From a virus (taxonomy: Duplodnaviria; Heunggongvirae; Uroviricota; Caudoviricetes): a stretch of 64,000 bases of DNA. Both the position numbers and the translations under genes were made by a program. Positions 1 through 64,000 of the stretch are shown here, in pieces. The stretch's first letter is position 1. Each line of letters begins with the position of its first letter. The stretch is from IMG/VR virus record IMGVR_UViG_3300009500_000011, positions 104,585-168,584 of that record; one strand, given 5' to 3'. The notes below the pieces were generated by a model that made no database searches, was not told the DNA's origin, and was given only the letters and a program-made list of their open reading frames with translations.

Positions 1-1
1 A

Positions 2-112
2 GAAGAAATAGATTCTATGCAAAAACAATTAACAGAATTGTGTGAAAATCCTGAAATGGTCTTAGTCTCTCATAGAAGATTAAAAGTTGAAAGGCTTAGA
101 AATCCTAAATAA
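2..112 (+). CDS. C-terminal fragment of an upstream gene (hypothetical)
   Basis: Open frame from window edge to TAA at 110-112 overlapping the next ATG (TAATG). Confidence 0.3.
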   Translation, partial: EEIDSMQKQLTELCENPEMVLVSHRRLKVERLRNPK

Positions 113-1179
113 TGAAACCGGGGTTTAAATTAGACCCGGTTGCTGACCAATTCTGTGAAGTTTATGGTGTTAAGCAATTACTTGAAGATTGTGGTCTAAA
201 AAAAATTAGAAGTAGCGGAGATTATTTGATGGCTCTTTGTCCTTTTCATGATAATTCGCGTGAACCTGATTTTCAGATTACAAAGAAAAATGGTTTATAT
301 CTTTGCTTTGGCTGTGGTGCCGCAGGCAATCTTTATACTTTTGTTTCGCAAATTCATGGAATTTCAACCAAAGATGCAAATTCTTTTATTCAAAAATTAG
401 CAGGATTTGATTCTTCTATTAGTGTTGAAGATATCAAGTTTAGAGCAAATCTAAAAAATATATTTGGATTAAATAAAAATGGTGAAGAAGAGGAAGCAGA
501 AAGCAAGGCTCAATTTAAAATTACAGATTCTATAATTGCCAGAATGAATACGGGTCCAGACCCATATAATTATCTTTCCTCTAGAGGTTTCACTCCTGAA
601 ACAATCGCATATTTTGAATGTACGTTCACTAATAAGTGGCGAGTTTATAATCAAGAAACGGACCAATACGAATTCCAAGAACGTATTGTAGTTCCTGGTC
701 ATAATATAGATGGGTCTTTGTGTGGTTATATAGGTCGAACGCCTGTAAATCAAACACCTAAATATAGGTATACCGCACTTTATCCTAAATCAACATCTTT
801 ATTTAATTTACATAGAGTTAAAAATGAGATAAGTTCTACGGGAGTTATTCTTGTAGAAGGACCATTAGACGCTATGCAAATTCATAACTTGGGAATACCT
901 TATGTTTGCTCTATTTATGGAGCGAAATTACATCCCGCTCAAATTCAATTATTATGTAAATATACAAATAAAGTTTACTTAATGTTCGATAATGATAAAG
1001 CAGGACAAAATGTAATGAAAGAAAGTATCTTAAGTCTTAACGAATTATTAGATGTAAATATTGTGAGTCTTGATACTTATAAAGACCCTGGAGAAATTTT
1101 AATTCGTTCAGAATTAGATAGATTGTTAAAATCTTCTTTAAATTTTTCTACTTGGAAATTAATGAATGCAATTACATAA
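112..1179 (+). CDS. DnaG-like DNA primase (CHC2 zinc finger + TOPRIM)
   Basis: N-terminal CPFHDNSREPDF...GLYLCFGCG zinc-binding motif; TOPRIM-like VILVEGPLDAMQ and MFDNDKAGQ acidic motifs. Confidence 0.7.
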   Translation: MKPGFKLDPVADQFCEVYGVKQLLEDCGLKKIRSSGDYLMALCPFHDNSREPDFQITKKNGLYLCFGCGAAGNLYTFVSQIHGISTKDANSFIQKLAGFDSSISVEDIKFRANLKNIFGLNKNGEEEEAESKAQFKITDSIIARMNTGPDPYNYLSSRGFTPETIAYFECTFTNKWRVYNQETDQYEFQERIVVPGHNIDGSLCGYIGRTPVNQTPKYRYTALYPKSTSLFNLHRVKNEISSTGVILVEGPLDAMQIHNLGIPYVCSIYGAKLHPAQIQLLCKYTNKVYLMFDNDKAGQNVMKESILSLNELLDVNIVSLDTYKDPGEILIRSELDRLLKSSLNFSTWKLMNAIT

Positions 1180-1366
1180 AAAGGTAGAAATTATGGCTAT
1201 TAGAAAATTTGGAGCCCCTTCAACATCACACGTTAAAGGCATTATTGCTGAAGATGTTCAAGAAGTTTTAATTAAGGCAAGTGAAAAATTATCCCAAACA
1301 GAAAAAGATAAATTAAATGAAAAAGAACATGACAGCAATGAAGATGAAAGAAAAGAAGACAAATAA
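1166..1366 (+). CDS. hypothetical small protein
   Basis: Track ORF overlapping the primase stop; Lys/Glu-rich; weak support. Confidence 0.25.
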   Translation: MQLHKKVEIMAIRKFGAPSTSHVKGIIAEDVQEVLIKASEKLSQTEKDKLNEKEHDSNEDERKEDK

Positions 1367-1730
1367 CCCAGAAGAAAAGGCTTCTTTTATTCTTTCAGAA
1401 TTACAAATTATTTTAAATGAGCAAACCTTATCTGATATTGAAAAAGTCAAAAAGGTTTGCTCTTTAATTGAAAATTACTCTAATTTAGAATTTGCTGAAA
1501 TTGATGATACTGCTGAAAAAAATTGGTATCAAGAACAAATTTTAAATTTAGATGAACAAATATCTTTTTTGCAGGCAGAATTAGATGGTCTTATTAAACA
1601 AGGCTCAATGCTTAATGAAACATCTATTATAAAAATACAGAATGATGCTAGATTAAAGCAATTAGACCTAGATAAAAGAATTTTAGAAAATAAAAAACAA
1701 AGTTACTCCAACAAATTAAAAGGAATTTAA
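1317..1730 (+). CDS. hypothetical coiled-coil protein
   Basis: Track ORF, heptad-like Leu/Ile spacing; no catalytic motif. Confidence 0.35.
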   Translation: MKKNMTAMKMKEKKTNNPEEKASFILSELQIILNEQTLSDIEKVKKVCSLIENYSNLEFAEIDDTAEKNWYQEQILNLDEQISFLQAELDGLIKQGSMLNETSIIKIQNDARLKQLDLDKRILENKKQSYSNKLKGI

Positions 1731-1732
1731 TC

Positions 1733-4195
1733 GTGATTGTTGCTACAAAATCTATCGAAGATGTTTTAAAAGTTACCGCTGAAGAATTTTTCAAGAATGA
1801 AAAGATGGCAGTTGATGTATTTAATAGTAAATATGCATTGCAAAAAAAAGATGGAAGTTTAGAAACTCCAGGCGAATGTTTTTATAGAGTAGCAAAGTAT
1901 ATTGCATCTGCTGAAATTGATGATGGATTTACAAAAGAACAGGCAGATGATTTAGCTTCACAATGGTTCTGGGCAATGTGGAATAGAGACTTTATTCCAG
2001 GCGGAAGAATTATGTATGGTGCAGGTAATCCTGATAATGTTTCATTAGTGAATTGTACTACTGTGTCTTTAGGACCTAATGCAGAATTTCCAAATCAAGA
2101 TGATGATAATATTGAAGGTATTTATCGTTCTGCTTATGAAATGGCCCGTGTGCTTTCTAAAGGTGAAGGTGTTGGTATTGATGTAACTGCTTTACGTCCT
2201 ATAAATTCGCCTGTTAATAATGCTGCGAAAACAACTTCTGGTGCAGTTTCTTGGATGAGTTTATATGATTATACTACTGGAACTATTGCACAAAATGGTC
2301 GCCGTGGTGCATTATTAATTTCAATGAAAATTACTCATCCAGAAGTTTTTGAATTTATTAAAGTTAAATCTGATTTAAATAAAATTCAAAATGCTAATAT
2401 TTCTCTTCAAATTAATGATGCATTTATGAAGGCATATAAGAATGATGAAGAGTGGGAATTTAAATGGTCTTCTCTTGATGGGAAAAAAGTTATAACTTCA
2501 ACAGCCCCAGCAAGACAAATAATGAAGGCTATTGCAGAACATAGCGCAATGTTTGCAGAACCGGGTTTGCAATTTTCAGATACTGCGGCCAGGTATTCTA
2601 ATTCTGATGCTGTGGGTTATCCTGTAATAAGTACGAATGCTTGCTCTGAACAATTTTTAACACATTTGGATTCATGTGTTCTTGGTCATGCTAATTGGGC
2701 TACATTACCATTAAACTTAGAAGAAGCAGAAGTTGAAGCAGAAAAACGAGGATACTATATTTCTTGGTTTTTAGATAATGTTGTGACTAAGCAATTAGTT
2801 GATAAACGTTCTCCACTTCCAGGTTCAGCAGAAAAATCAAGATTATTGCGTCGAATTGGTCAAGGTTTCACAGGGTTAGCAGATTATTTATCTAAGATAG
2901 GCATTTCATATGATAGTGATGCAGCAATACAAGTTGCATCTAGATTATCAAAAGCAATGACCAAAGGCGCTTATAGACGTTCTATGGATGCTGGTAAAGA
3001 ACGTGGAAGTTACTTGGCTTTTAATAAAACAAAACTTTTAAATTCAAAATTTATTCAAAATATGATTGAAGATGGAGTTATTCCTGAAAATTTTGAACAC
3101 ATGAGAAATGTTTGTAATACTACGGTTGCACCTGTTGGTACAGGTAATCTTATGGTGCAAGGATGGGCCAATGGAACTGAACCAGGTATTGGTTTTGTTT
3201 ATTGGCGTAGAACGCGCGTTTCCGGTGAATATGTATGGTACTTTGTTGTTAACGAATTTGTTTTTGAATTGCTTAAAGATTATCCAGAATTAGTTGATGA
3301 AATAAAGAACAAAGTTGCAGAAATTAATGCCACTCCAATTGGCCAAAAACGTTTTGATATGGAAGATTCGGTATTTAATTTAATTGACGGAAAAATTAAT
3401 TTAAATATTCACAAATTCTCTCATTTAGTTGACCCTATAAAAAAAGCCGATTTGATGGGCGCTGTTCAAAGATATATTGATTCTGCTTTATCAGTTACTT
3501 ATAACATGCCTTTTTCAACAACAGTTGAACAAATCGAACAATTATATGTACGTTGTTGGGAAAATGGATTAAAAGGTGTTGCAATTTATCGTGAAGACCC
3601 TCAAAATAGAGAGCCAATCTTTATGTTTCAACGTCCAGAATCATATAATTATCGTCAAGTTCCAATTTCTCCTGTCATAAAGTATATGTTATCAGAAGAA
3701 AGAGTTGTTGACAAACGTCCACCTGAATTAACAGGTAAAACACAAGTTGTAAATGCAGAAGGTCATAAATTTTATTTTACATATAATTTTAATGAAGTTG
3801 GAGATTTGTATGAAGTCTTTTGTACAACGAACAGTCGTGAGCCCAAGATTTCAACAGAAGCTGCTCAAAATGTATTGGTCAATCTTTTAGAAGAATGTAA
3901 TGTTCCGAAAGATTTTATTAATGACCAATTAGAGAAATCAAGTCACCAAGGTTCTGCACAAAAAATCACTAGATTGGTTTCATTGGCTTTACGTCACTAC
4001 ATTAGTGTTCCTTTAATCGTACTTGCTCTTGATGAACTTGAAGTTCCTGTTTCTTCATATATTTATCATTTACGCAGAGGGCTTTCGCAATTTTTACCAA
4101 GACAGGTAGAAAAATGTGCTAGTTGTGGAGAAGATTCAATGATTATTGAGAGTGGATGTGAACATTGCGATAATTGCGGCGCTAGTAAGTGTTAA
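1733..4195 (+). CDS. ribonucleotide reductase, class II (NrdJ)-like large protein
   Basis: 820 aa, GTG start after AAGGAA. STNACSEQFL...SCVLGHANW resembles the RNR NPCGE/active-site Cys region. C-terminal CxxC...CxxC zinc ribbon. Confidence 0.55.
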   Translation: MIVATKSIEDVLKVTAEEFFKNEKMAVDVFNSKYALQKKDGSLETPGECFYRVAKYIASAEIDDGFTKEQADDLASQWFWAMWNRDFIPGGRIMYGAGNPDNVSLVNCTTVSLGPNAEFPNQDDDNIEGIYRSAYEMARVLSKGEGVGIDVTALRPINSPVNNAAKTTSGAVSWMSLYDYTTGTIAQNGRRGALLISMKITHPEVFEFIKVKSDLNKIQNANISLQINDAFMKAYKNDEEWEFKWSSLDGKKVITSTAPARQIMKAIAEHSAMFAEPGLQFSDTAARYSNSDAVGYPVISTNACSEQFLTHLDSCVLGHANWATLPLNLEEAEVEAEKRGYYISWFLDNVVTKQLVDKRSPLPGSAEKSRLLRRIGQGFTGLADYLSKIGISYDSDAAIQVASRLSKAMTKGAYRRSMDAGKERGSYLAFNKTKLLNSKFIQNMIEDGVIPENFEHMRNVCNTTVAPVGTGNLMVQGWANGTEPGIGFVYWRRTRVSGEYVWYFVVNEFVFELLKDYPELVDEIKNKVAEINATPIGQKRFDMEDSVFNLIDGKINLNIHKFSHLVDPIKKADLMGAVQRYIDSALSVTYNMPFSTTVEQIEQLYVRCWENGLKGVAIYREDPQNREPIFMFQRPESYNYRQVPISPVIKYMLSEERVVDKRPPELTGKTQVVNAEGHKFYFTYNFNEVGDLYEVFCTTNSREPKISTEAAQNVLVNLLEECNVPKDFINDQLEKSSHQGSAQKITRLVSLALRHYISVPLIVLALDELEVPVSSYIYHLRRGLSQFLPRQVEKCASCGEDSMIIESGCEHCDNCGASKC

Positions 4196-4198
4196 ACA

Positions 4199-4236
4199 AA
4201 AAGGACCTAAAGCGTAAATGTTTTAGGTCCTTTACT
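4199..4236 (+). terminator. intrinsic terminator after the RNR gene
   Basis: 12-bp stem AAAGGACCTAAA/TTTAGGTCCTTT, then T-rich tail. Confidence 0.6.
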
Positions 4237-4282
4237 ACAATTACTAAGTACACAACAATATAAATCTAAGGATAAATTTTTA

Positions 4283-5812
4283 ATGTTAGATGCCGATTCT
4301 GATTCTCTTTTTGATGTACCTGTGTCACACAATTCTTTATTTTCATCTGTTACTCCAACTCCAAATCCACCCAAAAGTAGTATTTCTAGTTTTAATGAAA
4401 ATAATCCTAATAAAAGTCGTTTGGATAAATTTTTTAAAGGTTTAAGCAAAGAAGAAAAACAAGAATTAAAACGTAAAATTCAAGATGAAGCATATACATT
4501 TACTGATTCTTTGTATTCAATTATTGTTGATATAGCTCGCGGGCAAGGAAAACAAGTAATAGATTATCCTGAACGTTGGTTATTACCAGAAGACCAAAGT
4601 GATGTTGATGAAACATCAATGGCTTCATTAACTAAAAATCTTGTTATCGGGTATACAAAATATATCAATGTTGTTTACTATTTGTCATTTGATTATTTAG
4701 TTCACACGAAATATTCTATCGTTAAAAGTTTTTTAATGAGAGGTGATGAACATAGACCTCCATATAAATCTAAATTTGATATTTCTTTGGATGAACAAAA
4801 AGAAGTTGTTATTCAAGGTATTTTTCACATCATAAATAATGAAAACAAAAATAAACTTCAAGTTGAAGTTACTGATGAAGCTATTATTATTACTGGATTA
4901 AACACGGATAATGAAGCTGAAAAATTTCGTGAAACTTTTGAAGAAGAACTAAAAAATAATGATGTTTTTAAAAATAAAACTTTCACTTTTACAGATAAAT
5001 TATTTCCAAAATTTATTAAACAAAGTGGTGTTGAAAGAGCGGATGTTGTTTTCCCAAAAGAAATTTGGAAAGAAATTGAAATTAATGTTATAAATGTATT
5101 TTTAAAAAATGAACAATATGTCGCCAAAAATATACCTACTAAACGCGGTATTATTTTGGAAGGACCTCCAGGTAATGGAAAATCGTTACTTGTAAAATAT
5201 ATAGAGAATGCTCTTGCTGATAAGGTAACTTTTATTTATGTTACTGATGCTTTAGTTGCAAATCCTAATTCTTTAAGTAAAATATTTGATATTGCTCGTC
5301 GGTATACTCCGTGTGTTCTTGTTTTAGAAGATGTAGATTCTATTGGTTCTTCTAGAGAATACGGAAATCCAAGTATTACTGCTGAACTTCTTTCACGATT
5401 AGATGGTTTGGAAGAATTAGTAGATTTTGTTACTATTGCTACTACAAATTTTCCTGAAAAAATTGATGATGCATTAAAAAATAGACCTAATCGTTTTGAT
5501 AGAAGAATCAAAATTAAATTGCCAAGTCCAGAAAGATGTGCCGAACTTTTAAAAATTTCCCTAAATCATAGAGGCGTTTTAAATATAAAAAATGAAGAAG
5601 TAAATCAAATTAGTGAAAAATTAAATGGGTTTTCAGGGGCACAAATTAAAGAAGTTATTATTACTGCACAGATGATTGCTCTTTATGAAAATAGAGAAGT
5701 TGAATACAAAGATTTAATTCAATCTGTTGAATTTTTAAAAGAAAACTATTATGATGACAAAAATATCGGAGTTGGAGATACTTCTAAGAAAAAAGTAGGA
5801 TTTAGAGGATGA
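4283..5812 (+). CDS. AAA+ ATPase
   Basis: Walker A ILEGPPGNGKSLL, Walker B VLVLEDVDS, sensor and arginine-finger-like region. Confidence 0.6.
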   Translation: MLDADSDSLFDVPVSHNSLFSSVTPTPNPPKSSISSFNENNPNKSRLDKFFKGLSKEEKQELKRKIQDEAYTFTDSLYSIIVDIARGQGKQVIDYPERWLLPEDQSDVDETSMASLTKNLVIGYTKYINVVYYLSFDYLVHTKYSIVKSFLMRGDEHRPPYKSKFDISLDEQKEVVIQGIFHIINNENKNKLQVEVTDEAIIITGLNTDNEAEKFRETFEEELKNNDVFKNKTFTFTDKLFPKFIKQSGVERADVVFPKEIWKEIEINVINVFLKNEQYVAKNIPTKRGIILEGPPGNGKSLLVKYIENALADKVTFIYVTDALVANPNSLSKIFDIARRYTPCVLVLEDVDSIGSSREYGNPSITAELLSRLDGLEELVDFVTIATTNFPEKIDDALKNRPNRFDRRIKIKLPSPERCAELLKISLNHRGVLNIKNEEVNQISEKLNGFSGAQIKEVIITAQMIALYENREVEYKDLIQSVEFLKENYYDDKNIGVGDTSKKKVGFRG

Positions 5813-6513
5813 ATTTAAAATTTAAAAATCGAATTGCTTTAATTGGTAGAATGGGTAGTGGAAAATCAGAAATTGCAAAACACTTTGTCAATAGTTTAAA
5901 TTTTAAGCGTGTTGCTTTAGGTGATGCTTTAAAAGAAGAAATTGTTAATTATGGTTTAATACCTGGAAGTATTATTGAAAAAAGTAGAGATAGAAAAACA
6001 CTTCAAGATTGGGGACAACATCGCAGAGGTGAAAAAGAACGTTTTGTTTTTAAATCCAAACTTTTTCATAATAAAAATAAAGTTTCTGATGGTGTAACCA
6101 ATTATATAAATTATCAAGGGAAAAAATTAAGTCTTGTAACATACAATGTTGATTCATATAATATGATTTCCAAAAGTTTTGGTGAATGTTACCTAGATTA
6201 TTGGATTGATTTATTGATGCCAAATGTCAAAAAATTAATTGCTCAAGGTAATTATGTAATTAATGATGATATTCGTCGTCAAAATGAACTTGATGCTTTT
6301 AAATATATGGGATTTACTACTGTAAAAATATCTGTTGAAAACGATATAAGATATAAACGATTAAAAATTAGAGATAATCAATCTGATTTTGATGAGTCTA
6401 TTATGAATGATATTTCAGAAAATGAAATAGATTCATTAATTGCTGATTTCGATATTAGTAATAATGGTACAATTGAAGAAACTTTGAGTACACTATATCA
6501 ATATATAATGTAA
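5809..6513 (+). CDS. P-loop nucleotide/nucleoside kinase (dNMP-kinase-like)
   Basis: N-terminal Walker A IALIGRMGSGKSEIAK; start overlaps the upstream stop (ATGA). Confidence 0.45.
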   Translation: MNLKFKNRIALIGRMGSGKSEIAKHFVNSLNFKRVALGDALKEEIVNYGLIPGSIIEKSRDRKTLQDWGQHRRGEKERFVFKSKLFHNKNKVSDGVTNYINYQGKKLSLVTYNVDSYNMISKSFGECYLDYWIDLLMPNVKKLIAQGNYVINDDIRRQNELDAFKYMGFTTVKISVENDIRYKRLKIRDNQSDFDESIMNDISENEIDSLIADFDISNNGTIEETLSTLYQYIM

Positions 6514-6542
6514 CATTTAATTAAATATTCCCTATAATATTA

Positions 6543-6572
6543 AAGAAGAAATTTTAATTTTCTTCTTTTTTC
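6543..6572 (+). terminator. intrinsic terminator
   Basis: AAGAAGAAA-TTTTAA-TTTCTTCTT + TTTTT. Confidence 0.55.
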
Positions 6573-6605
6573 TATTCTTTATATCGAAAGAAGTAATTTA
6601 TTATA

Positions 6606-6983
6606 GTGAGAACATTTGACGACGTAAGTCCAGAAAAACATAAAGAAATATCTATAAAAGTTTTAAAATATTGGTTAAAAAACATTTATAAGATGGATGG
6701 TTTATCAACTCCGTCTAATGGTGTTATCAAGCAAGAAGATATTTTATTGCAATCTCAACAACTAGGTAATGTTTTTTGTTTAAAATTAGATATTACTGCT
6801 GCAATTGATACGTTACCACTTCGCTTAAAAAAAATTGTTTATCTTCATTATATAATTGGTTTCCCGGTTAGTAAAATTTGTTTAATGTTAGGGTTTAAAT
6901 TTCGTGTTGACCTTTATAGAAGACTTGACGAATGCTTTGAAATAATGTATGATTTTTTAGGACCTAATTGGTTACGTTCTTAA
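6606..6983 (+). CDS. sigma-70 region-4-like HTH protein (possible second subunit of a bipartite sigma)
   Basis: LPLRLKKIVYLHYIIGFPVSKICLMLGF...LYRRL resembles sigma region 4.2 (LxxRER...HTH); GTG start. Confidence 0.35.
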   Translation: MRTFDDVSPEKHKEISIKVLKYWLKNIYKMDGLSTPSNGVIKQEDILLQSQQLGNVFCLKLDITAAIDTLPLRLKKIVYLHYIIGFPVSKICLMLGFKFRVDLYRRLDECFEIMYDFLGPNWLRS

Positions 6984-6994
6984 TAAGAATCAAT

Positions 6995-7546
6995 ATGGAA
7001 AATCTTTTAAAATCAGCAAAAAATATAGGATGTATTGGGACTAAGGATGATTTAGACGAGATTAGAATTAAAACTTGTCTTTTGATTGGTTATTGGATAG
7101 CAAAACAAAATAAGTTTGTTCATAGTGGAAACGCTAAAGGTTGTGATAATTTGTATGCAACTGGAGCAAATAATGTTAATCCATCTTTGGTTCACTTATA
7201 TTTAAGTGATAATAAGCATAATTCTAAATTCATAGTAGATGGAAATATTTTACATTATCAAGAAGATTTTCCTGATTGGTCTGGAATTGCTGAAATGTAT
7301 CATCCGCGATACAATTTCTTGCCGAAATATGCACAAAAACTGTTTAATCGTAATGCTGGAATTGTTCTTGCTTCGGATTTAGTTATCGCTATGCCAAGTA
7401 GATTAAAGTCTTGGGGTGGTGGAACAGGACATGGAATGAAGATAGCCAAAGGTCTTGGTATCCCAGTTATTAATTTGAGCCGAGAAGAAGAAAGAGAAGA
7501 AATTATTAAATTTATATTAAATGATAGCGACGTTTTTTCGTTGTAA
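6995..7546 (+). CDS. SLOG-family (DprA/LOG-like) Rossmann-fold protein
   Basis: GGGTGHGMKIAKGLGIPVINL resembles the DprA/Smf-LOG C-terminal motif; start set at ATG 6995. Confidence 0.3.
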   Translation: MENLLKSAKNIGCIGTKDDLDEIRIKTCLLIGYWIAKQNKFVHSGNAKGCDNLYATGANNVNPSLVHLYLSDNKHNSKFIVDGNILHYQEDFPDWSGIAEMYHPRYNFLPKYAQKLFNRNAGIVLASDLVIAMPSRLKSWGGGTGHGMKIAKGLGIPVINLSREEEREEIIKFILNDSDVFSL

Positions 7547-7561
7547 ACAAGATGGTGATTT

Positions 7562-8041
7562 ATGGAAATTATAGAAACTACTACTTCCGAAAGCGCAAAC
7601 CCACTTATAATAGATGAATTAGACTCAAAGACTCAGGAAATGGTTGAAGAAATTATTGCAAAGGAACCTCAACAACCCTTGCATGTTGTTTCAGAGATTC
7701 CAATAACTATGGATAATTTTGATTTATTAAAGAAAAAATATCGTCCATTAATGTGGAGATATATTCGTTTGGTGCATAATATGCATAATAAATCTGTTGA
7801 ATTTGATGATTTAGAACAAGAAGCAGATTGGGCATTATGGAATTCAATTAAAAATTTTGATGATACTAGAAATGTATTTTTTCCTGTTTATTTAGGTAAA
7901 GCTGTGCTAAATCGCTTATTATGTTATTGTCGAAATTACTTACCTCATTTCTATAAAAAAGACCCCGAAAAAGAAGGTAAGTTTAAGCGTGTTAAAGTTA
8001 ATGTTGATACTTTAGACGACCCAAATACTTATAATTTTTAA
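7562..8041 (+). CDS. sigma factor, region-2-only type (gp55/SigO-like)
   Basis: FDDLEQEADWALWNSIKNFDDTRN.VFFPVYLGKAVLNRL matches sigma-70 regions 2.1-2.4 (DLIQEG..GL..A..KFD...G..F.TYA..I); no region 4. Confidence 0.4.
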   Translation: MEIIETTTSESANPLIIDELDSKTQEMVEEIIAKEPQQPLHVVSEIPITMDNFDLLKKKYRPLMWRYIRLVHNMHNKSVEFDDLEQEADWALWNSIKNFDDTRNVFFPVYLGKAVLNRLLCYCRNYLPHFYKKDPEKEGKFKRVKVNVDTLDDPNTYNF

Positions 8042-8045
8042 TTAA

Positions 8046-8411
8046 ATGCAAAAACAAGATATAGACAAAATTTTATCTACGGTATATGAATTGTACGATT
8101 TGCGTCTTCAAATGGCTAATCTTATTCAGGATTTACAAGAAAATTTAGGTAAAATAGAAAATTCTGAAAATCAATTGGTTAATATGTCATATATATTAAG
8201 AGATTTTTGGGAAACTTTGTCTAACATAGATTTAAATGAATCTTTTTCTTTTATTAATGATATAGAACAAAATGCAAATGAACTATCATATAAAGTGAGG
8301 AAGGCAGAAGAAGAGATTAGAACGGCTGTAAATCCTATATTAAAAAATACGCCAGTATATTTTGATGCACTTCATCCACCAAACGAATTAGATTATTTTA
8401 GTAAGGAATAA
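8046..8411 (+). CDS. hypothetical protein
   Basis: Track ORF; no motif recognised. Confidence 0.35.
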   Translation: MQKQDIDKILSTVYELYDLRLQMANLIQDLQENLGKIENSENQLVNMSYILRDFWETLSNIDLNESFSFINDIEQNANELSYKVRKAEEEIRTAVNPILKNTPVYFDALHPPNELDYFSKE

Positions 8412-8417
8412 AAATTT

Positions 8418-8780
8418 ATGTCAGTAAATACACCAACTGCTCCTACAAGTGGAGCAACTACTCCAACGAATACAACTTCGGACCAAATCAAAGCAGTTCT
8501 TGTTCATGTTGGAATTTTAGCTGCATTAGGCGCAGGAGTCGCATTAATTCCAGCATTAATTGCTTGGTTAACAAATGCAAACTTTTCTACCTTATTGCCT
8601 CCAGCATTAGCTGTATATGGCTCTATGATTGTACCACTTGTTGTTTCTGCTTTACAAAAAGTTCAAGCACAATTGCAAGCACAACTTGCACAAGAACAAG
8701 CCGCAGTTGCAAATGCTCAAGTTTCGGCACTTCAAGCCAAATTGTTAACTTTAACGCCTAAGTCTAAAAAAACTTCATAA
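8418..8780 (+). CDS. membrane protein, two TM helices + C-terminal coiled coil (holin-like?)
   Basis: Hydrophobic stretches VLVHVGILAALGAGVALIPALIAWL and LAVYGSMIVPLVVSAL, then Gln/Ala-rich repeats. Confidence 0.4.
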   Translation: MSVNTPTAPTSGATTPTNTTSDQIKAVLVHVGILAALGAGVALIPALIAWLTNANFSTLLPPALAVYGSMIVPLVVSALQKVQAQLQAQLAQEQAAVANAQVSALQAKLLTLTPKSKKTS

Positions 8781-8781
8781 A

Positions 8782-9054
8782 ATGGACTTAGTGAGAAAAA
8801 CCGTTGAGCTTTCTGAATTACCGTTTCAATTTGAAGGTGCTTCAGTAAGAATAAAGTATAAAGGTCCAAATATAAATAAAGACAATATAGTGATTCCAAC
8901 ATCGGACAATTATATTGTCGAAGTTTATGACCCAAAAGATAATGAATGGAAAGTTTGGCATATGGTTCAATCAATTAAGATTGAAATAGATGTAAATACA
9001 AAAATTCCAAAATTAGAAATATCTTGGATTGATAAAACAAACGGTATTTTTTAA
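8782..9054 (+). CDS. hypothetical protein
   Basis: Track ORF followed by a hairpin terminator. Confidence 0.35.
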   Translation: MDLVRKTVELSELPFQFEGASVRIKYKGPNINKDNIVIPTSDNYIVEVYDPKDNEWKVWHMVQSIKIEIDVNTKIPKLEISWIDKTNGIF

Positions 9055-9057
9055 AAT

Positions 9058-9090
9058 AAAGGAACCTAAAAACAGGTTCCTTTATTGTTT
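9058..9090. terminator. bidirectional intrinsic terminator between convergent genes
   Basis: AAAGGAACCT-AAAAAC-AGGTTCCTTT flanked by T-runs on both sides. Confidence 0.55.
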
Positions 9091-9113
9091 ATGAGTCAAC
9101 CAATAGGCGCTTT

Positions 9114-9836
9114 TTATGTTGGGTCTTGGTCAAGAGCCCATAGGTCACTTATTAAGGAAGCATCAGCTTTAATGAGATGAGCCATATTACGAATCCATGC
9201 CGCAGATGAATGAACGGAAGCAATTGCTGTTGTTGCATCATTTAATAAATGATTTTGACTTGGGTCTAAACATGCAATGTCCCAGCGACAAGAAGAATCT
9301 CCTGAAAAGATTCCATATCCTCTTTGAGGAACGGTATCTTCTCCATCGTCATTTGTTTGAAGTGCGCGTTCACCGTGAGTTGAAACAATATAAATAGGTC
9401 CATTTATTAAAACAGATGGTTCTACAGAAACATTAAATGAACCGTTTGCTTCAATATTTTTTATTTTACAAACTCTTGCTACAATTCCGGCATGAATCCA
9501 TGCATGTGCAAAAGTATAAGGATTTGGACCCCAAGAACCTGTAGTAGTTACATCTGAACCATCCATCGTAAGAGCAGCGATTTCAACGTTTGCGCTTCCA
9601 TCACGGGGGTCAGAATTAAGGTGCCATGTTCCGTATGTCGTAACATCAGTTAAGTTGTTGTTTTTATAAATTGTGAATGCGTTTTTAAGAGTTTTCCAAT
9701 CAATTTTTGAGGGGTCGGTTACAGTTCCAAGAGAGGCGATATATTCACTTGAAAGATTGCCTGTTAAAGCAAATTCAATATGATAATCTCTCTGTCTTGT
9801 TGGTGGAGTAACGCTCCAATGACATGTTAAAATCAT
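9114..9836 (-). CDS. hypothetical protein (minus-strand island)
   Basis: 240-aa ORF, non-repetitive composition, convergent with the upstream + gene across a bidirectional hairpin. Confidence 0.4.
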   Translation of the reverse strand: MILTCHWSVTPPTRQRDYHIEFALTGNLSSEYIASLGTVTDPSKIDWKTLKNAFTIYKNNNLTDVTTYGTWHLNSDPRDGSANVEIAALTMDGSDVTTTGSWGPNPYTFAHAWIHAGIVARVCKIKNIEANGSFNVSVEPSVLINGPIYIVSTHGERALQTNDDGEDTVPQRGYGIFSGDSSCRWDIACLDPSQNHLLNDATTAIASVHSSAAWIRNMAHLIKADASLISDLWALDQDPT

Positions 9837-9846
9837 TTTAAAAATC

Positions 9847-10038
9847 CTAATTTAATTTTTGAATAGTAATAGTAGTTCCGCCTTCAGTAATAGAAACGTC
9901 TCCAAGACCATAGGCAGATAAATTAGCTGTTGTAGTCATTGTTGGAATTTGAACAACGATTGGTTTATTATCTTCAAAATTAGAAATATCTTTTAAAATA
10001 GCACCAATCATGCGAAGGTCTGTAAGTGGATTGCTCAT
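9847..10038 (-). CDS. hypothetical small protein
   Basis: 63-aa ORF immediately upstream of 9114..9836 on the same strand. Confidence 0.3.
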   Translation of the reverse strand: MSNPLTDLRMIGAILKDISNFEDNKPIVVQIPTMTTTANLSAYGLGDVSITEGGTTITIQKLN

Positions 10039-10110
10039 AATTATACCCTTTATGTATCAATTCTGGTTATATAATAAGAATATGCAATTGATACAAAATG
10101 AGAGTCAAAT

Positions 10111-10644
10111 ATGTTAAGACAATTAGAAGATTTAGATGAATTTTTTAAACTAAAATCTGCCGATGCTGATATTTATGCCGAACATGTTGCTGCCGAACTA
10201 TTTCGGTTTCAAACTGCTGTAAGAGCAGGAATAGAAACTGTTTTAGAAACTGCTAAACCGCACCATAATGGTATGAGTCGGGCTGTTAAAATTTTAGCTT
10301 TATGTTCGAGTATGGAAATTATACAGGCTCTTAGAAGATATTTTGCTAAAAAATCTTCTGAGGAAAGAGATACAAATATCAAAATTTTGATTCGTTCAAT
10401 TTTGGAGAATCATTCTATTGATATTTACTCAAAAATTGATATACTTCAAAATTATATTGGCAATCCAAGATTTGAACAATCTATAGATATTAAACATGAA
10501 ATAATTGATGCTTTATGTATCCTTAAATATCAATTAGATGATATAATTGAAGAAATTAAGCAATTATTGTTTAAATATTACTCAGATAAAGATGTTCGCG
10601 AGATATCTAAAAAAACTGTTGCAAAATTATTTTCATCTGATTAA
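10111..10644 (+). CDS. hypothetical protein
   Basis: Track ORF; divergent from the minus-strand pair. Confidence 0.4.
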   Translation: MLRQLEDLDEFFKLKSADADIYAEHVAAELFRFQTAVRAGIETVLETAKPHHNGMSRAVKILALCSSMEIIQALRRYFAKKSSEERDTNIKILIRSILENHSIDIYSKIDILQNYIGNPRFEQSIDIKHEIIDALCILKYQLDDIIEEIKQLLFKYYSDKDVREISKKTVAKLFSSD

Positions 10645-10647
10645 ATG

Positions 10648-10676
10648 TTGACAATATTTAACTTTTATGGTATTAT
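10648..10676 (+). promoter_or_regulatory. sigma70-type promoter (TTGACA-N17-TATTAT) upstream of the AdoMetDC/ligase/Thg1 block
   Basis: Exact -35 hexamer, 17-nt spacer, 5/6 -10. Confidence 0.5.
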
Positions 10677-10714
10677 AATAATTTGTTCGTCTTCTTAAAG
10701 GATTTTATGTTAAA

Positions 10715-11146
10715 TTGGAAGCTTTTGGAACTCATGTGATTCTTGAATTATCACAATGCGTAAATATACATTCATTTGATTCTAACGAAACGCTTGAAGT
10801 GATGATGTTGGAATCTGTGCAAAAAGGAAATTTAAGTCCTTTGCTAATAAAGACTCATAAATTTGACCCTCAAGGCATTAGCTCTGTAGCTATTTTGCAA
10901 GAAAGTCATTTAAGTTGTCATTTATTTCCTGAGATAGGATATGCTTCAATGGATGTTTATACCTGTGGAGAACAAAATAGAGTGGGTGCATATCTTGCTG
11001 CATCTAATTTTGCTTTTTGTATAGGTGCAAAAGAAATAACTATTTTAGGCTTAAAAAGAGGTATTCCCTTTACTAAAGGTTATACCTATAGAATAGATAC
11101 AGAATCATATAATTTATTTTATGATGATTTCTTAGGGAAAATATAA
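10715..11146 (+). CDS. S-adenosylmethionine decarboxylase proenzyme homologue (pyruvoyl-dependent, SpeH/class 1B)
   Basis: GTHVILELSQC...LQESHLSCHLFPEIGYASMDVYTCGE matches the bacterial AdoMetDC motifs (G.H...E..C ... ESH.S.HT.PE.GYA..D.FTCGE), including the self-cleaving Glu-Ser site. TTG start. Confidence 0.7.
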   Translation: MEAFGTHVILELSQCVNIHSFDSNETLEVMMLESVQKGNLSPLLIKTHKFDPQGISSVAILQESHLSCHLFPEIGYASMDVYTCGEQNRVGAYLAASNFAFCIGAKEITILGLKRGIPFTKGYTYRIDTESYNLFYDDFLGKI

Positions 11147-11659
11147 ATGGATTTTTTAGTTGGCGATATATTAGTTTTAAAACAAGATGCTCTTGACCTT
11201 GAAGATAAAACTGGCAAAACAATTTTATATCCCGCAGGTTCCGAAGCTGAAATTATACAAATAAAAAATGAAAATGAATATCATCTGCAATTTCCAGATG
11301 CCAAAATATGGCCTCATGACTTGGCAACTTTATTGATTTTCTTTAATCGTAAAAAAGATGGTAAAAATGTTTATACTCGCCAGGTTTCAGAGTATGGTAC
11401 GCCACCAAAAGAGCTTGCTTTTTATATACCTAGAGAAGTTGATTGGCGTAAAAACTATAGGTATACTGTCAGAATTGAAGCAGAAGATTGTGGCTTTAAA
11501 AAATTGATTTGTCCTAGTTGTTTCAATGACCTGGGAGAAAATGGCGAACCAGATAATGAAGGTTTGCAAAAATGTCAAAAATGTGGTACAATGGTTCTCC
11601 CGATAGACCCATTAACATTCAAGTATCCACATGATGACGGAAATGAACACACAACTTAA
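11147..11659 (+). CDS. hypothetical protein with C-terminal CxxC...CxxC zinc ribbon
   Basis: CPSCFNDLG...CQKCGT. Confidence 0.35.
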   Translation: MDFLVGDILVLKQDALDLEDKTGKTILYPAGSEAEIIQIKNENEYHLQFPDAKIWPHDLATLLIFFNRKKDGKNVYTRQVSEYGTPPKELAFYIPREVDWRKNYRYTVRIEAEDCGFKKLICPSCFNDLGENGEPDNEGLQKCQKCGTMVLPIDPLTFKYPHDDGNEHTT

Positions 11660-12935
11660 GAGTAATTCTCAAAAATTCTTAGAAGCAGCAAATTGGGCTC
11701 TTGTAAAAGAACGCTTTGGCGAAGATACAGGAGTTAATATTCGTCGCGCTTCTATAGATAATGTGCAAAATATTACGCTTTTCAATGGTTCAAAAGGTTT
11801 ACTTTTTGATGGATATTCGTTTCCTGAACAAGAACATCTTAAAGGCTTGATTGTTCACGAAGTATTAGGAAGCGCACATTCGGTTATAGCGGCATGTTTT
11901 CCTAAATTCTATAACTATGGCGAACCTGCTGAAAAACAAAAGCATCTTGAATACTTAAATGACGATTCTATGAGTGTGTTATTTGCTAAGAAAGAGGATG
12001 GAGTAAATATTCGTCCTTATTTCAATGCTGCAACAAATAGAGTTGAATTTGCTACGCGCGGAACCTTGCTTGTTGTTTCTGATATTGAAGAAACGTCTAA
12101 TCTTGATTATGGCGCAATGGCTCGTTCAATTGCAGAAGAAAAATATCCAATTCTTTTGGATGAGGAATTTGTAAAGAAATACTCTTGTATTTTTGAAATG
12201 ATTCATCCTGATTCCAAAATTCTTACGGATTATGGACAAAGAAAAGACCTTATTCTTCTGTCAGTATTTGATTTAGAAAATAACTGCTATGAATTTTCGC
12301 GTGAATGGGTAGCATCTTGGGCAAATATAATTGGGTTAAATTATGTTGAATATTGGTTTGACCAATATGCGCCTGTTTCTGAATTTTCTTCTTTAGTTGA
12401 AAAACTACTTAAAAAATGGAACGAAACGGATGTAGAAGGTTCTGTTGTTATATTTGTAAACTCTGAAGCAGAACCTGTATATCGTCTTAAAGTTAAAAAT
12501 GCTTATTATTTACAAATGCTTCGACTTGCAAAATTTTGCACTTTGAAGAATTTAGTCTCAATCATGGAAGAAAATAACTTTTCAAATTGGGAACAACTTC
12601 GTGCATATTTGTACGAAAGCCCTTCAATGAATGAAGAATTAGAAATGGCATATAAGGCTCATTTTGATGTATATGAAAATTGGTTAGCAAATCTTGAAAT
12701 CGAAAAACAAAATGTTTTAAAAGAATATCAAGAATTACCTTCTTTCGAATTACAAAAAGATTTTGCTTTATACATCTTAAAAGATGGCGCTTATCCATAC
12801 AATCCGCTATTCTTTGCTATTCGCAAATGGTTAGCAGAAGCCAAAAATCCTAATTTAGAACAATTCTTTGAAGAAAATGTTAAAGCAACAGTAATGTTGA
12901 AGAAAATCTATCCACTATCGGAAGTAGAGGAATAA
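11631..12935 (+). CDS. RNA ligase (T4 Rnl1-like nucleotidyltransferase)
   Basis: Motif I FAKKEDGVN (KxDG), motif IV-like DVEGSVVIF, motif V-like YRLKVK. Confidence 0.55.
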   Translation: MMTEMNTQLKSNSQKFLEAANWALVKERFGEDTGVNIRRASIDNVQNITLFNGSKGLLFDGYSFPEQEHLKGLIVHEVLGSAHSVIAACFPKFYNYGEPAEKQKHLEYLNDDSMSVLFAKKEDGVNIRPYFNAATNRVEFATRGTLLVVSDIEETSNLDYGAMARSIAEEKYPILLDEEFVKKYSCIFEMIHPDSKILTDYGQRKDLILLSVFDLENNCYEFSREWVASWANIIGLNYVEYWFDQYAPVSEFSSLVEKLLKKWNETDVEGSVVIFVNSEAEPVYRLKVKNAYYLQMLRLAKFCTLKNLVSIMEENNFSNWEQLRAYLYESPSMNEELEMAYKAHFDVYENWLANLEIEKQNVLKEYQELPSFELQKDFALYILKDGAYPYNPLFFAIRKWLAEAKNPNLEQFFEENVKATVMLKKIYPLSEVEE

Positions 12936-12936
12936 C

Positions 12937-13443
12937 ATGGGTTTATTTGATTATGTAATTTGTGATTATCCTTTACCTGATTCATATAAAGGGAGTATTA
13001 AGTTTACAACTAAAGACTTAAATTCTTTTATGAATACTTTTACTATTACTGAATCAGGTCAACTTTTAGAACACAAATTTCATTTTGAAGAAGTTCCTGA
13101 AGAAGAACGTCCTAAATTTAATACACCCGAATGGAATTCTGATAACGAAACAATTAAAACTTGGACACGCTTAATGGGTTCAAAGATTCAAGTATTTGAT
13201 GGCTTGGAACCCTACCTTTACACAGGTGCTGTTTGTTTTTACGGTTCAAATTTAGATAGTTGTAATTCGGATGGATATTATACTACAGAAAATGATGAAC
13301 CTTATGAATACAAAGAATACATTGCTTTGTTTAAAAATGGTATGTTAATTAACATTATTGAAAATAATGAAAAAGACAATGAATTTTTTACTCCAGAATG
13401 TTTTTTAACACAAAAACAGTATAAAGAAAAATATAATGAATGA
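12937..13443 (+). CDS. hypothetical protein
   Basis: Track ORF between the ligase and the Thg1-like gene. Confidence 0.4.
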   Translation: MGLFDYVICDYPLPDSYKGSIKFTTKDLNSFMNTFTITESGQLLEHKFHFEEVPEEERPKFNTPEWNSDNETIKTWTRLMGSKIQVFDGLEPYLYTGAVCFYGSNLDSCNSDGYYTTENDEPYEYKEYIALFKNGMLINIIENNEKDNEFFTPECFLTQKQYKEKYNE

Positions 13444-14197
13444 CTCGCTTGGCGACCGAATGAAAACATATTATGAAGATGTGACGCGGCATTACTTGCC
13501 TCGGCGAACTCATACAATTATTCGGTTAGATGGAAAATCTTTTCATACGTATACAAAAAAATTAGCAAGACCATTTGATGCTGGTTTGATTGAAGATATG
13601 CAAAAAACCACAATTCGACTTTGTGAGAATATTCAGGGCGTTGTTCTTGGTTATACGCAATCTGATGAAATATCTCTTGTTTTATGTGATTATAAAGAAA
13701 AAGAAACTGAATCCTTTTTTAAAGGTAATATTCAAAAAATTTGTTCAGTATCTGCAAGTATGGCTACTGCATTCTTCAATGCTTTTAGACAAGCCCGTAA
13801 TTTTGAAGGTGGTCCAGCATTTTTTGATGCTAGAGTATTTACTATTCCAGAAAAGGTAGAAGTTCTTAATTATCTTATTTGGAGACAAAAAGATGCAACA
13901 AGAAATTCTATTCAAATGGCCGCACAATCTGTTTATTCTCATAAAGAACTTAATAAAAAGAAGTGGTCTGATTTAAATGAAATGCTTTTTCAGAAAGGTA
14001 TTAATTTTAATGATTATTCTTCTTCTGAAAAACGTGGTTCTTTAATTGTGAAAGAATATTTTGAAGGGGAAGCCTATGATAAGCGTAAGCAAGAAAATGT
14101 TATAGTTACTCGGTCGCGTTGGATTGTAGAACCTGAAACACCTCTTTTTACTGCTGAAGAAAATAGAGATTTATTTGAAAGGTATTTATATAAATAA
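13436..14197 (+). CDS. Thg1-like protein (tRNA-His guanylyltransferase / 3'-5' polymerase family)
   Basis: N-terminal GDRMKTYYE...HTIIRLDGKSFHTYTKK and SDEISLV match the Thg1/TLP signature. Confidence 0.6.
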   Translation: MNDSLGDRMKTYYEDVTRHYLPRRTHTIIRLDGKSFHTYTKKLARPFDAGLIEDMQKTTIRLCENIQGVVLGYTQSDEISLVLCDYKEKETESFFKGNIQKICSVSASMATAFFNAFRQARNFEGGPAFFDARVFTIPEKVEVLNYLIWRQKDATRNSIQMAAQSVYSHKELNKKKWSDLNEMLFQKGINFNDYSSSEKRGSLIVKEYFEGEAYDKRKQENVIVTRSRWIVEPETPLFTAEENRDLFERYLYK

Positions 14198-14282
14198 ATT
14201 TAGTTATTTTCTGACTTCTTTTCATGTCGAATCGCGTACTCTATTGACATGAAGAAATTTCTCGGAAATTTTCCCTACAAAA

Positions 14283-14322
14283 AAGCCAACCATTTGTAAT
14301 AATAATGGGTGGCTTTTTGTTT
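14283..14322 (+). terminator. intrinsic terminator after the Thg1-like gene
   Basis: AAGCCAACC...GGGTGGCTT + TTTTGTTT. Confidence 0.45.
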
Positions 14323-14349
14323 GAAAAACACTATTTATGATGGAGAGCA

Positions 14350-15051
14350 ATGTATATGCCAAAAAAACAATCTTCTCAAACACCTAGAAGAATTCCAACC
14401 ATAAGAACGGTACAATTTGAAGCCCAAACAATAAATCAAGAGAAGTTTGTAAAAAATATAGAAAGAAATGTTGTTTCATTCGGAATAGGTATACCAGGTT
14501 CAGGAAAAACGTATTTAGCATTAGCAACTGCTCTTAAAGCATTAGTTGAACAAAAATGTGAACGAGTTGTAATAACTAGACCAATGGTTGAAGCAGGTCC
14601 TTCTATCGGATTCCAACCTGGAAATGAAGAAGAAAAACTTGGAGTATATTTAAAACATATTTATGATATGATATATAAATTACTACCAAAAGTTTTGGCA
14701 GATGATTTGCTTGATTCAGGAAAAATATCAATTGGTGCTATTACATTTATGAGAGGAATGAATTTTGAAAACTCATATGTAATAATAGATGAAGCCGAAA
14801 ACTTAGACAAAAAATCATTTTATTTGTTATTAACAAGAATTTGTGAAGGGTCTAAAATGATTTTTTGTGGTGATACTGGCCAGGTTGATTTAAAAAATCC
14901 TAGTGAAAGCGGATTAAATGATGCAGTTTTAAAATTTCAAGGTAAAGAAAATTTTAGTGTAACTGAATTTACTATTGAAGATTGTCGCAGAAGTAAAGTT
15001 GTTATGGAAGTTATTAAAGCATATTTCCCTAACTCAACCAAGACAAAGTAA
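14350..15051 (+). CDS. phoH: PhoH-like ATPase
   Basis: GIGIPGSGKTYLALA Walker A, VIIDEAENL Walker B, typical PhoH length and GDTGQVDL motif. Confidence 0.75.
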   Translation: MYMPKKQSSQTPRRIPTIRTVQFEAQTINQEKFVKNIERNVVSFGIGIPGSGKTYLALATALKALVEQKCERVVITRPMVEAGPSIGFQPGNEEEKLGVYLKHIYDMIYKLLPKVLADDLLDSGKISIGAITFMRGMNFENSYVIIDEAENLDKKSFYLLLTRICEGSKMIFCGDTGQVDLKNPSESGLNDAVLKFQGKENFSVTEFTIEDCRRSKVVMEVIKAYFPNSTKTK

Positions 15052-15102
15052 AACAAATTGCGTACTTAATTATGCAAACTTATTTTATGAGGCTTTTTTA
15101 GT

Positions 15103-16095
15103 ATGTTGTTTTTTGCAAATAAAATTAAAAAAATTGCATCAACCCCTTTATGGGCAAATGTTGTAAATTTAGATGACGGCTCTGGTCCTGTACAAGGGTT
15201 TTGGGTTGATTCAAGTTTGGGTATGCCATTCTTTTTAAGAAAATCCGACCATGTGATTTGGTTGCCTAAAACTTTACGTGGCAAAAAAATTGATTCTTTA
15301 ACACCAGAAGAATTACAAAATGTTCCGAAAGAAGATTCTGGAAAAGTTCATTATAAAAATTGGAAAGCAAATTCAGATAAAAGAAATATTGCCGCAAAAT
15401 TATTTAATGGATATGCTTTTACGGACGCTGGAATTCAATTAGTTCAAGGATTAAAAAAATTAGCAGATAAATATGAATTAGATGATGTTACAAATGTTCG
15501 TCTTGAACGTCGTCTTTCCATCAATCCTGGTCTTTTTGATAGACTTTTACAATGTAATAATCTTCAAGATGTTCAACGTCTTGGGCGTCTTATAGTAAGA
15601 AAATTTGTTTTCATTATTAAAAATATGAGTTTAACTGAACCTAAAATTGCCAAAAGATTAGATGCTGATTTTATGTATCAATACAAAAAAATTGAACCTC
15701 TTTTTGATATTGACCCGCTATCTATAGATGTAGAACTTCCTGAAACATTTGAAGAAAATGAAATTCCAGACCCACGTTTAGACCATGTTAAAGTTTTAAT
15801 GCAAAATTGTGAAGCAGAAATAGAACCAATGATGGATAATGACCTTCAGCTTTCTGCACCTCTCACTTGGCTAAAAGATGCTTCTAAAGTGCTTAAAAAA
15901 GCTCAAGATATTCAATCTGAAAATATAATGGAAGAAGTAAAATTTTATCTTATTTCAATGATTTTTTCTCTTCAAAAATTAGCAAAGGTTGCTCCTGCTG
16001 ACCATCCTCTTGTAGGTAAAGTCGAGCAAATTTTGAATGCTAAAAGTCTAAGTGCCATTTTAATGGCACTTGCAAAGACTGACCCGCAAATGTAA
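15103..16095 (+). CDS. hypothetical protein
   Basis: 330-aa track ORF with a GAGG RBS; no motif recognised. Confidence 0.4.
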   Translation: MLFFANKIKKIASTPLWANVVNLDDGSGPVQGFWVDSSLGMPFFLRKSDHVIWLPKTLRGKKIDSLTPEELQNVPKEDSGKVHYKNWKANSDKRNIAAKLFNGYAFTDAGIQLVQGLKKLADKYELDDVTNVRLERRLSINPGLFDRLLQCNNLQDVQRLGRLIVRKFVFIIKNMSLTEPKIAKRLDADFMYQYKKIEPLFDIDPLSIDVELPETFEENEIPDPRLDHVKVLMQNCEAEIEPMMDNDLQLSAPLTWLKDASKVLKKAQDIQSENIMEEVKFYLISMIFSLQKLAKVAPADHPLVGKVEQILNAKSLSAILMALAKTDPQM

Positions 16096-16302
16096 TATAG
16101 AGTCATGGAAGAAATAATTCGGGGTCGTTCTAATGAAGTTATTGGACGCCTCATCAAATCAAATGGCGAAACTAGTGTGTACGGTGACCGAGGTCAATAT
16201 CTTGGTTATGCTAACCAAAATGGAACTTTCGATGCTTCTGGGCGTCTTGTAAGCAATTCGGAATCTCCTACCCTACTTCTTCGGTAATAGTCGATAAAAT
16301 TG

Positions 16303-16331
16303 TTGACAAATCTATTTTAATAGACTATACT
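16303..16331 (+). promoter_or_regulatory. consensus promoter TTGACA-N17-TATACT (sRNA candidate)
   Basis: Exact -35, 17-nt spacer. Confidence 0.55.
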
Positions 16332-16337
16332 TTCAAT

Positions 16338-16468
16338 AGGACCCGTTGTAGGGACACCCGCCTGGGTATGACAGTCACTTGTCGTTTTGCCGGGCTGACC
16401 AAGAAATAGTGAACATTTTGCGGTCGTATTAAATAACCCCAGCGTGACTTATGTTCGCTGGGTTTTTA
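16338..16468 (+). ncRNA. candidate small RNA (~130 nt) between a consensus promoter and an intrinsic terminator
   Basis: TTGACA(16303)-N17-TATACT(16326-31) then no ORF, GC-rich hairpins, terminator CCCAGCG...CGCTGGG+TTTTT at 16437-16468. Confidence 0.4.
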
Positions 16469-16509
16469 ATTTGTTGGAAAACACTCTCAAAAATTTTTTT
16501 GAACGAATG

Positions 16510-16538
16510 TTGACAAAACTAAAAAAATGGCATATACT
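16510..16538 (+). promoter_or_regulatory. consensus promoter TTGACA-N17-TATACT (small ORF 16653..16775 and the tRNA cluster)
   Basis: Exact -35, 17-nt spacer. Confidence 0.55.
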
Positions 16539-16652
16539 ATAAATGCGAGCGGGCGGTTTAGTATCGCGTGAGTCTCATAAGCTCATCAAACTGGCGCAAA
16601 TCCACGGCTACGCAACCAATTTTTTAAATATTGAGGGAAGGAGATAATCAAA

Positions 16653-16775
16653 ATGTTGAACATTGCTTGTATTAATGAATGCATCAATTATCAAGGTACG
16701 AACGATAATCAGTTCGATACCCAATTTTTTCCGATTATCTCAGACTTCAATTCCGCAAGGGCTGTACCGGCTTAA
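16653..16775 (+). CDS. small protein (40 aa, Cys-containing)
   Basis: ATG 8 nt after AGGAGA, downstream of a consensus promoter and followed by a hairpin terminator. Confidence 0.3.
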   Translation: MLNIACINECINYQGTNDNQFDTQFFPIISDFNSARAVPA

Positions 16776-16804
16776 TAAAACCGAAAAAGCCTAAAAAGAG
16801 TCAA

Positions 16805-16840
16805 GGACTGAGATAGTAAAAATCTCGGTCCTTTTTGTTT
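16805..16840 (+). terminator. intrinsic terminator after the small ORF
   Basis: AGGACTGAGAT...ATCTCGGTCCT + TTTTTGTTT. Confidence 0.5.
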
Positions 16841-16875
16841 AATAGAACTTTGAAAACTGAATAAGATTTATTTTT

Positions 16876-16950
16876 GGCTCTATAGTGTAGTGGTCTGCAT
16901 AAAAGCTTGTCACGCTTTAGGTCGGGGGTCGGAACCCCGTAGAGTCGCCA
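16876..16950 (+). tRNA. tRNA-Asp (anticodon GTC)
   Basis: Acceptor GGCTCTA/TAGAGTC, anticodon stem AAAGC/GCTTT, loop TTGTCAC, G73, CCA encoded; unusual T-loop GTCGGAA. Confidence 0.65.
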
Positions 16951-16951
16951 T

Positions 16952-17027
16952 CCCCTTGTCGCTTAATGGTCTAAAGCAACTTACTGATAATGAGTAGATG
17001 AAAGTTCGATTCTTTCCGAGGGGACCA
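16952..17027 (+). tRNA. tRNA-Ile (anticodon GAT)
   Basis: Acceptor CCCCTTG/CGAGGGG, anticodon loop CTGATAA, T-arm GAAAG-TTCGATT-CTTTC, A73-CCA. Confidence 0.65.
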
Positions 17028-17049
17028 AAATACATATAATTTGGAATAT

Positions 17050-17126
17050 GGCAACATAGCCAAGGGGATAAAGGCGAAGGTCTGCAAAACCTTCATGCGT
17101 TGGTTCGAATCCAACTGTTGCCTCCA
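17050..17126 (+). tRNA. tRNA-Cys (anticodon GCA)
   Basis: Acceptor GGCAACA/TGTTGCC, loop CTGCAAA, T-arm GTTGG-TTCGAAT-CCAAC, U73-CCA. Confidence 0.75.
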
Positions 17127-17137
17127 ATTTAATTTAT

Positions 17138-17224
17138 GGAAGTATCGCATAGCGGCGATTGCATCTGACTGTAAATCAGACGCGCGAAAGCGCCTCGGAG
17201 GTTCGAGTCCTTCTACTTCCACCA
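17138..17224 (+). tRNA. tRNA-Tyr (anticodon GTA), type II
   Basis: Acceptor GGAAGTA/TACTTCC, loop CTGTAAA, long variable arm CGCGCGAAAGCGCCTC, T-arm GGAGG-TTCGAGT-CCTTC, A73-CCA. Confidence 0.75.
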
Positions 17225-17234
17225 TTTTAATAAT

Positions 17235-17308
17235 ATTTTGAGTTGCGCTAGAATAAAGTTACTTCGTCTGTAAAACGAGGAATCCGGGTTCGAGTCCCGG
17301 TCGGAATC
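17235..17308 (+). tRNA. tRNA-like element / possible pseudo-tRNA (anticodon loop CTGTAAA = GTA)
   Basis: Acceptor ATTTTGA/TCGGAAT (with G-U pairs), anticodon stem TTCGT/ACGAG, canonical T-arm CCGGG-TTCGAGT-CCCGG. No convincing D-stem; no CCA. Confidence 0.3.
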
Positions 17309-17399
17309 TAACGATTTCGGTACTTTAATCGGTAAAATCCTAAACACTTTGTTCGCTACCTTCGCTCAAAATATTTTAAAAACTTGTTGCCCATAGTAT

Positions 17400-17474
17400 G
17401 CCGAACTAGTATAATGGCTATTACATCTGTTTCGTAATCAGAGAATCTCAGTTCAATTCTGGGGTTCGGCCCCA
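17400..17474 (+). tRNA. tRNA-Thr (anticodon CGT)
   Basis: Acceptor GCCGAAC/GTTCGGC, loop TTCGTAA, T-arm CTCAG-TTCAATT-CTGGG, CCA encoded. Confidence 0.55.
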
Positions 17475-17485
17475 AAAAAATTTAT

Positions 17486-17562
17486 TCCTCTATAGCACAA
17501 TTGGTAGTTGCATCTGACTGTTAATCAGAGGGTTCCTGGTTCGACCCCAGGTAGAGGAGCCA
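17486..17562 (+). tRNA. tRNA-Asn (anticodon GTT), copy 1
   Basis: Acceptor TCCTCTA/TAGAGGA, stem TCTGA/TCAGA, loop CTGTTAA, G73-CCA. Confidence 0.7.
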
Positions 17563-17567
17563 ATTAT

Positions 17568-17641
17568 TCCTTCTTCGTTCAATGGTAGGACGTCTGGTTG
17601 TTACCCAGATAATCGCGGTTCAAGTCCGTGAGAAGGAGCCA
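17568..17641 (+). tRNA. tRNA-Asn (anticodon GTT), copy 2
   Basis: Acceptor TCCTTCT/AGAAGGA, stem TCTGG/CCAGA, loop TTGTTAC, G73-CCA. Confidence 0.6.
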
Positions 17642-17712
17642 ATTTATTCAGTTCGAAAATTATTATAAATTCAAACTAACTTACATACTATACATTTCAG
17701 AGGTACAAAATA

Positions 17713-18174
17713 ATGAAATGTAGAGTATGTAAAATAGAAAAAGAAATTGAATTATTCCCTTGGGCTAAAGTAGGTGCTAGACGTAGTTCTCGTTGTAAAG
17801 ATTGTCAAAAAATTTTAAGTAAAAAACACTATCAAAATAATAAAAAATATTATCAAGATAAAGAAAAAATTCGCCGCGAAAAATATTATAGTGAAACCAA
17901 TAAATTACTTTATGATTATTTAATTGAGCATCCATGTGTAAAATGTGGCGAATCTGAACCATTATTTTTGGATTTTGACCATTGTACTGGAACAAATGAT
18001 AAAATAGCAAATATTTCAGTTTTAGTTTCAATTAAAGTAAATTTTGATAAAATTCTTAAAGAAATAGAAAAATGTCAAGTATTATGTTTAAAATGCCACA
18101 GAATAAAAACTGCCAAAGAAGGTAATTGGTATAAATATCAAAGATATATAGAAAAACAAAATTTAAAAAATTAA
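17713..18174 (+). CDS. HNH homing endonuclease (family copy 1)
   Basis: CxxC pairs and HNH core FDHCTG...N...CLKCHRIKT; embedded in the tRNA cluster. Confidence 0.6.
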   Translation: MKCRVCKIEKEIELFPWAKVGARRSSRCKDCQKILSKKHYQNNKKYYQDKEKIRREKYYSETNKLLYDYLIEHPCVKCGESEPLFLDFDHCTGTNDKIANISVLVSIKVNFDKILKEIEKCQVLCLKCHRIKTAKEGNWYKYQRYIEKQNLKN

Positions 18175-18270
18175 AATCTTGCAGTTTGGGTATACTGCGT
18201 TCGTCGTCGTGGAGAAAGACTTTCTGATTAAGGATGTTTCCAAGGACAGTAAAACAAAAATACTCGTTAT

Positions 18271-18345
18271 GGCCCAGTCGTCTAGTGGCTAGGATTGCTG
18301 ATTTTCACTCAGTAGAAGGCGGGTCGGAACCGCTCTGGGCTACCA
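18271..18345 (+). tRNA. tRNA-Glu (anticodon TTC)
   Basis: Acceptor GGCCCAG/CTGGGCT, loop TTTTCAC, T-arm with GTCGGAA loop (as in tRNA-Asp), A73-CCA. Confidence 0.65.
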
Positions 18346-18372
18346 AATTTTAGATTAAGAAAAGAGAAGAGA

Positions 18373-18615
18373 ATGCAAAAAATTCAAATTGTTTATACAG
18401 ATAATCCAAGTGAAATAGAAGCAGTTTTTATTGATGGTAAGATAGTTGCTGCTTGGTATTTAAGTGATGCAAGTTGGCGTGGTGAATATTTTAATGGATT
18501 CATGGGAAAACTTGGTATTGAAGTAGATGATTATAGTCGAGCAACTTCGGAACAAATTGAATCTATTAAAGATTGGTTTAATTTAGATGAAGATGAATTA
18601 CTTTATGCCTTATGA
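18373..18615 (+). CDS. hypothetical protein
   Basis: Track ORF; its 3' end overlaps the tRNA-Gln 5' end. Confidence 0.4.
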   Translation: MQKIQIVYTDNPSEIEAVFIDGKIVAAWYLSDASWRGEYFNGFMGKLGIEVDDYSRATSEQIESIKDWFNLDEDELLYAL

Positions 18616-18676
18616 TGTAATGGTAGCATAAGATGCTCTGAACATCTTTGTAATCGTTCGAGTCGATTTAAGGCAG
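18606..18676 (+). tRNA. tRNA-Gln (anticodon CTG)
   Basis: Acceptor TGCCTTA/TAAGGCA, stem AGATG/CATCT, loop CTCTGAA, T-arm AATCG-TTCGAGT-CGATT, G73, no CCA. Confidence 0.6.
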
Positions 18677-18684
18677 CGATTTAA

Positions 18685-18759
18685 TCCCTTGTCGTCTAAT
18701 TGGTAGGACGCGAGATTTTGGTTCTCGCTATCGTGGTTCGAGTCCATGCGAGGGAACCA
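18685..18759 (+). tRNA. tRNA-Gln (anticodon TTG)
   Basis: Acceptor TCCCTTG/CGAGGGA, stem CGAGA/TCTCG, loop TTTTGGT, T-arm CGTGG-TTCGAGT-CCATG, A73-CCA. Confidence 0.55.
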
Positions 18760-18766
18760 GTTTTAT

Positions 18767-18843
18767 TGGAGAATGGCCAAGTTGGTAAGGCACCTCGCTT
18801 TGAACGAGGAAATGCGAAGGTTCGATGCCTTCTTCTCCAGCCA
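18767..18843 (+). tRNA. tRNA with anticodon TTG (Gln-type loop CTTTGAA), atypical 6-nt variable region
   Basis: Acceptor TGGAGAA/TTCTCCA, D-arm GCC-AAGTTGGTAA-GGC, stem CCTCG/CGAGG, T-arm GAAGG-TTCGATG-CCTTC, G73-CCA. Confidence 0.45.
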
Positions 18844-18867
18844 AATTTTTTAAATATCAAACATCGA

Positions 18868-18943
18868 CCGGGTTTAGCTGAGACGGTTCAAGCGTGTCCC
18901 TGAAGAGGACGAGACGGGGATTCGAGCGCCCCAACCCGGACCA
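18868..18943 (+). tRNA. tRNA-Phe (anticodon GAA)
   Basis: Acceptor CCGGGTT/AACCCGG, stem TGTCC/GGACG, loop CTGAAGA, A73-CCA; T-stem has one A-G mismatch. Confidence 0.55.
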
Positions 18944-18948
18944 ATCAT

Positions 18949-19020
18949 TGGAGTGGTAGCATAGAGGTAATGTACCGTTTTATCGCGAGCGGGATGAAGG
19001 TTCGAGTCCTTCCCCTCCAG
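18949..19020 (+). tRNA. tRNA-like gene with 8-nt anticodon loop (TTATCGCG) - identity unclear
   Basis: Acceptor TGGAGTG/CCCTCCA (one mismatch), D-arm GCAT-AGAGGTA-ATGT, stem CCGTT/AGCGG enclosing 8 nt, canonical T-arm GAAGG-TTCGAGT-CCTTC. Confidence 0.35.
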
Positions 19021-19040
19021 TTCTTTTTTAAAAAGAAATC

Positions 19041-19214
19041 ATGATTAATAAACAATTAGTAAAAGAAGTTGCTGCTCGAATTAAAAATCCATCACCACGT
19101 ACAGCAAAGCGTGAATCTTTTGCTATTGCTTCTATGGTAGCAGAATCTTTAAAATTATCAGGAATAATGACAACTCTAGAAGATGTTTTAAAATCTTATT
19201 ATGGAGATAAATAA
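19041..19214 (+). CDS. hypothetical small protein (57 aa)
   Basis: ATG after AAAAGAAATC, open frame to TAA 19212-19214; below the ORF-track length cut-off. Confidence 0.3.
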   Translation: MINKQLVKEVAARIKNPSPRTAKRESFAIASMVAESLKLSGIMTTLEDVLKSYYGDK

Positions 19215-19217
19215 TTT

Positions 19218-19496
19218 ATGATGAGATTCAAACCTGGTGATAAAGTAACAGCAGTTTTTTCTGCTGATAAGACAGCCCACATAATGAAATATCCAAATGG
19301 TTTGCCCGGATATGACCATTGTTGTGACAAATGCCGTGGCGTTGCTCGCATGGTTTGTTTGGCGTTTATGCATTATGATTTTGGAATTAAAGAGGGAACG
19401 CTTTTACCTACTTGTGAGTTTTGTGCAAAAGGTTTAATTGATGAAGGTAATTTATCTCCTGCTCTTGGAAAATATTTAAAAGAGATACAGGTATGA
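19218..19496 (+). CDS. Cys-rich (zinc-binding) small protein
   Basis: HCCDKCRG...CEFC. Confidence 0.35.
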   Translation: MMRFKPGDKVTAVFSADKTAHIMKYPNGLPGYDHCCDKCRGVARMVCLAFMHYDFGIKEGTLLPTCEFCAKGLIDEGNLSPALGKYLKEIQV

Positions 19497-19696
19497 AATA
19501 CAAAGTTGTTTATGAATATTATGCCGGAATGGGTGATTATGGTATTGATGAACGATTTATAGAATCAAGAGAAGAATTAATTAAAATTTTAAATAATGTT
19601 TTTAGGGACGATATAATGATTAATGCTATCAAAATTTATCGTTTAAATCCAAATAGCGAATATTTAGGAGAAATAGATTATCATGACAAAATTTGA
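19493..19696 (+). CDS. hypothetical protein
   Basis: Track ORF, overlapping start/stop. Confidence 0.3.
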   Translation: MKYKVVYEYYAGMGDYGIDERFIESREELIKILNNVFRDDIMINAIKIYRLNPNSEYLGEIDYHDKI

Positions 19697-19913
19697 AGCC
19701 TTGCCTCAATCTCAAGAAAAATATAACCGTAATACAACAACTGACAAAGTTCCTAATGCTACTCAGGCTTCTTTTCGTCGTGCTGAAATGTTAATATGTA
19801 AACATTGCAAGAAAAACTGGAATGAGCATTTAGGTTATTTTGTTGGCAAAGCAGTTCCTGGAATGTGTTTAACTGAAGAAAATTTTAAAGAAACAGGAAC
19901 AAAAATCTCTTAG
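19683..19913 (+). CDS. hypothetical protein
   Basis: Track ORF; CKHCKK motif. Confidence 0.3.
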   Translation: MTKFEALPQSQEKYNRNTTTDKVPNATQASFRRAEMLICKHCKKNWNEHLGYFVGKAVPGMCLTEENFKETGTKIS

Positions 19914-19950
19914 TATAAGATAATAATAGAAATTATATTGTCTTTGATTT

Positions 19951-20026
19951 GCAGGTGTCGTATAATGGATAATTACAGGGCATTGCCAATGCTCAAATAG
20001 GAGTTCGATTCTCCTTACCTGCTCCA
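19951..20026 (+). tRNA. tRNA-Gly (anticodon GCC)
   Basis: Acceptor GCAGGTG/TACCTGC, stem GGGCA/TGCTC, loop TTGCCAA, T-arm AGGAG-TTCGATT-CTCCT, U73-CCA. Confidence 0.75.
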
Positions 20027-20045
20027 ATATATAAAAAAAGGCAAT

Positions 20046-20414
20046 ATGTTTTCGCGTAAAATTTTTAAACCAGTTGAAATTCCAAAGTTTGATTTAAGAC
20101 CAATTAAATTACAAAGATTAGCATTTATAAAAAATTCTTGCTTTCACTCTGATTATTTATGTGTAGAACCCAATGTTGTTGAAGAAATAAAATTCTTTAA
20201 AGACAAATTTTATCCAGTTCAATTCTTTGAAAAAGTAACTCAATTTACTCTATACAGAAGTTTAGACTATTTAGATAATAATACTACTATTGGATTTTAT
20301 AAATATTCTAATATATTTAATATTAATACTAATTTAATAGATTGGATAGGACAAGAATTTGATACCGAGGAATTTCTTAATTATCATGAAGTTATAAAGG
20401 TTACGCGCAAATGA
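20046..20414 (+). CDS. hypothetical protein
   Basis: Track ORF. Confidence 0.35.
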   Translation: MFSRKIFKPVEIPKFDLRPIKLQRLAFIKNSCFHSDYLCVEPNVVEEIKFFKDKFYPVQFFEKVTQFTLYRSLDYLDNNTTIGFYKYSNIFNINTNLIDWIGQEFDTEEFLNYHEVIKVTRK

Positions 20415-20578
20415 CAGATTCAACTGTAGATGCAATAAAAAATATGAATCAATTTAAAGATAAACATAGACGTATGCAACTTATGGCTGATATTTTTGAT
20501 GCTTCAAAAGATTTTGAAGAAGATGAAGAAAATAATATAGAAGTAAAAAAAGAAGTTAAAAATAATGCAAATAAATGA
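20411..20578 (+). CDS. hypothetical small acidic protein (55 aa)
   Basis: ATG at 20411, frame closes at TGA 20576-20578; overlaps neighbours by 4 and 14 nt. Confidence 0.3.
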   Translation: MTDSTVDAIKNMNQFKDKHRRMQLMADIFDASKDFEEDEENNIEVKKEVKNNANK

Positions 20579-20777
20579 AACATCTGTTTACGAACTTCGT
20601 TTAAAATATCCTCTTAATGGCGCTTCTTCTCAGGAAGAAGTTCATAAACGCCTTAAGGATATTTCTGCTTTATTAAAAGAGCATGGGTTTACTTCTGTTG
20701 AAATAACTGCTGCGGGTCTTGAAGTTGCTAGTGGAGATTTAGACATTAGAACTTTTAAAACTCCTTTGAAATACTAA
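20565..20777 (+). CDS. hypothetical protein
   Basis: Track ORF. Confidence 0.3.
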   Translation: MQINETSVYELRLKYPLNGASSQEEVHKRLKDISALLKEHGFTSVEITAAGLEVASGDLDIRTFKTPLKY

Positions 20778-21223
20778 TGTTAGAGCGTAATCAAGATATA
20801 TTAACTCAAATTAATGAACCTCATGTAGCAACCTGTGTGACAACGAATGCAGTAGTCAAACAGGATGGTAAAGCGGTAATGGGTGCAGGGGTTGCAAAAG
20901 TTATTAGAGACATGTATAGTGGTTCCGACACAATTTTAGGTGCGCTTATTAAAACTTATGGGCATAAAGTTCAACAGTTTTGGATAACACCTGCATTAGT
21001 ATCTTTTCCTACTAAAGACCATTTCAAAAATAAATCAAATATTTCTTTAATTCAACGTTCTGCAAAAGAACTTTACGAATGGGCAAATCTTAATACACAA
21101 TATTTGACCATAATATTGCCAAGACCTGGTTGCAATAATGGGGGTTTAAATTGGGAAGATATAAAACCAACACTAGAATCAATCTTAGTAGATAATAGAT
21201 TTGTTGTAATAGATAAAGGATGA
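20777..21223 (+). CDS. macro-domain-like protein (ADP-ribose binding/hydrolase?)
   Basis: TCVTTNAVVKQDGKAVMGAGVAKVI resembles the macro-domain N-terminal motif (V.AAN..L.GGGV). Confidence 0.35.
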   Translation: MLERNQDILTQINEPHVATCVTTNAVVKQDGKAVMGAGVAKVIRDMYSGSDTILGALIKTYGHKVQQFWITPALVSFPTKDHFKNKSNISLIQRSAKELYEWANLNTQYLTIILPRPGCNNGGLNWEDIKPTLESILVDNRFVVIDKG

Positions 21224-21227
21224 AAGA

Positions 21228-21500
21228 ATGAGAATTGTTATTAATACGTGTTATGGCGGATTTAGTCTTTCCAAAGAAGCATATAAATATTTAAACAAAG
21301 AATGGGATGGATATGGATACGATTTTAATTTGTCAAGACATGACCCAAAACTTGTTGAATGTGTTGAAAAACTTGGTGCATCAGCAAATGGTACGTATGC
21401 AGAATTGAAAGTCATAGAAATTCCTGATGATGTTGATTACATAATCGAAGAATACGATGGAATAGAACATGTTGCAGAACGTCATAGAGTCTGGAATTAA
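21228..21500 (+). CDS. hypothetical protein
   Basis: Track ORF. Confidence 0.3.
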   Translation: MRIVINTCYGGFSLSKEAYKYLNKEWDGYGYDFNLSRHDPKLVECVEKLGASANGTYAELKVIEIPDDVDYIIEEYDGIEHVAERHRVWN

Positions 21501-21741
21501 AATGAATAACGAATATTATTGGGTCATATCCTGTTCTGAAGATGGCGATGTAAGAATAGAACCATATAGTAAACCTATACTTTTAAGAGGGTTAAAAGAA
21601 AAATGGTGGGGTCAACCTTTGGAAAATATACCATACGGAGGAATTGACCCCCAAGATTGGGGTAATAGAATACTAATAATTAAAGGTTCTCAAGTAGTTC
21701 CTTTTGAAAAAGAAATTGTTACGGAGTACGATATTATTTAA
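21469..21741 (+). CDS. hypothetical protein
   Basis: Track ORF. Confidence 0.3.
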   Translation: MLQNVIESGIKMNNEYYWVISCSEDGDVRIEPYSKPILLRGLKEKWWGQPLENIPYGGIDPQDWGNRILIIKGSQVVPFEKEIVTEYDII

Positions 21742-21742
21742 A

Positions 21743-21925
21743 ATGGGTAAAGTTGAATTTATTTATGATAATTATAGTGGAGAACTTCGTTTAGTTGTTA
21801 TTAATGGTCGCATGTTTAGAATTTTTGATGATACAATAACTTCTTTTAAAGATATTTTTGAACATCTTCGTTATGATGTTACGGTTAAAGGAATTGAACC
21901 CGAAGAATTTGAAGAATTAATGTGA
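21743..21925 (+). CDS. hypothetical protein
   Basis: Start moved to ATG 21743 to avoid overlap with the upstream ORF. Confidence 0.3.
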   Translation: MGKVEFIYDNYSGELRLVVINGRMFRIFDDTITSFKDIFEHLRYDVTVKGIEPEEFEELM

Positions 21926-22161
21926 GCAATTCAACTTGCGAAATGATTGCTTATGGCACTCCTTGTCGCAAAAACAACAATTTGACAAAATGTGAAACTT
22001 GCGGTAAAGTATTTTGTGGTAAGTATCATGAACGAAGTCATAATTGTCCAAAAGGCACCATTGATTCCAAAGAAGAATATAATCAATGGTTAAAAGATAC
22101 AAATTCAGAACCTTGGAGAATAGATACAGAAGCATCAAGATATAAACATCCAGGAGTATAA
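21922..22161 (+). CDS. zinc-finger small protein
   Basis: CETCGKVFCGKYHERSHNC (C2H2/zinc-ribbon-like). Confidence 0.35.
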   Translation: MSNSTCEMIAYGTPCRKNNNLTKCETCGKVFCGKYHERSHNCPKGTIDSKEEYNQWLKDTNSEPWRIDTEASRYKHPGV

Positions 22162-22163
22162 GA

Positions 22164-22454
22164 ATGACTAAAGAATTTGACCCTATAACACTTCGAAATT
22201 TAGTTTGGGAAGAACTAGATGAAAATGAAGATTATAAAGTGATTGTAGATGAAATAATATCAACTACAAGATGGGCGGTAGTTCACAAGCTTATTTTTAA
22301 GCACGACGGTAAATTTTGGCAAACTACATATAATGTGCCTGCAACCGAAATGCAAGAAGAAATGCCTTTTGAATATCAAGAAGTAGTAAATTGTCGTCAA
22401 GTTGTTCCTAAAGAAGTAACCACAATAAAATACGTGCCTGCTAATGATGAATAG
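22164..22454 (+). CDS. hypothetical protein
   Basis: Track ORF. Confidence 0.3.
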   Translation: MTKEFDPITLRNLVWEELDENEDYKVIVDEIISTTRWAVVHKLIFKHDGKFWQTTYNVPATEMQEEMPFEYQEVVNCRQVVPKEVTTIKYVPANDE

Positions 22455-22803
22455 TATAACTTTAAATTATACAATTTCGGGTTCTGCCGCAAAGTGTGCC
22501 GCTGCTGCATCGCTTCTTATTAAAAAATTTGAAGAAGTCATTTTCTTAAATGAAAGTGGTCAATTTGAAAATGCTACAAAAATTTCATTGTTTAATTTTC
22601 AGAATCAGTATCCAAATGCTTACAAAGGTATAATTGAATTTAAATCAAAGGAAAATATCCATAGAATCTCTCAATTATTAGGCGGAACATGGAAGAAACC
22701 TGTTGACCACAATATCTATTTAATTTCAGAAAAAGGTTTTCAAGAAATAGGAATTGATTGGGCTTGTCTGGAATACAGCGGAGAATGGCCTAAAATAAAA
22801 TAA
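22444..22803 (+). CDS. hypothetical protein
   Basis: Track ORF. Confidence 0.3.
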   Translation: MMNSITLNYTISGSAAKCAAAASLLIKKFEEVIFLNESGQFENATKISLFNFQNQYPNAYKGIIEFKSKENIHRISQLLGGTWKKPVDHNIYLISEKGFQEIGIDWACLEYSGEWPKIK

Positions 22804-22893
22804 ATCTAAACAGATTTATATACAAACAATCTTTACTACAATATAAATGCCTATAGGATTCACTAATTAATTCTAAATATTTTATGAGGACAT

Positions 22894-23004
22894 ATGGACG
22901 AATACGGCGAAGACGAAGATTTATTTGATAATTTATATGATGATGATTTCGTTGATAATGAAGACGAAGAAGACATTTATATAGAAGACGAAGAAGAATT
23001 TTAA
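22894..23004 (+). CDS. very acidic 36-aa protein (DNA-mimic-like composition)
   Basis: MDEYGEDEDLFDNLYDDDFVDNEDEEDIYIEDEEEF; ATG 22894 to TAA 23002-23004. Confidence 0.3.
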   Translation: MDEYGEDEDLFDNLYDDDFVDNEDEEDIYIEDEEEF

Positions 23005-23091
23005 AATTTGCACGGGCGTTGGTGACAAGGGACAGGGAAACGACCAACGAAGAATGATGACGGGCGTGGGGTTGTCATTCAAAATAATAAT

Positions 23092-23174
23092 GCTGGGGTG
23101 GCTCAGAGGCGACAGCGCCAGTTTTGTAAACTGGTATACAAACAACGTGGGTTCGAGTCCCACCCCCAGCCCCA
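23092..23174 (+). tRNA. tRNA-Thr-like (anticodon TGT) with 12-nt unpaired variable region
   Basis: Acceptor GCTGGGG/CCCCAGC, stem CCAGT/ACTGG, loop TTTGTAA, variable TATACAAACAAC, T-arm GTGGG-TTCGAGT-CCCAC, CCA encoded. Confidence 0.5.
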
Positions 23175-23388
23175 ATTATGTTATATAATGAGTATTAAGC
23201 AGATACAATATTCTAGTAGTCTAGATGGGACCCGAGCTTGTCATCCCACGGACGTTAAAGTGGTGCGGCGATAGATGTGGTTCAAGCATATGAACGACAC
23301 ATATTATTAACTGAAATAAATGCCAAATAAACAGCCTTTTGAAAGGTGTTAAATTAAGGTAATTATTGTCTTAGAAAGAAAATTAAAT

Positions 23389-24129
23389 ATGTCAAAAACA
23401 ATAAAACGAACAGTCACAACCATCGTTGAAGAAGAAGTTGTGCCTACTAATGAAGGTCTTTATACCGAAGTATTAGTAGATATGTCAGGTTCTATGTCAA
23501 ATGTTTGGGACTCTACAATTGCCGGTATCAATGAATTAAAAAACGGCCCATCTGGTTCCAATGATACAATGTCATTGACGTTTTTTGATAACGTTGTTGA
23601 ACGTCCATATATCAACAAATCTGTTAAATCAATTCCAGATGTAACTCGCGAATTATATCATCCACGCGGTTCTACTGCGTTACTTGATGCAATTGGAACA
23701 ACAATTAGAAGTGTTGAAAATATGAAAGATAGACCTTCTAAAGTTTTGTTTGTCATCATAACTGATGGTCAAGAAAATGCAAGTCGTGAATTTAATAATT
23801 CTCAAGTCTCTGCTCTTATTCGTGAAAAAGAAGCACAAGGCTGGGAATTTCTTTATATGGGAGCAAACCAAGATGCTTGGTCAACTGCTACGAATATTGG
23901 TATTCAAGGTGTAGGTAAATTTAATTTTGCTTCTAATCCTACTGTTACTGCTGCTGCTTTTAAAGGTGCTTCAGCAACACGTTCTGCTTATTCTAGTGGT
24001 ATGTCATACAATGCATCGGTTGGTGCGACATACAGCACGTTAAATGCTGTAGCACCAGAACTTAATGCAAACTATCTTGACAATAGTGGAAACACTTCTA
24101 TAATCGACACAGATATTACAAAGATTTAA
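23389..24129 (+). CDS. von Willebrand factor A (vWA) domain protein
   Basis: MIDAS-like VLVDMSGSMS ... TALLDAIG ... VIITDGQEN. Confidence 0.55.
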   Translation: MSKTIKRTVTTIVEEEVVPTNEGLYTEVLVDMSGSMSNVWDSTIAGINELKNGPSGSNDTMSLTFFDNVVERPYINKSVKSIPDVTRELYHPRGSTALLDAIGTTIRSVENMKDRPSKVLFVIITDGQENASREFNNSQVSALIREKEAQGWEFLYMGANQDAWSTATNIGIQGVGKFNFASNPTVTAAAFKGASATRSAYSSGMSYNASVGATYSTLNAVAPELNANYLDNSGNTSIIDTDITKI

Positions 24130-24165
24130 TTTGTACGCCCAGCCCAAGCGTTATTGGGCTCCTTT

Positions 24166-24240
24166 GCCTCTATCTTTCAACGGCTAGGAAACATCATTGG
24201 TAATGATGCAATGAAGGTTCGATTCCTTCTAGGGGCTCCA
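24166..24240 (+). tRNA. tRNA-Thr (anticodon GGT)
   Basis: Acceptor GCCTCTA/TAGGGGC, stem CATCA/TGATG, loop TTGGTAA, T-arm GAAGG-TTCGATT-CCTTC, U73-CCA. Confidence 0.7.
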
Positions 24241-24446
24241 ATTCTTAAGAGGATAGAATGTTTGATAGATTAAAAGAAATATTTGCGGTTAGATTAATTA
24301 TTAAACTTGGTTTTGAAGATAAATTAATGGGCGCTCATCTTCCTAAGATTACTGATATGGATATTAAAGCAATTTTGGTCCAGATGAGAAAAGAGGGCTA
24401 TTATAGTCCTCATGGTTTTATATAAAATTAAAAAGATTGATGTAAA

Positions 24447-24935
24447 TTGAAATATTTTTTTGATACCGAATTCATAGAAAATGGAGAAACTATAGACCTA
24501 GTAAGTATAGGTATTGTTTCTGAAATTGGACGTACTTACTATGCAATTAGTAAAGAATTTGACCCTACCAAGGCTGACCCTTGGGTTATTGAAAATGTTC
24601 TAACTCTTTTAGTTAAAGATGGTAAGCCAATCGAACCTGAAAATTGGAAAAGTCGAGAACAAATTAAGAATGATATTTTAACATTTGTTGATGATGAACC
24701 TGAATTTTGGGCTTGGTACGGAGCTTATGACTGGGTATGTTTAGCACAATTGTTTGGTAAAATGGTAAATTTACCAAAACATTTTCCCATGTATGCCAGA
24801 GATATAAAATTATTATCAGAATTAAAGGGTAATCCTCCTAAGCCTCCTCAAGCAGGAAGTAAGCATAACGCTCTTGAAGATGCAAAATGGAATAGAATGT
24901 TTTATAATATGCTTATCAAGATGCCTTACGTTTGA
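24447..24935 (+). CDS. DEDDh 3'-5' exonuclease
   Basis: Exo I FFDTEF, Exo II YGAYDW, Exo III HNALEDAKW. Confidence 0.55.
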   Translation: MKYFFDTEFIENGETIDLVSIGIVSEIGRTYYAISKEFDPTKADPWVIENVLTLLVKDGKPIEPENWKSREQIKNDILTFVDDEPEFWAWYGAYDWVCLAQLFGKMVNLPKHFPMYARDIKLLSELKGNPPKPPQAGSKHNALEDAKWNRMFYNMLIKMPYV

Positions 24936-24938
24936 TAC

Positions 24939-24967
24939 TTGACAAAATATTTGAAATAGAGTAATAT
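24939..24967 (+). promoter_or_regulatory. promoter TTGACA-N17-TAATAT directly in front of the Cys-rich mini-ORF (near-leaderless)
   Basis: The -10 ends 6 nt before ATG 24974. Confidence 0.45.
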
Positions 24968-24973
24968 GTAAAT

Positions 24974-25093
24974 ATGAATACTAATCATAGAGTCTGCCGT
25001 TGCGACGGTAAACCATATCCAAAAAGTCTAAGATGCAAGTGTAATTGCCAATGCGAAGGTTGTTCAGGAGCCCGCAAGGCAAGAAGCAAATAA
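24974..25093 (+). CDS. Cys-rich 39-aa protein
   Basis: MNTNHRVCRCDG...CKCNCQCEGC; a consensus promoter lies immediately upstream. Confidence 0.3.
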   Translation: MNTNHRVCRCDGKPYPKSLRCKCNCQCEGCSGARKARSK

Positions 25094-25103
25094 ACTGAAT
25101 ATT

Positions 25104-25188
25104 GGGACTTTGGCAGAGCGGTTATGCAACGGACTCTTAATCCGTGAGGGAAACCTCTATGTGGGTTCGACCCCCACAGGTCCCACCA
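25104..25188 (+). tRNA. type-II tRNA (15-nt variable arm) carrying a Lys-type anticodon loop CTCTTAA (CTT)
   Basis: Acceptor GGGACTT/AGGTCCC, stem ACGGA/TCCGT, variable arm GAGGGAAACCTCTAT, T-arm GTGGG-TTCGACC-CCCAC, A73-CCA. Confidence 0.5.
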
Positions 25189-25197
25189 AATAACTAT

Positions 25198-25274
25198 GGG
25201 ATAGTAGGAGAATTGGCATATCTACCACGTTTAGACCGTGGGTTCTGTGGGTTCAAGTCCCACCTATCCTACCA
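25198..25274 (+). tRNA. class-I tRNA (5-nt variable loop) carrying a Leu-type anticodon TAG
   Basis: Acceptor GGGATAG/CTATCCT, stem CCACG/CGTGG, loop TTTAGAC, T-arm GTGGG-TTCAAGT-CCCAC, A73-CCA. Confidence 0.55.
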
Positions 25275-25281
25275 AATATTT

Positions 25282-25310
25282 AAAAGACCTGATATCAGGT
25301 CTTTTATCAT
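25282..25310 (+). terminator. intrinsic terminator after the tRNA pair
   Basis: AAAAGACCTGA-TA-TCAGGTCTTTT + ATCATT. Confidence 0.6.
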
Positions 25311-25587
25311 TCAAAAAGTTTAATTTAATATGGCAAGAAAAAACATAGATGATATTTATAACGAAAACAATTATGTTCAGAAAAATTATACAGGCAGCGG
25401 TTTTGCCCTTGGTTTAGCCTTGGCGGCGACATGTTTGATAGCGTTGCACCTTCTGGGAGTTAAATTGATTTAATATGGTAAGATTAAAATTAAAATGGAA
25501 AATAAAAAAAGATGGATATGGTTTAAAATCATCTTGGAAAAAGAAAAACAAACATAAAAAATCTTTTATTATCTGGAAATAAAAATA

Positions 25588-26253
25588 ATGCCTTTAAAAA
25601 TCGTGTGTATTTCTGATACTCACAATTCATTAAATCAACTTGAACTTAATGGATTAAAAATGCCAGAAGCAGATGTTCTTATACATGCTGGTGATTTAAC
25701 ATTTAAAGGCCAACTTCCAGAAATTTCAAAAGCAAATTATCATTTAGGGAAAATTAAACATAAGTATAAACATGTGGTTTTTGTTCCAGGAAATCATGAT
25801 TTTCTTTTTCAAAAAGATGAAGCAATTGCAAGGGCTGTATTGTCTAATGCAACCGTATTAATTGACCAACCTTTAGAAATTGAAGGTTATAAATTTTACG
25901 GTAGTCCTTGGCAACCCTGGTATCAAGATTGGGCATTTAATTTTAAAAAATATTCAGCAGGAGGAAAAGAACAGTCAATTCGTATTTGGGGAGCTATTCC
26001 TGAAGAGACTGATATTTTAATTACTCATGTCCCGCCATATATGATGATGGATAAAACTGAATATGGTGAAAATATTGGTGATGCTTGGCTTGCTAAACGT
26101 TTGAAAGAACTTCCTAATCTTAAACTTCATGTTTTTGGGCATGTTCATGAAAGATACGGTAAAGTAGAAGCAAAAATTACCTTTGTTAATGCAGCTTCTA
26201 TGAACCGTAGATATAGCATTGTGAATCCACCAATTGTTATAGATTTGCCTTAA
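25588..26253 (+). CDS. calcineurin-like metallophosphoesterase
   Basis: CISDTHN, GDLTFKG, GNHD, GHVH motifs. Confidence 0.6.
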   Translation: MPLKIVCISDTHNSLNQLELNGLKMPEADVLIHAGDLTFKGQLPEISKANYHLGKIKHKYKHVVFVPGNHDFLFQKDEAIARAVLSNATVLIDQPLEIEGYKFYGSPWQPWYQDWAFNFKKYSAGGKEQSIRIWGAIPEETDILITHVPPYMMMDKTEYGENIGDAWLAKRLKELPNLKLHVFGHVHERYGKVEAKITFVNAASMNRRYSIVNPPIVIDLP

Positions 26254-26262
26254 AATAAGAAT

Positions 26263-26742
26263 ATGGATAACAAAGATTTGGTAGTTCATTGTAAGATAAA
26301 ACCTTACGACGTTTATATTGGGCGAAGCAAAGACCCTAAAAAAGGTAAGTGGGGGAATCCTTATTCTCATGAAGAAGGAACCCTTGCCGAATATAAAGTG
26401 GCAACCCGAGAAGAAGCGGTAGAATGTTTTCGTAAATATTTATTAAAAAATGTCGATTTAATGAAACAAATTTTAACCTTAAAAGGTAAAGTTTTGGGAT
26501 GCTGGTGTAAGCCTAAATCTTGTCATGGAGATATTATTGTAGAATTTATTAATAAAATTGACAATGGTGAATCCTTGTGCGATAATTGTGAAGAGGAAGA
26601 TTGTTATTATTGCAATCTTGGTTGTCCTTGGTGTGGACATGCACACAGTTTAGATGGTTCATGTAAAAATTGTTGGTTAGAAGCATGTCAAATAAATGAT
26701 GAAGAAATGCTTCTAAGAATAAAAGATTTAATACCTAAATAA
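26263..26742 (+). CDS. hypothetical protein (DUF4326-like N-terminus, Cys-rich C-terminus)
   Basis: GNPYSHEEG ... LGCWCKPKSCHGDII, then a CxxC cluster. Confidence 0.3.
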   Translation: MDNKDLVVHCKIKPYDVYIGRSKDPKKGKWGNPYSHEEGTLAEYKVATREEAVECFRKYLLKNVDLMKQILTLKGKVLGCWCKPKSCHGDIIVEFINKIDNGESLCDNCEEEDCYYCNLGCPWCGHAHSLDGSCKNCWLEACQINDEEMLLRIKDLIPK

Positions 26743-26746
26743 AATT

Positions 26747-26833
26747 GGCCGAATGGCGGAATTGGTAGACGCGGCAGACTCAAAATCTGTTGTCCGAAAG
26801 GGCGTGTGGGTTCAAGTCCCACTTTGGCCACCA
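26747..26833 (+). tRNA. tRNA-Leu (anticodon CAA), type II
   Basis: Acceptor GGCCGAA/TTTGGCC, stem GCAGA/TCTGT, loop CTCAAAA, long variable arm, T-arm GTGGG-TTCAAGT-CCCAC, A73-CCA. Confidence 0.7.
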
Positions 26834-26862
26834 CAAATTGAATTCTTTAAGAAGAGGAAAAA

Positions 26863-27309
26863 GTGATTAACTTTATTAAAAAGATTTTTAAACTAGGTAG
26901 TACCCAACCGAAGAATATTTCGTCAAATTCAAAACCATCGACAGCGAGTAATTCAATTAATTACAATGTTCATCCCATTGTGATTGAGCGACCTCTTCCG
27001 ACTCCTAAGCCGGTGTATTACGATGATACATCTTCGCAATTAACGAATATGTTGTTAATGGAAGAGATTATTGATTCAAGTTATCAACCTACCACAACGG
27101 TAATTGTAGAACCACCAGCACCTGTTGATAATTACAATAACTATTCGGCACCAGAACCTTCGCCGTCTTCGTCGCCAAGTCCATCATATGATAGCGGTTC
27201 ATCATATTCAGATAGTAGTTATTCGTCGTCTTCTTCATGGTCTTCTTCGTCATATGATAGCGGTAGTAGTAGTTCGTCTTCATCATATGATAGTGGTGGT
27301 GGTTGGTAA
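26863..27309 (+). CDS. Ser/Tyr/Pro-rich low-complexity protein
   Basis: C-terminal SSSPSPSYDSGSSYSDSSYSSSSS repeats; flanked by two tRNA-Leu-type genes. Confidence 0.35.
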   Translation: MINFIKKIFKLGSTQPKNISSNSKPSTASNSINYNVHPIVIERPLPTPKPVYYDDTSSQLTNMLLMEEIIDSSYQPTTTVIVEPPAPVDNYNNYSAPEPSPSSSPSPSYDSGSSYSDSSYSSSSSWSSSSYDSGSSSSSSSYDSGGGW

Positions 27310-27320
27310 ATAATAATAAA

Positions 27321-27403
27321 GGGCAAGTGGTGGAACTGGTATACACGTATGTCTAAGAAGCATATGCGAAAGCATGTGGGTTCGAGTCCCACCTTGCCCA
27401 CCA
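27321..27403 (+). tRNA. type-II tRNA, Leu-like body, anticodon loop CTAAGAA (reads AAG; A34 unusual)
   Basis: Acceptor GGGCAAG/CTTGCCC, 7-bp anticodon stem, variable arm TGCGAAAGCAT, T-arm GTGGG-TTCGAGT-CCCAC, A73-CCA. Confidence 0.5.
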
Positions 27404-27425
27404 TAATTTAAGGGAATATAAATCT

Positions 27426-27881
27426 TTGATGTTAGATGATTTAATTACGCCACTTAATTCTTTTCAAGAATTAAAAAATATTCTTGAAGAAAATCCTAGA
27501 CTACATTATAGCAAAGGTTATGCAGGTAATATTTCTACGATACCTGGTCCTGTAATTCTTTATCCAATTATTGGTGTGGTTAGAAATAAGGCTAATTGGC
27601 GTTTGATAAATGGCAAAATTTATGGCGGAGAAATTTTAATAAAAGTTTTTGCAGAAGTCGATTATACAACTACTGTTTATCCTTTAGATTATTTACTTGA
27701 TGATTTAAATGAACTTACTCTTGAAGAATTAGCACGACCTATTTTGATTTCTCCATGTAAGAGAAATCAAAATATCGAAGAAGTCACTCTATATGCAGAG
27801 TGTGCAGGAATTTTAACTCGACCAGATGAATTTGATACCAACCTATATTTAGGTTTTGGAAAATTGCCAGAAATCATATAA
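27426..27881 (+). CDS. hypothetical protein
   Basis: Track ORF. Confidence 0.4.
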   Translation: MMLDDLITPLNSFQELKNILEENPRLHYSKGYAGNISTIPGPVILYPIIGVVRNKANWRLINGKIYGGEILIKVFAEVDYTTTVYPLDYLLDDLNELTLEELARPILISPCKRNQNIEEVTLYAECAGILTRPDEFDTNLYLGFGKLPEII

Positions 27882-27889
27882 TGAAATTT

Positions 27890-27979
27890 GGGGATATGGT
27901 GAAATTGGTCAGACACAACAGGCTTAAACCCTGTCGGGCGTTATATCCCATGTCGGTTCGAATCCGACTATCCCTACCA
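27890..27979 (+). tRNA. tRNA-Leu (anticodon TAA), type II
   Basis: Acceptor GGGGATA/TATCCCT, stem ACAGG/CCTGT, loop CTTAAAC, 17-nt variable arm, T-arm GTCGG-TTCGAAT-CCGAC, A73-CCA. Confidence 0.75.
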
Positions 27980-28138
27980 ATTAAATAATGAAATGCATTG
28001 AAAACACTAAATCCTGTAGTAATATAATTTTTACTTGCAGGATTTGTAATAATAAGAATTGTTTTATTCATTCTAATTTGCTTCATTGGTCAACAATGAA
28101 AGCGATTTGTTTGCATTGTCAAAAGGAAAAGAAGAGTA

Positions 28139-28615
28139 ATGATGCACAATTATAAAGTGTCAGAAAAATATTGGGCGCAATTTGATACTGATGAGAAACT
28201 TATAGAATTTGCGTATAGTCGTCTTTTAAAATATTCTTTAAAAGATTTAAATAAATTAGCGCGCGAATGGTTATCCGAGATTGGTGCCATTGAAGGTAAA
28301 GAATTTTATATAGAATATATTATTGAAAATAATATTGATACTGATGATGTTGAATATCATGAACTAGATACACTTGATAAATGGGATTTAGAAGATTACA
28401 TCGTTTCAGATATGTATTTTTATACACCTTCTGATGTTGTTCTTTGGTTAAAAGATACAAATTATTTTAATCTTGATAAAGAAATTCTTCGTAGTGAACT
28501 TATTGCTTTTGTAGAAAATACTTTTAGCGATTTTGATGATTGGCCAGATGAACAATCTATAATTGAAGTGTTCAAGAACCCTAATCAATTAGAATTTAAT
28601 TTTGATGAAATATAA
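28139..28615 (+). CDS. hypothetical acidic protein
   Basis: Track ORF. Confidence 0.35.
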   Translation: MMHNYKVSEKYWAQFDTDEKLIEFAYSRLLKYSLKDLNKLAREWLSEIGAIEGKEFYIEYIIENNIDTDDVEYHELDTLDKWDLEDYIVSDMYFYTPSDVVLWLKDTNYFNLDKEILRSELIAFVENTFSDFDDWPDEQSIIEVFKNPNQLEFNFDEI

Positions 28616-28862
28616 AACCATAAAATACTTTGATTGTCAAGATATGCCTGAAAAAGTAAAAGAGGCATTTTTTAATACTTTTGAAATTTTTGAAAAATAT
28701 TATCCAAATAATATCATTATTGAATGGTTTGAAGAATATTCAAAAAGTGGATTTAAAAAACAATTTCCAAATAATGCTGATAATTTAAACAAAGTAAATC
28801 TTTGGTTGAAAAAAAATGGAGCATTACCTGGAGAATTAGTATTAATTAAACATTGGTGGTAA
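28602..28862 (+). CDS. hypothetical protein
   Basis: Track ORF. Confidence 0.3.
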   Translation: MMKYKTIKYFDCQDMPEKVKEAFFNTFEIFEKYYPNNIIIEWFEEYSKSGFKKQFPNNADNLNKVNLWLKKNGALPGELVLIKHWW

Positions 28863-28864
28863 AT

Positions 28865-29404
28865 ATGTCTAAAGAAATTTTAACCGTGTATTTAGCCGGT
28901 CGTATAGATGGTATTAGTGCAGATAGAGCAACAAATTGGCGCGATGAAGCATTAAAGTTACTTGCAAAAAATAAATTTGCAGGTCTTTGTCCTATTACTC
29001 ATGGTGTTGATTTAGAACTTAACTCTGGTGTTCCCGCCGATTTGACTAAACCAGAAATACATAATAAAATTTTTGAAATAGATTTAGATTTAATTTTTAG
29101 AAGCGATGCAGTTATTGCAAATATGGAATATATATCGTTTGGAACCGCACAAGAAATATTTTATGCAGATAAAATATTAAATATTCCTGTAATTGCATTT
29201 AATAATAAAAGTTGCACTTCTGCTTTTCTTTATGCAACAACTTACAAAATAGTTGACACATTAGAAGATGCTATTGAAGTGTTAAAAACATTAAATAAAA
29301 AATCAGAAATGTTAACAATTGGTGGTTTAAGAGAAGTTCTTTGGAGTACAAGAGAGACATACGATATTCCTTTAGAAAAACTAAAAAAACGTAATTCTTT
29401 TTAA
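28865..29404 (+). CDS. nucleoside 2-deoxyribosyltransferase-like protein
   Basis: N-terminal VYLAGRIDG motif (YLAGP/F-type) and overall size; ATG 28865. Confidence 0.4.
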   Translation: MSKEILTVYLAGRIDGISADRATNWRDEALKLLAKNKFAGLCPITHGVDLELNSGVPADLTKPEIHNKIFEIDLDLIFRSDAVIANMEYISFGTAQEIFYADKILNIPVIAFNNKSCTSAFLYATTYKIVDTLEDAIEVLKTLNKKSEMLTIGGLREVLWSTRETYDIPLEKLKKRNSF

Positions 29405-29408
29405 AAAT

Positions 29409-29609
29409 ATGGGTTGTTTTGATGACTTTCAAGCATATTATAATGCTATATGTCCTAACTGTGACCCCGATGATATTCATGAAAATTTCGCATCTTTGCA
29501 TCAACGATGTTTTGAATATTACACATCCTTAATAATTATGCGTTTAGATTATGGCCTTCATATGAATATCCTAAATCTTATACTAGGATTAGAAGATTTA
29601 GGATATTAG
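29409..29609 (+). CDS. hypothetical small protein
   Basis: Track ORF; weak. Confidence 0.2.
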   Translation: MGCFDDFQAYYNAICPNCDPDDIHENFASLHQRCFEYYTSLIIMRLDYGLHMNILNLILGLEDLGY

Positions 29610-29682
29610 GAACAATTCTCGTTTGACTTTTCTTTCTAAATATGTTATCATATAAGGGTAATATAAAAAAAGGAAAAGAAAA

Positions 29683-30408
29683 ATGATTAATACATATGTT
29701 GTAGGGGACGTACACGGTTGCTACGATTCTCTAATCGAATTACTAGAATTGGTTAATTTTAATGTTGACCGAGATATGTTAATAAGTGTTGGCGACCTTG
29801 TAGATAAGGGTCCAAAAACCAAGGAAGTTTTAGACTTCTTTATGAAGTATGGTTATCCTGTGGTTAGAGGCAATCATGAAGATAAGATTGCTCGTCTTGC
29901 CAAGGGAAACAAGATTAAGATTAACTCTGAAATTCAAGATACTGTTGAACAACTTGGAGAAGGTTGGCAGGAAACGTATGGCCTATTTCTTCAATCAATG
30001 CCATTATATCTTCCGTTTGAAGATGCTTTGGGTAAGGGATATATTGTCCACGGTGGCGTTGCACCAGACCTTCCTATCGAAAGGCAAAGTTCTAATTTCT
30101 TAATGCGTCTTAGAACGTGGCCTTTTGAAGAATATGTACGTGGGGTAGAGGCAACTCAACCTCCTTGGCAGACTGAATATAGAGGTCACTTAGGAACAAT
30201 ACTTCACGGGCATATTCCAAGTGCAGGCGTAATGTATGCAGGTTCTGAAAAGCATGGAAATCCCAATGTATATTCATTGGATGGTGGATGTGTTTACGGG
30301 AATGACCGTCCTTGGGGCGGTAGTCTTCGGGCTATTAAACTTGATACTAGAGAGATTTTCTCTGTTCCCGGTAATCAAGAACAAACAGAACATTATAACA
30401 GTTTGTGA
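29683..30408 (+). CDS. PPP-family Ser/Thr (lambda-type/ApaH-like) phosphatase
   Basis: GDVHGCYD, GDLVDKGP, RGNHE signature motifs. Confidence 0.65.
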   Translation: MINTYVVGDVHGCYDSLIELLELVNFNVDRDMLISVGDLVDKGPKTKEVLDFFMKYGYPVVRGNHEDKIARLAKGNKIKINSEIQDTVEQLGEGWQETYGLFLQSMPLYLPFEDALGKGYIVHGGVAPDLPIERQSSNFLMRLRTWPFEEYVRGVEATQPPWQTEYRGHLGTILHGHIPSAGVMYAGSEKHGNPNVYSLDGGCVYGNDRPWGGSLRAIKLDTREIFSVPGNQEQTEHYNSL

Positions 30409-30420
30409 AATAATCACAAA

Positions 30421-30462
30421 TTGACAAAACAATAGCCTACATTGTAATATATGTAGGCTATT
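30421..30462 (+). promoter_or_regulatory. promoter TTGACA-N18-TAATAT overlapped by a perfect 12-bp inverted repeat (AATAGCCTACAT / ATGTAGGCTATT)
   Basis: The inverted repeat at 30431-30462 ends 1 nt before the dCMP-deaminase ATG; possible operator or 5' hairpin. Confidence 0.4.
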
Positions 30463-30888
30463 ATGTTTTCTGAAGAACTTGCCACTTTACCTTTTGGTTT
30501 GAAGATGGCTCAAAAAGTATTTCAAAATACTCCTGATAAAAAGAAGCGGGTAACTGCTTGTTTTGTGAAAGGAGGTTTATTTCTTGCTGACACCAATCAA
30601 TTTAAGACCGACCCTACAGGCCATAAATTGAATAGTCGGGGTTGTCGCCTTCATGCTGAAATGAAAGTTCTAAAAAGACTTCGTTTCCAAGAAACAAATG
30701 GTGGCAAGTTGTTTGTTTATAGAGAAGATATGTCCGGTGCAATTAAAAATGCCAGGCCGTGTCGTGCTTGTAGAAAAATGATAGTAGAATGTGGAATTAA
30801 CACAGTTTACTATACAATAGAAGAAGGATACATAAAAGAGAAGATAAACAACTCAGCAGATTATATAGGCTCAGATAATGAATATTGA
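30463..30888 (+). CDS. dCMP/cytidine deaminase (zinc-dependent)
   Basis: HAEMKVL and PCRACRKM (H-x-E ... PC-xx-C) motifs. Confidence 0.6.
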   Translation: MFSEELATLPFGLKMAQKVFQNTPDKKKRVTACFVKGGLFLADTNQFKTDPTGHKLNSRGCRLHAEMKVLKRLRFQETNGGKLFVYREDMSGAIKNARPCRACRKMIVECGINTVYYTIEEGYIKEKINNSADYIGSDNEY

Positions 30889-31186
30889 TGATAAGTGCGA
30901 AACATGCGATGGTAAAGGTACATGGGAAGTACCCTGGGATGAAGTTGATGATGCAACCAAGGCTATGCTTGGTGGCATTGATGACTTGATAAGTAAATTT
31001 CCTGGTTCTAAATTGGGTCCATTAGTTTATAATTGTCCTGATTGTCAACAAACTGGTTCGCAAGCCGTTCGAGAACAATGGTCAATAAATCGTTTAGACC
31101 CTAAAAAACATGAGTATGTTTTTCAATGTACTGATGGTGACCCTTGTTGGGAATGTAAAGCAGAGAAAAAAGAGCATTTAAAATGA
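30878..31186 (+). CDS. zinc-ribbon protein
   Basis: CETCDG ... CPDCQ ... CWEC. Confidence 0.35.
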   Translation: MNIDDKCETCDGKGTWEVPWDEVDDATKAMLGGIDDLISKFPGSKLGPLVYNCPDCQQTGSQAVREQWSINRLDPKKHEYVFQCTDGDPCWECKAEKKEHLK

Positions 31187-32001
31187 TTGATTATACAACA
31201 AAACCGGATTTAGGAAAATTATCTGAATCAGAATTTTTTGATTTAGATAATCCGCCTTTTGATATTCAAAAACATTGTTTATATTCAGTCATATCTGGTT
31301 CAAAAGCATATGGATTAGATACGCCTACAAGCGATACTGATATTCGTGGAGTTGTATATTTACCAGAAAGAATGTTGCTTGGTTTAGGTAGATTTGAACA
31401 AATTGAAAATCAAAGCAAAGATATTTGTTATTACAGTCTACAAAAACTTTTTAATTTGGCATTAAAAAATAATGTTCATGCAATGGAAATGCTTTGGATG
31501 CCAAAAAGAACGGTTAACTTTATACATCCTTTATTTGAGCAAGTTCTAGATAATAAAAATTTATTTATGTCTAAACGCATTGCATATACTTGTGGTGGAT
31601 ATGCTTTCCAACAAGTTAAGGTTGCCTTTACAAAGATGAAAAATAAGACTGGTAGAGTTAGTTTATTAGAACAATTTGGCTATGATACTAAATTTATGAG
31701 TCATAGTATTCGTATTTATAGAATGGCCCGTGAAGCATTAGAAACAGGTTTTCTAAATGTCTATCGACCTGATAGAGAGTTTTTACTTGATGTTAAGGTT
31801 GGTAAATATAAACTTGAAGATATTGTTGTTATGGGTAAAAATTCAGAAGGTAAAGATACTTTTGTTGGTGGATTATTAGCAGAAGAATTGCGACTTTTTA
31901 ATGAAGCACTTGCAAAAACAAAATTACCAACCGACCCTCCTTTCCAAAAAATTGAAAATCTTTTAATTAAAGTTCAAAAAGAAGCTTTATCTTTTAATTA
32001 A
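31183..32001 (+). CDS. nucleotidyltransferase-fold protein (pol-beta superfamily)
   Basis: GSKAYGLDTPTSDTDIRGV fits the GS-x(9-13)-D-x-D motif. Confidence 0.4.
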   Translation: MIDYTTKPDLGKLSESEFFDLDNPPFDIQKHCLYSVISGSKAYGLDTPTSDTDIRGVVYLPERMLLGLGRFEQIENQSKDICYYSLQKLFNLALKNNVHAMEMLWMPKRTVNFIHPLFEQVLDNKNLFMSKRIAYTCGGYAFQQVKVAFTKMKNKTGRVSLLEQFGYDTKFMSHSIRIYRMAREALETGFLNVYRPDREFLLDVKVGKYKLEDIVVMGKNSEGKDTFVGGLLAEELRLFNEALAKTKLPTDPPFQKIENLLIKVQKEALSFN

Positions 32002-32003
32002 CC

Positions 32004-32321
32004 ATGCCTTTTTCCCGAATAAATAGTATTTCTGATTTAGAATATCTTCCCAAGTTTAATAAAGCAATTCAACAACGATATAATAAGAATGCTGTTGGAA
32101 TTACTATTTATCATTCTTATTCTGATTTGAATAAACTAGAAATAGTTTTTGATTTCAGAATCGTTAAAAGAGAAAATATTAAATTAATAAAAAGATTACC
32201 TTTTTGTATATTGAAGGATAATTGTGCAAAAACAGCCAATTTAGTTTCTTTTGTAGACGAAGCAAGAGAAGAATTAGAACAGAATTTCTTTGAGAAAGCA
32301 CATTTTAGTGTATTTGAGTAA
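32004..32321 (+). CDS. hypothetical protein
   Basis: Track ORF. Confidence 0.35.
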   Translation: MPFSRINSISDLEYLPKFNKAIQQRYNKNAVGITIYHSYSDLNKLEIVFDFRIVKRENIKLIKRLPFCILKDNCAKTANLVSFVDEAREELEQNFFEKAHFSVFE

Positions 32322-33611
32322 TTGATGAGTTTTGATATAACACCAGTAACAACATTTATAAAATCAAATCCTTGGGTAATTGGAGGATTTTCTTTTATCG
32401 CAGGCGGAAGTTTTGTTGCAGCAATAAAAGAAATTCCTATTGCTATTTTTCAAGGTATTCGTCGTCAATGTATTCTTAGTTTAGATATTACTGATGAAAC
32501 AGAATTATATAATATTGTTCTTGAATGGTTAAATGACCATCAATATTCAAAAAAAACAAGACTTGTTACTGCTAATATTGACGACGATGACGACGATGAT
32601 AACAGACCTGGAACAAGTTATTCTTCTAATAAAAAGCAAAATGTTTATAATTTAAAAATGACACCTGCTCCGGGTAATCATTTTATTTGGCATAAACGTA
32701 AATTGATTTGGATGAATAGATATCGTCGTCCCTCTAATGCTGGTAATCACAAAAGTTATGTTCAAGGTTTCGAGATTGTTTGTGTAGGTAGAAATCAGAA
32801 ATTTCTTCGTACTTTTCTTGAAGAAATAATAAAATCTTATGCAGAAAAACATGAAGATAAAATTTCACTTCATGCCAATGTTGATGGAAGTTGGCGTTTG
32901 GTTAAAGAATTACCACAACGTGAACTTTCAAGTGTTATTTTAAAAGAAAATGAAATGGAAAATATTATAAATGATTTAACTGAATTTCAATCTAATGAAG
33001 AATGGTATCATAAATTAGGTATACCCTATCATAGAGGTTATCTTTTATATGGTTTGCCTGGAACAGGAAAATCAAGTTTAATTCAAGTCTTAGCACAAAA
33101 TTTTAAGAAAAATCTGTATGTTATCAATCTATGTGAAAAATATATGAGTGATGCTACATTAACTAATCTTATTTTGAGAATGCCTCATAGTTCTTTTCTA
33201 TTATTAGAAGATATTGATGCTGTTTTTAAATCTAGAGAAGAAATTCAAAATAAAACAGATTATCAAGGTGATGATAGCGAAGTAACCCTTTCTGGTTTGT
33301 TAAATGTATTAGATGGCGTAGTTGCTAAATCTGGTATTATCACATTTATGACAACAAATTATAAAGAAAAATTAGATACAGCATTAATTCGCCCAGGTCG
33401 TATAGACTATGAGTTGGAATTTACTTATGCAGATAAATTTCAGTTTAAAAAAATGTTTGAACGATTTTATCCAAATGCTGGAAAATCAGAAATGACAGAA
33501 CTTTTAAAAATAATTCAAGATAAACAAATGACAATGGCACAAATTCAAATGATTTTCTTAAAGAATAAAGACAATCCAAAAGGCGCAATAAAGGATATTG
33601 CAAAAATATGA
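32322..33611 (+). CDS. BCS1-like AAA ATPase with N-terminal TM segment
   Basis: YHRGYLLYGLPGTGKSSLIQ (BCS1-type Walker A context), Walker B LLLEDID, hydrophobic N-terminus; DDDDDDD linker. Confidence 0.6.
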   Translation: MMSFDITPVTTFIKSNPWVIGGFSFIAGGSFVAAIKEIPIAIFQGIRRQCILSLDITDETELYNIVLEWLNDHQYSKKTRLVTANIDDDDDDDNRPGTSYSSNKKQNVYNLKMTPAPGNHFIWHKRKLIWMNRYRRPSNAGNHKSYVQGFEIVCVGRNQKFLRTFLEEIIKSYAEKHEDKISLHANVDGSWRLVKELPQRELSSVILKENEMENIINDLTEFQSNEEWYHKLGIPYHRGYLLYGLPGTGKSSLIQVLAQNFKKNLYVINLCEKYMSDATLTNLILRMPHSSFLLLEDIDAVFKSREEIQNKTDYQGDDSEVTLSGLLNVLDGVVAKSGIITFMTTNYKEKLDTALIRPGRIDYELEFTYADKFQFKKMFERFYPNAGKSEMTELLKIIQDKQMTMAQIQMIFLKNKDNPKGAIKDIAKI

Positions 33612-34465
33612 GCAGAATTTATTTTCATTCACTAGATAAAGAATCAGAAGTTTATGGTTCTGAAAGAGCATATATGGGTCATTTGTGTACAGACTTGGCT
33701 TATAGTGTTTCAGACCTTGATTCGTTCTTTTTTGAAAAATCTCCGATGCTTAAAATTTTAGAAGAATCTAATAATCGTAAATACAACAAAGAAGATGCAA
33801 AAATGGCATTTAATCCATTTAATTCAATGTTTTTTAATATTAACTGGAAGGTCAACGATAGAAATGTAAATCCTTTTGCAGTTGTTTTAAATACAGCAAT
33901 GGCTCTTGGCGGTGATGCCATAAAACTATATGCCAGATTACATGGCCAATGCGAGATTCATGCATATGTTGAAGGAGAATACAGAAGTTGGCTTGCTGAT
34001 ATTATTGATAAAGGCGTCGAATCAAAAATTTTGCGTGTTTTTCCTGAAGATGGCGAAAAAGAATATTTACAAAATCAAAAAAGATTTATTGGATGGAATC
34101 AAGTTTCTAAACATTTAAGAGAAAATAATGTTAATCCTGTTGTAACTTCTTATAGTGTTTGTGAATCTTTTCCCAATTATCAATTTACTTTTGATTATCA
34201 AAATTTAAAAGATAAGTTGTCCAAAAAAGAAGATTTATCAAAAGATAATTTTCACAAGAAAATTGAGGATTGGACTGAAAAGAATTATTATTCATGGTCA
34301 ACAGAAATGCAATGGAGAGAGTGTATGCATTATTTGAGAACATGTGACAACGGATTGAGGGAAATTTGTCCTGAAACTTGGGATAATTTTTATTTTGGAC
34401 CACAAAATGATACTGTTTTTTCAATAATAGAAGAAGTGAATACCGCACAAAAGGAATTAATTTAA
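33608..34465 (+). CDS. hypothetical protein
   Basis: Track ORF. Confidence 0.4.
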   Translation: MSRIYFHSLDKESEVYGSERAYMGHLCTDLAYSVSDLDSFFFEKSPMLKILEESNNRKYNKEDAKMAFNPFNSMFFNINWKVNDRNVNPFAVVLNTAMALGGDAIKLYARLHGQCEIHAYVEGEYRSWLADIIDKGVESKILRVFPEDGEKEYLQNQKRFIGWNQVSKHLRENNVNPVVTSYSVCESFPNYQFTFDYQNLKDKLSKKEDLSKDNFHKKIEDWTEKNYYSWSTEMQWRECMHYLRTCDNGLREICPETWDNFYFGPQNDTVFSIIEEVNTAQKELI

Positions 34466-35905
34466 TTGAACAAAATTTACGACCTTATCATTATTGGAAC
34501 TGGCCCAGCAGGTTTTTTCTGTGCAATAGATTTAGTTAGAAAAGGATATACAAATATCCTTATGATTGATAAAGGTTCTCTTCGTACAGGTAAATCAGAC
34601 GAAAATGTGACAGAAGGATGGGCAGGGGCTGGGGCACATTCCGATGGTAAGGTCAATATGACTCATAAAGTCGGAGGAATCTTAGCCGACGTTATTGGGT
34701 TAAAGCGTTTCCATGAGTTATTAGAAAAACAAGACCAAATGTGGCTTGATTTTTCTCCAACAAATGAACAAAAAAAATTACGTCAACAAAAATCTCCTGA
34801 TGCTGATTTAGATGTAAGGTTATTCGTTCCAACTGATGAATCTAAAATTTTAAGAGCTAAAGCCTTAGCAAATCACATGGAACTTGAAACATATCCAATA
34901 AGACATTTGGGCACAGATAATATGTTAGATTCAACTAACAATATGCTCGAATATCTTAAATCTAATGGTGTTGAAGTAGTATTAGAGGCTGAAGTAAAGC
35001 AAATCTGTAAATATAAAAATGAAGAAGAATTTGTAGTAAGAGTTCAAAAAAAAGATAGTTGGTGTGACCCAGAATTTGGAGACTATGAACTTGAACATTA
35101 TGACGGGAAGAATGTTCTTATTGCTACAGGACGCTCTGGGGGGCATTTCTTCCGTGAAACCATGCAATGCTTAGATATTCCTATGTTAAATAATGGCGTT
35201 GATATTGGTGTTCGTGTCGAAGTTCCAAATGAGATTACAGATGGACTCTTAAAAGCCGGTATTTATGAACCTAAAATGCTTTATAGAACACCAACATTTG
35301 ACGATTCCGTTCGCACATTTTGCTGGTGTAATAGTGGATTTGTTGCAATAGAAGAATATCGTGATACCGGAATTAAGACAGTTAATGGTCATTCCTATGC
35401 CGACAAGAAATCTAACAATACAAATTTTGCTTTACTTGTTACAAAAACATTTACTTCGCCATTCGATAACCCACAAGCATATGCAGAATCAGTTTCAAGA
35501 ATGGCCAATCTTTTATCGGGTAATTCTGTTTTAGTTCAAAGATATGGAGATTTTAAAGCAGGTAGACGTACAACAGAAAAAAGATTAAATGAAGGAGCCC
35601 TTGTTCCAACTCTTGATGCAGTACCAGGAGATTTATCTCTTGCTATTCCTTATCGTCAAATGTTGGCAATCGGAGAAATGTTAGAAGCTATGGACAAAGT
35701 TTTACCAGGTATTGCAAGTAAATACACCTTGTTATACGGTATTGAAGCTAAATTCTATAGCAATCGAGTTAATATTGATTCAAATAGTATGACAGAAATT
35801 AAAGGTCTTTATGTTGCTGGAGACGGTTCTGGATGGACAAGAGGGTTAAATCAAGCGGCAATTCAAGGACTTGTTGTTAGTGAAGGAATTTTAAATGCAA
35901 AATAA
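34466..35905 (+). CDS. FAD/NAD(P)-binding oxidoreductase (COG2509-like)
   Basis: N-terminal dinucleotide fold DLIIIGTGPAGFFCAIDL and C-terminal GLYVAGDGSG. Confidence 0.55.
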   Translation: MNKIYDLIIIGTGPAGFFCAIDLVRKGYTNILMIDKGSLRTGKSDENVTEGWAGAGAHSDGKVNMTHKVGGILADVIGLKRFHELLEKQDQMWLDFSPTNEQKKLRQQKSPDADLDVRLFVPTDESKILRAKALANHMELETYPIRHLGTDNMLDSTNNMLEYLKSNGVEVVLEAEVKQICKYKNEEEFVVRVQKKDSWCDPEFGDYELEHYDGKNVLIATGRSGGHFFRETMQCLDIPMLNNGVDIGVRVEVPNEITDGLLKAGIYEPKMLYRTPTFDDSVRTFCWCNSGFVAIEEYRDTGIKTVNGHSYADKKSNNTNFALLVTKTFTSPFDNPQAYAESVSRMANLLSGNSVLVQRYGDFKAGRRTTEKRLNEGALVPTLDAVPGDLSLAIPYRQMLAIGEMLEAMDKVLPGIASKYTLLYGIEAKFYSNRVNIDSNSMTEIKGLYVAGDGSGWTRGLNQAAIQGLVVSEGILNAK

Positions 35906-36149
35906 TAAAACAGATTTATGTTTAAAGGCTTGGTTCTTTGCTTTTAATGTCGGAGATAGAATTTCTTTCACTTATAATAGCGCAGAATGTCAAGGCGAAA
36001 TTATTGAAATTCTCTATCAAACAGAATCAGATAATGAATTTGTAGCAGCCGTTAGCTTCTGTAATGATTGGCCAGCACTTGGTAATAGTACGCAGGTGAC
36101 ACTCACTAACAGTAATAACCTTAAATTACTTTATCCTCAAAATTGGTAA
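35895..36149 (+). CDS. stand-alone 'PQNW' domain protein (paralogue of the C-terminus of the 41543..44878 gene product)
   Basis: Shares F.YN...CQG.II...FC..W.A.G..T...N.L...PQNW with residues ~1040-1111 of the 1111-aa protein. Confidence 0.4.
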   Translation: MQNNKTDLCLKAWFFAFNVGDRISFTYNSAECQGEIIEILYQTESDNEFVAAVSFCNDWPALGNSTQVTLTNSNNLKLLYPQNW

Positions 36150-36233
36150 ATAATTAAACCACTTGAGTATAGTATACTTGTGTGGCCATAACTATTATAT
36201 CATGGCTTAATTTTGAAGGAGTATTTAAATTTT

Positions 36234-36779
36234 ATGTTCGAAAAACTAAAAACTTTTTTAAGCGTTGCCTATGATGTAATTCGCGGACGCGCTTTAGTAG
36301 AAACGCTTCATCCACGTAAACGTAATAAAGTTCGTTTGGAAATTATTCGTGCTGATGGCACAAGAGAATTACTTTCCGCAGGATGCAATAGTCGTGTAAA
36401 TAGCGGAGCAAACTGGCAAGCTTCACTTATGGGAAGTGCCGCAGGTACACCAGCAAATTATATGGCCCTTTCAACGGCAACATTATCTCCTGCTCTTACA
36501 GATACTTCACTTACCGGAGAAATTACTTCAGGTACAAATGCTGGACTTGCAAGAACACAAGCAACATATCAAAACTATACAGCACCAACAACCTTGGGCG
36601 GTCCTGCTTCATATCAATTGCAACATACATTTACTTCTTCAGCAACCGCTACAGTAAATAGTGCTGCTCTTTTTAATGCGTCTTCTTCTGGAACAATGTT
36701 CGTTGAAGCAAACCTTTCCCCCTCTGCCACACTTGCTTCTGGGGACCAGATAGTTTTAACGTGGAGTGTTCAAATTTAA
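36234..36779 (+). CDS. Ala/Thr/Ser-rich protein, possibly structural
   Basis: ATG 36234 with GAAGGAG upstream (the track start is TTG 36213); low-complexity surface-like composition. Confidence 0.35.
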   Translation: MFEKLKTFLSVAYDVIRGRALVETLHPRKRNKVRLEIIRADGTRELLSAGCNSRVNSGANWQASLMGSAAGTPANYMALSTATLSPALTDTSLTGEITSGTNAGLARTQATYQNYTAPTTLGGPASYQLQHTFTSSATATVNSAALFNASSSGTMFVEANLSPSATLASGDQIVLTWSVQI

Positions 36780-36826
36780 TAATTAATCAATGTTAGGTAA
36801 TTGTTAAATTTGACTTTCTATATTTT

Positions 36827-37306
36827 TTGTTATATGATTCTATCATGGAAGATATGAATTTATTCAAAAAATGTGGTCATTGCAAATTAGTTTATCGTAA
36901 AACTTTCTTTTTTAATAATAAAGCAAGATATGATGGATTAAGTAGTCAATGCAAAAAGTGCCATCAAGAAGACACTACCAAACGATATAATTCATTAAAA
37001 CAAAAATGTTTTGAAAAATATGGTGGTAAATGTATAAAATGTGGCGATACTGATAGTCGAGTTCTTCAATTTGACCATATAAATGGTGGTGGTGCAAAAG
37101 AATTAAAAAGTCAAATTTTTGGCGGAACTTATGTACCTTCTACTTACTTTCAAAAAGTTTTAAAAGATACTACAAATAAATTTCAATTATTATGTGTAAG
37201 ATGTAATTGGATAAAGAGACATGAGGAACGTGAGCAGTTTACTCGTCTGAATGAGCAGCCAATTACAGGTGAATTACTTCAAAGGTTTATAGAATATAGG
37301 GGCTAA
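36827..37306 (+). CDS. HNH homing endonuclease (family copy 2)
   Basis: CGHCK...CKKCH ... QFDHINGGG ... CVRCNWIKRHEE. Confidence 0.6.
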   Translation: MLYDSIMEDMNLFKKCGHCKLVYRKTFFFNNKARYDGLSSQCKKCHQEDTTKRYNSLKQKCFEKYGGKCIKCGDTDSRVLQFDHINGGGAKELKSQIFGGTYVPSTYFQKVLKDTTNKFQLLCVRCNWIKRHEEREQFTRLNEQPITGELLQRFIEYRG

Positions 37307-37310
37307 TTAA

Positions 37311-40300
37311 ATGCCAGAAGGCTTTGTTTCAGTCCCAGATAATAGTGATGCAAGTATAACAGTTAAGGTAGTTGATACAAATGAAATAAGCATTATATCA
37401 ACTACCTTAACCACAGCAGTTACAGGTGCAGGTATATTTACCGTAACGCCTGCATCTATTACTGGAATTGGTATCGGAACACCATTAATTGTTGACACTC
37501 TTGTAAGTGGTGTACAAGAATCTGTCAATGTTCTTTCTATTGTTGGTTCAAGTTTTTCTGCAAAATTTGCATATGCTCATGCTTCAGGTGTTCCATTAGT
37601 ATTAAATGTAGAGCGCCAGAATATGAGTATAGCAGACCCAACAACTTATGGCAATATTGCTAAGGTTGCAAGTGGTACTGCATCTATAACTGATATTGGT
37701 TTAACTGTAAGACCTATTCCTACTTCGATTCCTGCTGGGACAAATACCATTGGAAATGTTGCTATAACTAGTCCTAATGGTGCTGCTGCTGGTATATATG
37801 GCCTTGTTAATCCTTATGGTACTACTCGTATTAGTGGAGAGCCAATAGGTTTATTTACTGATACTTTTGATGGTACAACTTTTGATACTGTAAATCGTTG
37901 GAATACGCCTACTGTGGTTAATGGTGGTGCATATTCACAAAATAATGGAGATTTAAGTTTAACAACTGGTCTTACTGCTAATGCTCAATCTATTGTTACA
38001 TCGCAACCAAATTTTGTGCATGTAGGTAGTAGTTTTCTTGAATATACAACAGTTGTTCAATTAGAATCTAGTCCAATAGCTACAGGTTGTCATCGTTATT
38101 GGGGAACAGGAACTTCTCCAACAGTTATTTCTGCGACAAACCCTGTTCAAAATGGATATGGATTTGAAGTAACAACTACAGGAACAATGAATGCAGTTGT
38201 TTATGCATCTGGAACTAAAGTTGGTTCTTATCCATTATCTATTCCAACGGATGGACTTCCACATAGATATGCAATTATTATTCGTTCAGATGTTGTTTTT
38301 TATTATGTAGATAACATCGAAGTTCCAGTTGCCGAATTTATGTTTGTTTTACCATCTGTACAAACTCTACCAATAAGATTTCATATTTTAAATGGAACTT
38401 CTGCTTTAACAAAAGCGCCAATTCTTTATGCTTATGGTGTTGCTATGTCCGATACGGCAGAAAATTCATCTGCTATTTCTGATGGTACTTATCCTTGGCG
38501 TAAGGCTTCTGTTGAAAATATAAATCCTAGTTCATCTGATTATGGGTTAGTAACTAGAAATATTCCCAATAGTACATCTAATCAAGCAATCGTTTCAAAT
38601 GATTTATCTACGACAGGAACTATACAAAATTTAAATGATACTGTTTCTTTAACATTAAATGGTATATCAAGTTGGATTGCTGAATTACAAGGAACTTGGA
38701 CAGGAACAGTACAATTTGAAGCATCAATTGATGGTATTAATTTTGTACCATTACGCGGCAGACAAAGTGGTATGGGTGGAAACACTATACTTTCAACTCA
38801 GGTTACAAGTACAAATGGGTATTGGCGTGGTAATGCTGCTGGGTTTAATATTTTTAGAGTACGTGCAATAACTGCTTTAACTGGTCCTGCAACTATAAAT
38901 ATTAAAGCAAGCATTGGTACAGATGCTGTCTTTTTAGATGCAGGTTTACCTCCAGGAACTGATTATATCGGTCAGGTTGGAGGAACTACCACAACATATC
39001 CTGTTACAGCCGGTGCAGTAATTACAACTACTCCAGGAACTACTGGTGTATCCGTTTATTCAGATACATATGGTAATATGAGAACTATTGTTTCTGATTA
39101 TGTTCAAACAGGAACACTTGTTAATTTAAATGATACTATTGTTGTAAATCAAAATGGTGGTTATACTGCTTGGAATGTATCATTATCTGGAACTTGGACT
39201 GGCGTAGTAACTTTTGAAGGTTCAGTAGATGGTACTAATTGGCAATCTATTACGGGTAGATTAGCCGGTGTAGAAAGTGGTCCTTTATATAATTCAACAG
39301 GTCTTAACGGTGTGTATAGAGGAAATGCTGCTGGTCTTCAATTCAGAGTAAGATTAAGTGCTATAACTAGCGGAAGTGTTACTGTTACAATTCGTTTAGG
39401 TCAAGGACCTTATGGAGTTTTCTTAAATTCTGCATTACCTGTTGGAACTAATAATATCGGTAGTATTTCTACTAGCACATTTCCTTCAACAGGCGTAAAC
39501 AATGCCCCAGGTACAGTTGGACAGACGCTATTATCTGATAGTGACGGTTCATTAAGAATACATGCTGCTGATATTTATTCTTCGGGAACAATTAATACAT
39601 TAGGCGCTACTGTTCAAATACAACCTGTTGGTCATGCTACTGCTTTAATTAATATTCAAGGAAGTTTTGTTGGTACGTTTCAATTTGAAGTTTCATTAGA
39701 TAGTTTAACGTATTATCCTATTGAAGTCAAACAAGTAGGTGTTTCAACAACGACATTATTAACAACCTCTAATGTTGGTGGAATTTTTAGAGGAAATATT
39801 GCCGGGGCTTTATATTTTCGTGTTCGCGCAACAAGTTGGACTTCAGGAAGTGCTACAGTTTATATTAACGGTTCACATGCTACTGCCCCTGTATTTTTAG
39901 ATGCTGGTCTTCCTATAGGTACAAATAACCTTGGAAGCACACAATTAGCGGACGGAACAAATAGTTCTCAATTAGCCAAGGTAACATCTGATGGGGCTCA
40001 ACTTGTTGCTATAGATTCAACAACATCATTGCCTGCTGGAACTAATTCAATTGGAAATGTTACATTAAATAACGACCTTACCTATACTGGAACTATTCTT
40101 GCCGGAACACAATTAAGCCATATTATTATACCTTTAAATGGTGCTAATACTATCGGTGTTAGCTGGACAAATAACAGTACAAATGCTATTTTACAATTTC
40201 AAGCAAGTGTTGATGGAGTAAACTATGTAGGTATTGTTCCTTATGAATCAAGTGTTTTGAATTCTTATGTTTCTACAGTATCGTCAGTATTATTTAACGG

Positions 40301-40886
40301 GCGTGTAAGTGTTGCTGGTTATAGTTACTTTAGAATTAGTAATCAATCCGCAACAGGTAGTGTTGGTTCAAATACAATCAATGTTAATTTTACTGTTAGT
40401 GGTAATTCTTCTATTGTAACTCTTGTAGACCCTATTCCACCTGGTACAAATGCTATCGGTACTGTTGGAGTAACAGCATTGCCATCAATACCTGCTGGTG
40501 GTAATACAATTGGAAATGTAAAATTAGTTGATACTGCTGGAAGCAATCAAGCTTCTGTAAATACAAATGGTTCTCTTTCGGTTTTATCTTACAATGATTC
40601 AACTACGACATATTATTATGCTACCGCAGCTAGTGCAAATGTTCTTGTTAAAAATGGTCCCGGCAGATTAATCTCTGTTACTGTTTTTAGTGCAAGTACA
40701 GGCATTTATGGTATTCTTTTTGATACTAATGGAACTCCAGTAGCAGGAACAACCACTCCATTAGTTGTTATACCTGCTTATGCCCCGGCAGGATATACAG
40801 TTTTTTGTGATATTCCTTTTGCAAATGGTTTGACTATTTTTGGAACCGGCTCAACCGGACCTACATATACTGTAAATTATCGTTAA
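37311..40886 (+). CDS. tail fibre / receptor-binding structural protein with 4 tandem ~200-aa domain repeats
   Basis: 1191 aa, Gly/Thr/Ser/Asn-rich. Recurring ...GTWTG.V.FE.S.DG.N...I.GR...G...RG.AAG...FRVR...T.G...I... module four times. Confidence 0.5.
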   Translation: MPEGFVSVPDNSDASITVKVVDTNEISIISTTLTTAVTGAGIFTVTPASITGIGIGTPLIVDTLVSGVQESVNVLSIVGSSFSAKFAYAHASGVPLVLNVERQNMSIADPTTYGNIAKVASGTASITDIGLTVRPIPTSIPAGTNTIGNVAITSPNGAAAGIYGLVNPYGTTRISGEPIGLFTDTFDGTTFDTVNRWNTPTVVNGGAYSQNNGDLSLTTGLTANAQSIVTSQPNFVHVGSSFLEYTTVVQLESSPIATGCHRYWGTGTSPTVISATNPVQNGYGFEVTTTGTMNAVVYASGTKVGSYPLSIPTDGLPHRYAIIIRSDVVFYYVDNIEVPVAEFMFVLPSVQTLPIRFHILNGTSALTKAPILYAYGVAMSDTAENSSAISDGTYPWRKASVENINPSSSDYGLVTRNIPNSTSNQAIVSNDLSTTGTIQNLNDTVSLTLNGISSWIAELQGTWTGTVQFEASIDGINFVPLRGRQSGMGGNTILSTQVTSTNGYWRGNAAGFNIFRVRAITALTGPATINIKASIGTDAVFLDAGLPPGTDYIGQVGGTTTTYPVTAGAVITTTPGTTGVSVYSDTYGNMRTIVSDYVQTGTLVNLNDTIVVNQNGGYTAWNVSLSGTWTGVVTFEGSVDGTNWQSITGRLAGVESGPLYNSTGLNGVYRGNAAGLQFRVRLSAITSGSVTVTIRLGQGPYGVFLNSALPVGTNNIGSISTSTFPSTGVNNAPGTVGQTLLSDSDGSLRIHAADIYSSGTINTLGATVQIQPVGHATALINIQGSFVGTFQFEVSLDSLTYYPIEVKQVGVSTTTLLTTSNVGGIFRGNIAGALYFRVRATSWTSGSATVYINGSHATAPVFLDAGLPIGTNNLGSTQLADGTNSSQLAKVTSDGAQLVAIDSTTSLPAGTNSIGNVTLNNDLTYTGTILAGTQLSHIIIPLNGANTIGVSWTNNSTNAILQFQASVDGVNYVGIVPYESSVLNSYVSTVSSVLFNGRVSVAGYSYFRISNQSATGSVGSNTINVNFTVSGNSSIVTLVDPIPPGTNAIGTVGVTALPSIPAGGNTIGNVKLVDTAGSNQASVNTNGSLSVLSYNDSTTTYYYATAASANVLVKNGPGRLISVTVFSASTGIYGILFDTNGTPVAGTTTPLVVIPAYAPAGYTVFCDIPFANGLTIFGTGSTGPTYTVNYR

Positions 40887-40892
40887 TAAATT

Positions 40893-41540
40893 ATGCCTGG
40901 TTTACAAACGTTATATCTTACAAACACAGAATCCGTTATAACACCTGTTACTTCAATAAAACAGATGAATTTAGCATATGGTACAGCAAGTGATTCGTCT
41001 ACAAAAGTTGTTAATACAGCAAGTGGAACATATCAATTTATTCCAGCAAATGCTGCTAATGGAACTGCTGCAACTGTAAGCACTTCGCCGACTTCTAAAG
41101 GTTGGATATTTGAAAATACAATACCAGGGAGATATTGGCCTGGAACATGGACAATTCAGGCTTATGTTGCTTGTTCAAATAGTGGAGTTTGGACAGGTGA
41201 AACAGGGAATCTTGAAGCAAAATTTTATATTGTAACTCCAGGAACAACCACCGTTACAGAATATGCTGGTAATGCAAGCGGTACATTTACGTCAACAGCA
41301 CAAAATTTATCAGCAAATAATTTTACATTTTCTTCAAATTTAACTGTTAATCAATTTTTTTACATTTATCCAACTGCTTTATTATATGTAGAGCTTTATT
41401 GGGTTCTTGCCAATAATGCTTTTACTACAACAACTGCTTTATGGTTGGATTCACCAAACACATTTATTAAAACTTCATTTTTTGAAGAATATACAAATTT
41501 CAATTATCAAACTAGAAGAAGAACAGGAATGGGGAATTAA
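40893..41540 (+). CDS. tail-fibre-associated structural protein
   Basis: Thr/Ser/Asn-rich 215-aa ORF between two fibre genes. Confidence 0.35.
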   Translation: MPGLQTLYLTNTESVITPVTSIKQMNLAYGTASDSSTKVVNTASGTYQFIPANAANGTAATVSTSPTSKGWIFENTIPGRYWPGTWTIQAYVACSNSGVWTGETGNLEAKFYIVTPGTTTVTEYAGNASGTFTSTAQNLSANNFTFSSNLTVNQFFYIYPTALLYVELYWVLANNAFTTTTALWLDSPNTFIKTSFFEEYTNFNYQTRRRTGMGN

Positions 41541-41542
41541 AA

Positions 41543-44500
41543 ATGTCGCTACTCTTGTTGTATAACCGTAAACTTTTTCAGTCTACATTAACTAATTCTA
41601 ATTTAACTTCTGATTCAAATTCAAGAAAAACTTATTTTTCAAGAACTAATGTAGATTCAAGTTTGTTTTCTGATTCTTCTGCTAGAAGTGCAAATTATAA
41701 TAGAGCATCATCAGATATATTCAACTTATCTGATAGTCTTTTGCGTAATACGTTTTATGCACGTAGTTTTCAAGAAATATATTCTTTTTTCGATTCATTA
41801 AATAGACAAGTTGATAACAGTAGAAGTGAATCAGAAATTTTTAGTACGATTGATATTCAAAATTTATCACGATTTTATAATCGTTCATCCACAGATTCTT
41901 TTAATTTTTCTGATAGTAATTCTCGGTTTTTAGATTTTGCTCGTCTTCAATCTGATGTTTTAATTTTTAATGACTTAATTAATCGTTCCACTAATGTAAA
42001 TCGTTCTATAACCGACCAATCTATAGAGATAGATTCTTTAACAAGACAAATTATTGATAATCGCCAAACTTCGGACGTATTCAATACTATTTTATCTTTT
42101 ACAGAACAGCAGTTTTTATCTAGGTCAACTACCGATGGATTAAGTTCTTTTACAGATTCTTCATCGTATAGTCGAGTTTTGCCACGTTCTGTTATGGATA
42201 CTTTTAGTTTTTCGGATTCAAATTCTATTTCTCAATTACTTCTAAGAACATTTAGTGAAAGTTATTCTTTCAATGATGTTCTTAGTAATTCTGGAACTCA
42301 TATCGCTTTTTTAAGTGATGTATTAACAAATTTTGTAGATTCAATAAGCGCCGAACAGTTTGTTTCAAGAACAATGTCTGATAATCTAACGACATTAGAT
42401 TTAGTAACTTCAGTTAAGACTTTTTATAGATTAAATTCAGATAATACTAACTTTGCAGATGCTATCTCTTCTGCTAATATTTTAAATAGATTTAATATTC
42501 AAAATTTAAATTTTAATGATTCACTTAATAATCAAAATATTTTTAATAGAAATAATAGTGATTTAGTTAATAATTTTAATGATTCCACTTTAATATCTCA
42601 ATTTTTAAATCGAACCTCAAATGAGGTGTTTTCAACATCTGATATTTTATCTTTGGCGCAATTTTTGTCTCGTAATCCAACAGATATTCTTACAACGTTA
42701 GATAATAACGGTAGAAATATCTTTATTTCTAAATCAGTAATTGATTCTATTTTAACTTTCGATAGTCTTCAAAGCACGAAGATTGCTAATTTAAATCTTC
42801 AAGAAACATTTAGCTTTAGTGATGTTCTTTTAAGAAATATTATAGATTTCCGTACAAATTCAGACAGTTTTGCGTTTGTTGATTTTGTCAATAATTATAA
42901 TATATTTACAAAATCAATTGTTGAATCTTTCCAAACAAATGATTTGCTAACAAGGGAGTATATCTCAAATCAAAATCTTCAAGAAAACTTTAATTTTTTA
43001 GATATATTATCTGAAAGTCAATTTTTACAAAGACAATGTTCAGAACAATTTAATTTTATTGATGGTATATTGAGAGAAGTAATCATTAATAGGGCCATGA
43101 ACGAAACTCTATTGGAATCAGATGACATTACTACTGCTTTAGTTTTCTTTAGGAATATAAATGAACAATTCTCTACCGCAGCATCTGTAAGTTATGTACA
43201 TTCATTCGTTAGAAATTTGTTAGAAAATTTTGCAACTTCTAATTCCATTAGCAGGGCTCTTATTTCTCCAAGAAATACTTCTGATTTCTTTAATCAAATT
43301 GTCGATACTTTAAATTCATATAAAATTGCCAATTTTAATCTTGATGAAACTTTTGCATTTAATGATTCTTTATCTCAAATGTCTCTGGTTTTTAGGAATT
43401 TTTCAGATTTATTTAGTTTTTTTGATTTTACAACAAGTAATGCAATAATTCCTAGAAATATTGAAGAATCATATCCTATAAGTGATTCATTGTCCAATAA
43501 CAATTTGTTTTCAAGACTTTTCGAAGAAGAATTTAATTTTACTGATGCTGTTAATATAAGTCAGAGTTTGGCGCGTCAATTCTTAGATAGTTTTATTTTT
43601 TTTGATAATGTTTCAACAAATAGTTCAGGCGGTTTGTTTTTAAGAGTAATATCAGATGTTTTAAATACTAATGATTCTAGTGAAATAAATCAATTTTTAA
43701 ATCGTGAAAATACCGATACATCATTAACTAGTGATTCGCTCCAAAACTCCAATATTTTAAATAGACAATTTCAAGACTTATTAAGTATAGCAGATACCTT
43801 AACTTCTACTAATGAATTTAATAGATTTTTTTCTGATTTGTTGCAAACTAATGATGCTGCAAATTCAAATTACGTTTATAATTCAAATTTATCTGATAAT
43901 TTAAACACAAGTGATTCGCTAAATAGATTTTTTCTAAATATTGCAAACTTAGCAGAAACATTTACAACAACAGATTCCAACTCCAGAGAATCTATTTTGG
44001 CGCGAAGTCTATCTGAAACATTTTCTCTATTGGATTTATTAACTAGAGTTTTATCTAAAGTAAGGTTATTAAACGATAATCTTCCCTTTACTTTTGATTC
44101 ACTTGCAACATATAGTACGTTTTTTAGAGAACTGCAAGAAGAGTATATATCATCCGAAGAATTAATTAACGAATCTATTTATAAAAGGCAACTTGAAAAT
44201 ACATTTACAACTTTGGATGAGTTGATGCGTGTTTTACTTATTGCTAGGGAAGTATTTGAAGTCGGAGAAATATCAGATACTGTTGCAAGTAAAGCAGTTA
44301 TTCTAAGATTTGTAGAAGAATTTTTTGAATTAGTAGATAATATTGCCTTAAATCAAAGAATTAATCGTAGTTCTGAGTATCAAAGTAACTTCTCGGATAT
44401 TCTAAATAGAGAAGTTATATTAGAAAGATTTTTGTCTGATTCAAGTCAATTTTTTGACAATTCTTTACTTCAAAAAGTTGGTGCAAGATTTTTCGTTAAT

Positions 44501-44878
44501 TTATTTGATGAATACTCATTTACTGATGAACTTATTGGGACAAGTTTGTTAGAAAGATTTTCTCAGGACATATTACAAACAGCCGATGAAGTTGCTCGTT
44601 TAGTAAATAATAATAGAAGTGTAGAAGAAATTTTTGAATTCTTAGATATTGCTTCGCGTAAACCAGTATTTAAAATTGGTCAAAGAGTTAAATTCAGATA
44701 TAATGGTGCCTTATGTCAAGGTAAAATTATTTTAAGATATTATGCAACAAATCCTAGTGAAGGCATTAGATATCAAGTTAATGTTGATTTTTGTAGTAAT
44801 TGGAAAGCAATTGGAAAAACAACACGAATTGATGTAGATTTAAATGATTTATTATCAATTAATCCTCAGAATTGGTAA
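41543..44878 (+). CDS. large fibrous repeat protein (~21-aa period S/N/D/F repeats) with C-terminal PQNW domain
   Basis: 1111 aa. Dozens of F-[NST]-x-[ST]-D-[ST]-L-x-R/N-type repeats; distinct globular last ~70 aa. Confidence 0.5.
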   Translation: MSLLLLYNRKLFQSTLTNSNLTSDSNSRKTYFSRTNVDSSLFSDSSARSANYNRASSDIFNLSDSLLRNTFYARSFQEIYSFFDSLNRQVDNSRSESEIFSTIDIQNLSRFYNRSSTDSFNFSDSNSRFLDFARLQSDVLIFNDLINRSTNVNRSITDQSIEIDSLTRQIIDNRQTSDVFNTILSFTEQQFLSRSTTDGLSSFTDSSSYSRVLPRSVMDTFSFSDSNSISQLLLRTFSESYSFNDVLSNSGTHIAFLSDVLTNFVDSISAEQFVSRTMSDNLTTLDLVTSVKTFYRLNSDNTNFADAISSANILNRFNIQNLNFNDSLNNQNIFNRNNSDLVNNFNDSTLISQFLNRTSNEVFSTSDILSLAQFLSRNPTDILTTLDNNGRNIFISKSVIDSILTFDSLQSTKIANLNLQETFSFSDVLLRNIIDFRTNSDSFAFVDFVNNYNIFTKSIVESFQTNDLLTREYISNQNLQENFNFLDILSESQFLQRQCSEQFNFIDGILREVIINRAMNETLLESDDITTALVFFRNINEQFSTAASVSYVHSFVRNLLENFATSNSISRALISPRNTSDFFNQIVDTLNSYKIANFNLDETFAFNDSLSQMSLVFRNFSDLFSFFDFTTSNAIIPRNIEESYPISDSLSNNNLFSRLFEEEFNFTDAVNISQSLARQFLDSFIFFDNVSTNSSGGLFLRVISDVLNTNDSSEINQFLNRENTDTSLTSDSLQNSNILNRQFQDLLSIADTLTSTNEFNRFFSDLLQTNDAANSNYVYNSNLSDNLNTSDSLNRFFLNIANLAETFTTTDSNSRESILARSLSETFSLLDLLTRVLSKVRLLNDNLPFTFDSLATYSTFFRELQEEYISSEELINESIYKRQLENTFTTLDELMRVLLIAREVFEVGEISDTVASKAVILRFVEEFFELVDNIALNQRINRSSEYQSNFSDILNREVILERFLSDSSQFFDNSLLQKVGARFFVNLFDEYSFTDELIGTSLLERFSQDILQTADEVARLVNNNRSVEEIFEFLDIASRKPVFKIGQRVKFRYNGALCQGKIILRYYATNPSEGIRYQVNVDFCSNWKAIGKTTRIDVDLNDLLSINPQNW

Positions 44879-44904
44879 CTTTACAGTTTCTTTACATAGC
44901 ATTG

Positions 44905-44933
44905 TTGCAAATATTGGTATGCTTGTCTATAAT
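44905..44933 (+). promoter_or_regulatory. promoter TTGCAA-N17-TATAAT driving the noncoding region upstream of Ro60
   Basis: 5/6 -35, 17-nt spacer, perfect -10. Confidence 0.5.
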
Positions 44934-45036
44934 CTCTAATAGAGTTGAAGCTGAAGGAAACGAAGCAGGTGGTTTAAATGCCATCGGAAGCAAGTGCAAG
45001 TCTTGCCATCTCTGCCATAAAAAACTAAATAAATTT

Positions 45037-45070
45037 GAGTTGCGTTAGAGTACGGTTACTTCTTAATTGA
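45037..45070 (+). repeat. repeat copy R1 (tTGCG-N-TAC-G-TTACTTCTTaatTGA)
   Basis: gagttgcgttagagtacggttacttcttaattgac, shared with R2/R3. Confidence 0.5.
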
Positions 45071-45278
45071 CATATACCTAATGTCCCACCTCAATAAAGG
45101 AGTAAAATCTTTTATTGGGCTAGTCACCTGAGTCGTGGTGAGACGCATTGTGCAAATGTTAGTGGAGGCTCGTAAAATAAGCCTAGAACTAAAAATTCTT
45201 AGACTTAAGATGTAAAAATCAAAAGTCGGTCCCGTACTTGCCCTCTTCTCTCAAATTTATTTTAAAAATTAAAAACTT

Positions 45279-45312
45279 GGGTTGCGACAGATTACAGATA
45301 CTTCTTATATGG
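45279..45312 (+). repeat. repeat copy R2
   Basis: gggttgcgacagattacagatacttcttatatgg. Confidence 0.5.
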
Positions 45313-45367
45313 AATAAAAAAGCTGTATTCGCTACCTTCTCCCGAGTATAAATTTTATAATATTTAA

Positions 45368-45400
45368 ATTGCGTTAATTACAGATACTTCTTGTATATTG
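45368..45400 (+). repeat. repeat copy R3 (followed by tRNA-like T-loop GGTTCGAGTCC)
   Basis: aaattgcgttaattacagatacttcttgtatattgg. Confidence 0.5.
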
Positions 45401-45519
45401 GTTCGAGTCCATTAAGTGTAGTCGGTACACAACTGTAGTTGTTCCATTCGTTTAAATTTTATTTAATCCTTGGGAATATATTTCTCAAGGATTTTTTTGT
45501 TGTCATAAAGGAAAAAAGA

Positions 45520-47205
45520 ATGAAATACAATACTAAAACAGTAAATGCTGGTCCAGGAACAAAAATGATAAATCTTGCAGGCGGAGAAGCTTTTAAAGTT
45601 GATAATCGTACTGCATTATATTTAACTTCTGCAACTTCTTTAGGTGGCGGTCAAGGAAATAAATATTATGTTTCTGCAAATCAAGAATACAAAAATATTC
45701 TTGAACTAATTGAAAAGGTTTCCGCTCAAGACCCAGAATTTATTTTCCAATTGGCTGCATATTGTCGTCAAGATTTATACCTTCGTAGTATTCCAACGGT
45801 ATTATTTATCGAAGGTATTCGTGCAATGCATAAGCAAAAAAAGGCCAATGCACCATATCCAGTAGATGCATCTAAGTATGCAAATGCTATTTTTGGTCGT
45901 GCTGATGAAATTGTTGAAGCAGTTGCATATTGGCTTGGAGTTGAAGGCCATCACAAATTGCCTTCCCCTCTTCGTAAATCTTTGACCATTGCTTTAAATT
46001 CATTTGATGAATACCGCTTGCTTAAATATAATCAAGAAGATAAGCAAGTTACATTTAAAGATATTGTTCGTCTTGTGCATCCAGAACCAAAAACTGATGT
46101 GCAAAGTGCAATTTTCAAATACTTCATCAAGGATGAAATCAGTCCAGAATTAATGCCAAAGGCAACTGCCCGCAAGGCTTTGCTTTCACGTACTCAATTT
46201 GATGAAGAAGCACAACGCTTGATGAGAGATTCATCTGCTACTTGGGAAACTGTAATTGCTAAATTCGGTTCGACTAAAGAAATTTGGGAAGCAGTTATTC
46301 CAAATATGGGATACATGGCTTTATTACGTAATCTTAATAATTTTCTTAAAAAAGAAGTAGATTTAGATTTAGTAATTCCTCGCCTTGTGAATCCGCAAGA
46401 AATTCGTAAAAGCAAGCAATTGCCTTTCCGTTTTTACACAGCAATGAAACAACTTGGTGTAGAAGATAACAATAAGAATTCTACGATGACATATTATGGA
46501 TATTCCGATTCAGTAAAAACAGCATTTGAAAAATGGCGTAATGTAAATTCTAGCGATGGAATTTCTCGTTTACGTAATGCTCTTGGTGTTGCTATGAATA
46601 TTGCAGTAGAAAATGTTCCTCACCTTTCAGGTCGTACCGTTGTTGCGGCAGACCTTTCTGGTTCTATGAGTCAACCTCTTAATAACAAATCAAATGTAAC
46701 TTATCGTGAAATCGCTTGTATTATGGCTGGTATTGCTGGTTCAATAGCACCAGATAATGTAATTTGTGGATTTGGTTGTTCATTTGCTGTTGCTAAAAAA
46801 GGCAAAGATATTCTTGAAACTGCAAATAATATTGATAAATTAAATGTTGGAATGTCAACGGATGCATGGCGTATTCTTGATTACTTGCTTACAAACAAAA
46901 TTTTTGTAGATAGAGTCATGTATTTTACAGATACACAATGTTATAATTCATATGGGGGCGCAAATTTAAACGAACTTTGGAAAAAATACAAAGTTCTTTG
47001 CCAATCAACTGGTAAAAAAGTTCCTGTTCTTTATGAAGTAAATCTTGCAGGTGGTAATACATCTAGTTTTAATTCTGAACAAAGAGTTGCTACCATTGGT
47101 GGATGGTCTGAAAGAATTTTTGATTTAATTACTACTTATGAAACTGACCCTCGTCAAGCAATAAGTAAAATTAAAGAAAAATATTCAGATTTAGTATCTG
47201 TTTAA
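45520..47205 (+). CDS. Ro60/TROVE-domain protein with C-terminal vWA/MIDAS
   Basis: Size, helical N-terminal repeats and C-terminal VVAADLSGSMS MIDAS motif as in Ro60/Rsr orthologues. Start set at ATG 45520 (AAAGGAAAAAAGA upstream). Confidence 0.5.
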   Translation: MKYNTKTVNAGPGTKMINLAGGEAFKVDNRTALYLTSATSLGGGQGNKYYVSANQEYKNILELIEKVSAQDPEFIFQLAAYCRQDLYLRSIPTVLFIEGIRAMHKQKKANAPYPVDASKYANAIFGRADEIVEAVAYWLGVEGHHKLPSPLRKSLTIALNSFDEYRLLKYNQEDKQVTFKDIVRLVHPEPKTDVQSAIFKYFIKDEISPELMPKATARKALLSRTQFDEEAQRLMRDSSATWETVIAKFGSTKEIWEAVIPNMGYMALLRNLNNFLKKEVDLDLVIPRLVNPQEIRKSKQLPFRFYTAMKQLGVEDNNKNSTMTYYGYSDSVKTAFEKWRNVNSSDGISRLRNALGVAMNIAVENVPHLSGRTVVAADLSGSMSQPLNNKSNVTYREIACIMAGIAGSIAPDNVICGFGCSFAVAKKGKDILETANNIDKLNVGMSTDAWRILDYLLTNKIFVDRVMYFTDTQCYNSYGGANLNELWKKYKVLCQSTGKKVPVLYEVNLAGGNTSSFNSEQRVATIGGWSERIFDLITTYETDPRQAISKIKEKYSDLVSV

Positions 47206-47282
47206 TAATGAAGGGGTAGGGGAAATCTTACCCCTTCGTTATATAATTAGACTATATAAACTTTAATAAAAGGAATGATTTT

Positions 47283-47858
47283 ATGATTTCTTGTTGCGAT
47301 GAATGTGTAAATTATGTTGAGTGTGATAAATGTGAAGGATGTTATGAGTGTGATTCTTGTATTTGTTCGCAATCAAACTCTGGAGAAGAAGACTTTGTGG
47401 CAGAACTTCCTGATGCACCATTTGAAACTTATTATGCTCAAGATGGTTTAATTTCTTTTGGCGCATATTTAGACATTATCTTAATGTATAAAAAATTATT
47501 TTCACCTAATTTAGAAAATTCATTAAGTGTAAATGAAATGTCTATTAATTCTATGCGTGAATTTATTTGGGAAAAACTAAAAGAGCTTTCAACAGAAAAT
47601 GATGAATTTAAAGAATCTGTCGTAAATACTCAACAAAATGTTGATAAAATGCGATTAGAGTTTGAAGCAAATAAAAATAAAATGCAAAGCTTAGAGCAAG
47701 AAAACGTTAATCTTGGTAAAAATATGATTGACAAAGATGCTGAACTTGAAAGATTAAGACGAGAAATAGATACTTTAAAGAGTGAACTTAGAGTTGCCCG
47801 TGGAGTCAATTATTTTCAATCACATAATATTAAAACGGAAGACATGAAGCATGAATGA
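47283..47858 (+). CDS. Cys-rich N-terminus + coiled-coil protein
   Basis: CCDECVNYVECDKCEGCYECDSCIC, then a heptad-rich segment. Confidence 0.35.
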   Translation: MISCCDECVNYVECDKCEGCYECDSCICSQSNSGEEDFVAELPDAPFETYYAQDGLISFGAYLDIILMYKKLFSPNLENSLSVNEMSINSMREFIWEKLKELSTENDEFKESVVNTQQNVDKMRLEFEANKNKMQSLEQENVNLGKNMIDKDAELERLRREIDTLKSELRVARGVNYFQSHNIKTEDMKHE

Positions 47859-48468
47859 AAATAAAAAATACACAGGCATAATTTTTGTTGGTCCTCTTGG
47901 TTCAGGGAAAGATTTTATTTTATCTCGTATTCGTAAAGCTTTTGATGAAAGTTTGACAGAATATCATGTCTGGAATGTTGGAGATTATTATTATAAGCAT
48001 TTAGGCAAACAAATTAATAAATCCGTTAAATATATTGTTGATAATAAAGCTCGTTTTAGAAGTCAACTGCAAGCAATAGGAACAACTCCATCTATTGTTG
48101 AACAAGGTGTTGCGTATTCACTCGGGAAATATCAAGACCTTAGTGCTTGGGGTGTCTTACCTGTTTTAACAGGTAGATTAAAAAATGAAGTTATTGCTTT
48201 AAAAGAATTAGGTATTGCAGTTATTTTTGTTAAAACTTCTGTTGAAACAAGAGCAAGACGTATATATCAAAGAGACGGAAAATTTCCTTCTGAATCCCAA
48301 TTAAATCATCCAGTAGAACCTAAATTTGAAGATTTTGAAGAATTGGCAGATGCAGTAATCATAAATGAAGATGAATCTGGAGATTTTTATGTAAAATTTA
48401 ATCCCGATGTTAATGCATTAACATATCTTAATAAATCATGTCAAGGCAAACTTATTTTTGACATTTAA
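47851..48468 (+). CDS. P-loop kinase (polynucleotide/dNMP kinase-like)
   Basis: Walker A IIFVGPLGSGKDF. Confidence 0.45.
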   Translation: MNENKKYTGIIFVGPLGSGKDFILSRIRKAFDESLTEYHVWNVGDYYYKHLGKQINKSVKYIVDNKARFRSQLQAIGTTPSIVEQGVAYSLGKYQDLSAWGVLPVLTGRLKNEVIALKELGIAVIFVKTSVETRARRIYQRDGKFPSESQLNHPVEPKFEDFEELADAVIINEDESGDFYVKFNPDVNALTYLNKSCQGKLIFDI

Positions 48469-48495
48469 TGTGTTTTATGATATAGAGAAATAGTT

Positions 48496-49146
48496 ATGGA
48501 AACTCAAAAAACCTTCTTTACTAGTGATAATCACTTCAATCATGAGAATATAATTAAATTTTGTTTTCGTGGTTATGGTTCTTATGAAGAAAGAAAAAAT
48601 AACCCAGAACTTCATTTCAAATCAATAGGTGAAATGAATGAAATTATGGTTCAACGTTGGAATGAAGTGGTTGGACCAACCGATACTGTATATGTACTCG
48701 GTGATTTTGCTATGGGTGATAAATATAAGTCTGTTGAATATTTTAATAGGCTAAATGGAACAAAACATCTAGTTCTTGGAAATCATGATTGTAGTAACTT
48801 TGTCAAAAAAGAAGTTCACCCTGCAATCCTTGAAATGGGTTTTGCTTCAATTACTGAAGAACTATACGCAAAAATAGATGGTCGAAATGTATGGATGGCT
48901 CACATTCCATATGGTCATAATAATGATAAACGTAACTATCTTCGTGAAAAAGTTAAGCCAGGTTTTTCTCTTAAAAAAGATGTTATTCTAAGTGGCCATG
49001 TACATGATAAATGGATTATAAATAATCATAATTCCATTAATGTGGGAACAGATGTTTGGGATTTTTACCCTCAAACCTTGTCTCAACTTCTGGAAAAAAC
49101 AAAAGACCTTCCTCGTTTTGATTCTTCAATATTTCTTCCTGTTTAA
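48496..49146 (+). CDS. calcineurin-like metallophosphoesterase
   Basis: TSDNHFNH, LGDFAMGD, GNHD, GHVHD motifs. Confidence 0.6.
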   Translation: METQKTFFTSDNHFNHENIIKFCFRGYGSYEERKNNPELHFKSIGEMNEIMVQRWNEVVGPTDTVYVLGDFAMGDKYKSVEYFNRLNGTKHLVLGNHDCSNFVKKEVHPAILEMGFASITEELYAKIDGRNVWMAHIPYGHNNDKRNYLREKVKPGFSLKKDVILSGHVHDKWIINNHNSINVGTDVWDFYPQTLSQLLEKTKDLPRFDSSIFLPV

Positions 49147-49147
49147 G

Positions 49148-49402
49148 ATGTGGCGACCTTTTTTCTTTTTTTCAAAGGAACCTATTGCCATTGCTAATGG
49201 TAAATTAGATGTAAACGATTATATTTGTGAAAATATGACTGATTTAAAATATGGATTTCCTACACTTTCAGATTTTAAAATAGGTCGCATGTTAGGCATG
49301 AAATATTGTAATTTATTATGGACGAGTGAAACAAGTTTTACTCCTCTTGTAATTGATTATATTAATATACATAAATTCTTTAATTTTGGTAGTGTTCCAT
49401 GA
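49148..49402 (+). CDS. hypothetical protein
   Basis: Internal ATG of track ORF 49040..49402; the earlier part overlaps the phosphoesterase. Confidence 0.25.
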   Translation: MWRPFFFFSKEPIAIANGKLDVNDYICENMTDLKYGFPTLSDFKIGRMLGMKYCNLLWTSETSFTPLVIDYINIHKFFNFGSVP

Positions 49403-49680
49403 ATCTCTATTTAGCTATTTATTTAATAATTGGGTTAATATGTGTATTAATTGGTTATTTTTTTGCTGAGTATGGCGAAGGATTGGCGATAACAGCAAAA
49501 GAATTTGAAAATCAATATACAAAATATGAATATGAAAATATAAATGAATTAATCGAATATTTTCACTATCTAAAAAATAGACCATTTTTTTCAAGAGTTT
49601 TTGGAGCATTATTGTTTGTATTTATTTGGCCAATATTCTTTTTATTAGTTATATTTCAATTAATTGCTATGCAAAAATAA
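49399..49680 (+). CDS. small membrane protein (2 TM)
   Basis: Hydrophobic N- and C-terminal segments. Confidence 0.35.
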   Translation: MNLYLAIYLIIGLICVLIGYFFAEYGEGLAITAKEFENQYTKYEYENINELIEYFHYLKNRPFFSRVFGALLFVFIWPIFFLLVIFQLIAMQK

Positions 49681-49723
49681 AAATTGTATATCTTATTAAA
49701 GACTTTAAGTTTTTTTAAGAAAT

Positions 49724-50029
49724 GTGGTGGTTGCTATGGCAAGAGATACAGTTTACATCACAATTGATATACAATTAGATTCATATGAAATAGCAAACCT
49801 ACTTTTGGCTTTAGACTATGTTCCAAAAACTGGCGAATGGTATGATAAAATTGTAAATAAAATAGCAGATGCTATGGCTCTAAAAGGTGTGAAAATAGAA
49901 GAATTTTATTATAAGCCTAATTCAGGTTTAAATTTAAAATCTGTTCATAGACACCTCGAACTTATGGAACACAAAGAAAAATATCCACATTTAAAAACAA
50001 AAAAAGTTGACAAAACTACTGAAAAGTGA
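49724..50029 (+). CDS. hypothetical protein
   Basis: Track ORF; a promoter for tRNA-His overlaps its 3' end. Confidence 0.35.
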   Translation: MVVAMARDTVYITIDIQLDSYEIANLLLALDYVPKTGEWYDKIVNKIADAMALKGVKIEEFYYKPNSGLNLKSVHRHLELMEHKEKYPHLKTKKVDKTTEK

Positions 50030-50035
50030 TAAAAT
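50007..50035 (+). promoter_or_regulatory. promoter TTGACA-N17-TAAAAT for tRNA-His
   Basis: Ends 12 nt before the tRNA 5' end; overlaps the upstream stop codon. Confidence 0.45.
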
Positions 50036-50046
50036 GTAAGAATCTT

Positions 50047-50124
50047 GGTGTTTGTAGTGTAGTGGTTTTAGCACGTTAGCCTGTGAAGCTGAAAGGGCCG
50101 TTTCGAATACGGTCAAACACCCCA
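50047..50124 (+). tRNA. tRNA-His (anticodon GTG) with genomically encoded G-1
   Basis: G-1 + acceptor GTGTTTG/CAAACAC, stem TTAGC/GCTGA, loop CTGTGAA, T-arm GCCGT-TTCGAAT-ACGGT, C73-CCA. Confidence 0.7.
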
Positions 50125-50155
50125 ATTAAATCTTTCTTGAAGAAGAGAAAAATAA

Positions 50156-50284
50156 ATGCACATTATAAAAACTTACTCACCTTATCATGTTGCTTGTACA
50201 TGTAATCATCCTAAATATAAACATATTGAAGGAGCAAAATGTGTAAAAGCAGAATGTAATTGTGAGTCATTTAACCGTAAGTAA
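50156..50284 (+). CDS. Cys-rich 42-aa protein
   Basis: MHIIKTYSPYHVACTCNHPKYKHIEGAKCVKAECNCESFNRK between tRNA-His and tRNA-Gly. Confidence 0.25.
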   Translation: MHIIKTYSPYHVACTCNHPKYKHIEGAKCVKAECNCESFNRK

Positions 50285-50291
50285 AATTTTT

Positions 50292-50369
50292 GCGAGTATG
50301 GTGTTTAACGGTTCAGCATGGGTGCCTTCCAAGCATTTGGTGCCGGTTCAAATCCGGCTACTCGCTCCA
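50292..50369 (+). tRNA. tRNA-Gly (anticodon TCC)
   Basis: Acceptor GCGAGTA/TACTCGC, stem GGTGC/GCATT, loop CTTCCAA, T-arm GCCGG-TTCAAAT-CCGGC, U73-CCA. Confidence 0.7.
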
Positions 50370-50387
50370 ATTATTTAAGGAATTATA

Positions 50388-50858
50388 GTGGCAAAACATA
50401 GATTAAGTTTTTTTCAACGTTTATCTGGTTTAACAACTGAACTTGATGGATATAAACTTGATGACAATGCCTACTTTATTTATAGTTATCGACCTCATAA
50501 ATTAAATGACGTTTATAGATATGAAATCACATTAGCCCAGGGCAAAATTGTTCAAATATCTACATTTGATTTTGATGATGACTTTCATCCTTACACTATT
50601 AAAACTGAAAAAATTTATCACCATATTCTGGATATTTTCAGAACAAGACAAAAAGTTACACCACTAGTTGATATTGATAGAAACATTGGTGTTAACCGAA
50701 ATAATATTTTTGTTAGTTATGATGCTGCACTTGAAAAATATGAAAAAATTGTTACTGAAACATTTTACTTTTTTAAAGATATGGAAGCAGCATCTTCATT
50801 TAAGAACCAAGCAGACGAATTGAATGCTCATCATGAATATCTTTTGAAGTTTTTGTAA
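50388..50858 (+). CDS. hypothetical protein
   Basis: Track ORF. Confidence 0.4.
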   Translation: MAKHRLSFFQRLSGLTTELDGYKLDDNAYFIYSYRPHKLNDVYRYEITLAQGKIVQISTFDFDDDFHPYTIKTEKIYHHILDIFRTRQKVTPLVDIDRNIGVNRNNIFVSYDAALEKYEKIVTETFYFFKDMEAASSFKNQADELNAHHEYLLKFL

Positions 50859-51162
50859 GAGTTGTTTGCATAAAATCAAGACAATCTTTACACATTAAAA
50901 TTAATTTTGGATTTTGAAAATTTTCTTCATCAATAATTTCAACAAAATTATTTTTTTCTGTCTTGCAAAGCAAACATAAATGTGGTATTCCATCATTAAC
51001 TGCCAAAAAATATAAAGAATTGGAAAATTTTTCAACAATAATAAATGGCCTCATTTGATGAACAATTTCTCCAATATTTAAAAGATATTTTTCCATTAAA
51101 TCGAATTCTTCATCGGTACTAAACCCAGCAGATGTTCCATCGGGCTTGAATTTGAATAGCAT
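50800..51162 (-). CDS. hypothetical protein (minus strand), Cys-pair containing
   Basis: 120-aa ORF with ordinary composition; convergent with and overlapping 50388..50858 by ~58 nt. Confidence 0.3.
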   Translation of the reverse strand: MLFKFKPDGTSAGFSTDEEFDLMEKYLLNIGEIVHQMRPFIIVEKFSNSLYFLAVNDGIPHLCLLCKTEKNNFVEIIDEENFQNPKLILMCKDCLDFMQTTLTKTSKDIHDEHSIRLLGS

Positions 51163-51174
51163 ATATTGTATAAT
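51146..51174 (+). promoter_or_regulatory. promoter TTGAAT-N17-TATAAT for the atypical tRNA-like gene 51187..51263
   Basis: 17-nt spacer, perfect -10. Confidence 0.4.
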
Positions 51175-51186
51175 CTCCTTATATAT

Positions 51187-51263
51187 GGCCGTATACCAGC
51201 CTAATTTCCTAAATTAGTAACTGTAGATGGACAAGGTAGGTTCGAATCCTATTGCGGCCTCCA
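51187..51263 (+). tRNA. tRNA-like gene with aberrant core (hairpin CTAAT-TTCCTAA-ATTAG = CCT anticodon-like; no canonical D-arm)
   Basis: Perfect acceptor GGCCGTA/TGCGGCC and T-arm GTAGG-TTCGAAT-CCTAT, U73-CCA, 77 nt; the interior does not fold as a cloverleaf by eye. A consensus promoter sits just upstream. Confidence 0.35.
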
Positions 51264-51286
51264 TATAATTATAAGAAGATAATAAT

Positions 51287-51637
51287 ATGCTTGAAGATTT
51301 TAGTATTCGTGTATATCCAAATCAAAGCCTTACTCATGAAGAAGTGGTATTTTTTCTAAAAAATCGAATATTATGTTCTGATAGGATAACAAAAAAATTT
51401 ATTGCTTTAAAGAAAAAAACTATTCTAAATGGACTTTTTAGAAATTGTATAACTAGAGGTTCAAAGTGGAAACAAGCTTTTCAAACTAAAGAAGAAGCTA
51501 ATACTTTTGTTGAAAAACGATTTGGTAAAGATAAAGCATATAGTTATAAATGTGAACTTCATGGTTATCACATATCTTGCATAGATGAAAGTACGTATCG
51601 AAGAGGATATTTGAAAAGAGAAGAAGAGACGAGATAA
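51287..51637 (+). CDS. hypothetical protein
   Basis: Track ORF. Confidence 0.35.
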   Translation: MLEDFSIRVYPNQSLTHEEVVFFLKNRILCSDRITKKFIALKKKTILNGLFRNCITRGSKWKQAFQTKEEANTFVEKRFGKDKAYSYKCELHGYHISCIDESTYRRGYLKREEETR

Positions 51638-51670
51638 ATTTATTGGACCTTTCTCAAAGGAAATAATAAA

Positions 51671-52426
51671 ATGCGCGCTCTTGGTTTAAAATCTTTAGTA
51701 GACCCACGTAGGGACCAATATCCAAAATTAATTTTAAAAGATGGTCCAATTCCTTCAAAAGTTGAATATGCTCCTTTATATCCTCCGGTTGATGACCAAG
51801 GAAATTTTGGTACATGTGTTGCATTTGGAACCGGCAAAGTCTTTGAATACTTTTATAATAAGCAGAACAACAAACAACTTTTAATTTCAAAACGTGCCCT
51901 TTTTTCAGAAATTAAACAAAATTTTTACCCTCATGATACTCAAGATGATGGTGCCCAAGTTTCTGATGGATTACAAATATTATCTTTAAATTACATCTTA
52001 GAATCTGATTTTCCTTATGAACCGGCTGGAGATTTTAGTCAGTTTTTACATGGGGTTCCAGCAAATCTTGAAAAAACAGATTTTAAAATAAAACATTTTG
52101 TATCGGTAAATCCCGTCATTGATGATATGAAAAATGCATTATTTCATCAAGGCCCTTTAGCTATCGGAACATCCTTTGCAAACGAATGGATGGAGATTGG
52201 TAGTGATGGTCGTTTACCTGGTTCTAATCTTACATCTGCTGGTGGACATTGCATGTCTATTACCGGATATGATGATGACTTTGTAAATCTAGATGGTTCA
52301 AAAGGTGCTTTCCATTATATTAACAATTGGTCAACTGCTTGGGGCCAAGAAGGATATGCTTGGTTGCCATATAACGTTGATACAGACTTTTTTCCAACCG
52401 ACCTTTTTACAGTTCAAGTTCAATAA
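51671..52426 (+). CDS. papain-like (C1A) cysteine peptidase
   Basis: Catalytic Cys motif QGNFGTCVAFG, His motif GGHCMSITGYDDD, Asn/Trp motif NNWSTAWGQEGYAWLPY. Confidence 0.6.
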   Translation: MRALGLKSLVDPRRDQYPKLILKDGPIPSKVEYAPLYPPVDDQGNFGTCVAFGTGKVFEYFYNKQNNKQLLISKRALFSEIKQNFYPHDTQDDGAQVSDGLQILSLNYILESDFPYEPAGDFSQFLHGVPANLEKTDFKIKHFVSVNPVIDDMKNALFHQGPLAIGTSFANEWMEIGSDGRLPGSNLTSAGGHCMSITGYDDDFVNLDGSKGAFHYINNWSTAWGQEGYAWLPYNVDTDFFPTDLFTVQVQ

Positions 52427-52437
52427 TAATCAAACTG

Positions 52438-52466
52438 TTGACAAAACAGAGGAAATTGATTATACT
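52438..52466 (+). promoter_or_regulatory. consensus promoter TTGACA-N17-TATACT (large ncRNA candidate)
   Basis: Exact match to the 16303 and 16510 promoter type. Confidence 0.55.
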
Positions 52467-52472
52467 ATAGAT

Positions 52473-53097
52473 ATGGTCGTAAGAGACTAGTCGCGGTCTG
52501 AAAAAAAGCCGCCTTGCGTTGACCCTCTTATCACGCCCGTAAACTCGGGACTTAGTAAGTCCTTCCAGAACAAGTCTAATAAACACTCTGGAAGGCAAAC
52601 TTGGGATATAGCAGTTTTGACTGGAAAACCAAGGGCTATAAGACAAGCAGTAGAGCATTAGGCTACTATAAAAAATGCAAACAAACAATCGCAGACTTTT
52701 CTGTAACTGGGTTCAACGACTTCATCGCTCGCGAAGCGGTCGCTGCCTAAAACCTCTCTAGGCTCGTAGAGTAATACGGGCTAAGGGAAACATAGTTTCC
52801 CTACCTTATCCGTGGGGCCACACGGAAGGTTCGATTCACGTTTCAGAGGTTACTACTCTGTAGCACCATAAACGAGAATATTACCCTTATGAATAAGGGC
52901 GACCGGAGGGCTAGGTCGTAAATGGCGCTCATTGTAGGCTGAAATTTCCTACAAAACCAAGTCCTGGTTGAGGGAATAAATATCAGGAAGCTTGTATAAT
53001 CAAATAGTTCGAAGATTCTAGGACTCGGGGGGCGGCTCCCCGAATATTCCACCAAATAATAATAAACCTTCAATGTAAAAGTTGAAGGTTTATTTAT
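52473..53097 (+). ncRNA. candidate large structured noncoding RNA (~620 nt)
   Basis: Consensus promoter TTGACA(52438)-N17-TATACT(52461-66); terminator AAACCTTCAA-N8-TTGAAGGTTT+ATTTATT (53064-53097); locally elevated GC; many local helices; no credible ORF on either strand. Confidence 0.45.
53064..53097 (+). terminator. intrinsic terminator closing the large ncRNA candidate
   Basis: AAACCTTCAA-TGTAAAAG-TTGAAGGTTT + ATTTATT. Confidence 0.55.
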
Positions 53098-53125
53098 TGA
53101 CATTCTTAGGTAATTCTGATATAAT
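53097..53125 (+). promoter_or_regulatory. consensus promoter TTGACA-N17-TATAAT
   Basis: Perfect consensus 7 nt before ATG 53132. Confidence 0.55.
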
Positions 53126-53131
53126 ATTGAT

Positions 53132-53335
53132 ATGTACCCAATGAATATTCAAGTAATTTATAAAGATATTCCTGGTTTTAAAGGAATGGGTCGCGTTGTC
53201 GGTGTTGCATCTTATGCTTTTCCTGGAATGGGCTGCATGTATATTGTTGAAGACTTAGATGGTAATATTCCGACCAAAGAATATCCTTATAAAACTTTTA
53301 TTGTTCAAGAATCTTTATTACATTTTTGTACTTAA
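53132..53335 (+). CDS. hypothetical protein
   Basis: Track ORF just downstream of a consensus promoter. Confidence 0.35.
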   Translation: MYPMNIQVIYKDIPGFKGMGRVVGVASYAFPGMGCMYIVEDLDGNIPTKEYPYKTFIVQESLLHFCT

Positions 53336-53538
53336 TAAAAATGACAGTTAAAGAATTAATTTTGGGATTATCTAAATTTGACGAAAATTTTACTATTGTT
53401 ACCAGGACTGGAAAATATTATTTAGCAGATAAAGTAACAACCGTTGAAGATGGATGGTTTGATGAAGAAAATATGATTTTTTATATTGAATCTTCATTTA
53501 AAGACATAAATATTAAAAACGCTGTATTAATAGAGTGA
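53326..53538 (+). CDS. hypothetical protein
   Basis: Track ORF. Confidence 0.3.
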   Translation: MYLIKMTVKELILGLSKFDENFTIVTRTGKYYLADKVTTVEDGWFDEENMIFYIESSFKDINIKNAVLIE

Positions 53539-53624
53539 TGGGTGAATTGGTCAAACCACCTTCCTGCTAAGAAGGCGCGACCCCTCAAAAGGTCTTCCGG
53601 GTTCGAGTCCCGGTCACTCTGCCA
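53532..53624 (+). tRNA. tRNA-Ser (anticodon GCT), type II
   Basis: Acceptor AGAGTGA/TCACTCT, stem CCTTC/GAAGG, loop CTGCTAA, 21-nt variable arm with GACC/GGTC stem, T-arm CCGGG-TTCGAGT-CCCGG, G73-CCA. Confidence 0.7.
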
Positions 53625-53646
53625 ATTTAAATCTAAGAAAATTATA

Positions 53647-53868
53647 ATGCGAAATATAAATGATTCTGTTGCAATTATAGCTTATTCTCAAGATGATTAT
53701 ATTATTGTTACATCTGGAAGAATAGTAGGTATAAAAATCCATGTTACTAAACCTGATTTATATAATGTTCTTAGTATAGATGGCAACATTTATAGTGTAT
53801 CAGATGATAAAATTTTTGATTCTTTTGAATCTGCTTTAGAAATAGCCAAATCAAAACCAAATTTATAA
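53647..53868 (+). CDS. hypothetical protein
   Basis: Start moved to ATG 53647 because the track ORF's 5' part is the tRNA-Ser gene. Confidence 0.35.
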   Translation: MRNINDSVAIIAYSQDDYIIVTSGRIVGIKIHVTKPDLYNVLSIDGNIYSVSDDKIFDSFESALEIAKSKPNL

Positions 53869-54287
53869 TGTCTTATAAATTATTAAAAATTATACCTGGG
53901 GCTTCAAAAGGCATAAAATTATTTAGAACAAGTAAATTTAATCGTGATGGTATGCCTAAAATAAAGCCCAAATCTAGCAAATATAGGTCTTCTATGTTTG
54001 CTTCTTATTTTATAGAACATACCCGTTGTGCTTTTAAAGGTCATGTTCCTAAACCTTCGGGTCGCAAAAATCATTTGCCAACATGTAAATATTGTTATCA
54101 TATTTTGCCTGAATATGGATACGGTTATGGATGGACAAAAGAATTAGAAATTTCTATATATGGTGAAAAGGATTGTCGTCGGTATTGTGAGAATTGCACA
54201 TCAGGTTATTATTTAAAGCCAGATTCGATTAAATGTAATAACTATTTTTGCGGTAAAGAAAGAAAATATATTATTAATCATGCATAA
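53868..54287 (+). CDS. Cys-rich protein
   Basis: CKYCYH, CRRYCENC, CNNYFCGKE clusters. Confidence 0.35.
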   Translation: MSYKLLKIIPGASKGIKLFRTSKFNRDGMPKIKPKSSKYRSSMFASYFIEHTRCAFKGHVPKPSGRKNHLPTCKYCYHILPEYGYGYGWTKELEISIYGEKDCRRYCENCTSGYYLKPDSIKCNNYFCGKERKYIINHA

Positions 54288-54567
54288 ATATGCTGTTTTC
54301 CATCAAAATTATAATGAAAAATATGATAAACGTTTGATTGCAGTAGTTGAAATTGCAGAAGGTGTTAATCCTCATGCTGCTCATATGTATGGGCAATCAT
54401 TTTTAAATGACCCTGAGCATTATTATACCATTGTCGAAAGATATGAAGAACCAAAGGTTGTATTGATAACAGAAAAAGTTCTTCAAGCAAGATTGTCTAT
54501 AATAGAAAAGCAACGTGAAATTGCTGAAAGACAAAAAGAAATTAATAAGTTATTAAAGGTTGGATAA
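54280..54567 (+). CDS. hypothetical protein
   Basis: Track ORF. Confidence 0.3.
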   Translation: MHKYAVFHQNYNEKYDKRLIAVVEIAEGVNPHAAHMYGQSFLNDPEHYYTIVERYEEPKVVLITEKVLQARLSIIEKQREIAERQKEINKLLKVG

Positions 54568-54881
54568 TGAAACCAGCAAATAAACCATGTTCAAAAGAGT
54601 ATTGTTTTAAAGAGGCAAAAGAATTTGAAGATGCTTTAATTGAAGATGGCATGGTTGTCACACGAACAAAACCTAAACTTTTTAAGTGTGGCAAATGTGG
54701 TATTCTTGTTTGTGCCTACCATTCGACGGCATTAGTTATGTTTAGGGATGAACATGGAAATCGAAAACAAATTGCGTATAAACCAGCAATTTGTCGTCGT
54801 TGTTCTTGGTTAGAAGATAATGCTGGTTTACATGGTAGACCCGCAGGTTGGATTGCAACGAGAGTCCCTATTCCTTGGTAA
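54567..54881 (+). CDS. zinc-ribbon protein
   Basis: CSKEYC ... CGKCGILVC ... CRRCSW. Confidence 0.35.
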   Translation: MKPANKPCSKEYCFKEAKEFEDALIEDGMVVTRTKPKLFKCGKCGILVCAYHSTALVMFRDEHGNRKQIAYKPAICRRCSWLEDNAGLHGRPAGWIATRVPIPW

Positions 54882-54924
54882 TAATCAAAATAATAATTGA
54901 CAACACTAGAAAAGAAAGTAAGAT

Positions 54925-55179
54925 ATGAACATGGATACTAAATCACAGAATTCGGAAGAAACAAAAATTGTAGGTCGTACTGCTTTAGTTACTGGCAAAA
55001 TTGGCCCAGACACACTTGGTCAAGTTACTGTTGCTATACGTGAAGGCACAGATACATATTCTGCGCGTTCGGCTCATCCTGACGAAGTAATATCTGTTGG
55101 TTCTGAAGTTGTAATTTCAAAGTTTTTTCCTCCACGGACTGTTTTAGTTTCAAAAACTACTACTTCTACGAAAGAATAA
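54925..55179 (+). CDS. NfeD-like OB-fold protein (short form)
   Basis: GRTALVTGKIGPDTLGQVTVAIREGTDTYSARS...ISVGSEVVI resembles the NfeD C-terminal beta-barrel, and sits directly upstream of an SPFH gene. Confidence 0.45.
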   Translation: MNMDTKSQNSEETKIVGRTALVTGKIGPDTLGQVTVAIREGTDTYSARSAHPDEVISVGSEVVISKFFPPRTVLVSKTTTSTKE

Positions 55180-55185
55180 TAAATC

Positions 55186-56619
55186 TTGACTAGTTTACTT
55201 ATGACATATGGAATTCCGGTAGGTATCGGATTATTAGCATTATTTTTCATCGTTGGACTTCTTCGTTCAATGTATAAAGTCGCAGAACCGAATGAAGCTT
55301 TAATTATTTCAGGTTTTGGGGCAGGCAAAAAAGGTTCTGACTTAGATTTCAAATCAGTTGCTGGCGGTGGCACATTTGTAATTCCTGGCCTTCAAATTGT
55401 GCGTAAACTTTCTTTAGAAGCCCGTACTGCTAAATTGGTTACAAGTTGTGTTTCTAAGCAGGGTATTGGTGTATCTATTGAAGGTGTTTGTATGTACAAA
55501 ATTGGTGATAGCGCACAATCTATTGCCAACGCTGCACGACGTTTTCTAGGTCAACCAGATGACTTAATTGATAGCAATATTCAAACAGTTCTTGACGGTC
55601 ATCTTCGTTCAATTATCAGTAATTTAACGATTGAAGAAATTCTTCAAAATCGTGAAAAACTTACTGGTGAGACAAGAAGTGCTGCTGATGATGAACTTGC
55701 ACAGATGGGTCTAGTTATTAACTCGCTTCAAATCATTAGTATCAAAGATTCTAGTAATTATGTTGCAAGCATGGCTGCTCCTCATGTTGCAGAAGTTCAA
55801 AAGAATGCTCGTATTGCACAGGCTGCTGCTGAACAAGCAGCAACAATTGCTGAACAAGAGGCTGCTGCTCAAAAGGCCGCTGCTACTAGAGATTCAGAAG
55901 TCAAACAGGCTGCATATTTAGCAGAGATTGAATCTGCGAAAGCAACAGCAGCACAACAAGGCCCTCTAGCGGCTGCTAAAGCGCAACAAGCCGTTATGGT
56001 TGAACAAACTAAAATGACGGAACTTGAAGCTAATCGTAAAGAACAAGAACTTCAAGTTAGTGTTCGTCGTCCTGCTGATGCAGAAGCCTATGCTGTTACA
56101 GTTAAGGCAAATGCTCAAAAGGTTGCTACGATTGCTGCTGCTGAAGCAAATGCACAACAAACTAAACTTGAAGCTGAATCTCGCGCTGCCGCAGCTAGGG
56201 TTCTTGGTGAAGGTGAAGCAGAGGCTACAAAGGCCCGTGGTGCTGGTGAAGCTGCTGCTATTGAAGCCAAAGGTCTTGCTGAAGGTAAAGCAATTCAAGC
56301 GCGTGTACTTGCCGAAGCCGAAGGTATTGCCGCTAGTGGTAAAGCATTCGCTGAAAATAAAGAATCTGTTATTCAAAAGATTCTTGCAGAACATATGCCT
56401 GAAATTGTTAAAGAAGCTGCACAACCATTTGCTGCAATTAAAAACTTCATGGTTCTTGATGGTGCCCAAGGTGTAAATCGTACACTTACCGGAATCATCG
56501 GTGTGGGTGCAACCTTGCTTCCACAAATCATGCAGACTTTTAAAGATGGTGCAGAGGTTGTTAAGAATCAAGTATCACTCACGAATTCTGGAACAGACTC
56601 TGAAAAACCCAAGAAGTAA
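55186..56619 (+). CDS. SPFH/band-7 (flotillin/YqiK-like) membrane protein
   Basis: N-terminal TM helix, SPFH core (IISGFG...VIPGLQIV...) and a long Ala/Glu/Gln-rich coiled-coil tail. Confidence 0.6.
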   Translation: MTSLLMTYGIPVGIGLLALFFIVGLLRSMYKVAEPNEALIISGFGAGKKGSDLDFKSVAGGGTFVIPGLQIVRKLSLEARTAKLVTSCVSKQGIGVSIEGVCMYKIGDSAQSIANAARRFLGQPDDLIDSNIQTVLDGHLRSIISNLTIEEILQNREKLTGETRSAADDELAQMGLVINSLQIISIKDSSNYVASMAAPHVAEVQKNARIAQAAAEQAATIAEQEAAAQKAAATRDSEVKQAAYLAEIESAKATAAQQGPLAAAKAQQAVMVEQTKMTELEANRKEQELQVSVRRPADAEAYAVTVKANAQKVATIAAAEANAQQTKLEAESRAAAARVLGEGEAEATKARGAGEAAAIEAKGLAEGKAIQARVLAEAEGIAASGKAFAENKESVIQKILAEHMPEIVKEAAQPFAAIKNFMVLDGAQGVNRTLTGIIGVGATLLPQIMQTFKDGAEVVKNQVSLTNSGTDSEKPKK

Positions 56620-56690
56620 GTAATTTACTACAATCACATAGCAGGTAGATTAATCTCTACCTGCTATGTTTATTTAAAAGGTTCATATAT

Positions 56691-56993
56691 ATGTTAAGCG
56701 AAGAATTTAAAGAAAAAAGATTTAAAGAAAACACATCATTAGATAAAGACCGCATTCTATATTCAGGTGCTTTATATGATGATGTTAGAGCGGCAATATA
56801 TGCTGTAGTTCGTCAATGGCGCGCTTCACATAATAATTTTGGTAAAAATTCTACAATGAAACATGTAGATGAAATTATGACTATGCCTGAAGTAATTCGA
56901 TTATATGACCCATTTTATACAACAAAAAGTTGGTTTAATTATACAGGTTGCACCTGTCGCGGTGATTGCTGCGAAAATCATGAAGAGGAATAA
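56691..56993 (+). CDS. hypothetical protein
   Basis: Track ORF. Confidence 0.35.
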   Translation: MLSEEFKEKRFKENTSLDKDRILYSGALYDDVRAAIYAVVRQWRASHNNFGKNSTMKHVDEIMTMPEVIRLYDPFYTTKSWFNYTGCTCRGDCCENHEEE

Positions 56994-57000
56994 TAAAAAA

Positions 57001-57228
57001 ATGCCGTTTTACAAATTTCGTTGCTCAAATTTTGAATGTAGTTATAACCAAAAAGATTTAAAACCATTAGTATTTGAATTAAATATGTCAATGACAAATT
57101 ATTCTCAATTATCTAAAGATAGTATCACCGGGAATCCAATGGTAAAATGTCCAGAATGTTCTTATGATGCTATTAGAGTATTTGAAGCCCCAGCAGTTCA
57201 TACAGAAACGGGAGTTAAATCAAGATAA
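57001..57228 (+). CDS. FmdB-family zinc-ribbon protein
   Basis: MPFYKFRCSNFECSY ... CPECSY (CxxC...CxxC; MP.Y.FRC.) signature; ATG at 57001. Confidence 0.45.
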   Translation: MPFYKFRCSNFECSYNQKDLKPLVFELNMSMTNYSQLSKDSITGNPMVKCPECSYDAIRVFEAPAVHTETGVKSR

Positions 57229-57443
57229 TGAATCAAAAAGTTTACCAACCTAGAAAAGAAGATAGAAGAAAATCTTCAAGACGCGAAGCTGATGATAAAG
57301 TTATGGTAACCTTTGAACTTGATAGAGAAGTTTATTTCGAAGTTTTAAAAATTTGTATTGAGACAAAACAAACCTTTGAAGAATTTGTTGTCAAAGCGGT
57401 AAAAGAACAATTAGAAAGAATTAAAAATTCGGATGTTGGGTAG
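57228..57443 (+). CDS. ribbon-helix-helix (CopG/Arc-like) protein
   Basis: VMVTFELDREVYFEVLKICIETKQTFEEFVVKAVKEQLERI beta-strand + two-helix pattern. Confidence 0.35.
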   Translation: MNQKVYQPRKEDRRKSSRREADDKVMVTFELDREVYFEVLKICIETKQTFEEFVVKAVKEQLERIKNSDVG

Positions 57444-57681
57444 ACAACAATCTTTGTACAATTCTTGTAAAATTAATTTTAATACTTTAAAACAAAATGT
57501 TAAAATTTTGTTGGGTGATAATAAAAAAGTTTTAGATGCCTTACAAGTTGTTGAATTAGAACTAATTAAAGTCAATCCTTATTGTAAAATAACTTCAATT
57601 AAAAATGTTACAGAAGAAGAAAACAATTCTCCTGTTCTAGAAAAAGAGAATACTACTGATGAAAGCAAAACAAGCAATTAA
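57433..57681 (+). CDS. hypothetical protein
   Basis: Track ORF. Confidence 0.3.
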   Translation: MLGRQQSLYNSCKINFNTLKQNVKILLGDNKKVLDALQVVELELIKVNPYCKITSIKNVTEEENNSPVLEKENTTDESKTSN

Positions 57682-57853
57682 AATGCTAAAAAACATAGGA
57701 TTTGATATAGAGCGTATGGGAAAAGGTGACCATATATTATTGCGGAGTCCTGATAATAAAAGAATTGTTCTGCAAAATGGTGCATTAGAATTATCTCCAG
57801 GTTTGACAGGTAAAGTTAGAAGTCTTTTGCAAAAAGGTAAGTTAAATGAGTGA
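57659..57853 (+). CDS. HicA-like toxin-fold protein (YcfA/HicA family)
   Basis: K..IKMLKNIGF...R.GKGDHILLRSPD.KRIVLQNG...LSPGLTGKVRSLLQKGKL matches the HicA pattern including the conserved His. Confidence 0.5.
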   Translation: MKAKQAIKMLKNIGFDIERMGKGDHILLRSPDNKRIVLQNGALELSPGLTGKVRSLLQKGKLNE

Positions 57854-58106
57854 CCATTATACTTATTCCTATGATTCTCCTCCTTTTTGTTATAAATGTA
57901 AAACATTACATAATAATAATCTAATTTGTGATGTTCTTAAAGAAGAATATCTTAAAAAAAGTTTAGAACCCGAAAGATTTATAAAAGTCCACGAAGAAAA
58001 ACGCTGGATTGATTCGACTAATTTCCGAATAATAGAATATTTCAATCTTTTGCCTAAAAAAATTTATGGAAATTGGGCTAAACCAATATTGTTGACAAAA
58101 CAATAA
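57846..58106 (+). CDS. hypothetical protein (overlaps the hicA-like stop by 8 nt)
   Basis: Track ORF; no HicB signature seen. Confidence 0.3.
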   Translation: MSDHYTYSYDSPPFCYKCKTLHNNNLICDVLKEEYLKKSLEPERFIKVHEEKRWIDSTNFRIIEYFNLLPKKIYGNWAKPILLTKQ

Positions 58107-58120
58107 AATTGTGCTATTAT
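58092..58120 (+). promoter_or_regulatory. promoter TTGACA-N17-TATTAT for tRNA 58131..58213
   Basis: Ends 10 nt before the tRNA 5' end. Confidence 0.5.
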
Positions 58121-58130
58121 AAAAGTATAT

Positions 58131-58213
58131 CGGCGGGTTCCCGTAGCGGCGAACGGTCTGCTTTTACATGGCAGCATACCACATCGTGGGTTCGAGTCCC
58201 ACCCTGCCGACCA
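58131..58213 (+). tRNA. tRNA-Val-like (anticodon TAC) with ~11-nt unpaired variable region
   Basis: Acceptor CGGCGGG/CCTGCCG, stem CTGCT/GGCAG, loop TTTACAT, variable CATACCACATC, T-arm GTGGG-TTCGAGT-CCCAC, A73-CCA; a consensus promoter lies 10 nt upstream. Confidence 0.45.
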
Positions 58214-58230
58214 CTTTAGCAGAGAAACAA

Positions 58231-58560
58231 ATGGCAAAAGTAACAAAAAAATTAGAGCATTGCCCTGATTGTTATGTTAAGATAAATGAACGCCATCATA
58301 AAGGCTGTGACATTGAAAGATGTACGGTTTGTGGCGGTCAAAGACTTGTTTGCGGTTGTAAAGGTCATAAGCCTTGGAGTGCTGTTTGGACCGGATTTTG
58401 GCCCGGTGTAATTGAATGTCAAGTTTTAGGATGGTATTCAAAATTTATTCCGAATTATGGTTGGCGTCAAACTACCCAAGATGACCCAGATGGAATGGAA
58501 GATTTAAACCGATGGGTTATCTATAACATGGAAGTTCATCAGTTGACAAATCTTTCCTAA
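58231..58560 (+). CDS. Cys-rich protein
   Basis: Start moved to ATG 58231 because the track ORF's 5' part is a tRNA gene; CPDC...CTVCGG...CGCKGH. Confidence 0.35.
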   Translation: MAKVTKKLEHCPDCYVKINERHHKGCDIERCTVCGGQRLVCGCKGHKPWSAVWTGFWPGVIECQVLGWYSKFIPNYGWRQTTQDDPDGMEDLNRWVIYNMEVHQLTNLS

Positions 58561-58571
58561 TTTAGTATCAT
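58543..58571 (+). promoter_or_regulatory. promoter TTGACA-N17-TATCAT ahead of the structured leader and tRNA 58686..58776
   Basis: Exact -35, 17-nt spacer. Confidence 0.4.
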
Positions 58572-58685
58572 ATAATTGTAAGCACCAAGCGGGTAAGAGA
58601 ATGAATGTAAGAAGTTCTCTCTTCGTAGTGCAATTCCGTGGTTCTTGTCGTCTTAAACCGAACGGCGCTTTTTCGGTTAAAATAT

Positions 58686-58776
58686 CTCGGTGTGGTGTAA
58701 CTGGATAGCACAAAACGCTACGAACGTTTAGGGAGCCGCAAGGCCATTGGGGGTTCGAATCCCTCCATCGAGGCCA
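58686..58776 (+). tRNA. type-II tRNA (Ser-like body, G73) carrying an Arg-type anticodon loop CTACGAA (ACG)
   Basis: Acceptor CTCGGTG/CATCGAG, D-arm GTGT-AACTGGATA-GCAC, perfect stem AAACG/CGTTT, variable arm AGGGAGCCGCAAGGCCATT (GCC-GCAA-GGC hairpin), T-arm GGGGG-TTCGAAT-CCCTC, G73-CCA. Confidence 0.5.
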
Positions 58777-59009
58777 ATTAAAAAATTCCTTCTAGTAAAG
58801 AAGGGTAAGAGCATGAGTTAGGCGGGTAAACTGTACTATGCCAGGCCAAGGTAGTGGCAGCACAAATCTACTGTAGAGCAAGAGTCGAACAGTTTACATA
58901 AGAACACCTAGCAAACTGGGAGAGTTGAGGCCCAGGGATGCCGCCGAACATTCACTCTGTACAATTCGGCATTCAAAATTTCAAACTGCAAATTGAGTGC
59001 AGTATTTAA

Positions 59010-59294
59010 TTGAAACATTATAGATATCAAAGTCAAGAAGATGGTTACTGTCTTTCAAAAGAAGAATGGTGCTATCTTTGGTCATTAGAAGATGATTATT
59101 TAGGTCCAAATTGGACTCATGAAGATAGTTGGGAAGTTTATTTTGATGAAAGGTTGAATAACAAAAGCTTTATATCTATTGAAGATGAACAACATTCATG
59201 CAATAGATATAAAGGACAAACAATTCAACAAATAGAAGAAGAAATGATTCACTACTTTGAAAAAATTGAAGGAATGAAAAAAATTTCAAAGTAA
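59010..59294 (+). CDS. hypothetical protein
   Basis: Track ORF. Confidence 0.3.
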   Translation: MKHYRYQSQEDGYCLSKEEWCYLWSLEDDYLGPNWTHEDSWEVYFDERLNNKSFISIEDEQHSCNRYKGQTIQQIEEEMIHYFEKIEGMKKISK

Positions 59295-59297
59295 GAC

Positions 59298-59326
59298 TTG
59301 TCTTTTCCACAACAATGATATATAAT
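59298..59326 (+). promoter_or_regulatory. promoter TTGTCT-N17-TATAAT for the 27-aa peptide gene
   Basis: Perfect -10, 17-nt spacer. Confidence 0.45.
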
Positions 59327-59382
59327 GCTACAAGTGTGGATTTTCCACATAATTTGATTAAAGAAGAAAGGAACTTATCGAA

Positions 59383-59466
59383 AATGCAAACTGCTAATAA
59401 CGTTGCAATGGCCCCGGTTGTTGTCGTTCCCGCACCTCAAGGTGTGTTAGTTAGTTATGCCCGATA
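59383..59466 (+). CDS. 27-aa hydrophobic peptide
   Basis: ATG 9 nt after AAGGAA, bracketed by a consensus promoter and a strong terminator. Confidence 0.3.
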
Positions 59467-59496
59467 AGTAACCTTAAGGTCTAAAAAAGAATTTAG

Positions 59497-59525
59497 AACC
59501 CCTGGTGAAAACCGGGGGTTTTTTG
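59497..59525 (+). terminator. intrinsic terminator
   Basis: ACCCCTGG-TGAAAA-CCGGGGGT + TTTTTTG. Confidence 0.6.
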
Positions 59526-59590
59526 TATAATCGGGGGTAGGCAAGCGGTGAGCCATCTGGCCTGGACTCATTGTTATTAATCCAAATCAA

Positions 59591-60082
59591 TTGAGTATTT
59601 CTCCTTTAGAAGGAGATTATTCAAAAATGAAAACTTGTTTAAACTGCAAACAAATTAAAGACGAATCTTTATTTAGATGGAAAAATAAATCCAAGGGTTG
59701 GAAAAAAGCTAATTGTATAGAATGTGATAAAGTCTACGATAGAAAATATCATCAAAATCGACCATTAGAAAAGAAAAAAAATAAATTAATTTTAAGTAAA
59801 AAAAGAATAGACGATATAACAGAAAAAATTTGTTTACTTTTATTAAATAAAAAATGTATTGATTGTGGTCAATCTGATATTAGAGCTTTAGATTTTGACC
59901 ATCAAGAAAATAAAACTAATAATATTGGTAATCTTACTAGTATTAAATGGAGTTGGGAAAGAGTTCAAGAAGAAATCGAAAAATGTGTAGTTAGATGTGC
60001 TAATTGTCATAGAATTAAAACTCATAAAGAGAGAAAAACACGAAAATATTTATTTGGTTTAAAATATAATCTCTGGGAGTAA
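59591..60082 (+). CDS. HNH homing endonuclease (family copy 3)
   Basis: CLNCKQ...CIECDK ... DFDHQENK ... CANCHRIKTHKE. Confidence 0.6.
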   Translation: MSISPLEGDYSKMKTCLNCKQIKDESLFRWKNKSKGWKKANCIECDKVYDRKYHQNRPLEKKKNKLILSKKRIDDITEKICLLLLNKKCIDCGQSDIRALDFDHQENKTNNIGNLTSIKWSWERVQEEIEKCVVRCANCHRIKTHKERKTRKYLFGLKYNLWE

Positions 60083-60122
60083 CTCAAAAGTAGAGTGCTA
60101 TGTTTGGAACATAGAAGTTGGG

Positions 60123-60515
60123 ATGGCAGAATTCCCCTCTCAGACCAATCTTTTAGAAAGAAGAGACATGGGACTGTTTAGAAAAATATCTACGGCCACT
60201 TTACCATCAAATAACGCTGTAATGAAAAGTTATTTGGTAGATACAAAAAATCCAAATCCCTATAAGTATAAAATTTTAAAAACAGAACAATTAGGTGAAT
60301 ATTTGATTGTCAAAATTAATTATCCTAATTGTGAAAATTACGAAGGAAATAAAATTTTAGTTTATAAAAATACTACAATAGATAAATTAGTATCAGGAAA
60401 ATATATAGACCCGCATTTTTTTGATAATAAAATTTACAATTCTCCAATTGCTAGATTTCGACCAACCAAAGAAGGTTGGAATATGGCAATTAATTTTGTA
60501 AAAGGTTTAAAATAA
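60123..60515 (+). CDS. hypothetical protein
   Basis: Track ORF. Confidence 0.35.
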   Translation: MAEFPSQTNLLERRDMGLFRKISTATLPSNNAVMKSYLVDTKNPNPYKYKILKTEQLGEYLIVKINYPNCENYEGNKILVYKNTTIDKLVSGKYIDPHFFDNKIYNSPIARFRPTKEGWNMAINFVKGLK

Positions 60516-60519
60516 ATAT

Positions 60520-60593
60520 AGCGGAGTGGTGAAATGGTATCATGCGTGGTTTGGGACCATGTGGCGAGGGTTCGATTCCCTCCTCTGCTACCA
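60520..60593 (+). tRNA. tRNA-Pro (anticodon TGG)
   Basis: Acceptor AGCGGAG/CTCTGCT, stem CGTGG/CCATG, loop TTTGGGA (G37), T-arm GAGGG-TTCGATT-CCCTC, A73-CCA. Confidence 0.7.
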
Positions 60594-60597
60594 ATTT

Positions 60598-60672
60598 CCC
60601 CGGTTAGTTCAGCGGGAGAACGCCACATTGACATTGTGGAGGTGGTAGGTTCGACACCTACACCGGGGACCA
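60598..60672 (+). tRNA. tRNA-Val (anticodon GAC)
   Basis: Acceptor CCCCGGT/ACCGGGG, D-arm GTTC-AGCGGGA-GAAC, stem CCACA/TGTGG, loop TTGACAT, T-arm GTAGG-TTCGACA-CCTAC, A73-CCA. Confidence 0.75.
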
Positions 60673-60792
60673 ACAAACTTAAAGAAGTTGCGCTCAATCC
60701 GACGCTACAAGGTCGCTCCTTGTATCTTGTATAGAGAATATCGGAGTGCGAGACGTTTTCGGTTCACTACGAGTAAGAAGGGAACCGTTTAA

Positions 60793-60867
60793 GGGGAACT
60801 AGTGCTAATGGTAACACGACTCGCTTGCACCGAGTAATTCAGAGTTCGATTCTCTGGTTCTCCACCA
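60793..60867 (+). tRNA. tRNA-Ala (anticodon TGC), G3:U70 present
   Basis: Acceptor GGGGAAC/GTTCTCC, stem ACTCG/CGAGT, loop CTTGCAC, T-arm CAGAG-TTCGATT-CTCTG, A73-CCA. Confidence 0.75.
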
Positions 60868-60891
60868 AATTTATTCAAGGTAAATAGTAGT

Positions 60892-61110
60892 ATGTCATTT
60901 AGAAAATTTGTATTTGAAAGAAGTGAAGATGTAAGCGGAGTATCAGGAATCGGTATTGTTGCTGAAGGCGTAGAATTTTCAAATGGTAAAACAGTAATTG
61001 CTTGGTGCGTTCCTGGAAAACCAAATTCAGCAGTTATATACGATAATATACACGAAGCAATAGAAGTACATGGTCACGAAGGCCGAACAGTAATAAAATG
61101 GATAGATTAA
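60892..61110 (+). CDS. hypothetical protein
   Basis: Track ORF. Confidence 0.3.
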   Translation: MSFRKFVFERSEDVSGVSGIGIVAEGVEFSNGKTVIAWCVPGKPNSAVIYDNIHEAIEVHGHEGRTVIKWID

Positions 61111-61111
61111 G

Positions 61112-61513
61112 ATGGATGAATTTGAAGAAATTATTGATGTTTTAGTCCGAAAAATTGAACTATCTGATGATAGATATGTTTTGGTTATAAATGGTAAATA
61201 TCAATTAGTAGTTGATGCAGATTGTTGCTCTGAAACATGGATTGAACATATTATTGGTGTAAAACAATTATTAGGTTCAAAAATAAGAAGTGTAAAAAGA
61301 TTAGAATTTCCATCTGAATATATTGAATGCTTGACGAAAGCAGAACCATCTGCCGACTATACACAATATTATGGATTAGCTATAACTTCTAGAAATGGGC
61401 AAATGATTATTGATTTTCGTAATCGGAGCAATGGTTATTATGGTGGAAGTATTCAGTTGCTTATTAGCGAAAAAATTCCTTCAAATTTAAGATTGATAAC
61501 CGAGGATGAATAA
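61112..61513 (+). CDS. hypothetical protein
   Basis: Track ORF. Confidence 0.35.
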   Translation: MDEFEEIIDVLVRKIELSDDRYVLVINGKYQLVVDADCCSETWIEHIIGVKQLLGSKIRSVKRLEFPSEYIECLTKAEPSADYTQYYGLAITSRNGQMIIDFRNRSNGYYGGSIQLLISEKIPSNLRLITEDE

Positions 61514-61515
61514 TA

Positions 61516-61716
61516 ATGTTCTGCGGTAAAAAACCAACTCAAGATGAAATAATGAAAATCAAAGAGTTTGCTGCTTTCTTAAGAAATATAAATTCTATCG
61601 AAAAAGATGAGAACTTGACAAAAGAAGAAAAAAAAGATAAACTAAACGAAATTATAGCGCAAGCAAATAATAAAATACAAAAAGAATGGGAAAATGGCAG
61701 AAAAAAACGACGATAA
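61516..61716 (+). CDS. hypothetical protein
   Basis: Track ORF. Confidence 0.3.
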   Translation: MFCGKKPTQDEIMKIKEFAAFLRNINSIEKDENLTKEEKKDKLNEIIAQANNKIQKEWENGRKKRR

Positions 61717-61924
61717 GTTTGAACTAAAAGGTTTTGTACTTAAATCACATCCCGGAGCAACTTTTTCAGTTCGATTAGAAGGAATAGAAAAAGATGTTCT
61801 TTGTCATCTTTCTGGGAAAATGCGAATGAATAATATTCGTGTTCTAGAAGGTGATACTGTGGATGTTGAAATGGATGTATATGATTTATCTAGGGGTAAA
61901 ATCATATTTAGGTATAAGAAATAG
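61694..61924 (+). CDS. hypothetical protein
   Basis: Track ORF. Confidence 0.3.
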   Translation: MAEKNDDKFELKGFVLKSHPGATFSVRLEGIEKDVLCHLSGKMRMNNIRVLEGDTVDVEMDVYDLSRGKIIFRYKK

Positions 61925-62081
61925 ATGGTCGATAGACTATTACATTTTCTTCAAAATAAATATGTTCCCGCACTATGGGCAGTTTTATTAACAGTATGGT
62001 TAATTGGTGCTATAATTGATACAACTCCCAAAGTATATAATGTAATAAATTTAATAAATAAACAAATAAAGGTCAATCATC

Positions 62082-62360
62082 ATGTTTGAAATTGAATTTG
62101 TTGGTGGATATCATGATGGAAGAATTGAAAAGGTTGCTAAAACAAATCCTACAAAAACATTAACAATTAGCCAAAAAATGTCTACGAATGATTTAACTGG
62201 AGAAATTAAATCTCTTGTAAGCAGCTACAAATTAGATAGGAAAACTGAAGGTGTAAATGGTTTTCCACGCATTATTTATATAATTGATGCAGAAATTATA
62301 GAAACATCATTGATGCAAGATTTAATTAAAAATACAAGACACCTTCCAGAAGGATTATAA
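62082..62360 (+). CDS. hypothetical protein
   Basis: Track ORF. Confidence 0.3.
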   Translation: MFEIEFVGGYHDGRIEKVAKTNPTKTLTISQKMSTNDLTGEIKSLVSSYKLDRKTEGVNGFPRIIYIIDAEIIETSLMQDLIKNTRHLPEGL

Positions 62361-62361
62361 A

Positions 62362-62562
62362 ATGGCAGAAAAAGTTCAAAGTGATTCAACTATGTTTTTT
62401 AATTCGCGAGAAGATTCTGAAAAATTAATTAAAGAAGTTAAACATATTTCGACTACTAAGGTTCAAATTCCATTGCATGATGAATTACAAAAATTGATAT
62501 CCCATTCTGTTGGGATACCTCCTGAAGTAATGAATATTGACAAAACTAAAGAAAAAGAGTAG
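62362..62562 (+). CDS. hypothetical protein
   Basis: Track ORF. Confidence 0.3.
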   Translation: MAEKVQSDSTMFFNSREDSEKLIKEVKHISTTKVQIPLHDELQKLISHSVGIPPEVMNIDKTKEKE

Positions 62563-62577
62563 TATATAAATAAATAT

Positions 62578-62652
62578 GGGGTTATCATATAGTGGCTATT
62601 ATGACGGTTTTGCAAATCGTTCACCTCAGTTCGACTCTGAGTAGCTCCACCA
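62578..62652 (+). tRNA. tRNA-Ala (anticodon TGC), second copy, G3:U70 present
   Basis: Acceptor GGGGTTA/TAGCTCC, stem ACGGT/ATCGT, loop TTTGCAA, T-arm CTCAG-TTCGACT-CTGAG, A73-CCA. Confidence 0.6.
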
Positions 62653-62662
62653 AACAAAAATT

Positions 62663-62863
62663 ATGGAACATAATGATATAGACCAAAAAACAGTTCATGC
62701 TCTTGTATATAAATTTGCAAATGATTTAAATGCATTATTTGGCTGTGAAACAACTTTTAAAATTTCTAAAATGCCCCATGCAAAATATGGAATGGCTATG
62801 GAAATAAAGGTTCATCCACATTATCCAGTTAATGAAATAAACATTGATTTAACAATAAATTAA
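62663..62863 (+). CDS. hypothetical protein
   Basis: Track ORF. Confidence 0.3.
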   Translation: MEHNDIDQKTVHALVYKFANDLNALFGCETTFKISKMPHAKYGMAMEIKVHPHYPVNEINIDLTIN

Positions 62864-62868
62864 AATAT

Positions 62869-62944
62869 GGCTCTATCGTATAGCGGTTTATTATAGGGGT
62901 TTCATAAGCCTTTGACGAAAGTTCGACTCTTTCTAGAGCCTCCA
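62869..62944 (+). tRNA. tRNA-Met-type (anticodon CAT; elongator or Ile-lysidine type, G1-C72 paired)
   Basis: Acceptor GGCTCTA/TAGAGCC, stem GGGGT/GCCTT, loop TTCATAA, T-arm GAAAG-TTCGACT-CTTTC, U73-CCA. Confidence 0.65.
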
Positions 62945-62969
62945 AAATTCTTACTTTTAAGGAAATCCT

Positions 62970-63194
62970 GTGCAAGTAAACAAGAACGGTATTCCCATTG
63001 CCGGTTTTCGGGTTAAAAATATACCTGCTAGTTGCAGGAATAAAAGCCGTCAAACTGGCATGAAGAAAAGTTTTCAAACTCAAGCCAGCGCACAAAAATG
63101 GCTTGATAAAAAATTTCATGTAGATTTTATAGGAATGGAGCCTTATCCTTGTAGCATACATGGTTGGCATGTAGGCCATTCTATACGTAATTGA
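62970..63194 (+). CDS. hypothetical basic protein
   Basis: Track ORF. Confidence 0.3.
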   Translation: MQVNKNGIPIAGFRVKNIPASCRNKSRQTGMKKSFQTQASAQKWLDKKFHVDFIGMEPYPCSIHGWHVGHSIRN

Positions 63195-63219
63195 TTTTTC
63201 TTGTGCATTCTGGTACAAT

Positions 63220-63738
63220 TTGTGTATGAAAATTACTGATAAATACGTTTTGTTTTTTGGGCCAGAAGATTGTCCTTCCCAATGGTATCCTGTAAAGTTC
63301 AAAACTAGATTATTCGATTTTGAAAATTTAGAATTTAATTGTAGTGAACAATTCATGATGGCTGCAAAAGCATTATTCTTTGATGACAAAGAATCATTTG
63401 TTAAAATCATGAATACGTCTAGCCCCAATCAACAAAAATCTTTAGGTCGAAATGTTCAAGGTTTTGATAAAGATAAATGGAATGCTGTTTGCCGACCTTT
63501 AGTGACAGTTGGCAATATGGCTAAATTTACTCAAAATGATGATTTAAAGCAGTTTATGTTAGACAATGAGGGGAAAATTTTTGTTGAGGCTTCTCCTTAT
63601 GACGATATTTGGGGTGTTAAACTTGGGGCCAACGACCCTAGAATTTTAGACCCTTCTAAATGGAGAGGGACTAATTGGCTTGGAGAAATTTTGACTAGAA
63701 TTAATATTATAATTTGCAAAAAGGAGAAGTCAAAATGA
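63220..63738 (+). CDS. NADAR-domain (YbiA/DUF1768-like) protein
   Basis: FN.SEQFMMAAKALFFDD ... KFTQN..L...L..EGKIFVEASPYDDIWGVKLGANDP match the NADAR signature blocks. Confidence 0.55.
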   Translation: MCMKITDKYVLFFGPEDCPSQWYPVKFKTRLFDFENLEFNCSEQFMMAAKALFFDDKESFVKIMNTSSPNQQKSLGRNVQGFDKDKWNAVCRPLVTVGNMAKFTQNDDLKQFMLDNEGKIFVEASPYDDIWGVKLGANDPRILDPSKWRGTNWLGEILTRINIIICKKEKSK

Positions 63739-64000
63739 GTATTTGGGAACCTTTCACGGAAAGAGCTAGACGTTCAATTGTTTTAGCCCAAGAAGAATCT
63801 CAACGTCTTGGTAGGGATTATATTGGAACCGAACATATTTTGCTTGGTATAATTTCTGAAAATGCATCTTTTGCAGCAGAAACATTAATCAATGAAGGTT
63901 TAAATCTTCAATCTGTGAGAGGAGAAGTTGAAGCAATTGTAGGTAGAGGTCAAAGAGCAAACAACAATGAAATGGTGTTTACTCCTCGTTCTAAAAAAGT
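63735..64000 (+). CDS. Clp ATPase N-terminal-domain protein (partial, continues past window end)
   Basis: FTERARRSIVLAQEESQRLGRDYIGTEHILLGII is a Clp_N repeat. Confidence 0.45.
   Translation, partial: MSIWEPFTERARRSIVLAQEESQRLGRDYIGTEHILLGIISENASFAAETLINEGLNLQSVRGEVEAIVGRGQRANNNEMVFTPRSKK

Follow-up and report, generated by a model that had tools for sequence, protein, structure and literature searches.

Introduction

Does an A at the wobble position of a bacterial-type leucine tRNA mark a working decoder or an aberration? The question is raised by a tRNA gene in the stretch of phage DNA analyzed here, which is called the window below and comprises 64,000 nucleotides (64 kb). The original prediction described a type-II Leu-like tRNA with the anticodon AAG (A at position 34), regarded A34 as all but restricted to tRNA-Arg(ACG) among bacteria, and left a choice between TadA-like editing and a decoding oddity. 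The assumption of confinement is outdated, as the tRNA-Leu(AAG) of Streptococcus pyogenes and Oenococcus oeni was shown experimentally to be fully edited to IAG (PMC11472039). Because the tRNA considered here is encoded by a phage, inside an array of 32 tRNA genes, the question moves to whose deaminase, if any, performs the editing.

Recombinant S. pyogenes TadA edits tRNA-Leu(AAG), and the recognition consensus YUAMGRA has been derived (PMC11472039); with the recombinant E. coli enzyme, the S. pyogenes tRNA-Leu(AAG) stayed unedited in vitro (PMC11472039), so that editing depends on the TadA specificity of the host. AAG is the norm in several Lactobacillales families, where it takes over from GAG; no family has both anticodons, and nearly all bacterial entries for Leu(AAG) in GtRNAdb come from Bacilli (PMC13249217). 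The known carriers include S. mutans besides the two species above, and the families Streptococcaceae and Lactobacillaceae. With the Enterococcus tRNA-Leu(GAG), leucine is added at CUC ~10 times as fast as at CUU, and the streptococcal IAG tRNA is equal at both codons. An orthogonal tRNA carrying the AAG anticodon in an Arg2-type loop was ~15% edited in E. coli, and unedited A34 tRNAs in vivo read mainly U-ending codons, with a U:C ratio of 76:24 for the AAG anticodon (PMC11066159).

Results

The gene and its anticodon register

ARAGORN places a tRNA-Leu(aag) gene at exactly 27321..27403 (+), with the sequence GGGCAAGTGGTGGAACTGGTATACACGTATGTCTAAGAAGCATATGCGAAAGCATGTGGGTTCGAGTCCCACCTTGCCCACCA, and the Rfam model RF00005 matches 27321..27400 with 56.7 bits (gathering threshold 29; E = 1.4e-9 for the whole window). 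In the CM alignment, the stem UAUGU/GCAUA encloses the loop C-U-A-A-G-A-A (27353..27359, +) with maximal posterior probability. The loop corresponds to C32 U33 A34 A35 G36 A37 A38; the anticodon is A27355 A27356 G27357, and U33 and A37 occupy their canonical positions. ARAGORN and the CM alignment thus agree on the register, and the anticodon AAG, with A34 in the loop CTAAGAA, is as originally predicted. An alternative register, one that would yield a UAA, CAA or UAG anticodon, was looked for and does not exist, because a shift by one base breaks the stem and puts C at the invariant U33.

The ARAGORN cloverleaf comprises a 7-bp acceptor stem, the T stem GTGGG/CCCAC, the discriminator A73 and an encoded CCA. 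The D arm consists of a 3-bp stem, GUG/CAC, which is typical of tRNA-Leu, and of a loop with A14 and G18G19; the variable region UGCGAAAGCAU (UGC-GAAA-GCA-U) has 11 nt and a 3-bp stem, which is short for class II. The identity set of bacterial LeuRS includes a long variable arm, A73 and a 3-bp D stem with A14 and G18G19, and all of these elements are present in the gene. One structural detail of the prediction has to be corrected: the proposed 7-bp anticodon stem is the canonical stem of 5 bp, U31.G39 among them, extended by G26.U44 and C25-G45, and C25 pairs with G10 in the D stem. The unconstrained MFE fold differs from the cloverleaf and is modestly better than those of shuffled sequences (z = -2.9), as is usual in tRNAs. 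A scan for promoters and terminators around the gene returned values at the level of shuffles. The type-II Leu-like assignment is borne out by ARAGORN, the Rfam score and the cloverleaf alike: 27321..27403 is a real, conserved class-II tRNA-Leu gene with an AAG anticodon.

The phage and its tRNA set

The window has a GC content of 32%, with nearly all ORFs on the + strand, and corresponds, in reverse complement, to the first 64 kb of contig Ga0209611_10000090 (98 kb; JGI metagenome 3300027860). Samples in which the phage occurs are JGI 3300027860, SRR5829579, ERR11571142, ERR10755936 and SRR27973230. A syntenic relative is the 274,834-bp ENA contig ERZ25039479 contig_29692, with fragments in four further runs, which indicates that the lineage is that of an uncultivated jumbo phage; no close relative was found among deposited phages. 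The encoded proteins include a DnaG-type primase, a class II/B12 RNR, AAA ATPases, a flotillin-like protein, PhoH, metallophosphatases and, next to the RNR in the nucleotide-metabolism category, a nucleoside 2-deoxyribosyltransferase. The RNR is ~29% identical to those of crAss-like phages, and a Thg1-like protein is 45-49% identical to proteins of Bacillus phages. Neither the flanking ORF 27426..27881 nor ORF 23389..24129 has relatives in IMG/VR, and the metallophosphatase 25588..26253 has only distant ones there (34-42%), none with a Leu(AAG) gene. Shine-Dalgarno-like motifs precede 21 of 58 ORFs, with ~7 expected by chance and with start-codon calls that are crude; this weak usage is suggestive evidence against a Firmicute host, the only group with proven editing of Leu(AAG).

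ARAGORN finds 32 tRNA genes in the window, 29 of which exceed the Rfam threshold, and CCA is encoded in 29 of the 31 listed tRNAs. Leucine is represented, besides AAG, by three further anticodons, all on the + strand: UAG (25198..25274, a 77-nt type-I tRNA reading CUA/CUG; Rfam 54.3 bits), CAA (26747..26833, reading UUG; 59 bits) and UAA (27890..27979, reading UUA/UUG; 56.8 bits), each called by ARAGORN. The only other A34 tRNA of the window is tRNA-Arg(ACG) at 58686..58776 (+; ARAGORN, Rfam 49.4 bits), the loop of which, CTACGAA, is that of a canonical TadA substrate. The other boxes are served by Ile GAU, Val GAC, Thr GGU, Gly GCC, Ala UGC and Pro UGG, and there is an 87-nt class II tRNA-Tyr, as in bacteria. 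Eukaryotes, too, have a tRNA-Leu(AAG) that decodes through I34, a substrate of ADAT2/3 that is found as well in giant viruses of algae; the other boxes of the window differ in being of the bacterial G34 type. A eukaryotic set of the ADAT type would show A34 in the Ile, Val, Thr, Ala, Pro and Ser boxes as well, a class-I tRNA-Tyr and tRNA genes lacking CCA. A eukaryotic-virus tRNA set is excluded by the G34 anticodons of Ile, Val, Thr and Gly, the class-II tRNA-Tyr, the encoded CCA, and the dense, phage-like genes on one strand.

Unusual neighbors in and around the array

Several other genes of the array have unexpected features. The tRNA-Arg(ACG) is 91 nt long, with a long class-II-like variable arm (a stem of ~5 bp), C1-G72 and G73, and has a single mismatch in 91 positions versus the relative; bacterial tRNA-Arg belongs to class I. 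The presence of A20, C35 and G36 makes an ArgRS identity plausible, and a long arm and G73 are also recognition features of SerRS. Conversely, the tRNA with the Leu anticodon UAG has a short class-I variable loop, with G1.U72 and A73; short "Leu" tRNAs occur in other phage-like arrays, for example, the 76-77-nt tag, taa and caa genes of locus L278 and a 74-nt Leu(caa) in GiJojo. Three tRNAs on the + strand are over-long for class I, namely, Thr(UGU) (23092..23174, 83 nt), Lys(CUU) (25104..25188, 85 nt) and Val(UAC) (58131..58213, 83 nt). The Thr(UGU) site is occupied in the relative by a different, 76-nt gene, which indicates that genes of the array are being replaced.

A tRNA-like gene at 18948..19021 (+) has an 8-nt anticodon loop, in which ARAGORN reads the 4-base anticodon 'atcg'; it scores 35 bits with Rfam, has three mismatches versus the relative, and could be a frameshift-type or a defective tRNA. 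A truncated-looking second Tyr(GUA) of 67 nt (17242..17308, +) and Gln(CUG) (18606..18677, +) are the only genes lacking an encoded CCA, and both fall below the Rfam gathering score. Between the window's Leu(CAA) and its counterpart in the relative (L259, 9739..9825), 25 of 87 positions differ. In the relative, an HNH endonuclease gene adjoins Leu(CAA), and in one strain an RRXRR-domain gene as well; the window's counterpart of the HNH site is a Ser-rich ORF (26863..27309). The divergence of Leu(CAA), together with the HNH gene, suggests an exchange of tRNA cassettes driven by a homing endonuclease. One strain of the relative carries two IS605 OrfB/TnpB (Cas12f-like) genes inside the tRNA array (L268, 1..605 and 5880..7073). 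An FAD-dependent protein has 479 aa in the window (34466..35905) and 831 aa in the relative (L254, 13979..16474), where a region with a LAGLIDADG domain looks like an intein or homing-endonuclease insertion.

Around the array lies a cluster for RNA repair and tRNA maturation (11631..12935, 13436..14197, 31183..32001 and 45439..47205, all +), comprising a T4 Rnl1-type RNA ligase, the Thg1-like protein, which resembles tRNA-His guanylyltransferase, RlaP, and a Ro60/TROVE protein with a vWA domain. Upstream of the Ro60 gene, a gap of 560 nt (44879..45438) offers room for a possible Y-RNA-like partner; no match there exceeds the Rfam threshold. A 76-aa IF1/eIF-1A-like protein (61694..61924, +) is 100% identical in both lineages discussed below, and its neighbors (60892..63738) encode Acb5, of an anti-CBASS family, DUF7448 and NADAR. 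The relative's genes just past the position of the window end include those for Clp_N, NAMPT and a nucleotidyltransferase, possibly a module for NAD salvage.

Conservation and codon usage

Seven further contigs, which come from at least six sequencing runs and two phage lineages, carry the Leu(AAG) gene with 83 of 83 positions identical, so that it is neither a chance match nor a sequencing error. The two lineages share 86.9% identity over the 1.5 kb downstream of the gene and 91.4% over a block of 8 kb; under neutrality at 91.4% identity, the probability of zero changes in 83 nt is ~5e-4. Judging from this comparison, the gene is under purifying selection. It should be noted that the ortholog is carried by only these two, closely related lineages. 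The relative has the same order of tRNA genes, Lys(CUU)-Leu(UAG)-Leu(CAA)-Leu(AAG)-Leu(UAA), and the neighboring tRNAs are equally conserved (Leu(UAG) and Leu(UAA) are identical), except for Leu(CAA), with its 25 mismatches, and Thr(UGU). In its conservation, Leu(AAG) thus behaves as the other working tRNAs of the array.

In 76 non-overlapping ORFs, which cover 49 kb of the window, leucine is encoded 738 times by UUA (52% of Leu codons), 385 times by CUU (27%), 197 times by UUG (14%), 79 times by CUA (6%), 17 times by CUC (1.2%) and 14 times by CUG (1%); the ratio of CUU to CUC is 385:17, or ~23:1. Neither Leu(GAG) nor Leu(CAG) was found in the window's 64 kb or in the array of the relative, followed for 8.5 kb more than the window covers; this extra stretch adds only Arg(CCG). 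The search for GAG, CAG and TadA covered ~75 kb of a genome of ~275 kb. In the sampled array, which has neither GAG nor CAG, Leu(AAG) is thus the sole dedicated reader of CUU, the second most used Leu codon (27%).

Other Leu(AAG) genes

The nearest database relatives of the gene are annotated tRNA-Leu genes with 74-81% identity, and the most similar tRNA-Leu genes of deposited phages have TAG, CAA or CAG anticodons, not AAG. When the tRNA was searched with its anticodon left free, there was no match in IMG/VR, JGI metagenome contigs or GTDB genomes, and no bacterial genome in GTDB shares both its anticodon arm and its T arm. A literature search gave no published account of Leu(AAG) in a bacteriophage.

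A generic class-II pattern with CTAAGA matched at least 120 IMG/VR loci; among the 120 matches listed, 10 loci hold real Leu(AAG) genes, 11 in all. In IMG/VR loci not selected for AAG, 2 of 62 Leu tRNAs are AAG. The viral total is at least 13 diverse genes on 12 contigs, and GAG is also present in only one of these 12 loci; as the pattern required A37, it was biased against GAG tRNAs, which often have G37, and these counts of AAG and GAG are lower bounds. The stems of the 13 viral genes, which were aligned together only, differ throughout and with compensated changes, and A73 and the CUAAG loop are kept; the genes thus belong to separate viral lineages. No relatedness at the protein level was detected between the window's phage and the 12 contigs or the phage-like contigs in metagenome bins described below. 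The carriers are uncultivated, mostly large phages, and the likeness to the window extends to class II structure, A73, a CUAAG(A/G)A loop, and a position adjoining Leu isoacceptors in a multi-tRNA array, usually lacking GAG. To our knowledge, such phage lineages have not been described as a class.

A pattern scan of 185,579 GTDB species genomes, which required the D-arm sequence GTGGYGGAA and A37 and is not a census, gave 13 matches, all of them real Leu(AAG) genes. Four of them belong to dense tRNA arrays, on contigs that had been binned as Weeksellaceae, Lutibacter, Myxococcota and "Pacearchaeota", and these are almost certainly phage contigs; the tRNA binned as "Pacearchaeota" (L280) has the same sequence as that of an IMG/VR locus (L125). 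The other nine (L273, L275-L277, L279 and L281-L284) are solitary and chromosomal-looking, with the loop CUAAGAA, in metagenome-assembled genomes (MAGs) of AT-rich Gammaproteobacteria and Bdellovibrionota. The occurrence of Leu(AAG) on other viral contigs and in MAGs outside Bacilli again contradicts the confinement of A34 to tRNA-Arg. Compared with the window's gene, the 13 MAG-contig genes agree at 57-69 positions over alignments 85-92 columns long; the best bacterial match, in a Bdellovibrionales MAG, agrees at 69 of 86 aligned positions (80%), an identity too low to name a donor or a host.

The Leu(AAG)/(IAG) tRNAs of Lactobacillales are, like the one considered here, of class II, with a YUAMGRA loop, in an AT-rich genome in which Arg(ACG) is the sole other A34 tRNA. 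There, AAG replaces GAG, and in the sampled array of the window's phage AAG likewise occurs without GAG; it coexists with Leu(UAG) in both systems, so that the reading of CUA is not its purpose. Unlike the Lactobacillales genes, the window's gene is phage-encoded and has 83 nt, versus 89 nt in S. pyogenes, with an 11-nt variable arm, and its sequence is not close to theirs. The Lactobacillales tRNA is edited by a TadA of relaxed specificity (PMC11472039; PMC13249217), whereas for the window's tRNA we infer editing.

A deaminase gene downstream

An ORF of 141 aa (30463..30888, +) is the only one with a zinc motif of the CDA fold in the six frames of the window. Taken alone, its sequence matches Pfam PF00383 (dCMP_cyt_deam_1, 31 bits), MafB19-deam weakly, and the PHROG dCMP deaminase; against the PDB, the single sequence retrieves the dCMP deaminase of cyanophage S-TIM5 and no TadA at E<=10. 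A HMMER search of 1.84 billion representatives gave 848 matches, a family of small deaminases. A profile built from 44 members of the family was run against the PDB and matched the dCMP deaminases of S-TIM5 (1.9e-13), T4 (Cd, 4.4e-12), S. mutans (1.8e-11) and human (DCTD, 9e-10); the best TadA (2nx8) followed at 1.3e-4. Across the family, NCBIfam reports mainly ComEB or dCTP deaminase, and TadA weakly in 7 of 44 members. AlphaFold on the single sequence reached a pLDDT of 40. From its sequence relationships, the ORF is classified as a nucleotide-metabolism enzyme of the dCMP-deaminase type, and its identity as TadA is rejected because the profile is nearer to dCMP deaminases (E = 2e-13 to 9e-10) than to TadA. 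No TadA was found in the six frames of the window, and none is annotated in the other parts of the lineage that were covered. As the nearby deaminase is not TadA, any editing of Leu(AAG) would presumably come from the TadA of the host.

Discussion

A probable functional CUU reader and its proposed host editor

The reading that we favor, with a probability of roughly 60%, is that of a functional, CUU-reading phage tRNA-Leu with A34 edited by the host's TadA. The phage-encoded tRNA would supply CUU decoding during infection, filling the place held by tRNA-Leu(GAG) in most bacteria and phages. The host's LeuRS would charge it with leucine; LeuRS does not use the anticodon, so that AAG is expected to have no effect on charging. 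The essential TadA of the host, which must edit the phage tRNA-Arg(ACG) as well, would most likely convert A34 to inosine, and the resulting tRNA-Leu(IAG) would read CUU well, and CUC and CUA too. The loop CUAAGAA fits the S. pyogenes TadA consensus YUAMGRA at 7 of 7 positions and differs only at nucleotide 35 from CUACGAA, the loop of the window's Arg(ACG), which is also that of E. coli tRNA-Arg2. An A34 or I34 reader suits this genome because CUU exceeds CUC 23-fold and G34 reads CUU by the slower G.U wobble. Of the two options originally proposed, TadA-type A-to-I editing stands as the natural expectation, and the decoding oddity does not, AAG being a known alternative for reading CUU and CUC.

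Alternative explanations

The tRNA could instead be a CUU specialist with an unmodified A34, if the host's TadA accepts only tRNA-Arg(ACG): A34 would form a Watson-Crick pair with U3, the rare CUC would be almost unread, and CUA and CUG would be left to the UAG tRNA. With 17 CUC codons versus 385 CUU, the reading of C is hardly needed, and unmodified AAG tRNAs do favor the U-ending codon (U:C 76:24; PMC11066159). The streptococcal Leu(AAG) is left unedited by E. coli TadA in vitro (PMC11472039), and the window encodes no TadA. Against this, nature offers very few unmodified A34 tRNAs, which are apparently selected against (bioRxiv 10.64898/2026.05.15.725136), the present loop fits the relaxed TadA consensus perfectly, one base away from the canonical substrate, and such a loop is partially edited even in E. 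coli (PMC11066159). Mollicutes without TadA have been described (PMC3711424). The natural cases of unmodified A34 resemble the window in a four-codon box, a very AT-rich genome and a dominant U-ending codon, but the organisms concerned lack TadA or the substrate loop, whereas the window has both a TadA-type loop and an Arg(ACG) that needs TadA. The tRNA-Thr(AGU) of Mycoplasma is a known case of a naturally unmodified A34. On balance, we consider the absence of modification possible but rather improbable; at a CUU:CUC ratio of 23:1, Leu(AAG) serves the phage with or without editing.

The remaining explanations are weaker. A34 might mainly serve to escape an anticodon nuclease or another tRNA-targeting defense of the host that cleaves CUY-reading tRNA-Leu, with the array supplying resistant replacements. 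Genes for RNA repair and counter-defense are indeed abundant (T4-type RNA ligase, RlaP, Ro60/TROVE, Thg1-like, metallophosphatases, Acb5 and NADAR), but codon usage is enough to explain the anticodon, no observation here ties A34 to cleavage, and a tRNA-Leu(GAG)-specific nuclease is not known to us. Phage tRNAs altered in the anticodon loop have been reported to escape nucleases of the host (PMC10264068). We regard an origin of A34 in nuclease escape as unlikely, and it would be compatible with host editing, not exclusive of it. A self-contained module, in which the phage's own 141-aa deaminase, 3 kb downstream, edits Leu(AAG), would fit the closeness of the two genes, the 90% conservation of the ORF in the relative, its H-A-E ... 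P-C-x-x-C zinc site and the weak match to MafB19-deam, a Pfam family that includes TadA. This is very improbable: the family profile favors dCMP deaminases over TadA (1.3e-4), in agreement with PHROG and NCBIfam, the motif C-x-K-M-I-x-x-x-G-I is of the dCMP-deaminase type, and the ORF lies among nucleotide-metabolism genes (nucleoside 2-deoxyribosyltransferase and RNR). Least credible is a decaying or accidental variant, i.e., a recent G34A or U34A change, a pseudogene or an assembly error, devoid of a selected function. A single transition turns GAG into AAG, and the array does hold odd tRNAs (the 67-nt Tyr, the 8-nt anticodon loop, and class-inappropriate arms). Yet seven independent contigs of two lineages, with flanks that are ~13% different, share the identical gene; its cloverleaf is perfect, its CM score is high, and its CCA is encoded. 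No other tRNA in the sampled array is a dedicated reader of CUY, and the AAG anticodon is found independently in many phage lineages; the conservation of the gene appears to refute this explanation largely.

Implications

The window's Leu(AAG) is a further example of a known tRNA type, not a decoding oddity, and A34 outside tRNA-Arg in a bacterial-type system need not mark an aberration. The exchange of GAG for AAG, so far described for lactic acid bacteria, recurs in the tRNA arrays of large uncultivated phages, and Leu(AAG) is also found in some Bdellovibrionota and Gammaproteobacteria MAGs, outside Bacilli. For phage biology, the gene offers a clear if small illustration of a tRNA fitted to the codon bias of its phage, in which CUU far exceeds CUC; the practical importance of the finding is modest.

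A more tentative proposal, to which we give limited credence, is that phages with Leu(AAG) infect hosts outside Lactobacillales, in which either A34 is truly unmodified or a relaxed TadA is widespread beyond Bacilli. Such hosts would fit because of the weak Shine-Dalgarno usage, the GC content of 32%, and the solitary Leu(AAG) genes in MAGs of Bdellovibrionota and AT-rich Gammaproteobacteria. If A34 were unmodified, this would be one of very few natural cases; if a relaxed TadA were involved, phage arrays would exploit it, and a phage Leu(AAG) would mark the specificity of the host's TadA. The full function of the tRNA probably depends on a modification enzyme of the host, and the gene could therefore help to constrain the host range of the phages that carry it.

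Follow-up and report, generated by a model that had tools for sequence, protein, structure and literature searches.

One domain encoded twice

Why should a phage encode, as a small gene of its own, a domain that also ends one of its giant proteins? The window analysed here, a stretch of 64,000 nucleotides from an uncultured jumbo phage, raises this question through two open reading frames on the plus strand, one for a protein of 84 aa (ORF84) and one for a protein of 1111 aa (41543..44878). A sequence-only reading had placed both where we find them and had described the first as a detached copy of the C-terminal domain of a repeat fibre protein. Our BLASTP comparison bears this out: a single significant alignment joins residues 16-84 of ORF84 to residues 1042-1111 of the 1111-aa protein (E 4e-14; 27/71 identical, 38%; 58% positives), and all three motifs that had drawn attention to the pair, F.YN...CQG.II, FC..W.A.G..T and the terminal PQNW, are present in both copies. 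When each copy was searched by tblastn against the six frames of the window, the other copy alone was recovered (E ~4e-13; next best E > 1). The similarity is thus far beyond chance, and the window holds exactly two copies. On the sequence evidence, the end domain of the 1111-aa protein has in ORF84 an ancient paralogue that is separately encoded. The features of the locus are collected in Table 1.

Table 1. Features of ORF84 and of the neighbouring gene module in the window.
Feature	Coordinates	Strand	Basis or remark
Shine-Dalgarno-like AAGGA	35883..35887	+	Sequence reading; ORF84 start codon 7 nt downstream
ORF84, stand-alone PQNW-domain protein, 84 aa plus stop	35895..36149	+	ORF call, BLASTP, tblastn
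Pre-domain unit TDLCLKAWFF, ORF84 residues 6-15; single strand-like unit of type D-L-x-L-x-A-x-F	35910..35939	+	Conserved in homologues
PQNW domain of ORF84, residues 16-84; predicted five-strand SH3/Tudor-like beta-barrel	35940..36146	+	
Intergenic spacer, ORF84 to Gp80-like gene, with palindrome AGTATAGTATACT	36150..36233	+	Alignment with relatives
Gp80-like protein, putative 'bead'; homologue of podophage GP4 Fiber-1 and whisker proteins	36234..36779	+	Pfam PF23140, hhalign
HNH endonuclease gene within module, probably mobile	36827..37306	+	PHROG 2255, E 2.8e-19
1191-aa multi-domain protein, internal repeats of ~165 aa	37311..40886	+	DNA/protein repeats at ~495 nt spacing
215-aa module protein, without recognisable family	40893..41540	+	Conserved in L001
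N-terminal segment of 1111-aa protein (MSLLLLYNRKLF...)	41543..41602	+	Resembles P0010 N-terminus (MSLIVLLNHKLY)
~51 tandem 20-residue repeats, putative rope; consensus roughly R-x-x-S-D/E-x-F-x-F-x-D-S-L-x-R-x5	41603..44665	+	Autocorrelation
C-terminal PQNW domain of 1111-aa protein, residues 1042-1111 plus stop	44666..44878	+	BLASTP, tblastn, AF2

ORF84 is a conserved gene coupled to an oxidoreductase gene

ORF84 is a real, functional and well-conserved small gene, because it has a Shine-Dalgarno site, a low dN/dS and stand-alone homologues in several lineages. Its orthologue P0001, on a syntenic contig of 274,834 bp, is 93% identical, and the dN/dS of 0.145 against the orthologue in the 275-kb relative indicates purifying selection on ORF84 as a protein. 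The ATG at 35895 overlaps the final 11 nt of a FAD-dependent oxidoreductase gene (34466-35905), so that ORF84 is translationally coupled to this gene and not to the fibre-type module that follows. The spacer behind ORF84 is almost invariant, with 2 differences compared to 7.5% divergence within ORF84 when the window is aligned with L001, L002, L004 and L005. Its palindrome has no second occurrence elsewhere in the window, and scans for promoter and terminator consensus sequences around ORF84 gave matches at chance level only.

The short segment ahead of the domain is conserved as well. Stand-alone homologues keep a unit of the ORF84 type (KDLSLGAYF, NDLNFDAVF, DDLTFSATF, NDLQAAVTF), and in one long protein of the family, that of L019, the final unit ahead of the domain is FDLRAAVTF and resembles it. 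By eye only, the ORF84 unit also looks like the rope units TDLFLDVAF and ADLSLSAL of Faith1 gp24.

The shared domain is a predicted SH3/Tudor-like barrel

Structure prediction gave the same topology for both copies, two independent AF2 models showing a five-strand barrel (pLDDT 65.6 for ORF84, 85-94 for the fused copy). Matches to the barrel models of both copies include Tudor, chromo, KOW and SH3-type barrels, and a Foldseek search of the PDB with the C-terminal domain of the 1111-aa protein returned Tudor, chromo, Agenet, KapB and CAP-Gly barrels. The predicted fold has the five strands, the strongly bent antiparallel sheet and the length of ~60 residues that define SH3-like/Tudor small barrels. 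On these models the domain is predicted to be a compact SH3/Tudor-like five-strand beta-barrel. No Ig-like domain is among the listed fold matches of the end domain. As regards membership of the Tudor/chromo 'royal family', whose readers bind methylated Lys or Arg in an aromatic cage, none of the 16 PQNW-domain sequences reached a Pfam model at a threshold as loose as E<=10, nor did PDB sequence searches return a match. The domain differs in the same way from the SH3-like small barrels as a whole (Tudor, chromo, PWWP, Agenet, KOW, KapB, CAP-Gly, bacterial SH3), to which it has no significant Pfam or PDB sequence match, and it has motifs of its own: F-x-Y-N-G-A-x-C-Q-G, F-C-x-x-W and a terminal aromatic residue.

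A small phage protein family with a constant end and a variable front

Pfam, PHROGs and PDB sequence searches returned no named family for the domain, and we coined the name PQNW-domain family here for this otherwise unnamed group. Members are defined by a C-terminal region of ~70 aa with F-x-Y-N-G-A-x-C-Q-G, (F/Y/V)-C-x-x-(W/Y) and a terminal aromatic residue. An exhaustive profile search of 1.84 billion representative proteins gave 16 hits (clusters) at E<=1e-3, of which 14 are credible; these fall into two kinds, short proteins of 84-123 aa and proteins of 152-406 aa in which repeats come first and the domain forms the very C-terminus. The 2113-aa hit P0013 was judged spurious, and P0015 links the domain weakly to SH3-type repeats. 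Both window copies match the family HMM in six-frame translations (107.5 and 87.5 bits), and scanning the related loci with the HMM brought in two long proteins that end in the domain, one of >1403 aa made up entirely of 20-residue repeats before the domain (L011) and one of 1334 aa with Laminin_G_3, then repeats, then the domain (L019). Residues F25, C32 and G34 are invariant in the 16 sequences of alignment A3; G34 is substituted in the 1334-aa L019 protein, which was added later.

The architecture is the same throughout. Every member ends 0-3 residues past the domain, and 20-residue or strand-like units precede it: a single one in ORF84 and the other proteins of 84-123 aa, about 3 to >65 units of 20 residues in the long members. 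Stand-alone forms with the conserved N-terminal unit occur in several deep lineages at 25-46% identity. They are not the 3' parts of split or frameshifted repeat genes, because the genes upstream of them in L006 and L009 encode unrelated helical proteins. What stays constant across this small family of phage proteins is the PQNW barrel; the number of units in front of it varies. In the phylogeny, at 25-45% identity, sister groupings of copies from one genome have <50% bootstrap, which does not separate single from repeated origins of the stand-alone form.

The family is rare in the collections searched. A word-indexed protein search with ORF84 recovered only its orthologue, the same search with the C-terminal 83 residues of the 1111-aa protein gave no candidate, and with the family alignment it gave no new member. 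IMG/VR scans with either copy returned no relative, a megablast of 35-45 kb found no cultured-phage relative, and tblastn of the 1111-aa and Gp80-like proteins had no hits among GenBank phages; for the 1191-aa protein there was one marginal hit.

The long protein and its fibre-type module

The label 'repeat protein' given to the 1111-aa protein by the sequence-only reading proved apt. Its identity autocorrelation is 0.229 at lag 20 compared to a background of ~0.07-0.09, with peaks at lags 20, 40 and 60, very few indels and a register that is visible when the protein is written in rows of 20 residues. The label 'fibre' holds in so far as the gene lies within a fibre-type module, but the protein is more probably a rope-like scaffold than a self-sufficient shaft.

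The first gene of the module encodes the Gp80-like protein, which matches Pfam PF23140 with E 6.7e-6 and 26.9 bits, 0.1 bit short of the cut-off of 27; its L019 orthologue passes that cut-off with 33.2 bits, and hhalign to the GP4 gp80 family gave a probability of 92.5% (E 4.8e-7). In L002, no HNH gene separates the Gp80-like and large genes. The 1191-aa protein is related at its N-terminus to a 284-aa protein of L010 and in its repeats to an 1163-aa protein of the same locus; its L019 equivalent bears Laminin_G_3 and is fused to the repeats and the PQNW domain. A Gp80-like gene lies near the repeat protein in every case (window, L001, L010, L013 and L019), and the loci that have only a stand-alone copy have no Gp80-like gene.

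A 20-residue period recurs beside gp80 homologues

In the collar of phage Bas63, dimers of the whisker protein gp5 surround a rope 'such as beads on a string', and the collar protein has the rope at its N-terminus and a globular domain that mounts it on the virion at its C-terminus (PMC12609058). In GP4 a separate rope protein bears five Fiber-1 dimers, and the fibre-tail adaptor gp77 is Ig-like (PMC12609058).

Gp80 is the family to which both GP4 Fiber-1 (gp80) and the Bas63 whisker belong. PDB entry 8JOU contains 10 chains of gp80; the sequence of gp79 is absent from the PDB. The gp79 gene, which adjoins gp80 in GP4, encodes ~11 units of 20 residues, and 0/2000 shuffles reach the observed signal. 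A 20-residue periodicity rule emerges: in five of the eight cultured phages tested, the gene next to the gp80 homologue has a significant 20-residue period. Beyond GP4, Melc17, Faith1, Argie and prophi89-1 each have such a neighbour with a significant 20/40-residue period, and no other neighbouring protein has it (0/32 tested). From this periodicity we infer that gp79 is the GP4 rope. In the long proteins of L011 and L019 the lag-40 signal exceeds the lag-20 signal, which fits a dimer unit. The repeats of the PQNW family have no significant sequence similarity to those of GP4 or of the mycobacteriophages, with which they have the period and strand-like motifs in common, and the PQNW profile does not match the gp79 C-terminus.

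Taken together, we tentatively favour a reading that makes the 1111-aa protein a giant rope ending in a globular domain and ORF84 its nearly rope-less paralogue, although we give it somewhat less than an even chance. Most likely, the 1111-aa repeats would form an extended scaffold onto which the neighbouring Gp80-like subunits are threaded as beads. If gp79 is indeed the GP4 rope, one 20-residue unit would serve each subunit and one 40-residue pair of units each dimer. The C-terminal barrel may be the globular end that fixes the rope to the particle, as in the Bas63 collar; this mounting role is an analogy, because the Bas63 mounting domain is Ig-like and the present one SH3-like. ORF84 would then be a mounting piece with next to no rope, which could fill the same kind of site and carry at most one bead, either in the company of the long rope protein or, where a relative lacks the module, by itself.

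Further observations go against the rope model. AF2 drew the repeats in the last 271 residues of the 1111-aa protein as helices, at low confidence (pLDDT 40-55), which would suit a segment unable to fold without a partner; a pseudo-alignment of shifted repeats meant to aid AF2 was dropped, as the MAFFT rows were staggered or ran into the domain. In addition, three genes stand between the Gp80-like gene and the 1111-aa repeat gene, and ORF84 is coupled to the oxidoreductase gene.

The rope reading can be carried one step further. The PQNW barrel might be a new virion-mounting domain, with ORF84 and the 1111-aa protein co-assembling at the same sites so that the particle bears stubs as well as very long beads-on-rope appendages; one 20-residue unit per Gp80-like subunit would give ~50 beads per rope. 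We regard this extended version as unlikely.

Other roles for ORF84

An alternative that we also consider unlikely is that ORF84 is a partner, cap or chaperone of the long protein that binds homotypically to its C-terminal barrel and either aids folding or oligomerisation or stays in place as a cap. Tail-fibre assembly proteins and T2-type gp38 adhesins act in this way for their fibres, and the classic position of fibre assembly genes is directly downstream of the fibre gene. Two lineages have precisely this arrangement, the stand-alone gene beginning 2 nt past the long gene in L011, L012 and L016 and being coupled to it by a TAATG overlap in L019 and L020. At least three lineages have such a pair of long protein and stand-alone copy (window/L001; L011/L012/L016; L019/L020), within-genome comparisons of the two forms gave E values of 1.4e-12 and 1.8e-12, and the terminal tails are alike within a genome (PQNW in both window copies, DWY in both L011 copies). 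In the window, however, ORF84 lies 5.4 kb upstream of the 1111-aa gene in a separate translational unit, and some relatives keep the stand-alone copy with no long protein or module nearby (10 kb on each side in L009; ~3-5 kb on each side in L006-L008, on contigs of 6-9 kb). Neither Pfam nor PHROGs revealed similarity to a known fibre-assembly family, and we know of no precedent for a chaperone that is homologous to the domain of its own client.

The relatives without a module bear on a further reading, which we rate as rather improbable: ORF84 could be a cytoplasmic small beta-barrel, for instance an RNA- or protein-binding Tudor/Sm/KOW-like module that works with RNA-repair and nucleotide-metabolism genes, its fold being reused by the long proteins. 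The overlap with the stop of the oxidoreductase gene agrees with this, as do the many RNA binders in the fold class and the coupling of the stand-alone gene to phosphatase or other non-structural genes, near TROVE/Ro60, RlaP and Metallophos, in L009, L006 and L017. Two relatives keep the stand-alone gene among RNA-repair/nucleotide-metabolism genes with no module in view, so a role outside the virion is conceivable. On the other hand, the same domain, its conserved residues included, also closes proteins in which Laminin_G_3 or Gp80-type fibre components are fused to it or encoded next door, the stand-alone gene of L019 is the last gene of its fibre-type module, and the upstream partner gene varies by lineage.

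A role as decoy, which the sequence-only reading had suggested, belongs to a third alternative that we consider slightly less probable still. Here the barrel would be a distal knob that binds a receptor or glycan, and ORF84 a free knob acting as decoy, receptor blocker or second adhesin. The layout of the family (a short conserved N-terminus, a variable number of repeats and a globular C-terminal domain) is in keeping with a knob, and SH3-like barrels are often ligand-binding modules. Receptor-binding tips and host-range determinants are usually the variable part of a fibre and not the conserved one, but the C-terminal domain is conserved across phages that differ in their N-termini and repeat numbers. 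Furthermore, fold searches gave no likeness to known fibre tips, and the ORF84 N-terminus, inspected by eye, shows no signal peptide.

The remaining possibility is that ORF84 is a recombination cassette (a spare 3' end for swapping fibre tips and so switching host range) or what is left, in decay, of a fibre gene since deleted. In its favour are the position of ORF84 at the edge of a variable module and downstream of the oxidoreductase gene, the L009 stand-alone copy at the place filled in the window by stand-alone copy, module and TROVE in that order, the HNH gene within the module and the very uneven synonymous divergence from L001 (dS 0.277 for ORF84, 0.035 for the 1111-aa gene). It is rejected as most improbable: the DNA of the coding copies is 57% identical and shares no exact run beyond 9 nt, flanking direct repeats are absent, purifying selection acts on ORF84, stand-alone forms exist in several deep lineages, and the divergence between the window and L001 has no special break at ORF84. 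Both copies point the same way, and an exchange between them would therefore remove the module instead of swapping a tip.

Implications of the rope reading

If the rope reading is correct, the architecture of 'whisker dimers threaded on a rope' known from GP4 and Bas63 reaches uncultured jumbo phages. Its signature would be a run of 20-residue units in the gene beside a Gp80-family gene, which also flags GP4 gp79 and 'minor tail proteins' of several actinobacteriophages, and a rare, unnamed SH3-like domain would be the part that stays constant at the end of these ropes. The recurrence of a rope together with a nearly rope-less paralogue would suggest control of appendage number or length. If in addition the two proteins were to co-assemble, the rope would be the longest known; repeat number (1 to >65 units within one family) would simply set its length and the rope-less paralogue the number of fibre-bearing sites. 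Should the rope model fail, the finding reduces to a small conserved gene with a domain in common with a giant repeat protein, which would be of modest interest.

Comparison with known systems

A second C-terminal copy of a fibre-type gene a few kb away recalls the template repeats of DGRs and the invertible G/C segments of Mu and P1. The locus differs from these in the divergence of its two copies, their direct orientation, the absence of flanking repeats and the fact that ORF84 is a selected coding gene; in Pfam and PHROGs scans of eight proteins encoded at 34.4-47.2 kb, neither a reverse transcriptase nor an invertase was identified. For the C-terminal auto-cleaving Peptidase_S74 domain, an intramolecular chaperone of fibres, there was no Pfam hit on the 1111-aa protein or ORF84.

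The small genes lambda Tfa, Mu U, P2 G and T4/T2 gp38 likewise accompany a long fibre-type gene. Their immediate downstream position with stop/start coupling is matched in L011 and L019 and not in the window, where the small gene lies upstream of the module. ORF84 has no sequence match to them in Pfam or PHROGs. It also differs from them in that the long protein ends in a domain homologous to it, and in some relatives the small gene persists without the long one.

In its layout, the long protein resembles the adenovirus fibre, which has a short tail, a shaft of variable pseudo-repeats and a C-terminal knob, and in both the number of repeats varies between relatives. The two are not homologous, and under the rope model the shaft of the present protein would not be self-sufficient.

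The likeness on which the rope model builds is to GP4 Fiber-1 and the Bas63 whisker-on-rope. The module of the window encodes a Gp80-family subunit and a putative partner with tandem 20-residue units, the period also found in gp79 and in the gp80 neighbours of four actinobacteriophages, and it shares with the Bas63 collar an extended repeat part followed by a single globular end domain. This end domain is predicted to be SH3/Tudor-like, whereas the Bas63 mounting domain and the GP4 adaptor are Ig-like, and no Ig-like collar or adaptor was found among the module genes with Pfam or PHROGs. A nearly rope-less paralogue like ORF84 has not been described for either phage. Finally, the repeat units number ~51 in the window and >65 in L011, whereas Bas63 has places for about 4 beads and GP4 for 10.

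ORF84 matches the end of the 1111-aa protein

The sequence-only reading had taken ORF84 for a stand-alone copy of the domain that ends the 1111-aa protein, and the match held. In BLASTP, ORF84 residues 16-84 aligned with positions 1042-1111 of the long protein at 27/71 identities (E 4e-14), and all of the motifs quoted for the pair were found in the alignment; six-frame tblastn of the window with either copy returned the other copy only (E ~4e-13). The upstream gene, for an FAD-dependent oxidoreductase, shares its final 11 nt with the start of ORF84, and AAGGA stands 7 nt 5’ of the ORF84 ATG. An orthologue (P0001, 93% identical) occupies the corresponding position on a metagenomic contig of 274,834 bp (L001) and on four shorter contigs, and differs from ORF84 by 11 synonymous and 8 non-synonymous changes (dS 0.277, dN 0.040, dN/dS 0.145). 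ORF84 is a genuine gene.

The spacer that separates ORF84 from the Gp80-like gene was nearly invariant in the five contigs compared, whose flanking coding DNA was 5-8% different, and contains a palindrome, AGTATAGTATACT, with no second occurrence in the window. This spacer is a candidate site for regulation of the module.

Coordinates of features in the window and in related genomes
Feature	Source	Position	Strand	Remarks
Oxidoreductase, intein-free	window	34466-35905		FAD-dependent, 479 aa
ORF84	window	35895-36149	+	84 aa
Spacer	window	36150-36233		ORF84/Gp80-like gene
Palindrome	window	36166-36178		inside spacer
Gp80-like gene	window	36234-36779
HNH endonuclease gene	window	36827-37306
Position matching HNH gene	L002	5783-6041		HNH gene absent
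1191-aa protein	window	37311-40886
1111-aa repeat protein ORF	window	41543-44878	+
Gap	window	44879-45438		560 bp
tRNA-like match	window	44941-45014	+	RF00005, 32 bits
TROVE/Ro60+vWA gene	window	45439-47205
tRNA clusters	window	16876-19019, 19951-20023, 23092-27976, 50048-50366, 53532-53621, 58686-62941		Rfam
Oxidoreductase with LAGLIDADG intein	L001	7516-10011		831 aa
Oxidoreductase with LAGLIDADG intein	L010	2289-4724		811 aa
Oxidoreductase with LAGLIDADG intein	L013	667-3123		818 aa
140-144-aa protein	L010	10719-11153
140-144-aa protein	L011	4596-5018
Acb-like genes	L019	12328-12851
gp79	GP4 (L022)	8948-9925	-	AXG67774

A rare domain family on related phage contigs

A profile built from the two window copies and P0001 matched 16 proteins at E<=1e-3 among 1.84 billion representative proteins. 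One match (P0013) was judged spurious, and a chain of SH3-type repeats makes up another (P0015); the remainder form two groups. The first is short proteins of 84-123 aa, several of which have, as in ORF84, a strand-like unit right before the domain (TDLCLKAWFF, KDLSLGAYF, DDLTFSATF and NDLQAAVTF in ORF84 and short homologues), and those of the second, of 152-406 aa, have tandem repeats followed by the domain. No sequence family in Pfam, PHROG or PDB matched the domain, and no relatives were found in IMG/VR or GenBank phages; the gene and its domain are rare and without earlier description. Pairwise identity among all copies was 14-68%. ORF84 is 40% identical to its own partner and 41-42% identical to the stand-alone proteins of other phages, and a neighbour-joining tree is compatible with either a single or a repeated origin of the stand-alone forms. 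Judging from their sequences, stand-alone and fused copies are old paralogues.

Every family member that could be placed sits on related phage contigs, whose common backbone comprises an oxidoreductase gene, which often carries a LAGLIDADG intein, and genes for RlaP, Metallophos, TROVE and Peptidase_C1. Around family members the genes are arranged in four ways. The window and L001 share the order oxidoreductase, ORF84, Gp80-like, HNH, ~1200-aa gene, 215-aa gene, 1111-aa repeat protein and TROVE. Two contigs (L010 and L013) have a Gp80-like gene, large genes and, at the end, a gene for a short protein of repeats plus domain (190 or 200 aa), without a stand-alone copy; in others (L009, L006-8 and L017) the only copy is a stand-alone one, coupled to phosphatase or other small genes, and the sequence in view contains no Gp80-like gene. 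On L011, L012 and L016, a gap of 2 nt separates a stand-alone copy of 98 aa from the preceding gene, which encodes a repeat protein (>1403 aa) with its own terminal domain (…TDWY). When all fetched DNA was scanned with an HMM, one more case emerged, the forest-soil relative L019, in which a 1334-aa protein (Laminin_G_3 domain, 20-residue repeats and PQNW domain, in that order) has a Gp80-like gene immediately 5’ and a 97-aa stand-alone copy 3’, joined by a TAATG overlap. Long and stand-alone copies are therefore paired in at least three lineages (window/L001, the L011 group and L019), with within-genome E-values between the two forms of 1.4e-12 in L011 and 1.8e-12 in L019.

Other genes in these neighbourhoods were also of note. 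The intein found in the oxidoreductase of close and distant relatives is missing from that of the window. Immediately downstream of the domain gene, L010 and L011 encode 140-144-aa proteins that have a signal peptide and end in Phe, and which look like small outer-membrane beta-barrel proteins. An Acb5-like gene of L019 adjoins an Acb2/Tad1-hairpin-like gene (anti-CBASS/Thoeris sponge families) ~2.4 kb 3’ of its stand-alone PQNW gene.

A probable mosaic history of the module

The suggestion that ORF84 is a recombination cassette was not borne out. The coding copies, in direct orientation, are 57% identical in DNA with a longest exact run of 9 nt, and the flanking direct repeats that had been looked for were found at neither copy. 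Divergence from L001 was patchy throughout the region and did not break at ORF84. Relative to L001, dS was 0.277 for ORF84, 0.186 for the Gp80-like gene, 0.112 for the 215-aa gene and 0.035 for the 1111-aa gene. This eight-fold spread between neighbouring genes (window 35895-44878) points to a mosaic history and indicates, at the level of sequence comparison, that the repeat gene was recently exchanged between lineages.

The HNH endonuclease gene lies within the fibre-type module of the window and L001, and is probably a mobile homing element because L002 is otherwise near-identical yet lacks it at that position. The 1191-aa protein has three to four internal repeats of ~165 aa (DNA repeat spacing ~495 nt), each with a ‘GTWTG…F(E/Q)(A/G)S(I/V/L)DG’ motif. 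In L010 a homologue of its N-terminus is encoded as a protein of its own (284 aa), so parts of the module have been shuffled between phages.

The RNA-repair complement

The window has ORFs nearly all on one strand, a GC content of ~32% and no close cultured relative, and resembles a segment of a jumbo phage genome. It encodes a primase, ribonucleotide reductase, Thg1-like enzyme, RNA ligase and TROVE/Ro60 protein, and 29 tRNA genes in several clusters (Rfam, gathering threshold); together, the tRNAs and the Thg1-like, RNA-ligase-like, RlaP and TROVE genes form a tRNA/RNA-repair set of unusual richness. The tRNA-like match just 5’ of the TROVE gene passed the gathering score in local search only, ARAGORN called no tRNA there, and the fold z-score of the region was unremarkable. 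Because bacterial Ro60 partner RNAs (YrlA-type Y RNAs) carry tRNA-like modules, this match is possibly a Y-RNA-like gene of the phage.

The long protein as a probable rope

The 1111-aa protein consists of ~51 units of 20 residues, almost indel-free, with AF2 pLDDT of 40-55. The Gp80-like product is a homologue of gp80 (Fiber-1) of Ralstonia phage GP4: the Pfam match (E 6.7e-6) is just below the cut-off, hhalign gave a probability of 92.5% (E 4.8e-7), and the L019 orthologue passes the Pfam cut-off. In the cryo-EM structure of Bas63, whisker dimers surround a rope ‘such as beads on a string’, which passes through the dimer grooves and completes their sandwiches; this rope is formed by an N-terminal extension of the collar protein, which mounts on the neck by its globular part, and the GP4 rope is a separate protein with five Fiber-1 dimers (PMC12609058).

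PDB 8JOU holds 10 gp80 chains and 3 chains of adaptor gp77, and the other GP4 proteins tested were not in it. GP4 gp79 (325 aa), which adjoins gp80 and has no PDB entry by sequence, consists of ~11 units of 20 residues and a ~85-aa non-repeat tail; its lag-20 autocorrelation of 0.192 was reached by 0/2000 shuffles. In our view gp79 is a strong candidate for the GP4 protein that forms the Fiber-1 rope. The period test was extended to neighbours of gp80 homologues in seven further divergent phages. A 20/40-residue period was significant in the adjoining proteins of Melc17 (gp33), Faith1 (gp24), Argie (gp26) and prophi89-1 (gp49), visible and weaker in PVJ1 (PVJ1_00058, 341 aa) and Gmala1 (gp20), and in CRP-5 gp55 the period was chiefly one of 8 residues. 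The test gave no significant top lag of 20 or 40 in any of the 32 other proteins from these neighbourhoods to which it was applied. The Melc17, Faith1, Argie and prophi89-1 proteins, with their gp79-like period, are ‘minor tail proteins’.

In the PQNW family, a Gp80-like gene lies near the repeat protein in every case found, and the L011 and L019 repeat proteins have a lag-40 signal greater than lag 20, which would fit two units for each dimer. The PQNW-family and gp79-type repeats share no sequence similarity, and the PQNW profile did not match gp79. From the Gp80 homology, the Bas63/GP4 rope layout and the 20-residue period beside gp80 homologues, we infer that the 1111-aa protein is a very long rope. 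The earlier ‘fibre’ label for this protein is thus refined by the homology and the period to a putative composite of rope and Gp80-like beads.

Role of ORF84

The predicted barrel of the PQNW domain is the sole part conserved family-wide; N-termini and repeat numbers vary. This conservation and the Bas63 layout, in which a globular mounting domain follows the rope, favour by analogy a fixed rope end over a host-range tip. Our tentative proposal, held at somewhat less than even odds, is that the barrel fixes the rope end and that ORF84 is such an end piece with a single unit; phages with stand-alone copies only would then have the bare end piece. This would account for stand-alone-only phages, fused-only phages and the recurrent pairs.

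ORF84 could also act on the long protein as its homotypic partner, cap or chaperone, which the gene order in L011 and L019 would suit and which we consider unlikely. Its translational coupling would be in keeping with a cytoplasmic role among the RNA-repair genes, an improbable one in our estimate, and the tail-shaft-knob layout would fit a barrel that is a distal knob with ORF84 as its soluble copy, which is very doubtful. That ORF84 is a cassette or remnant, as its location at the boundary of the variable module might suggest, is barely credible.

The starting observation is real yet modest, and what the analysis adds is the family picture and the reading of the 1111-aa protein as a rope. 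Compared with rope-threaded whiskers, the nearest known system, the window system is alike in its bead protein and, with gp79 as the putative GP4 rope, in its 20-residue rule, and differs in its end domain, its scale and its extra rope-less paralogue.
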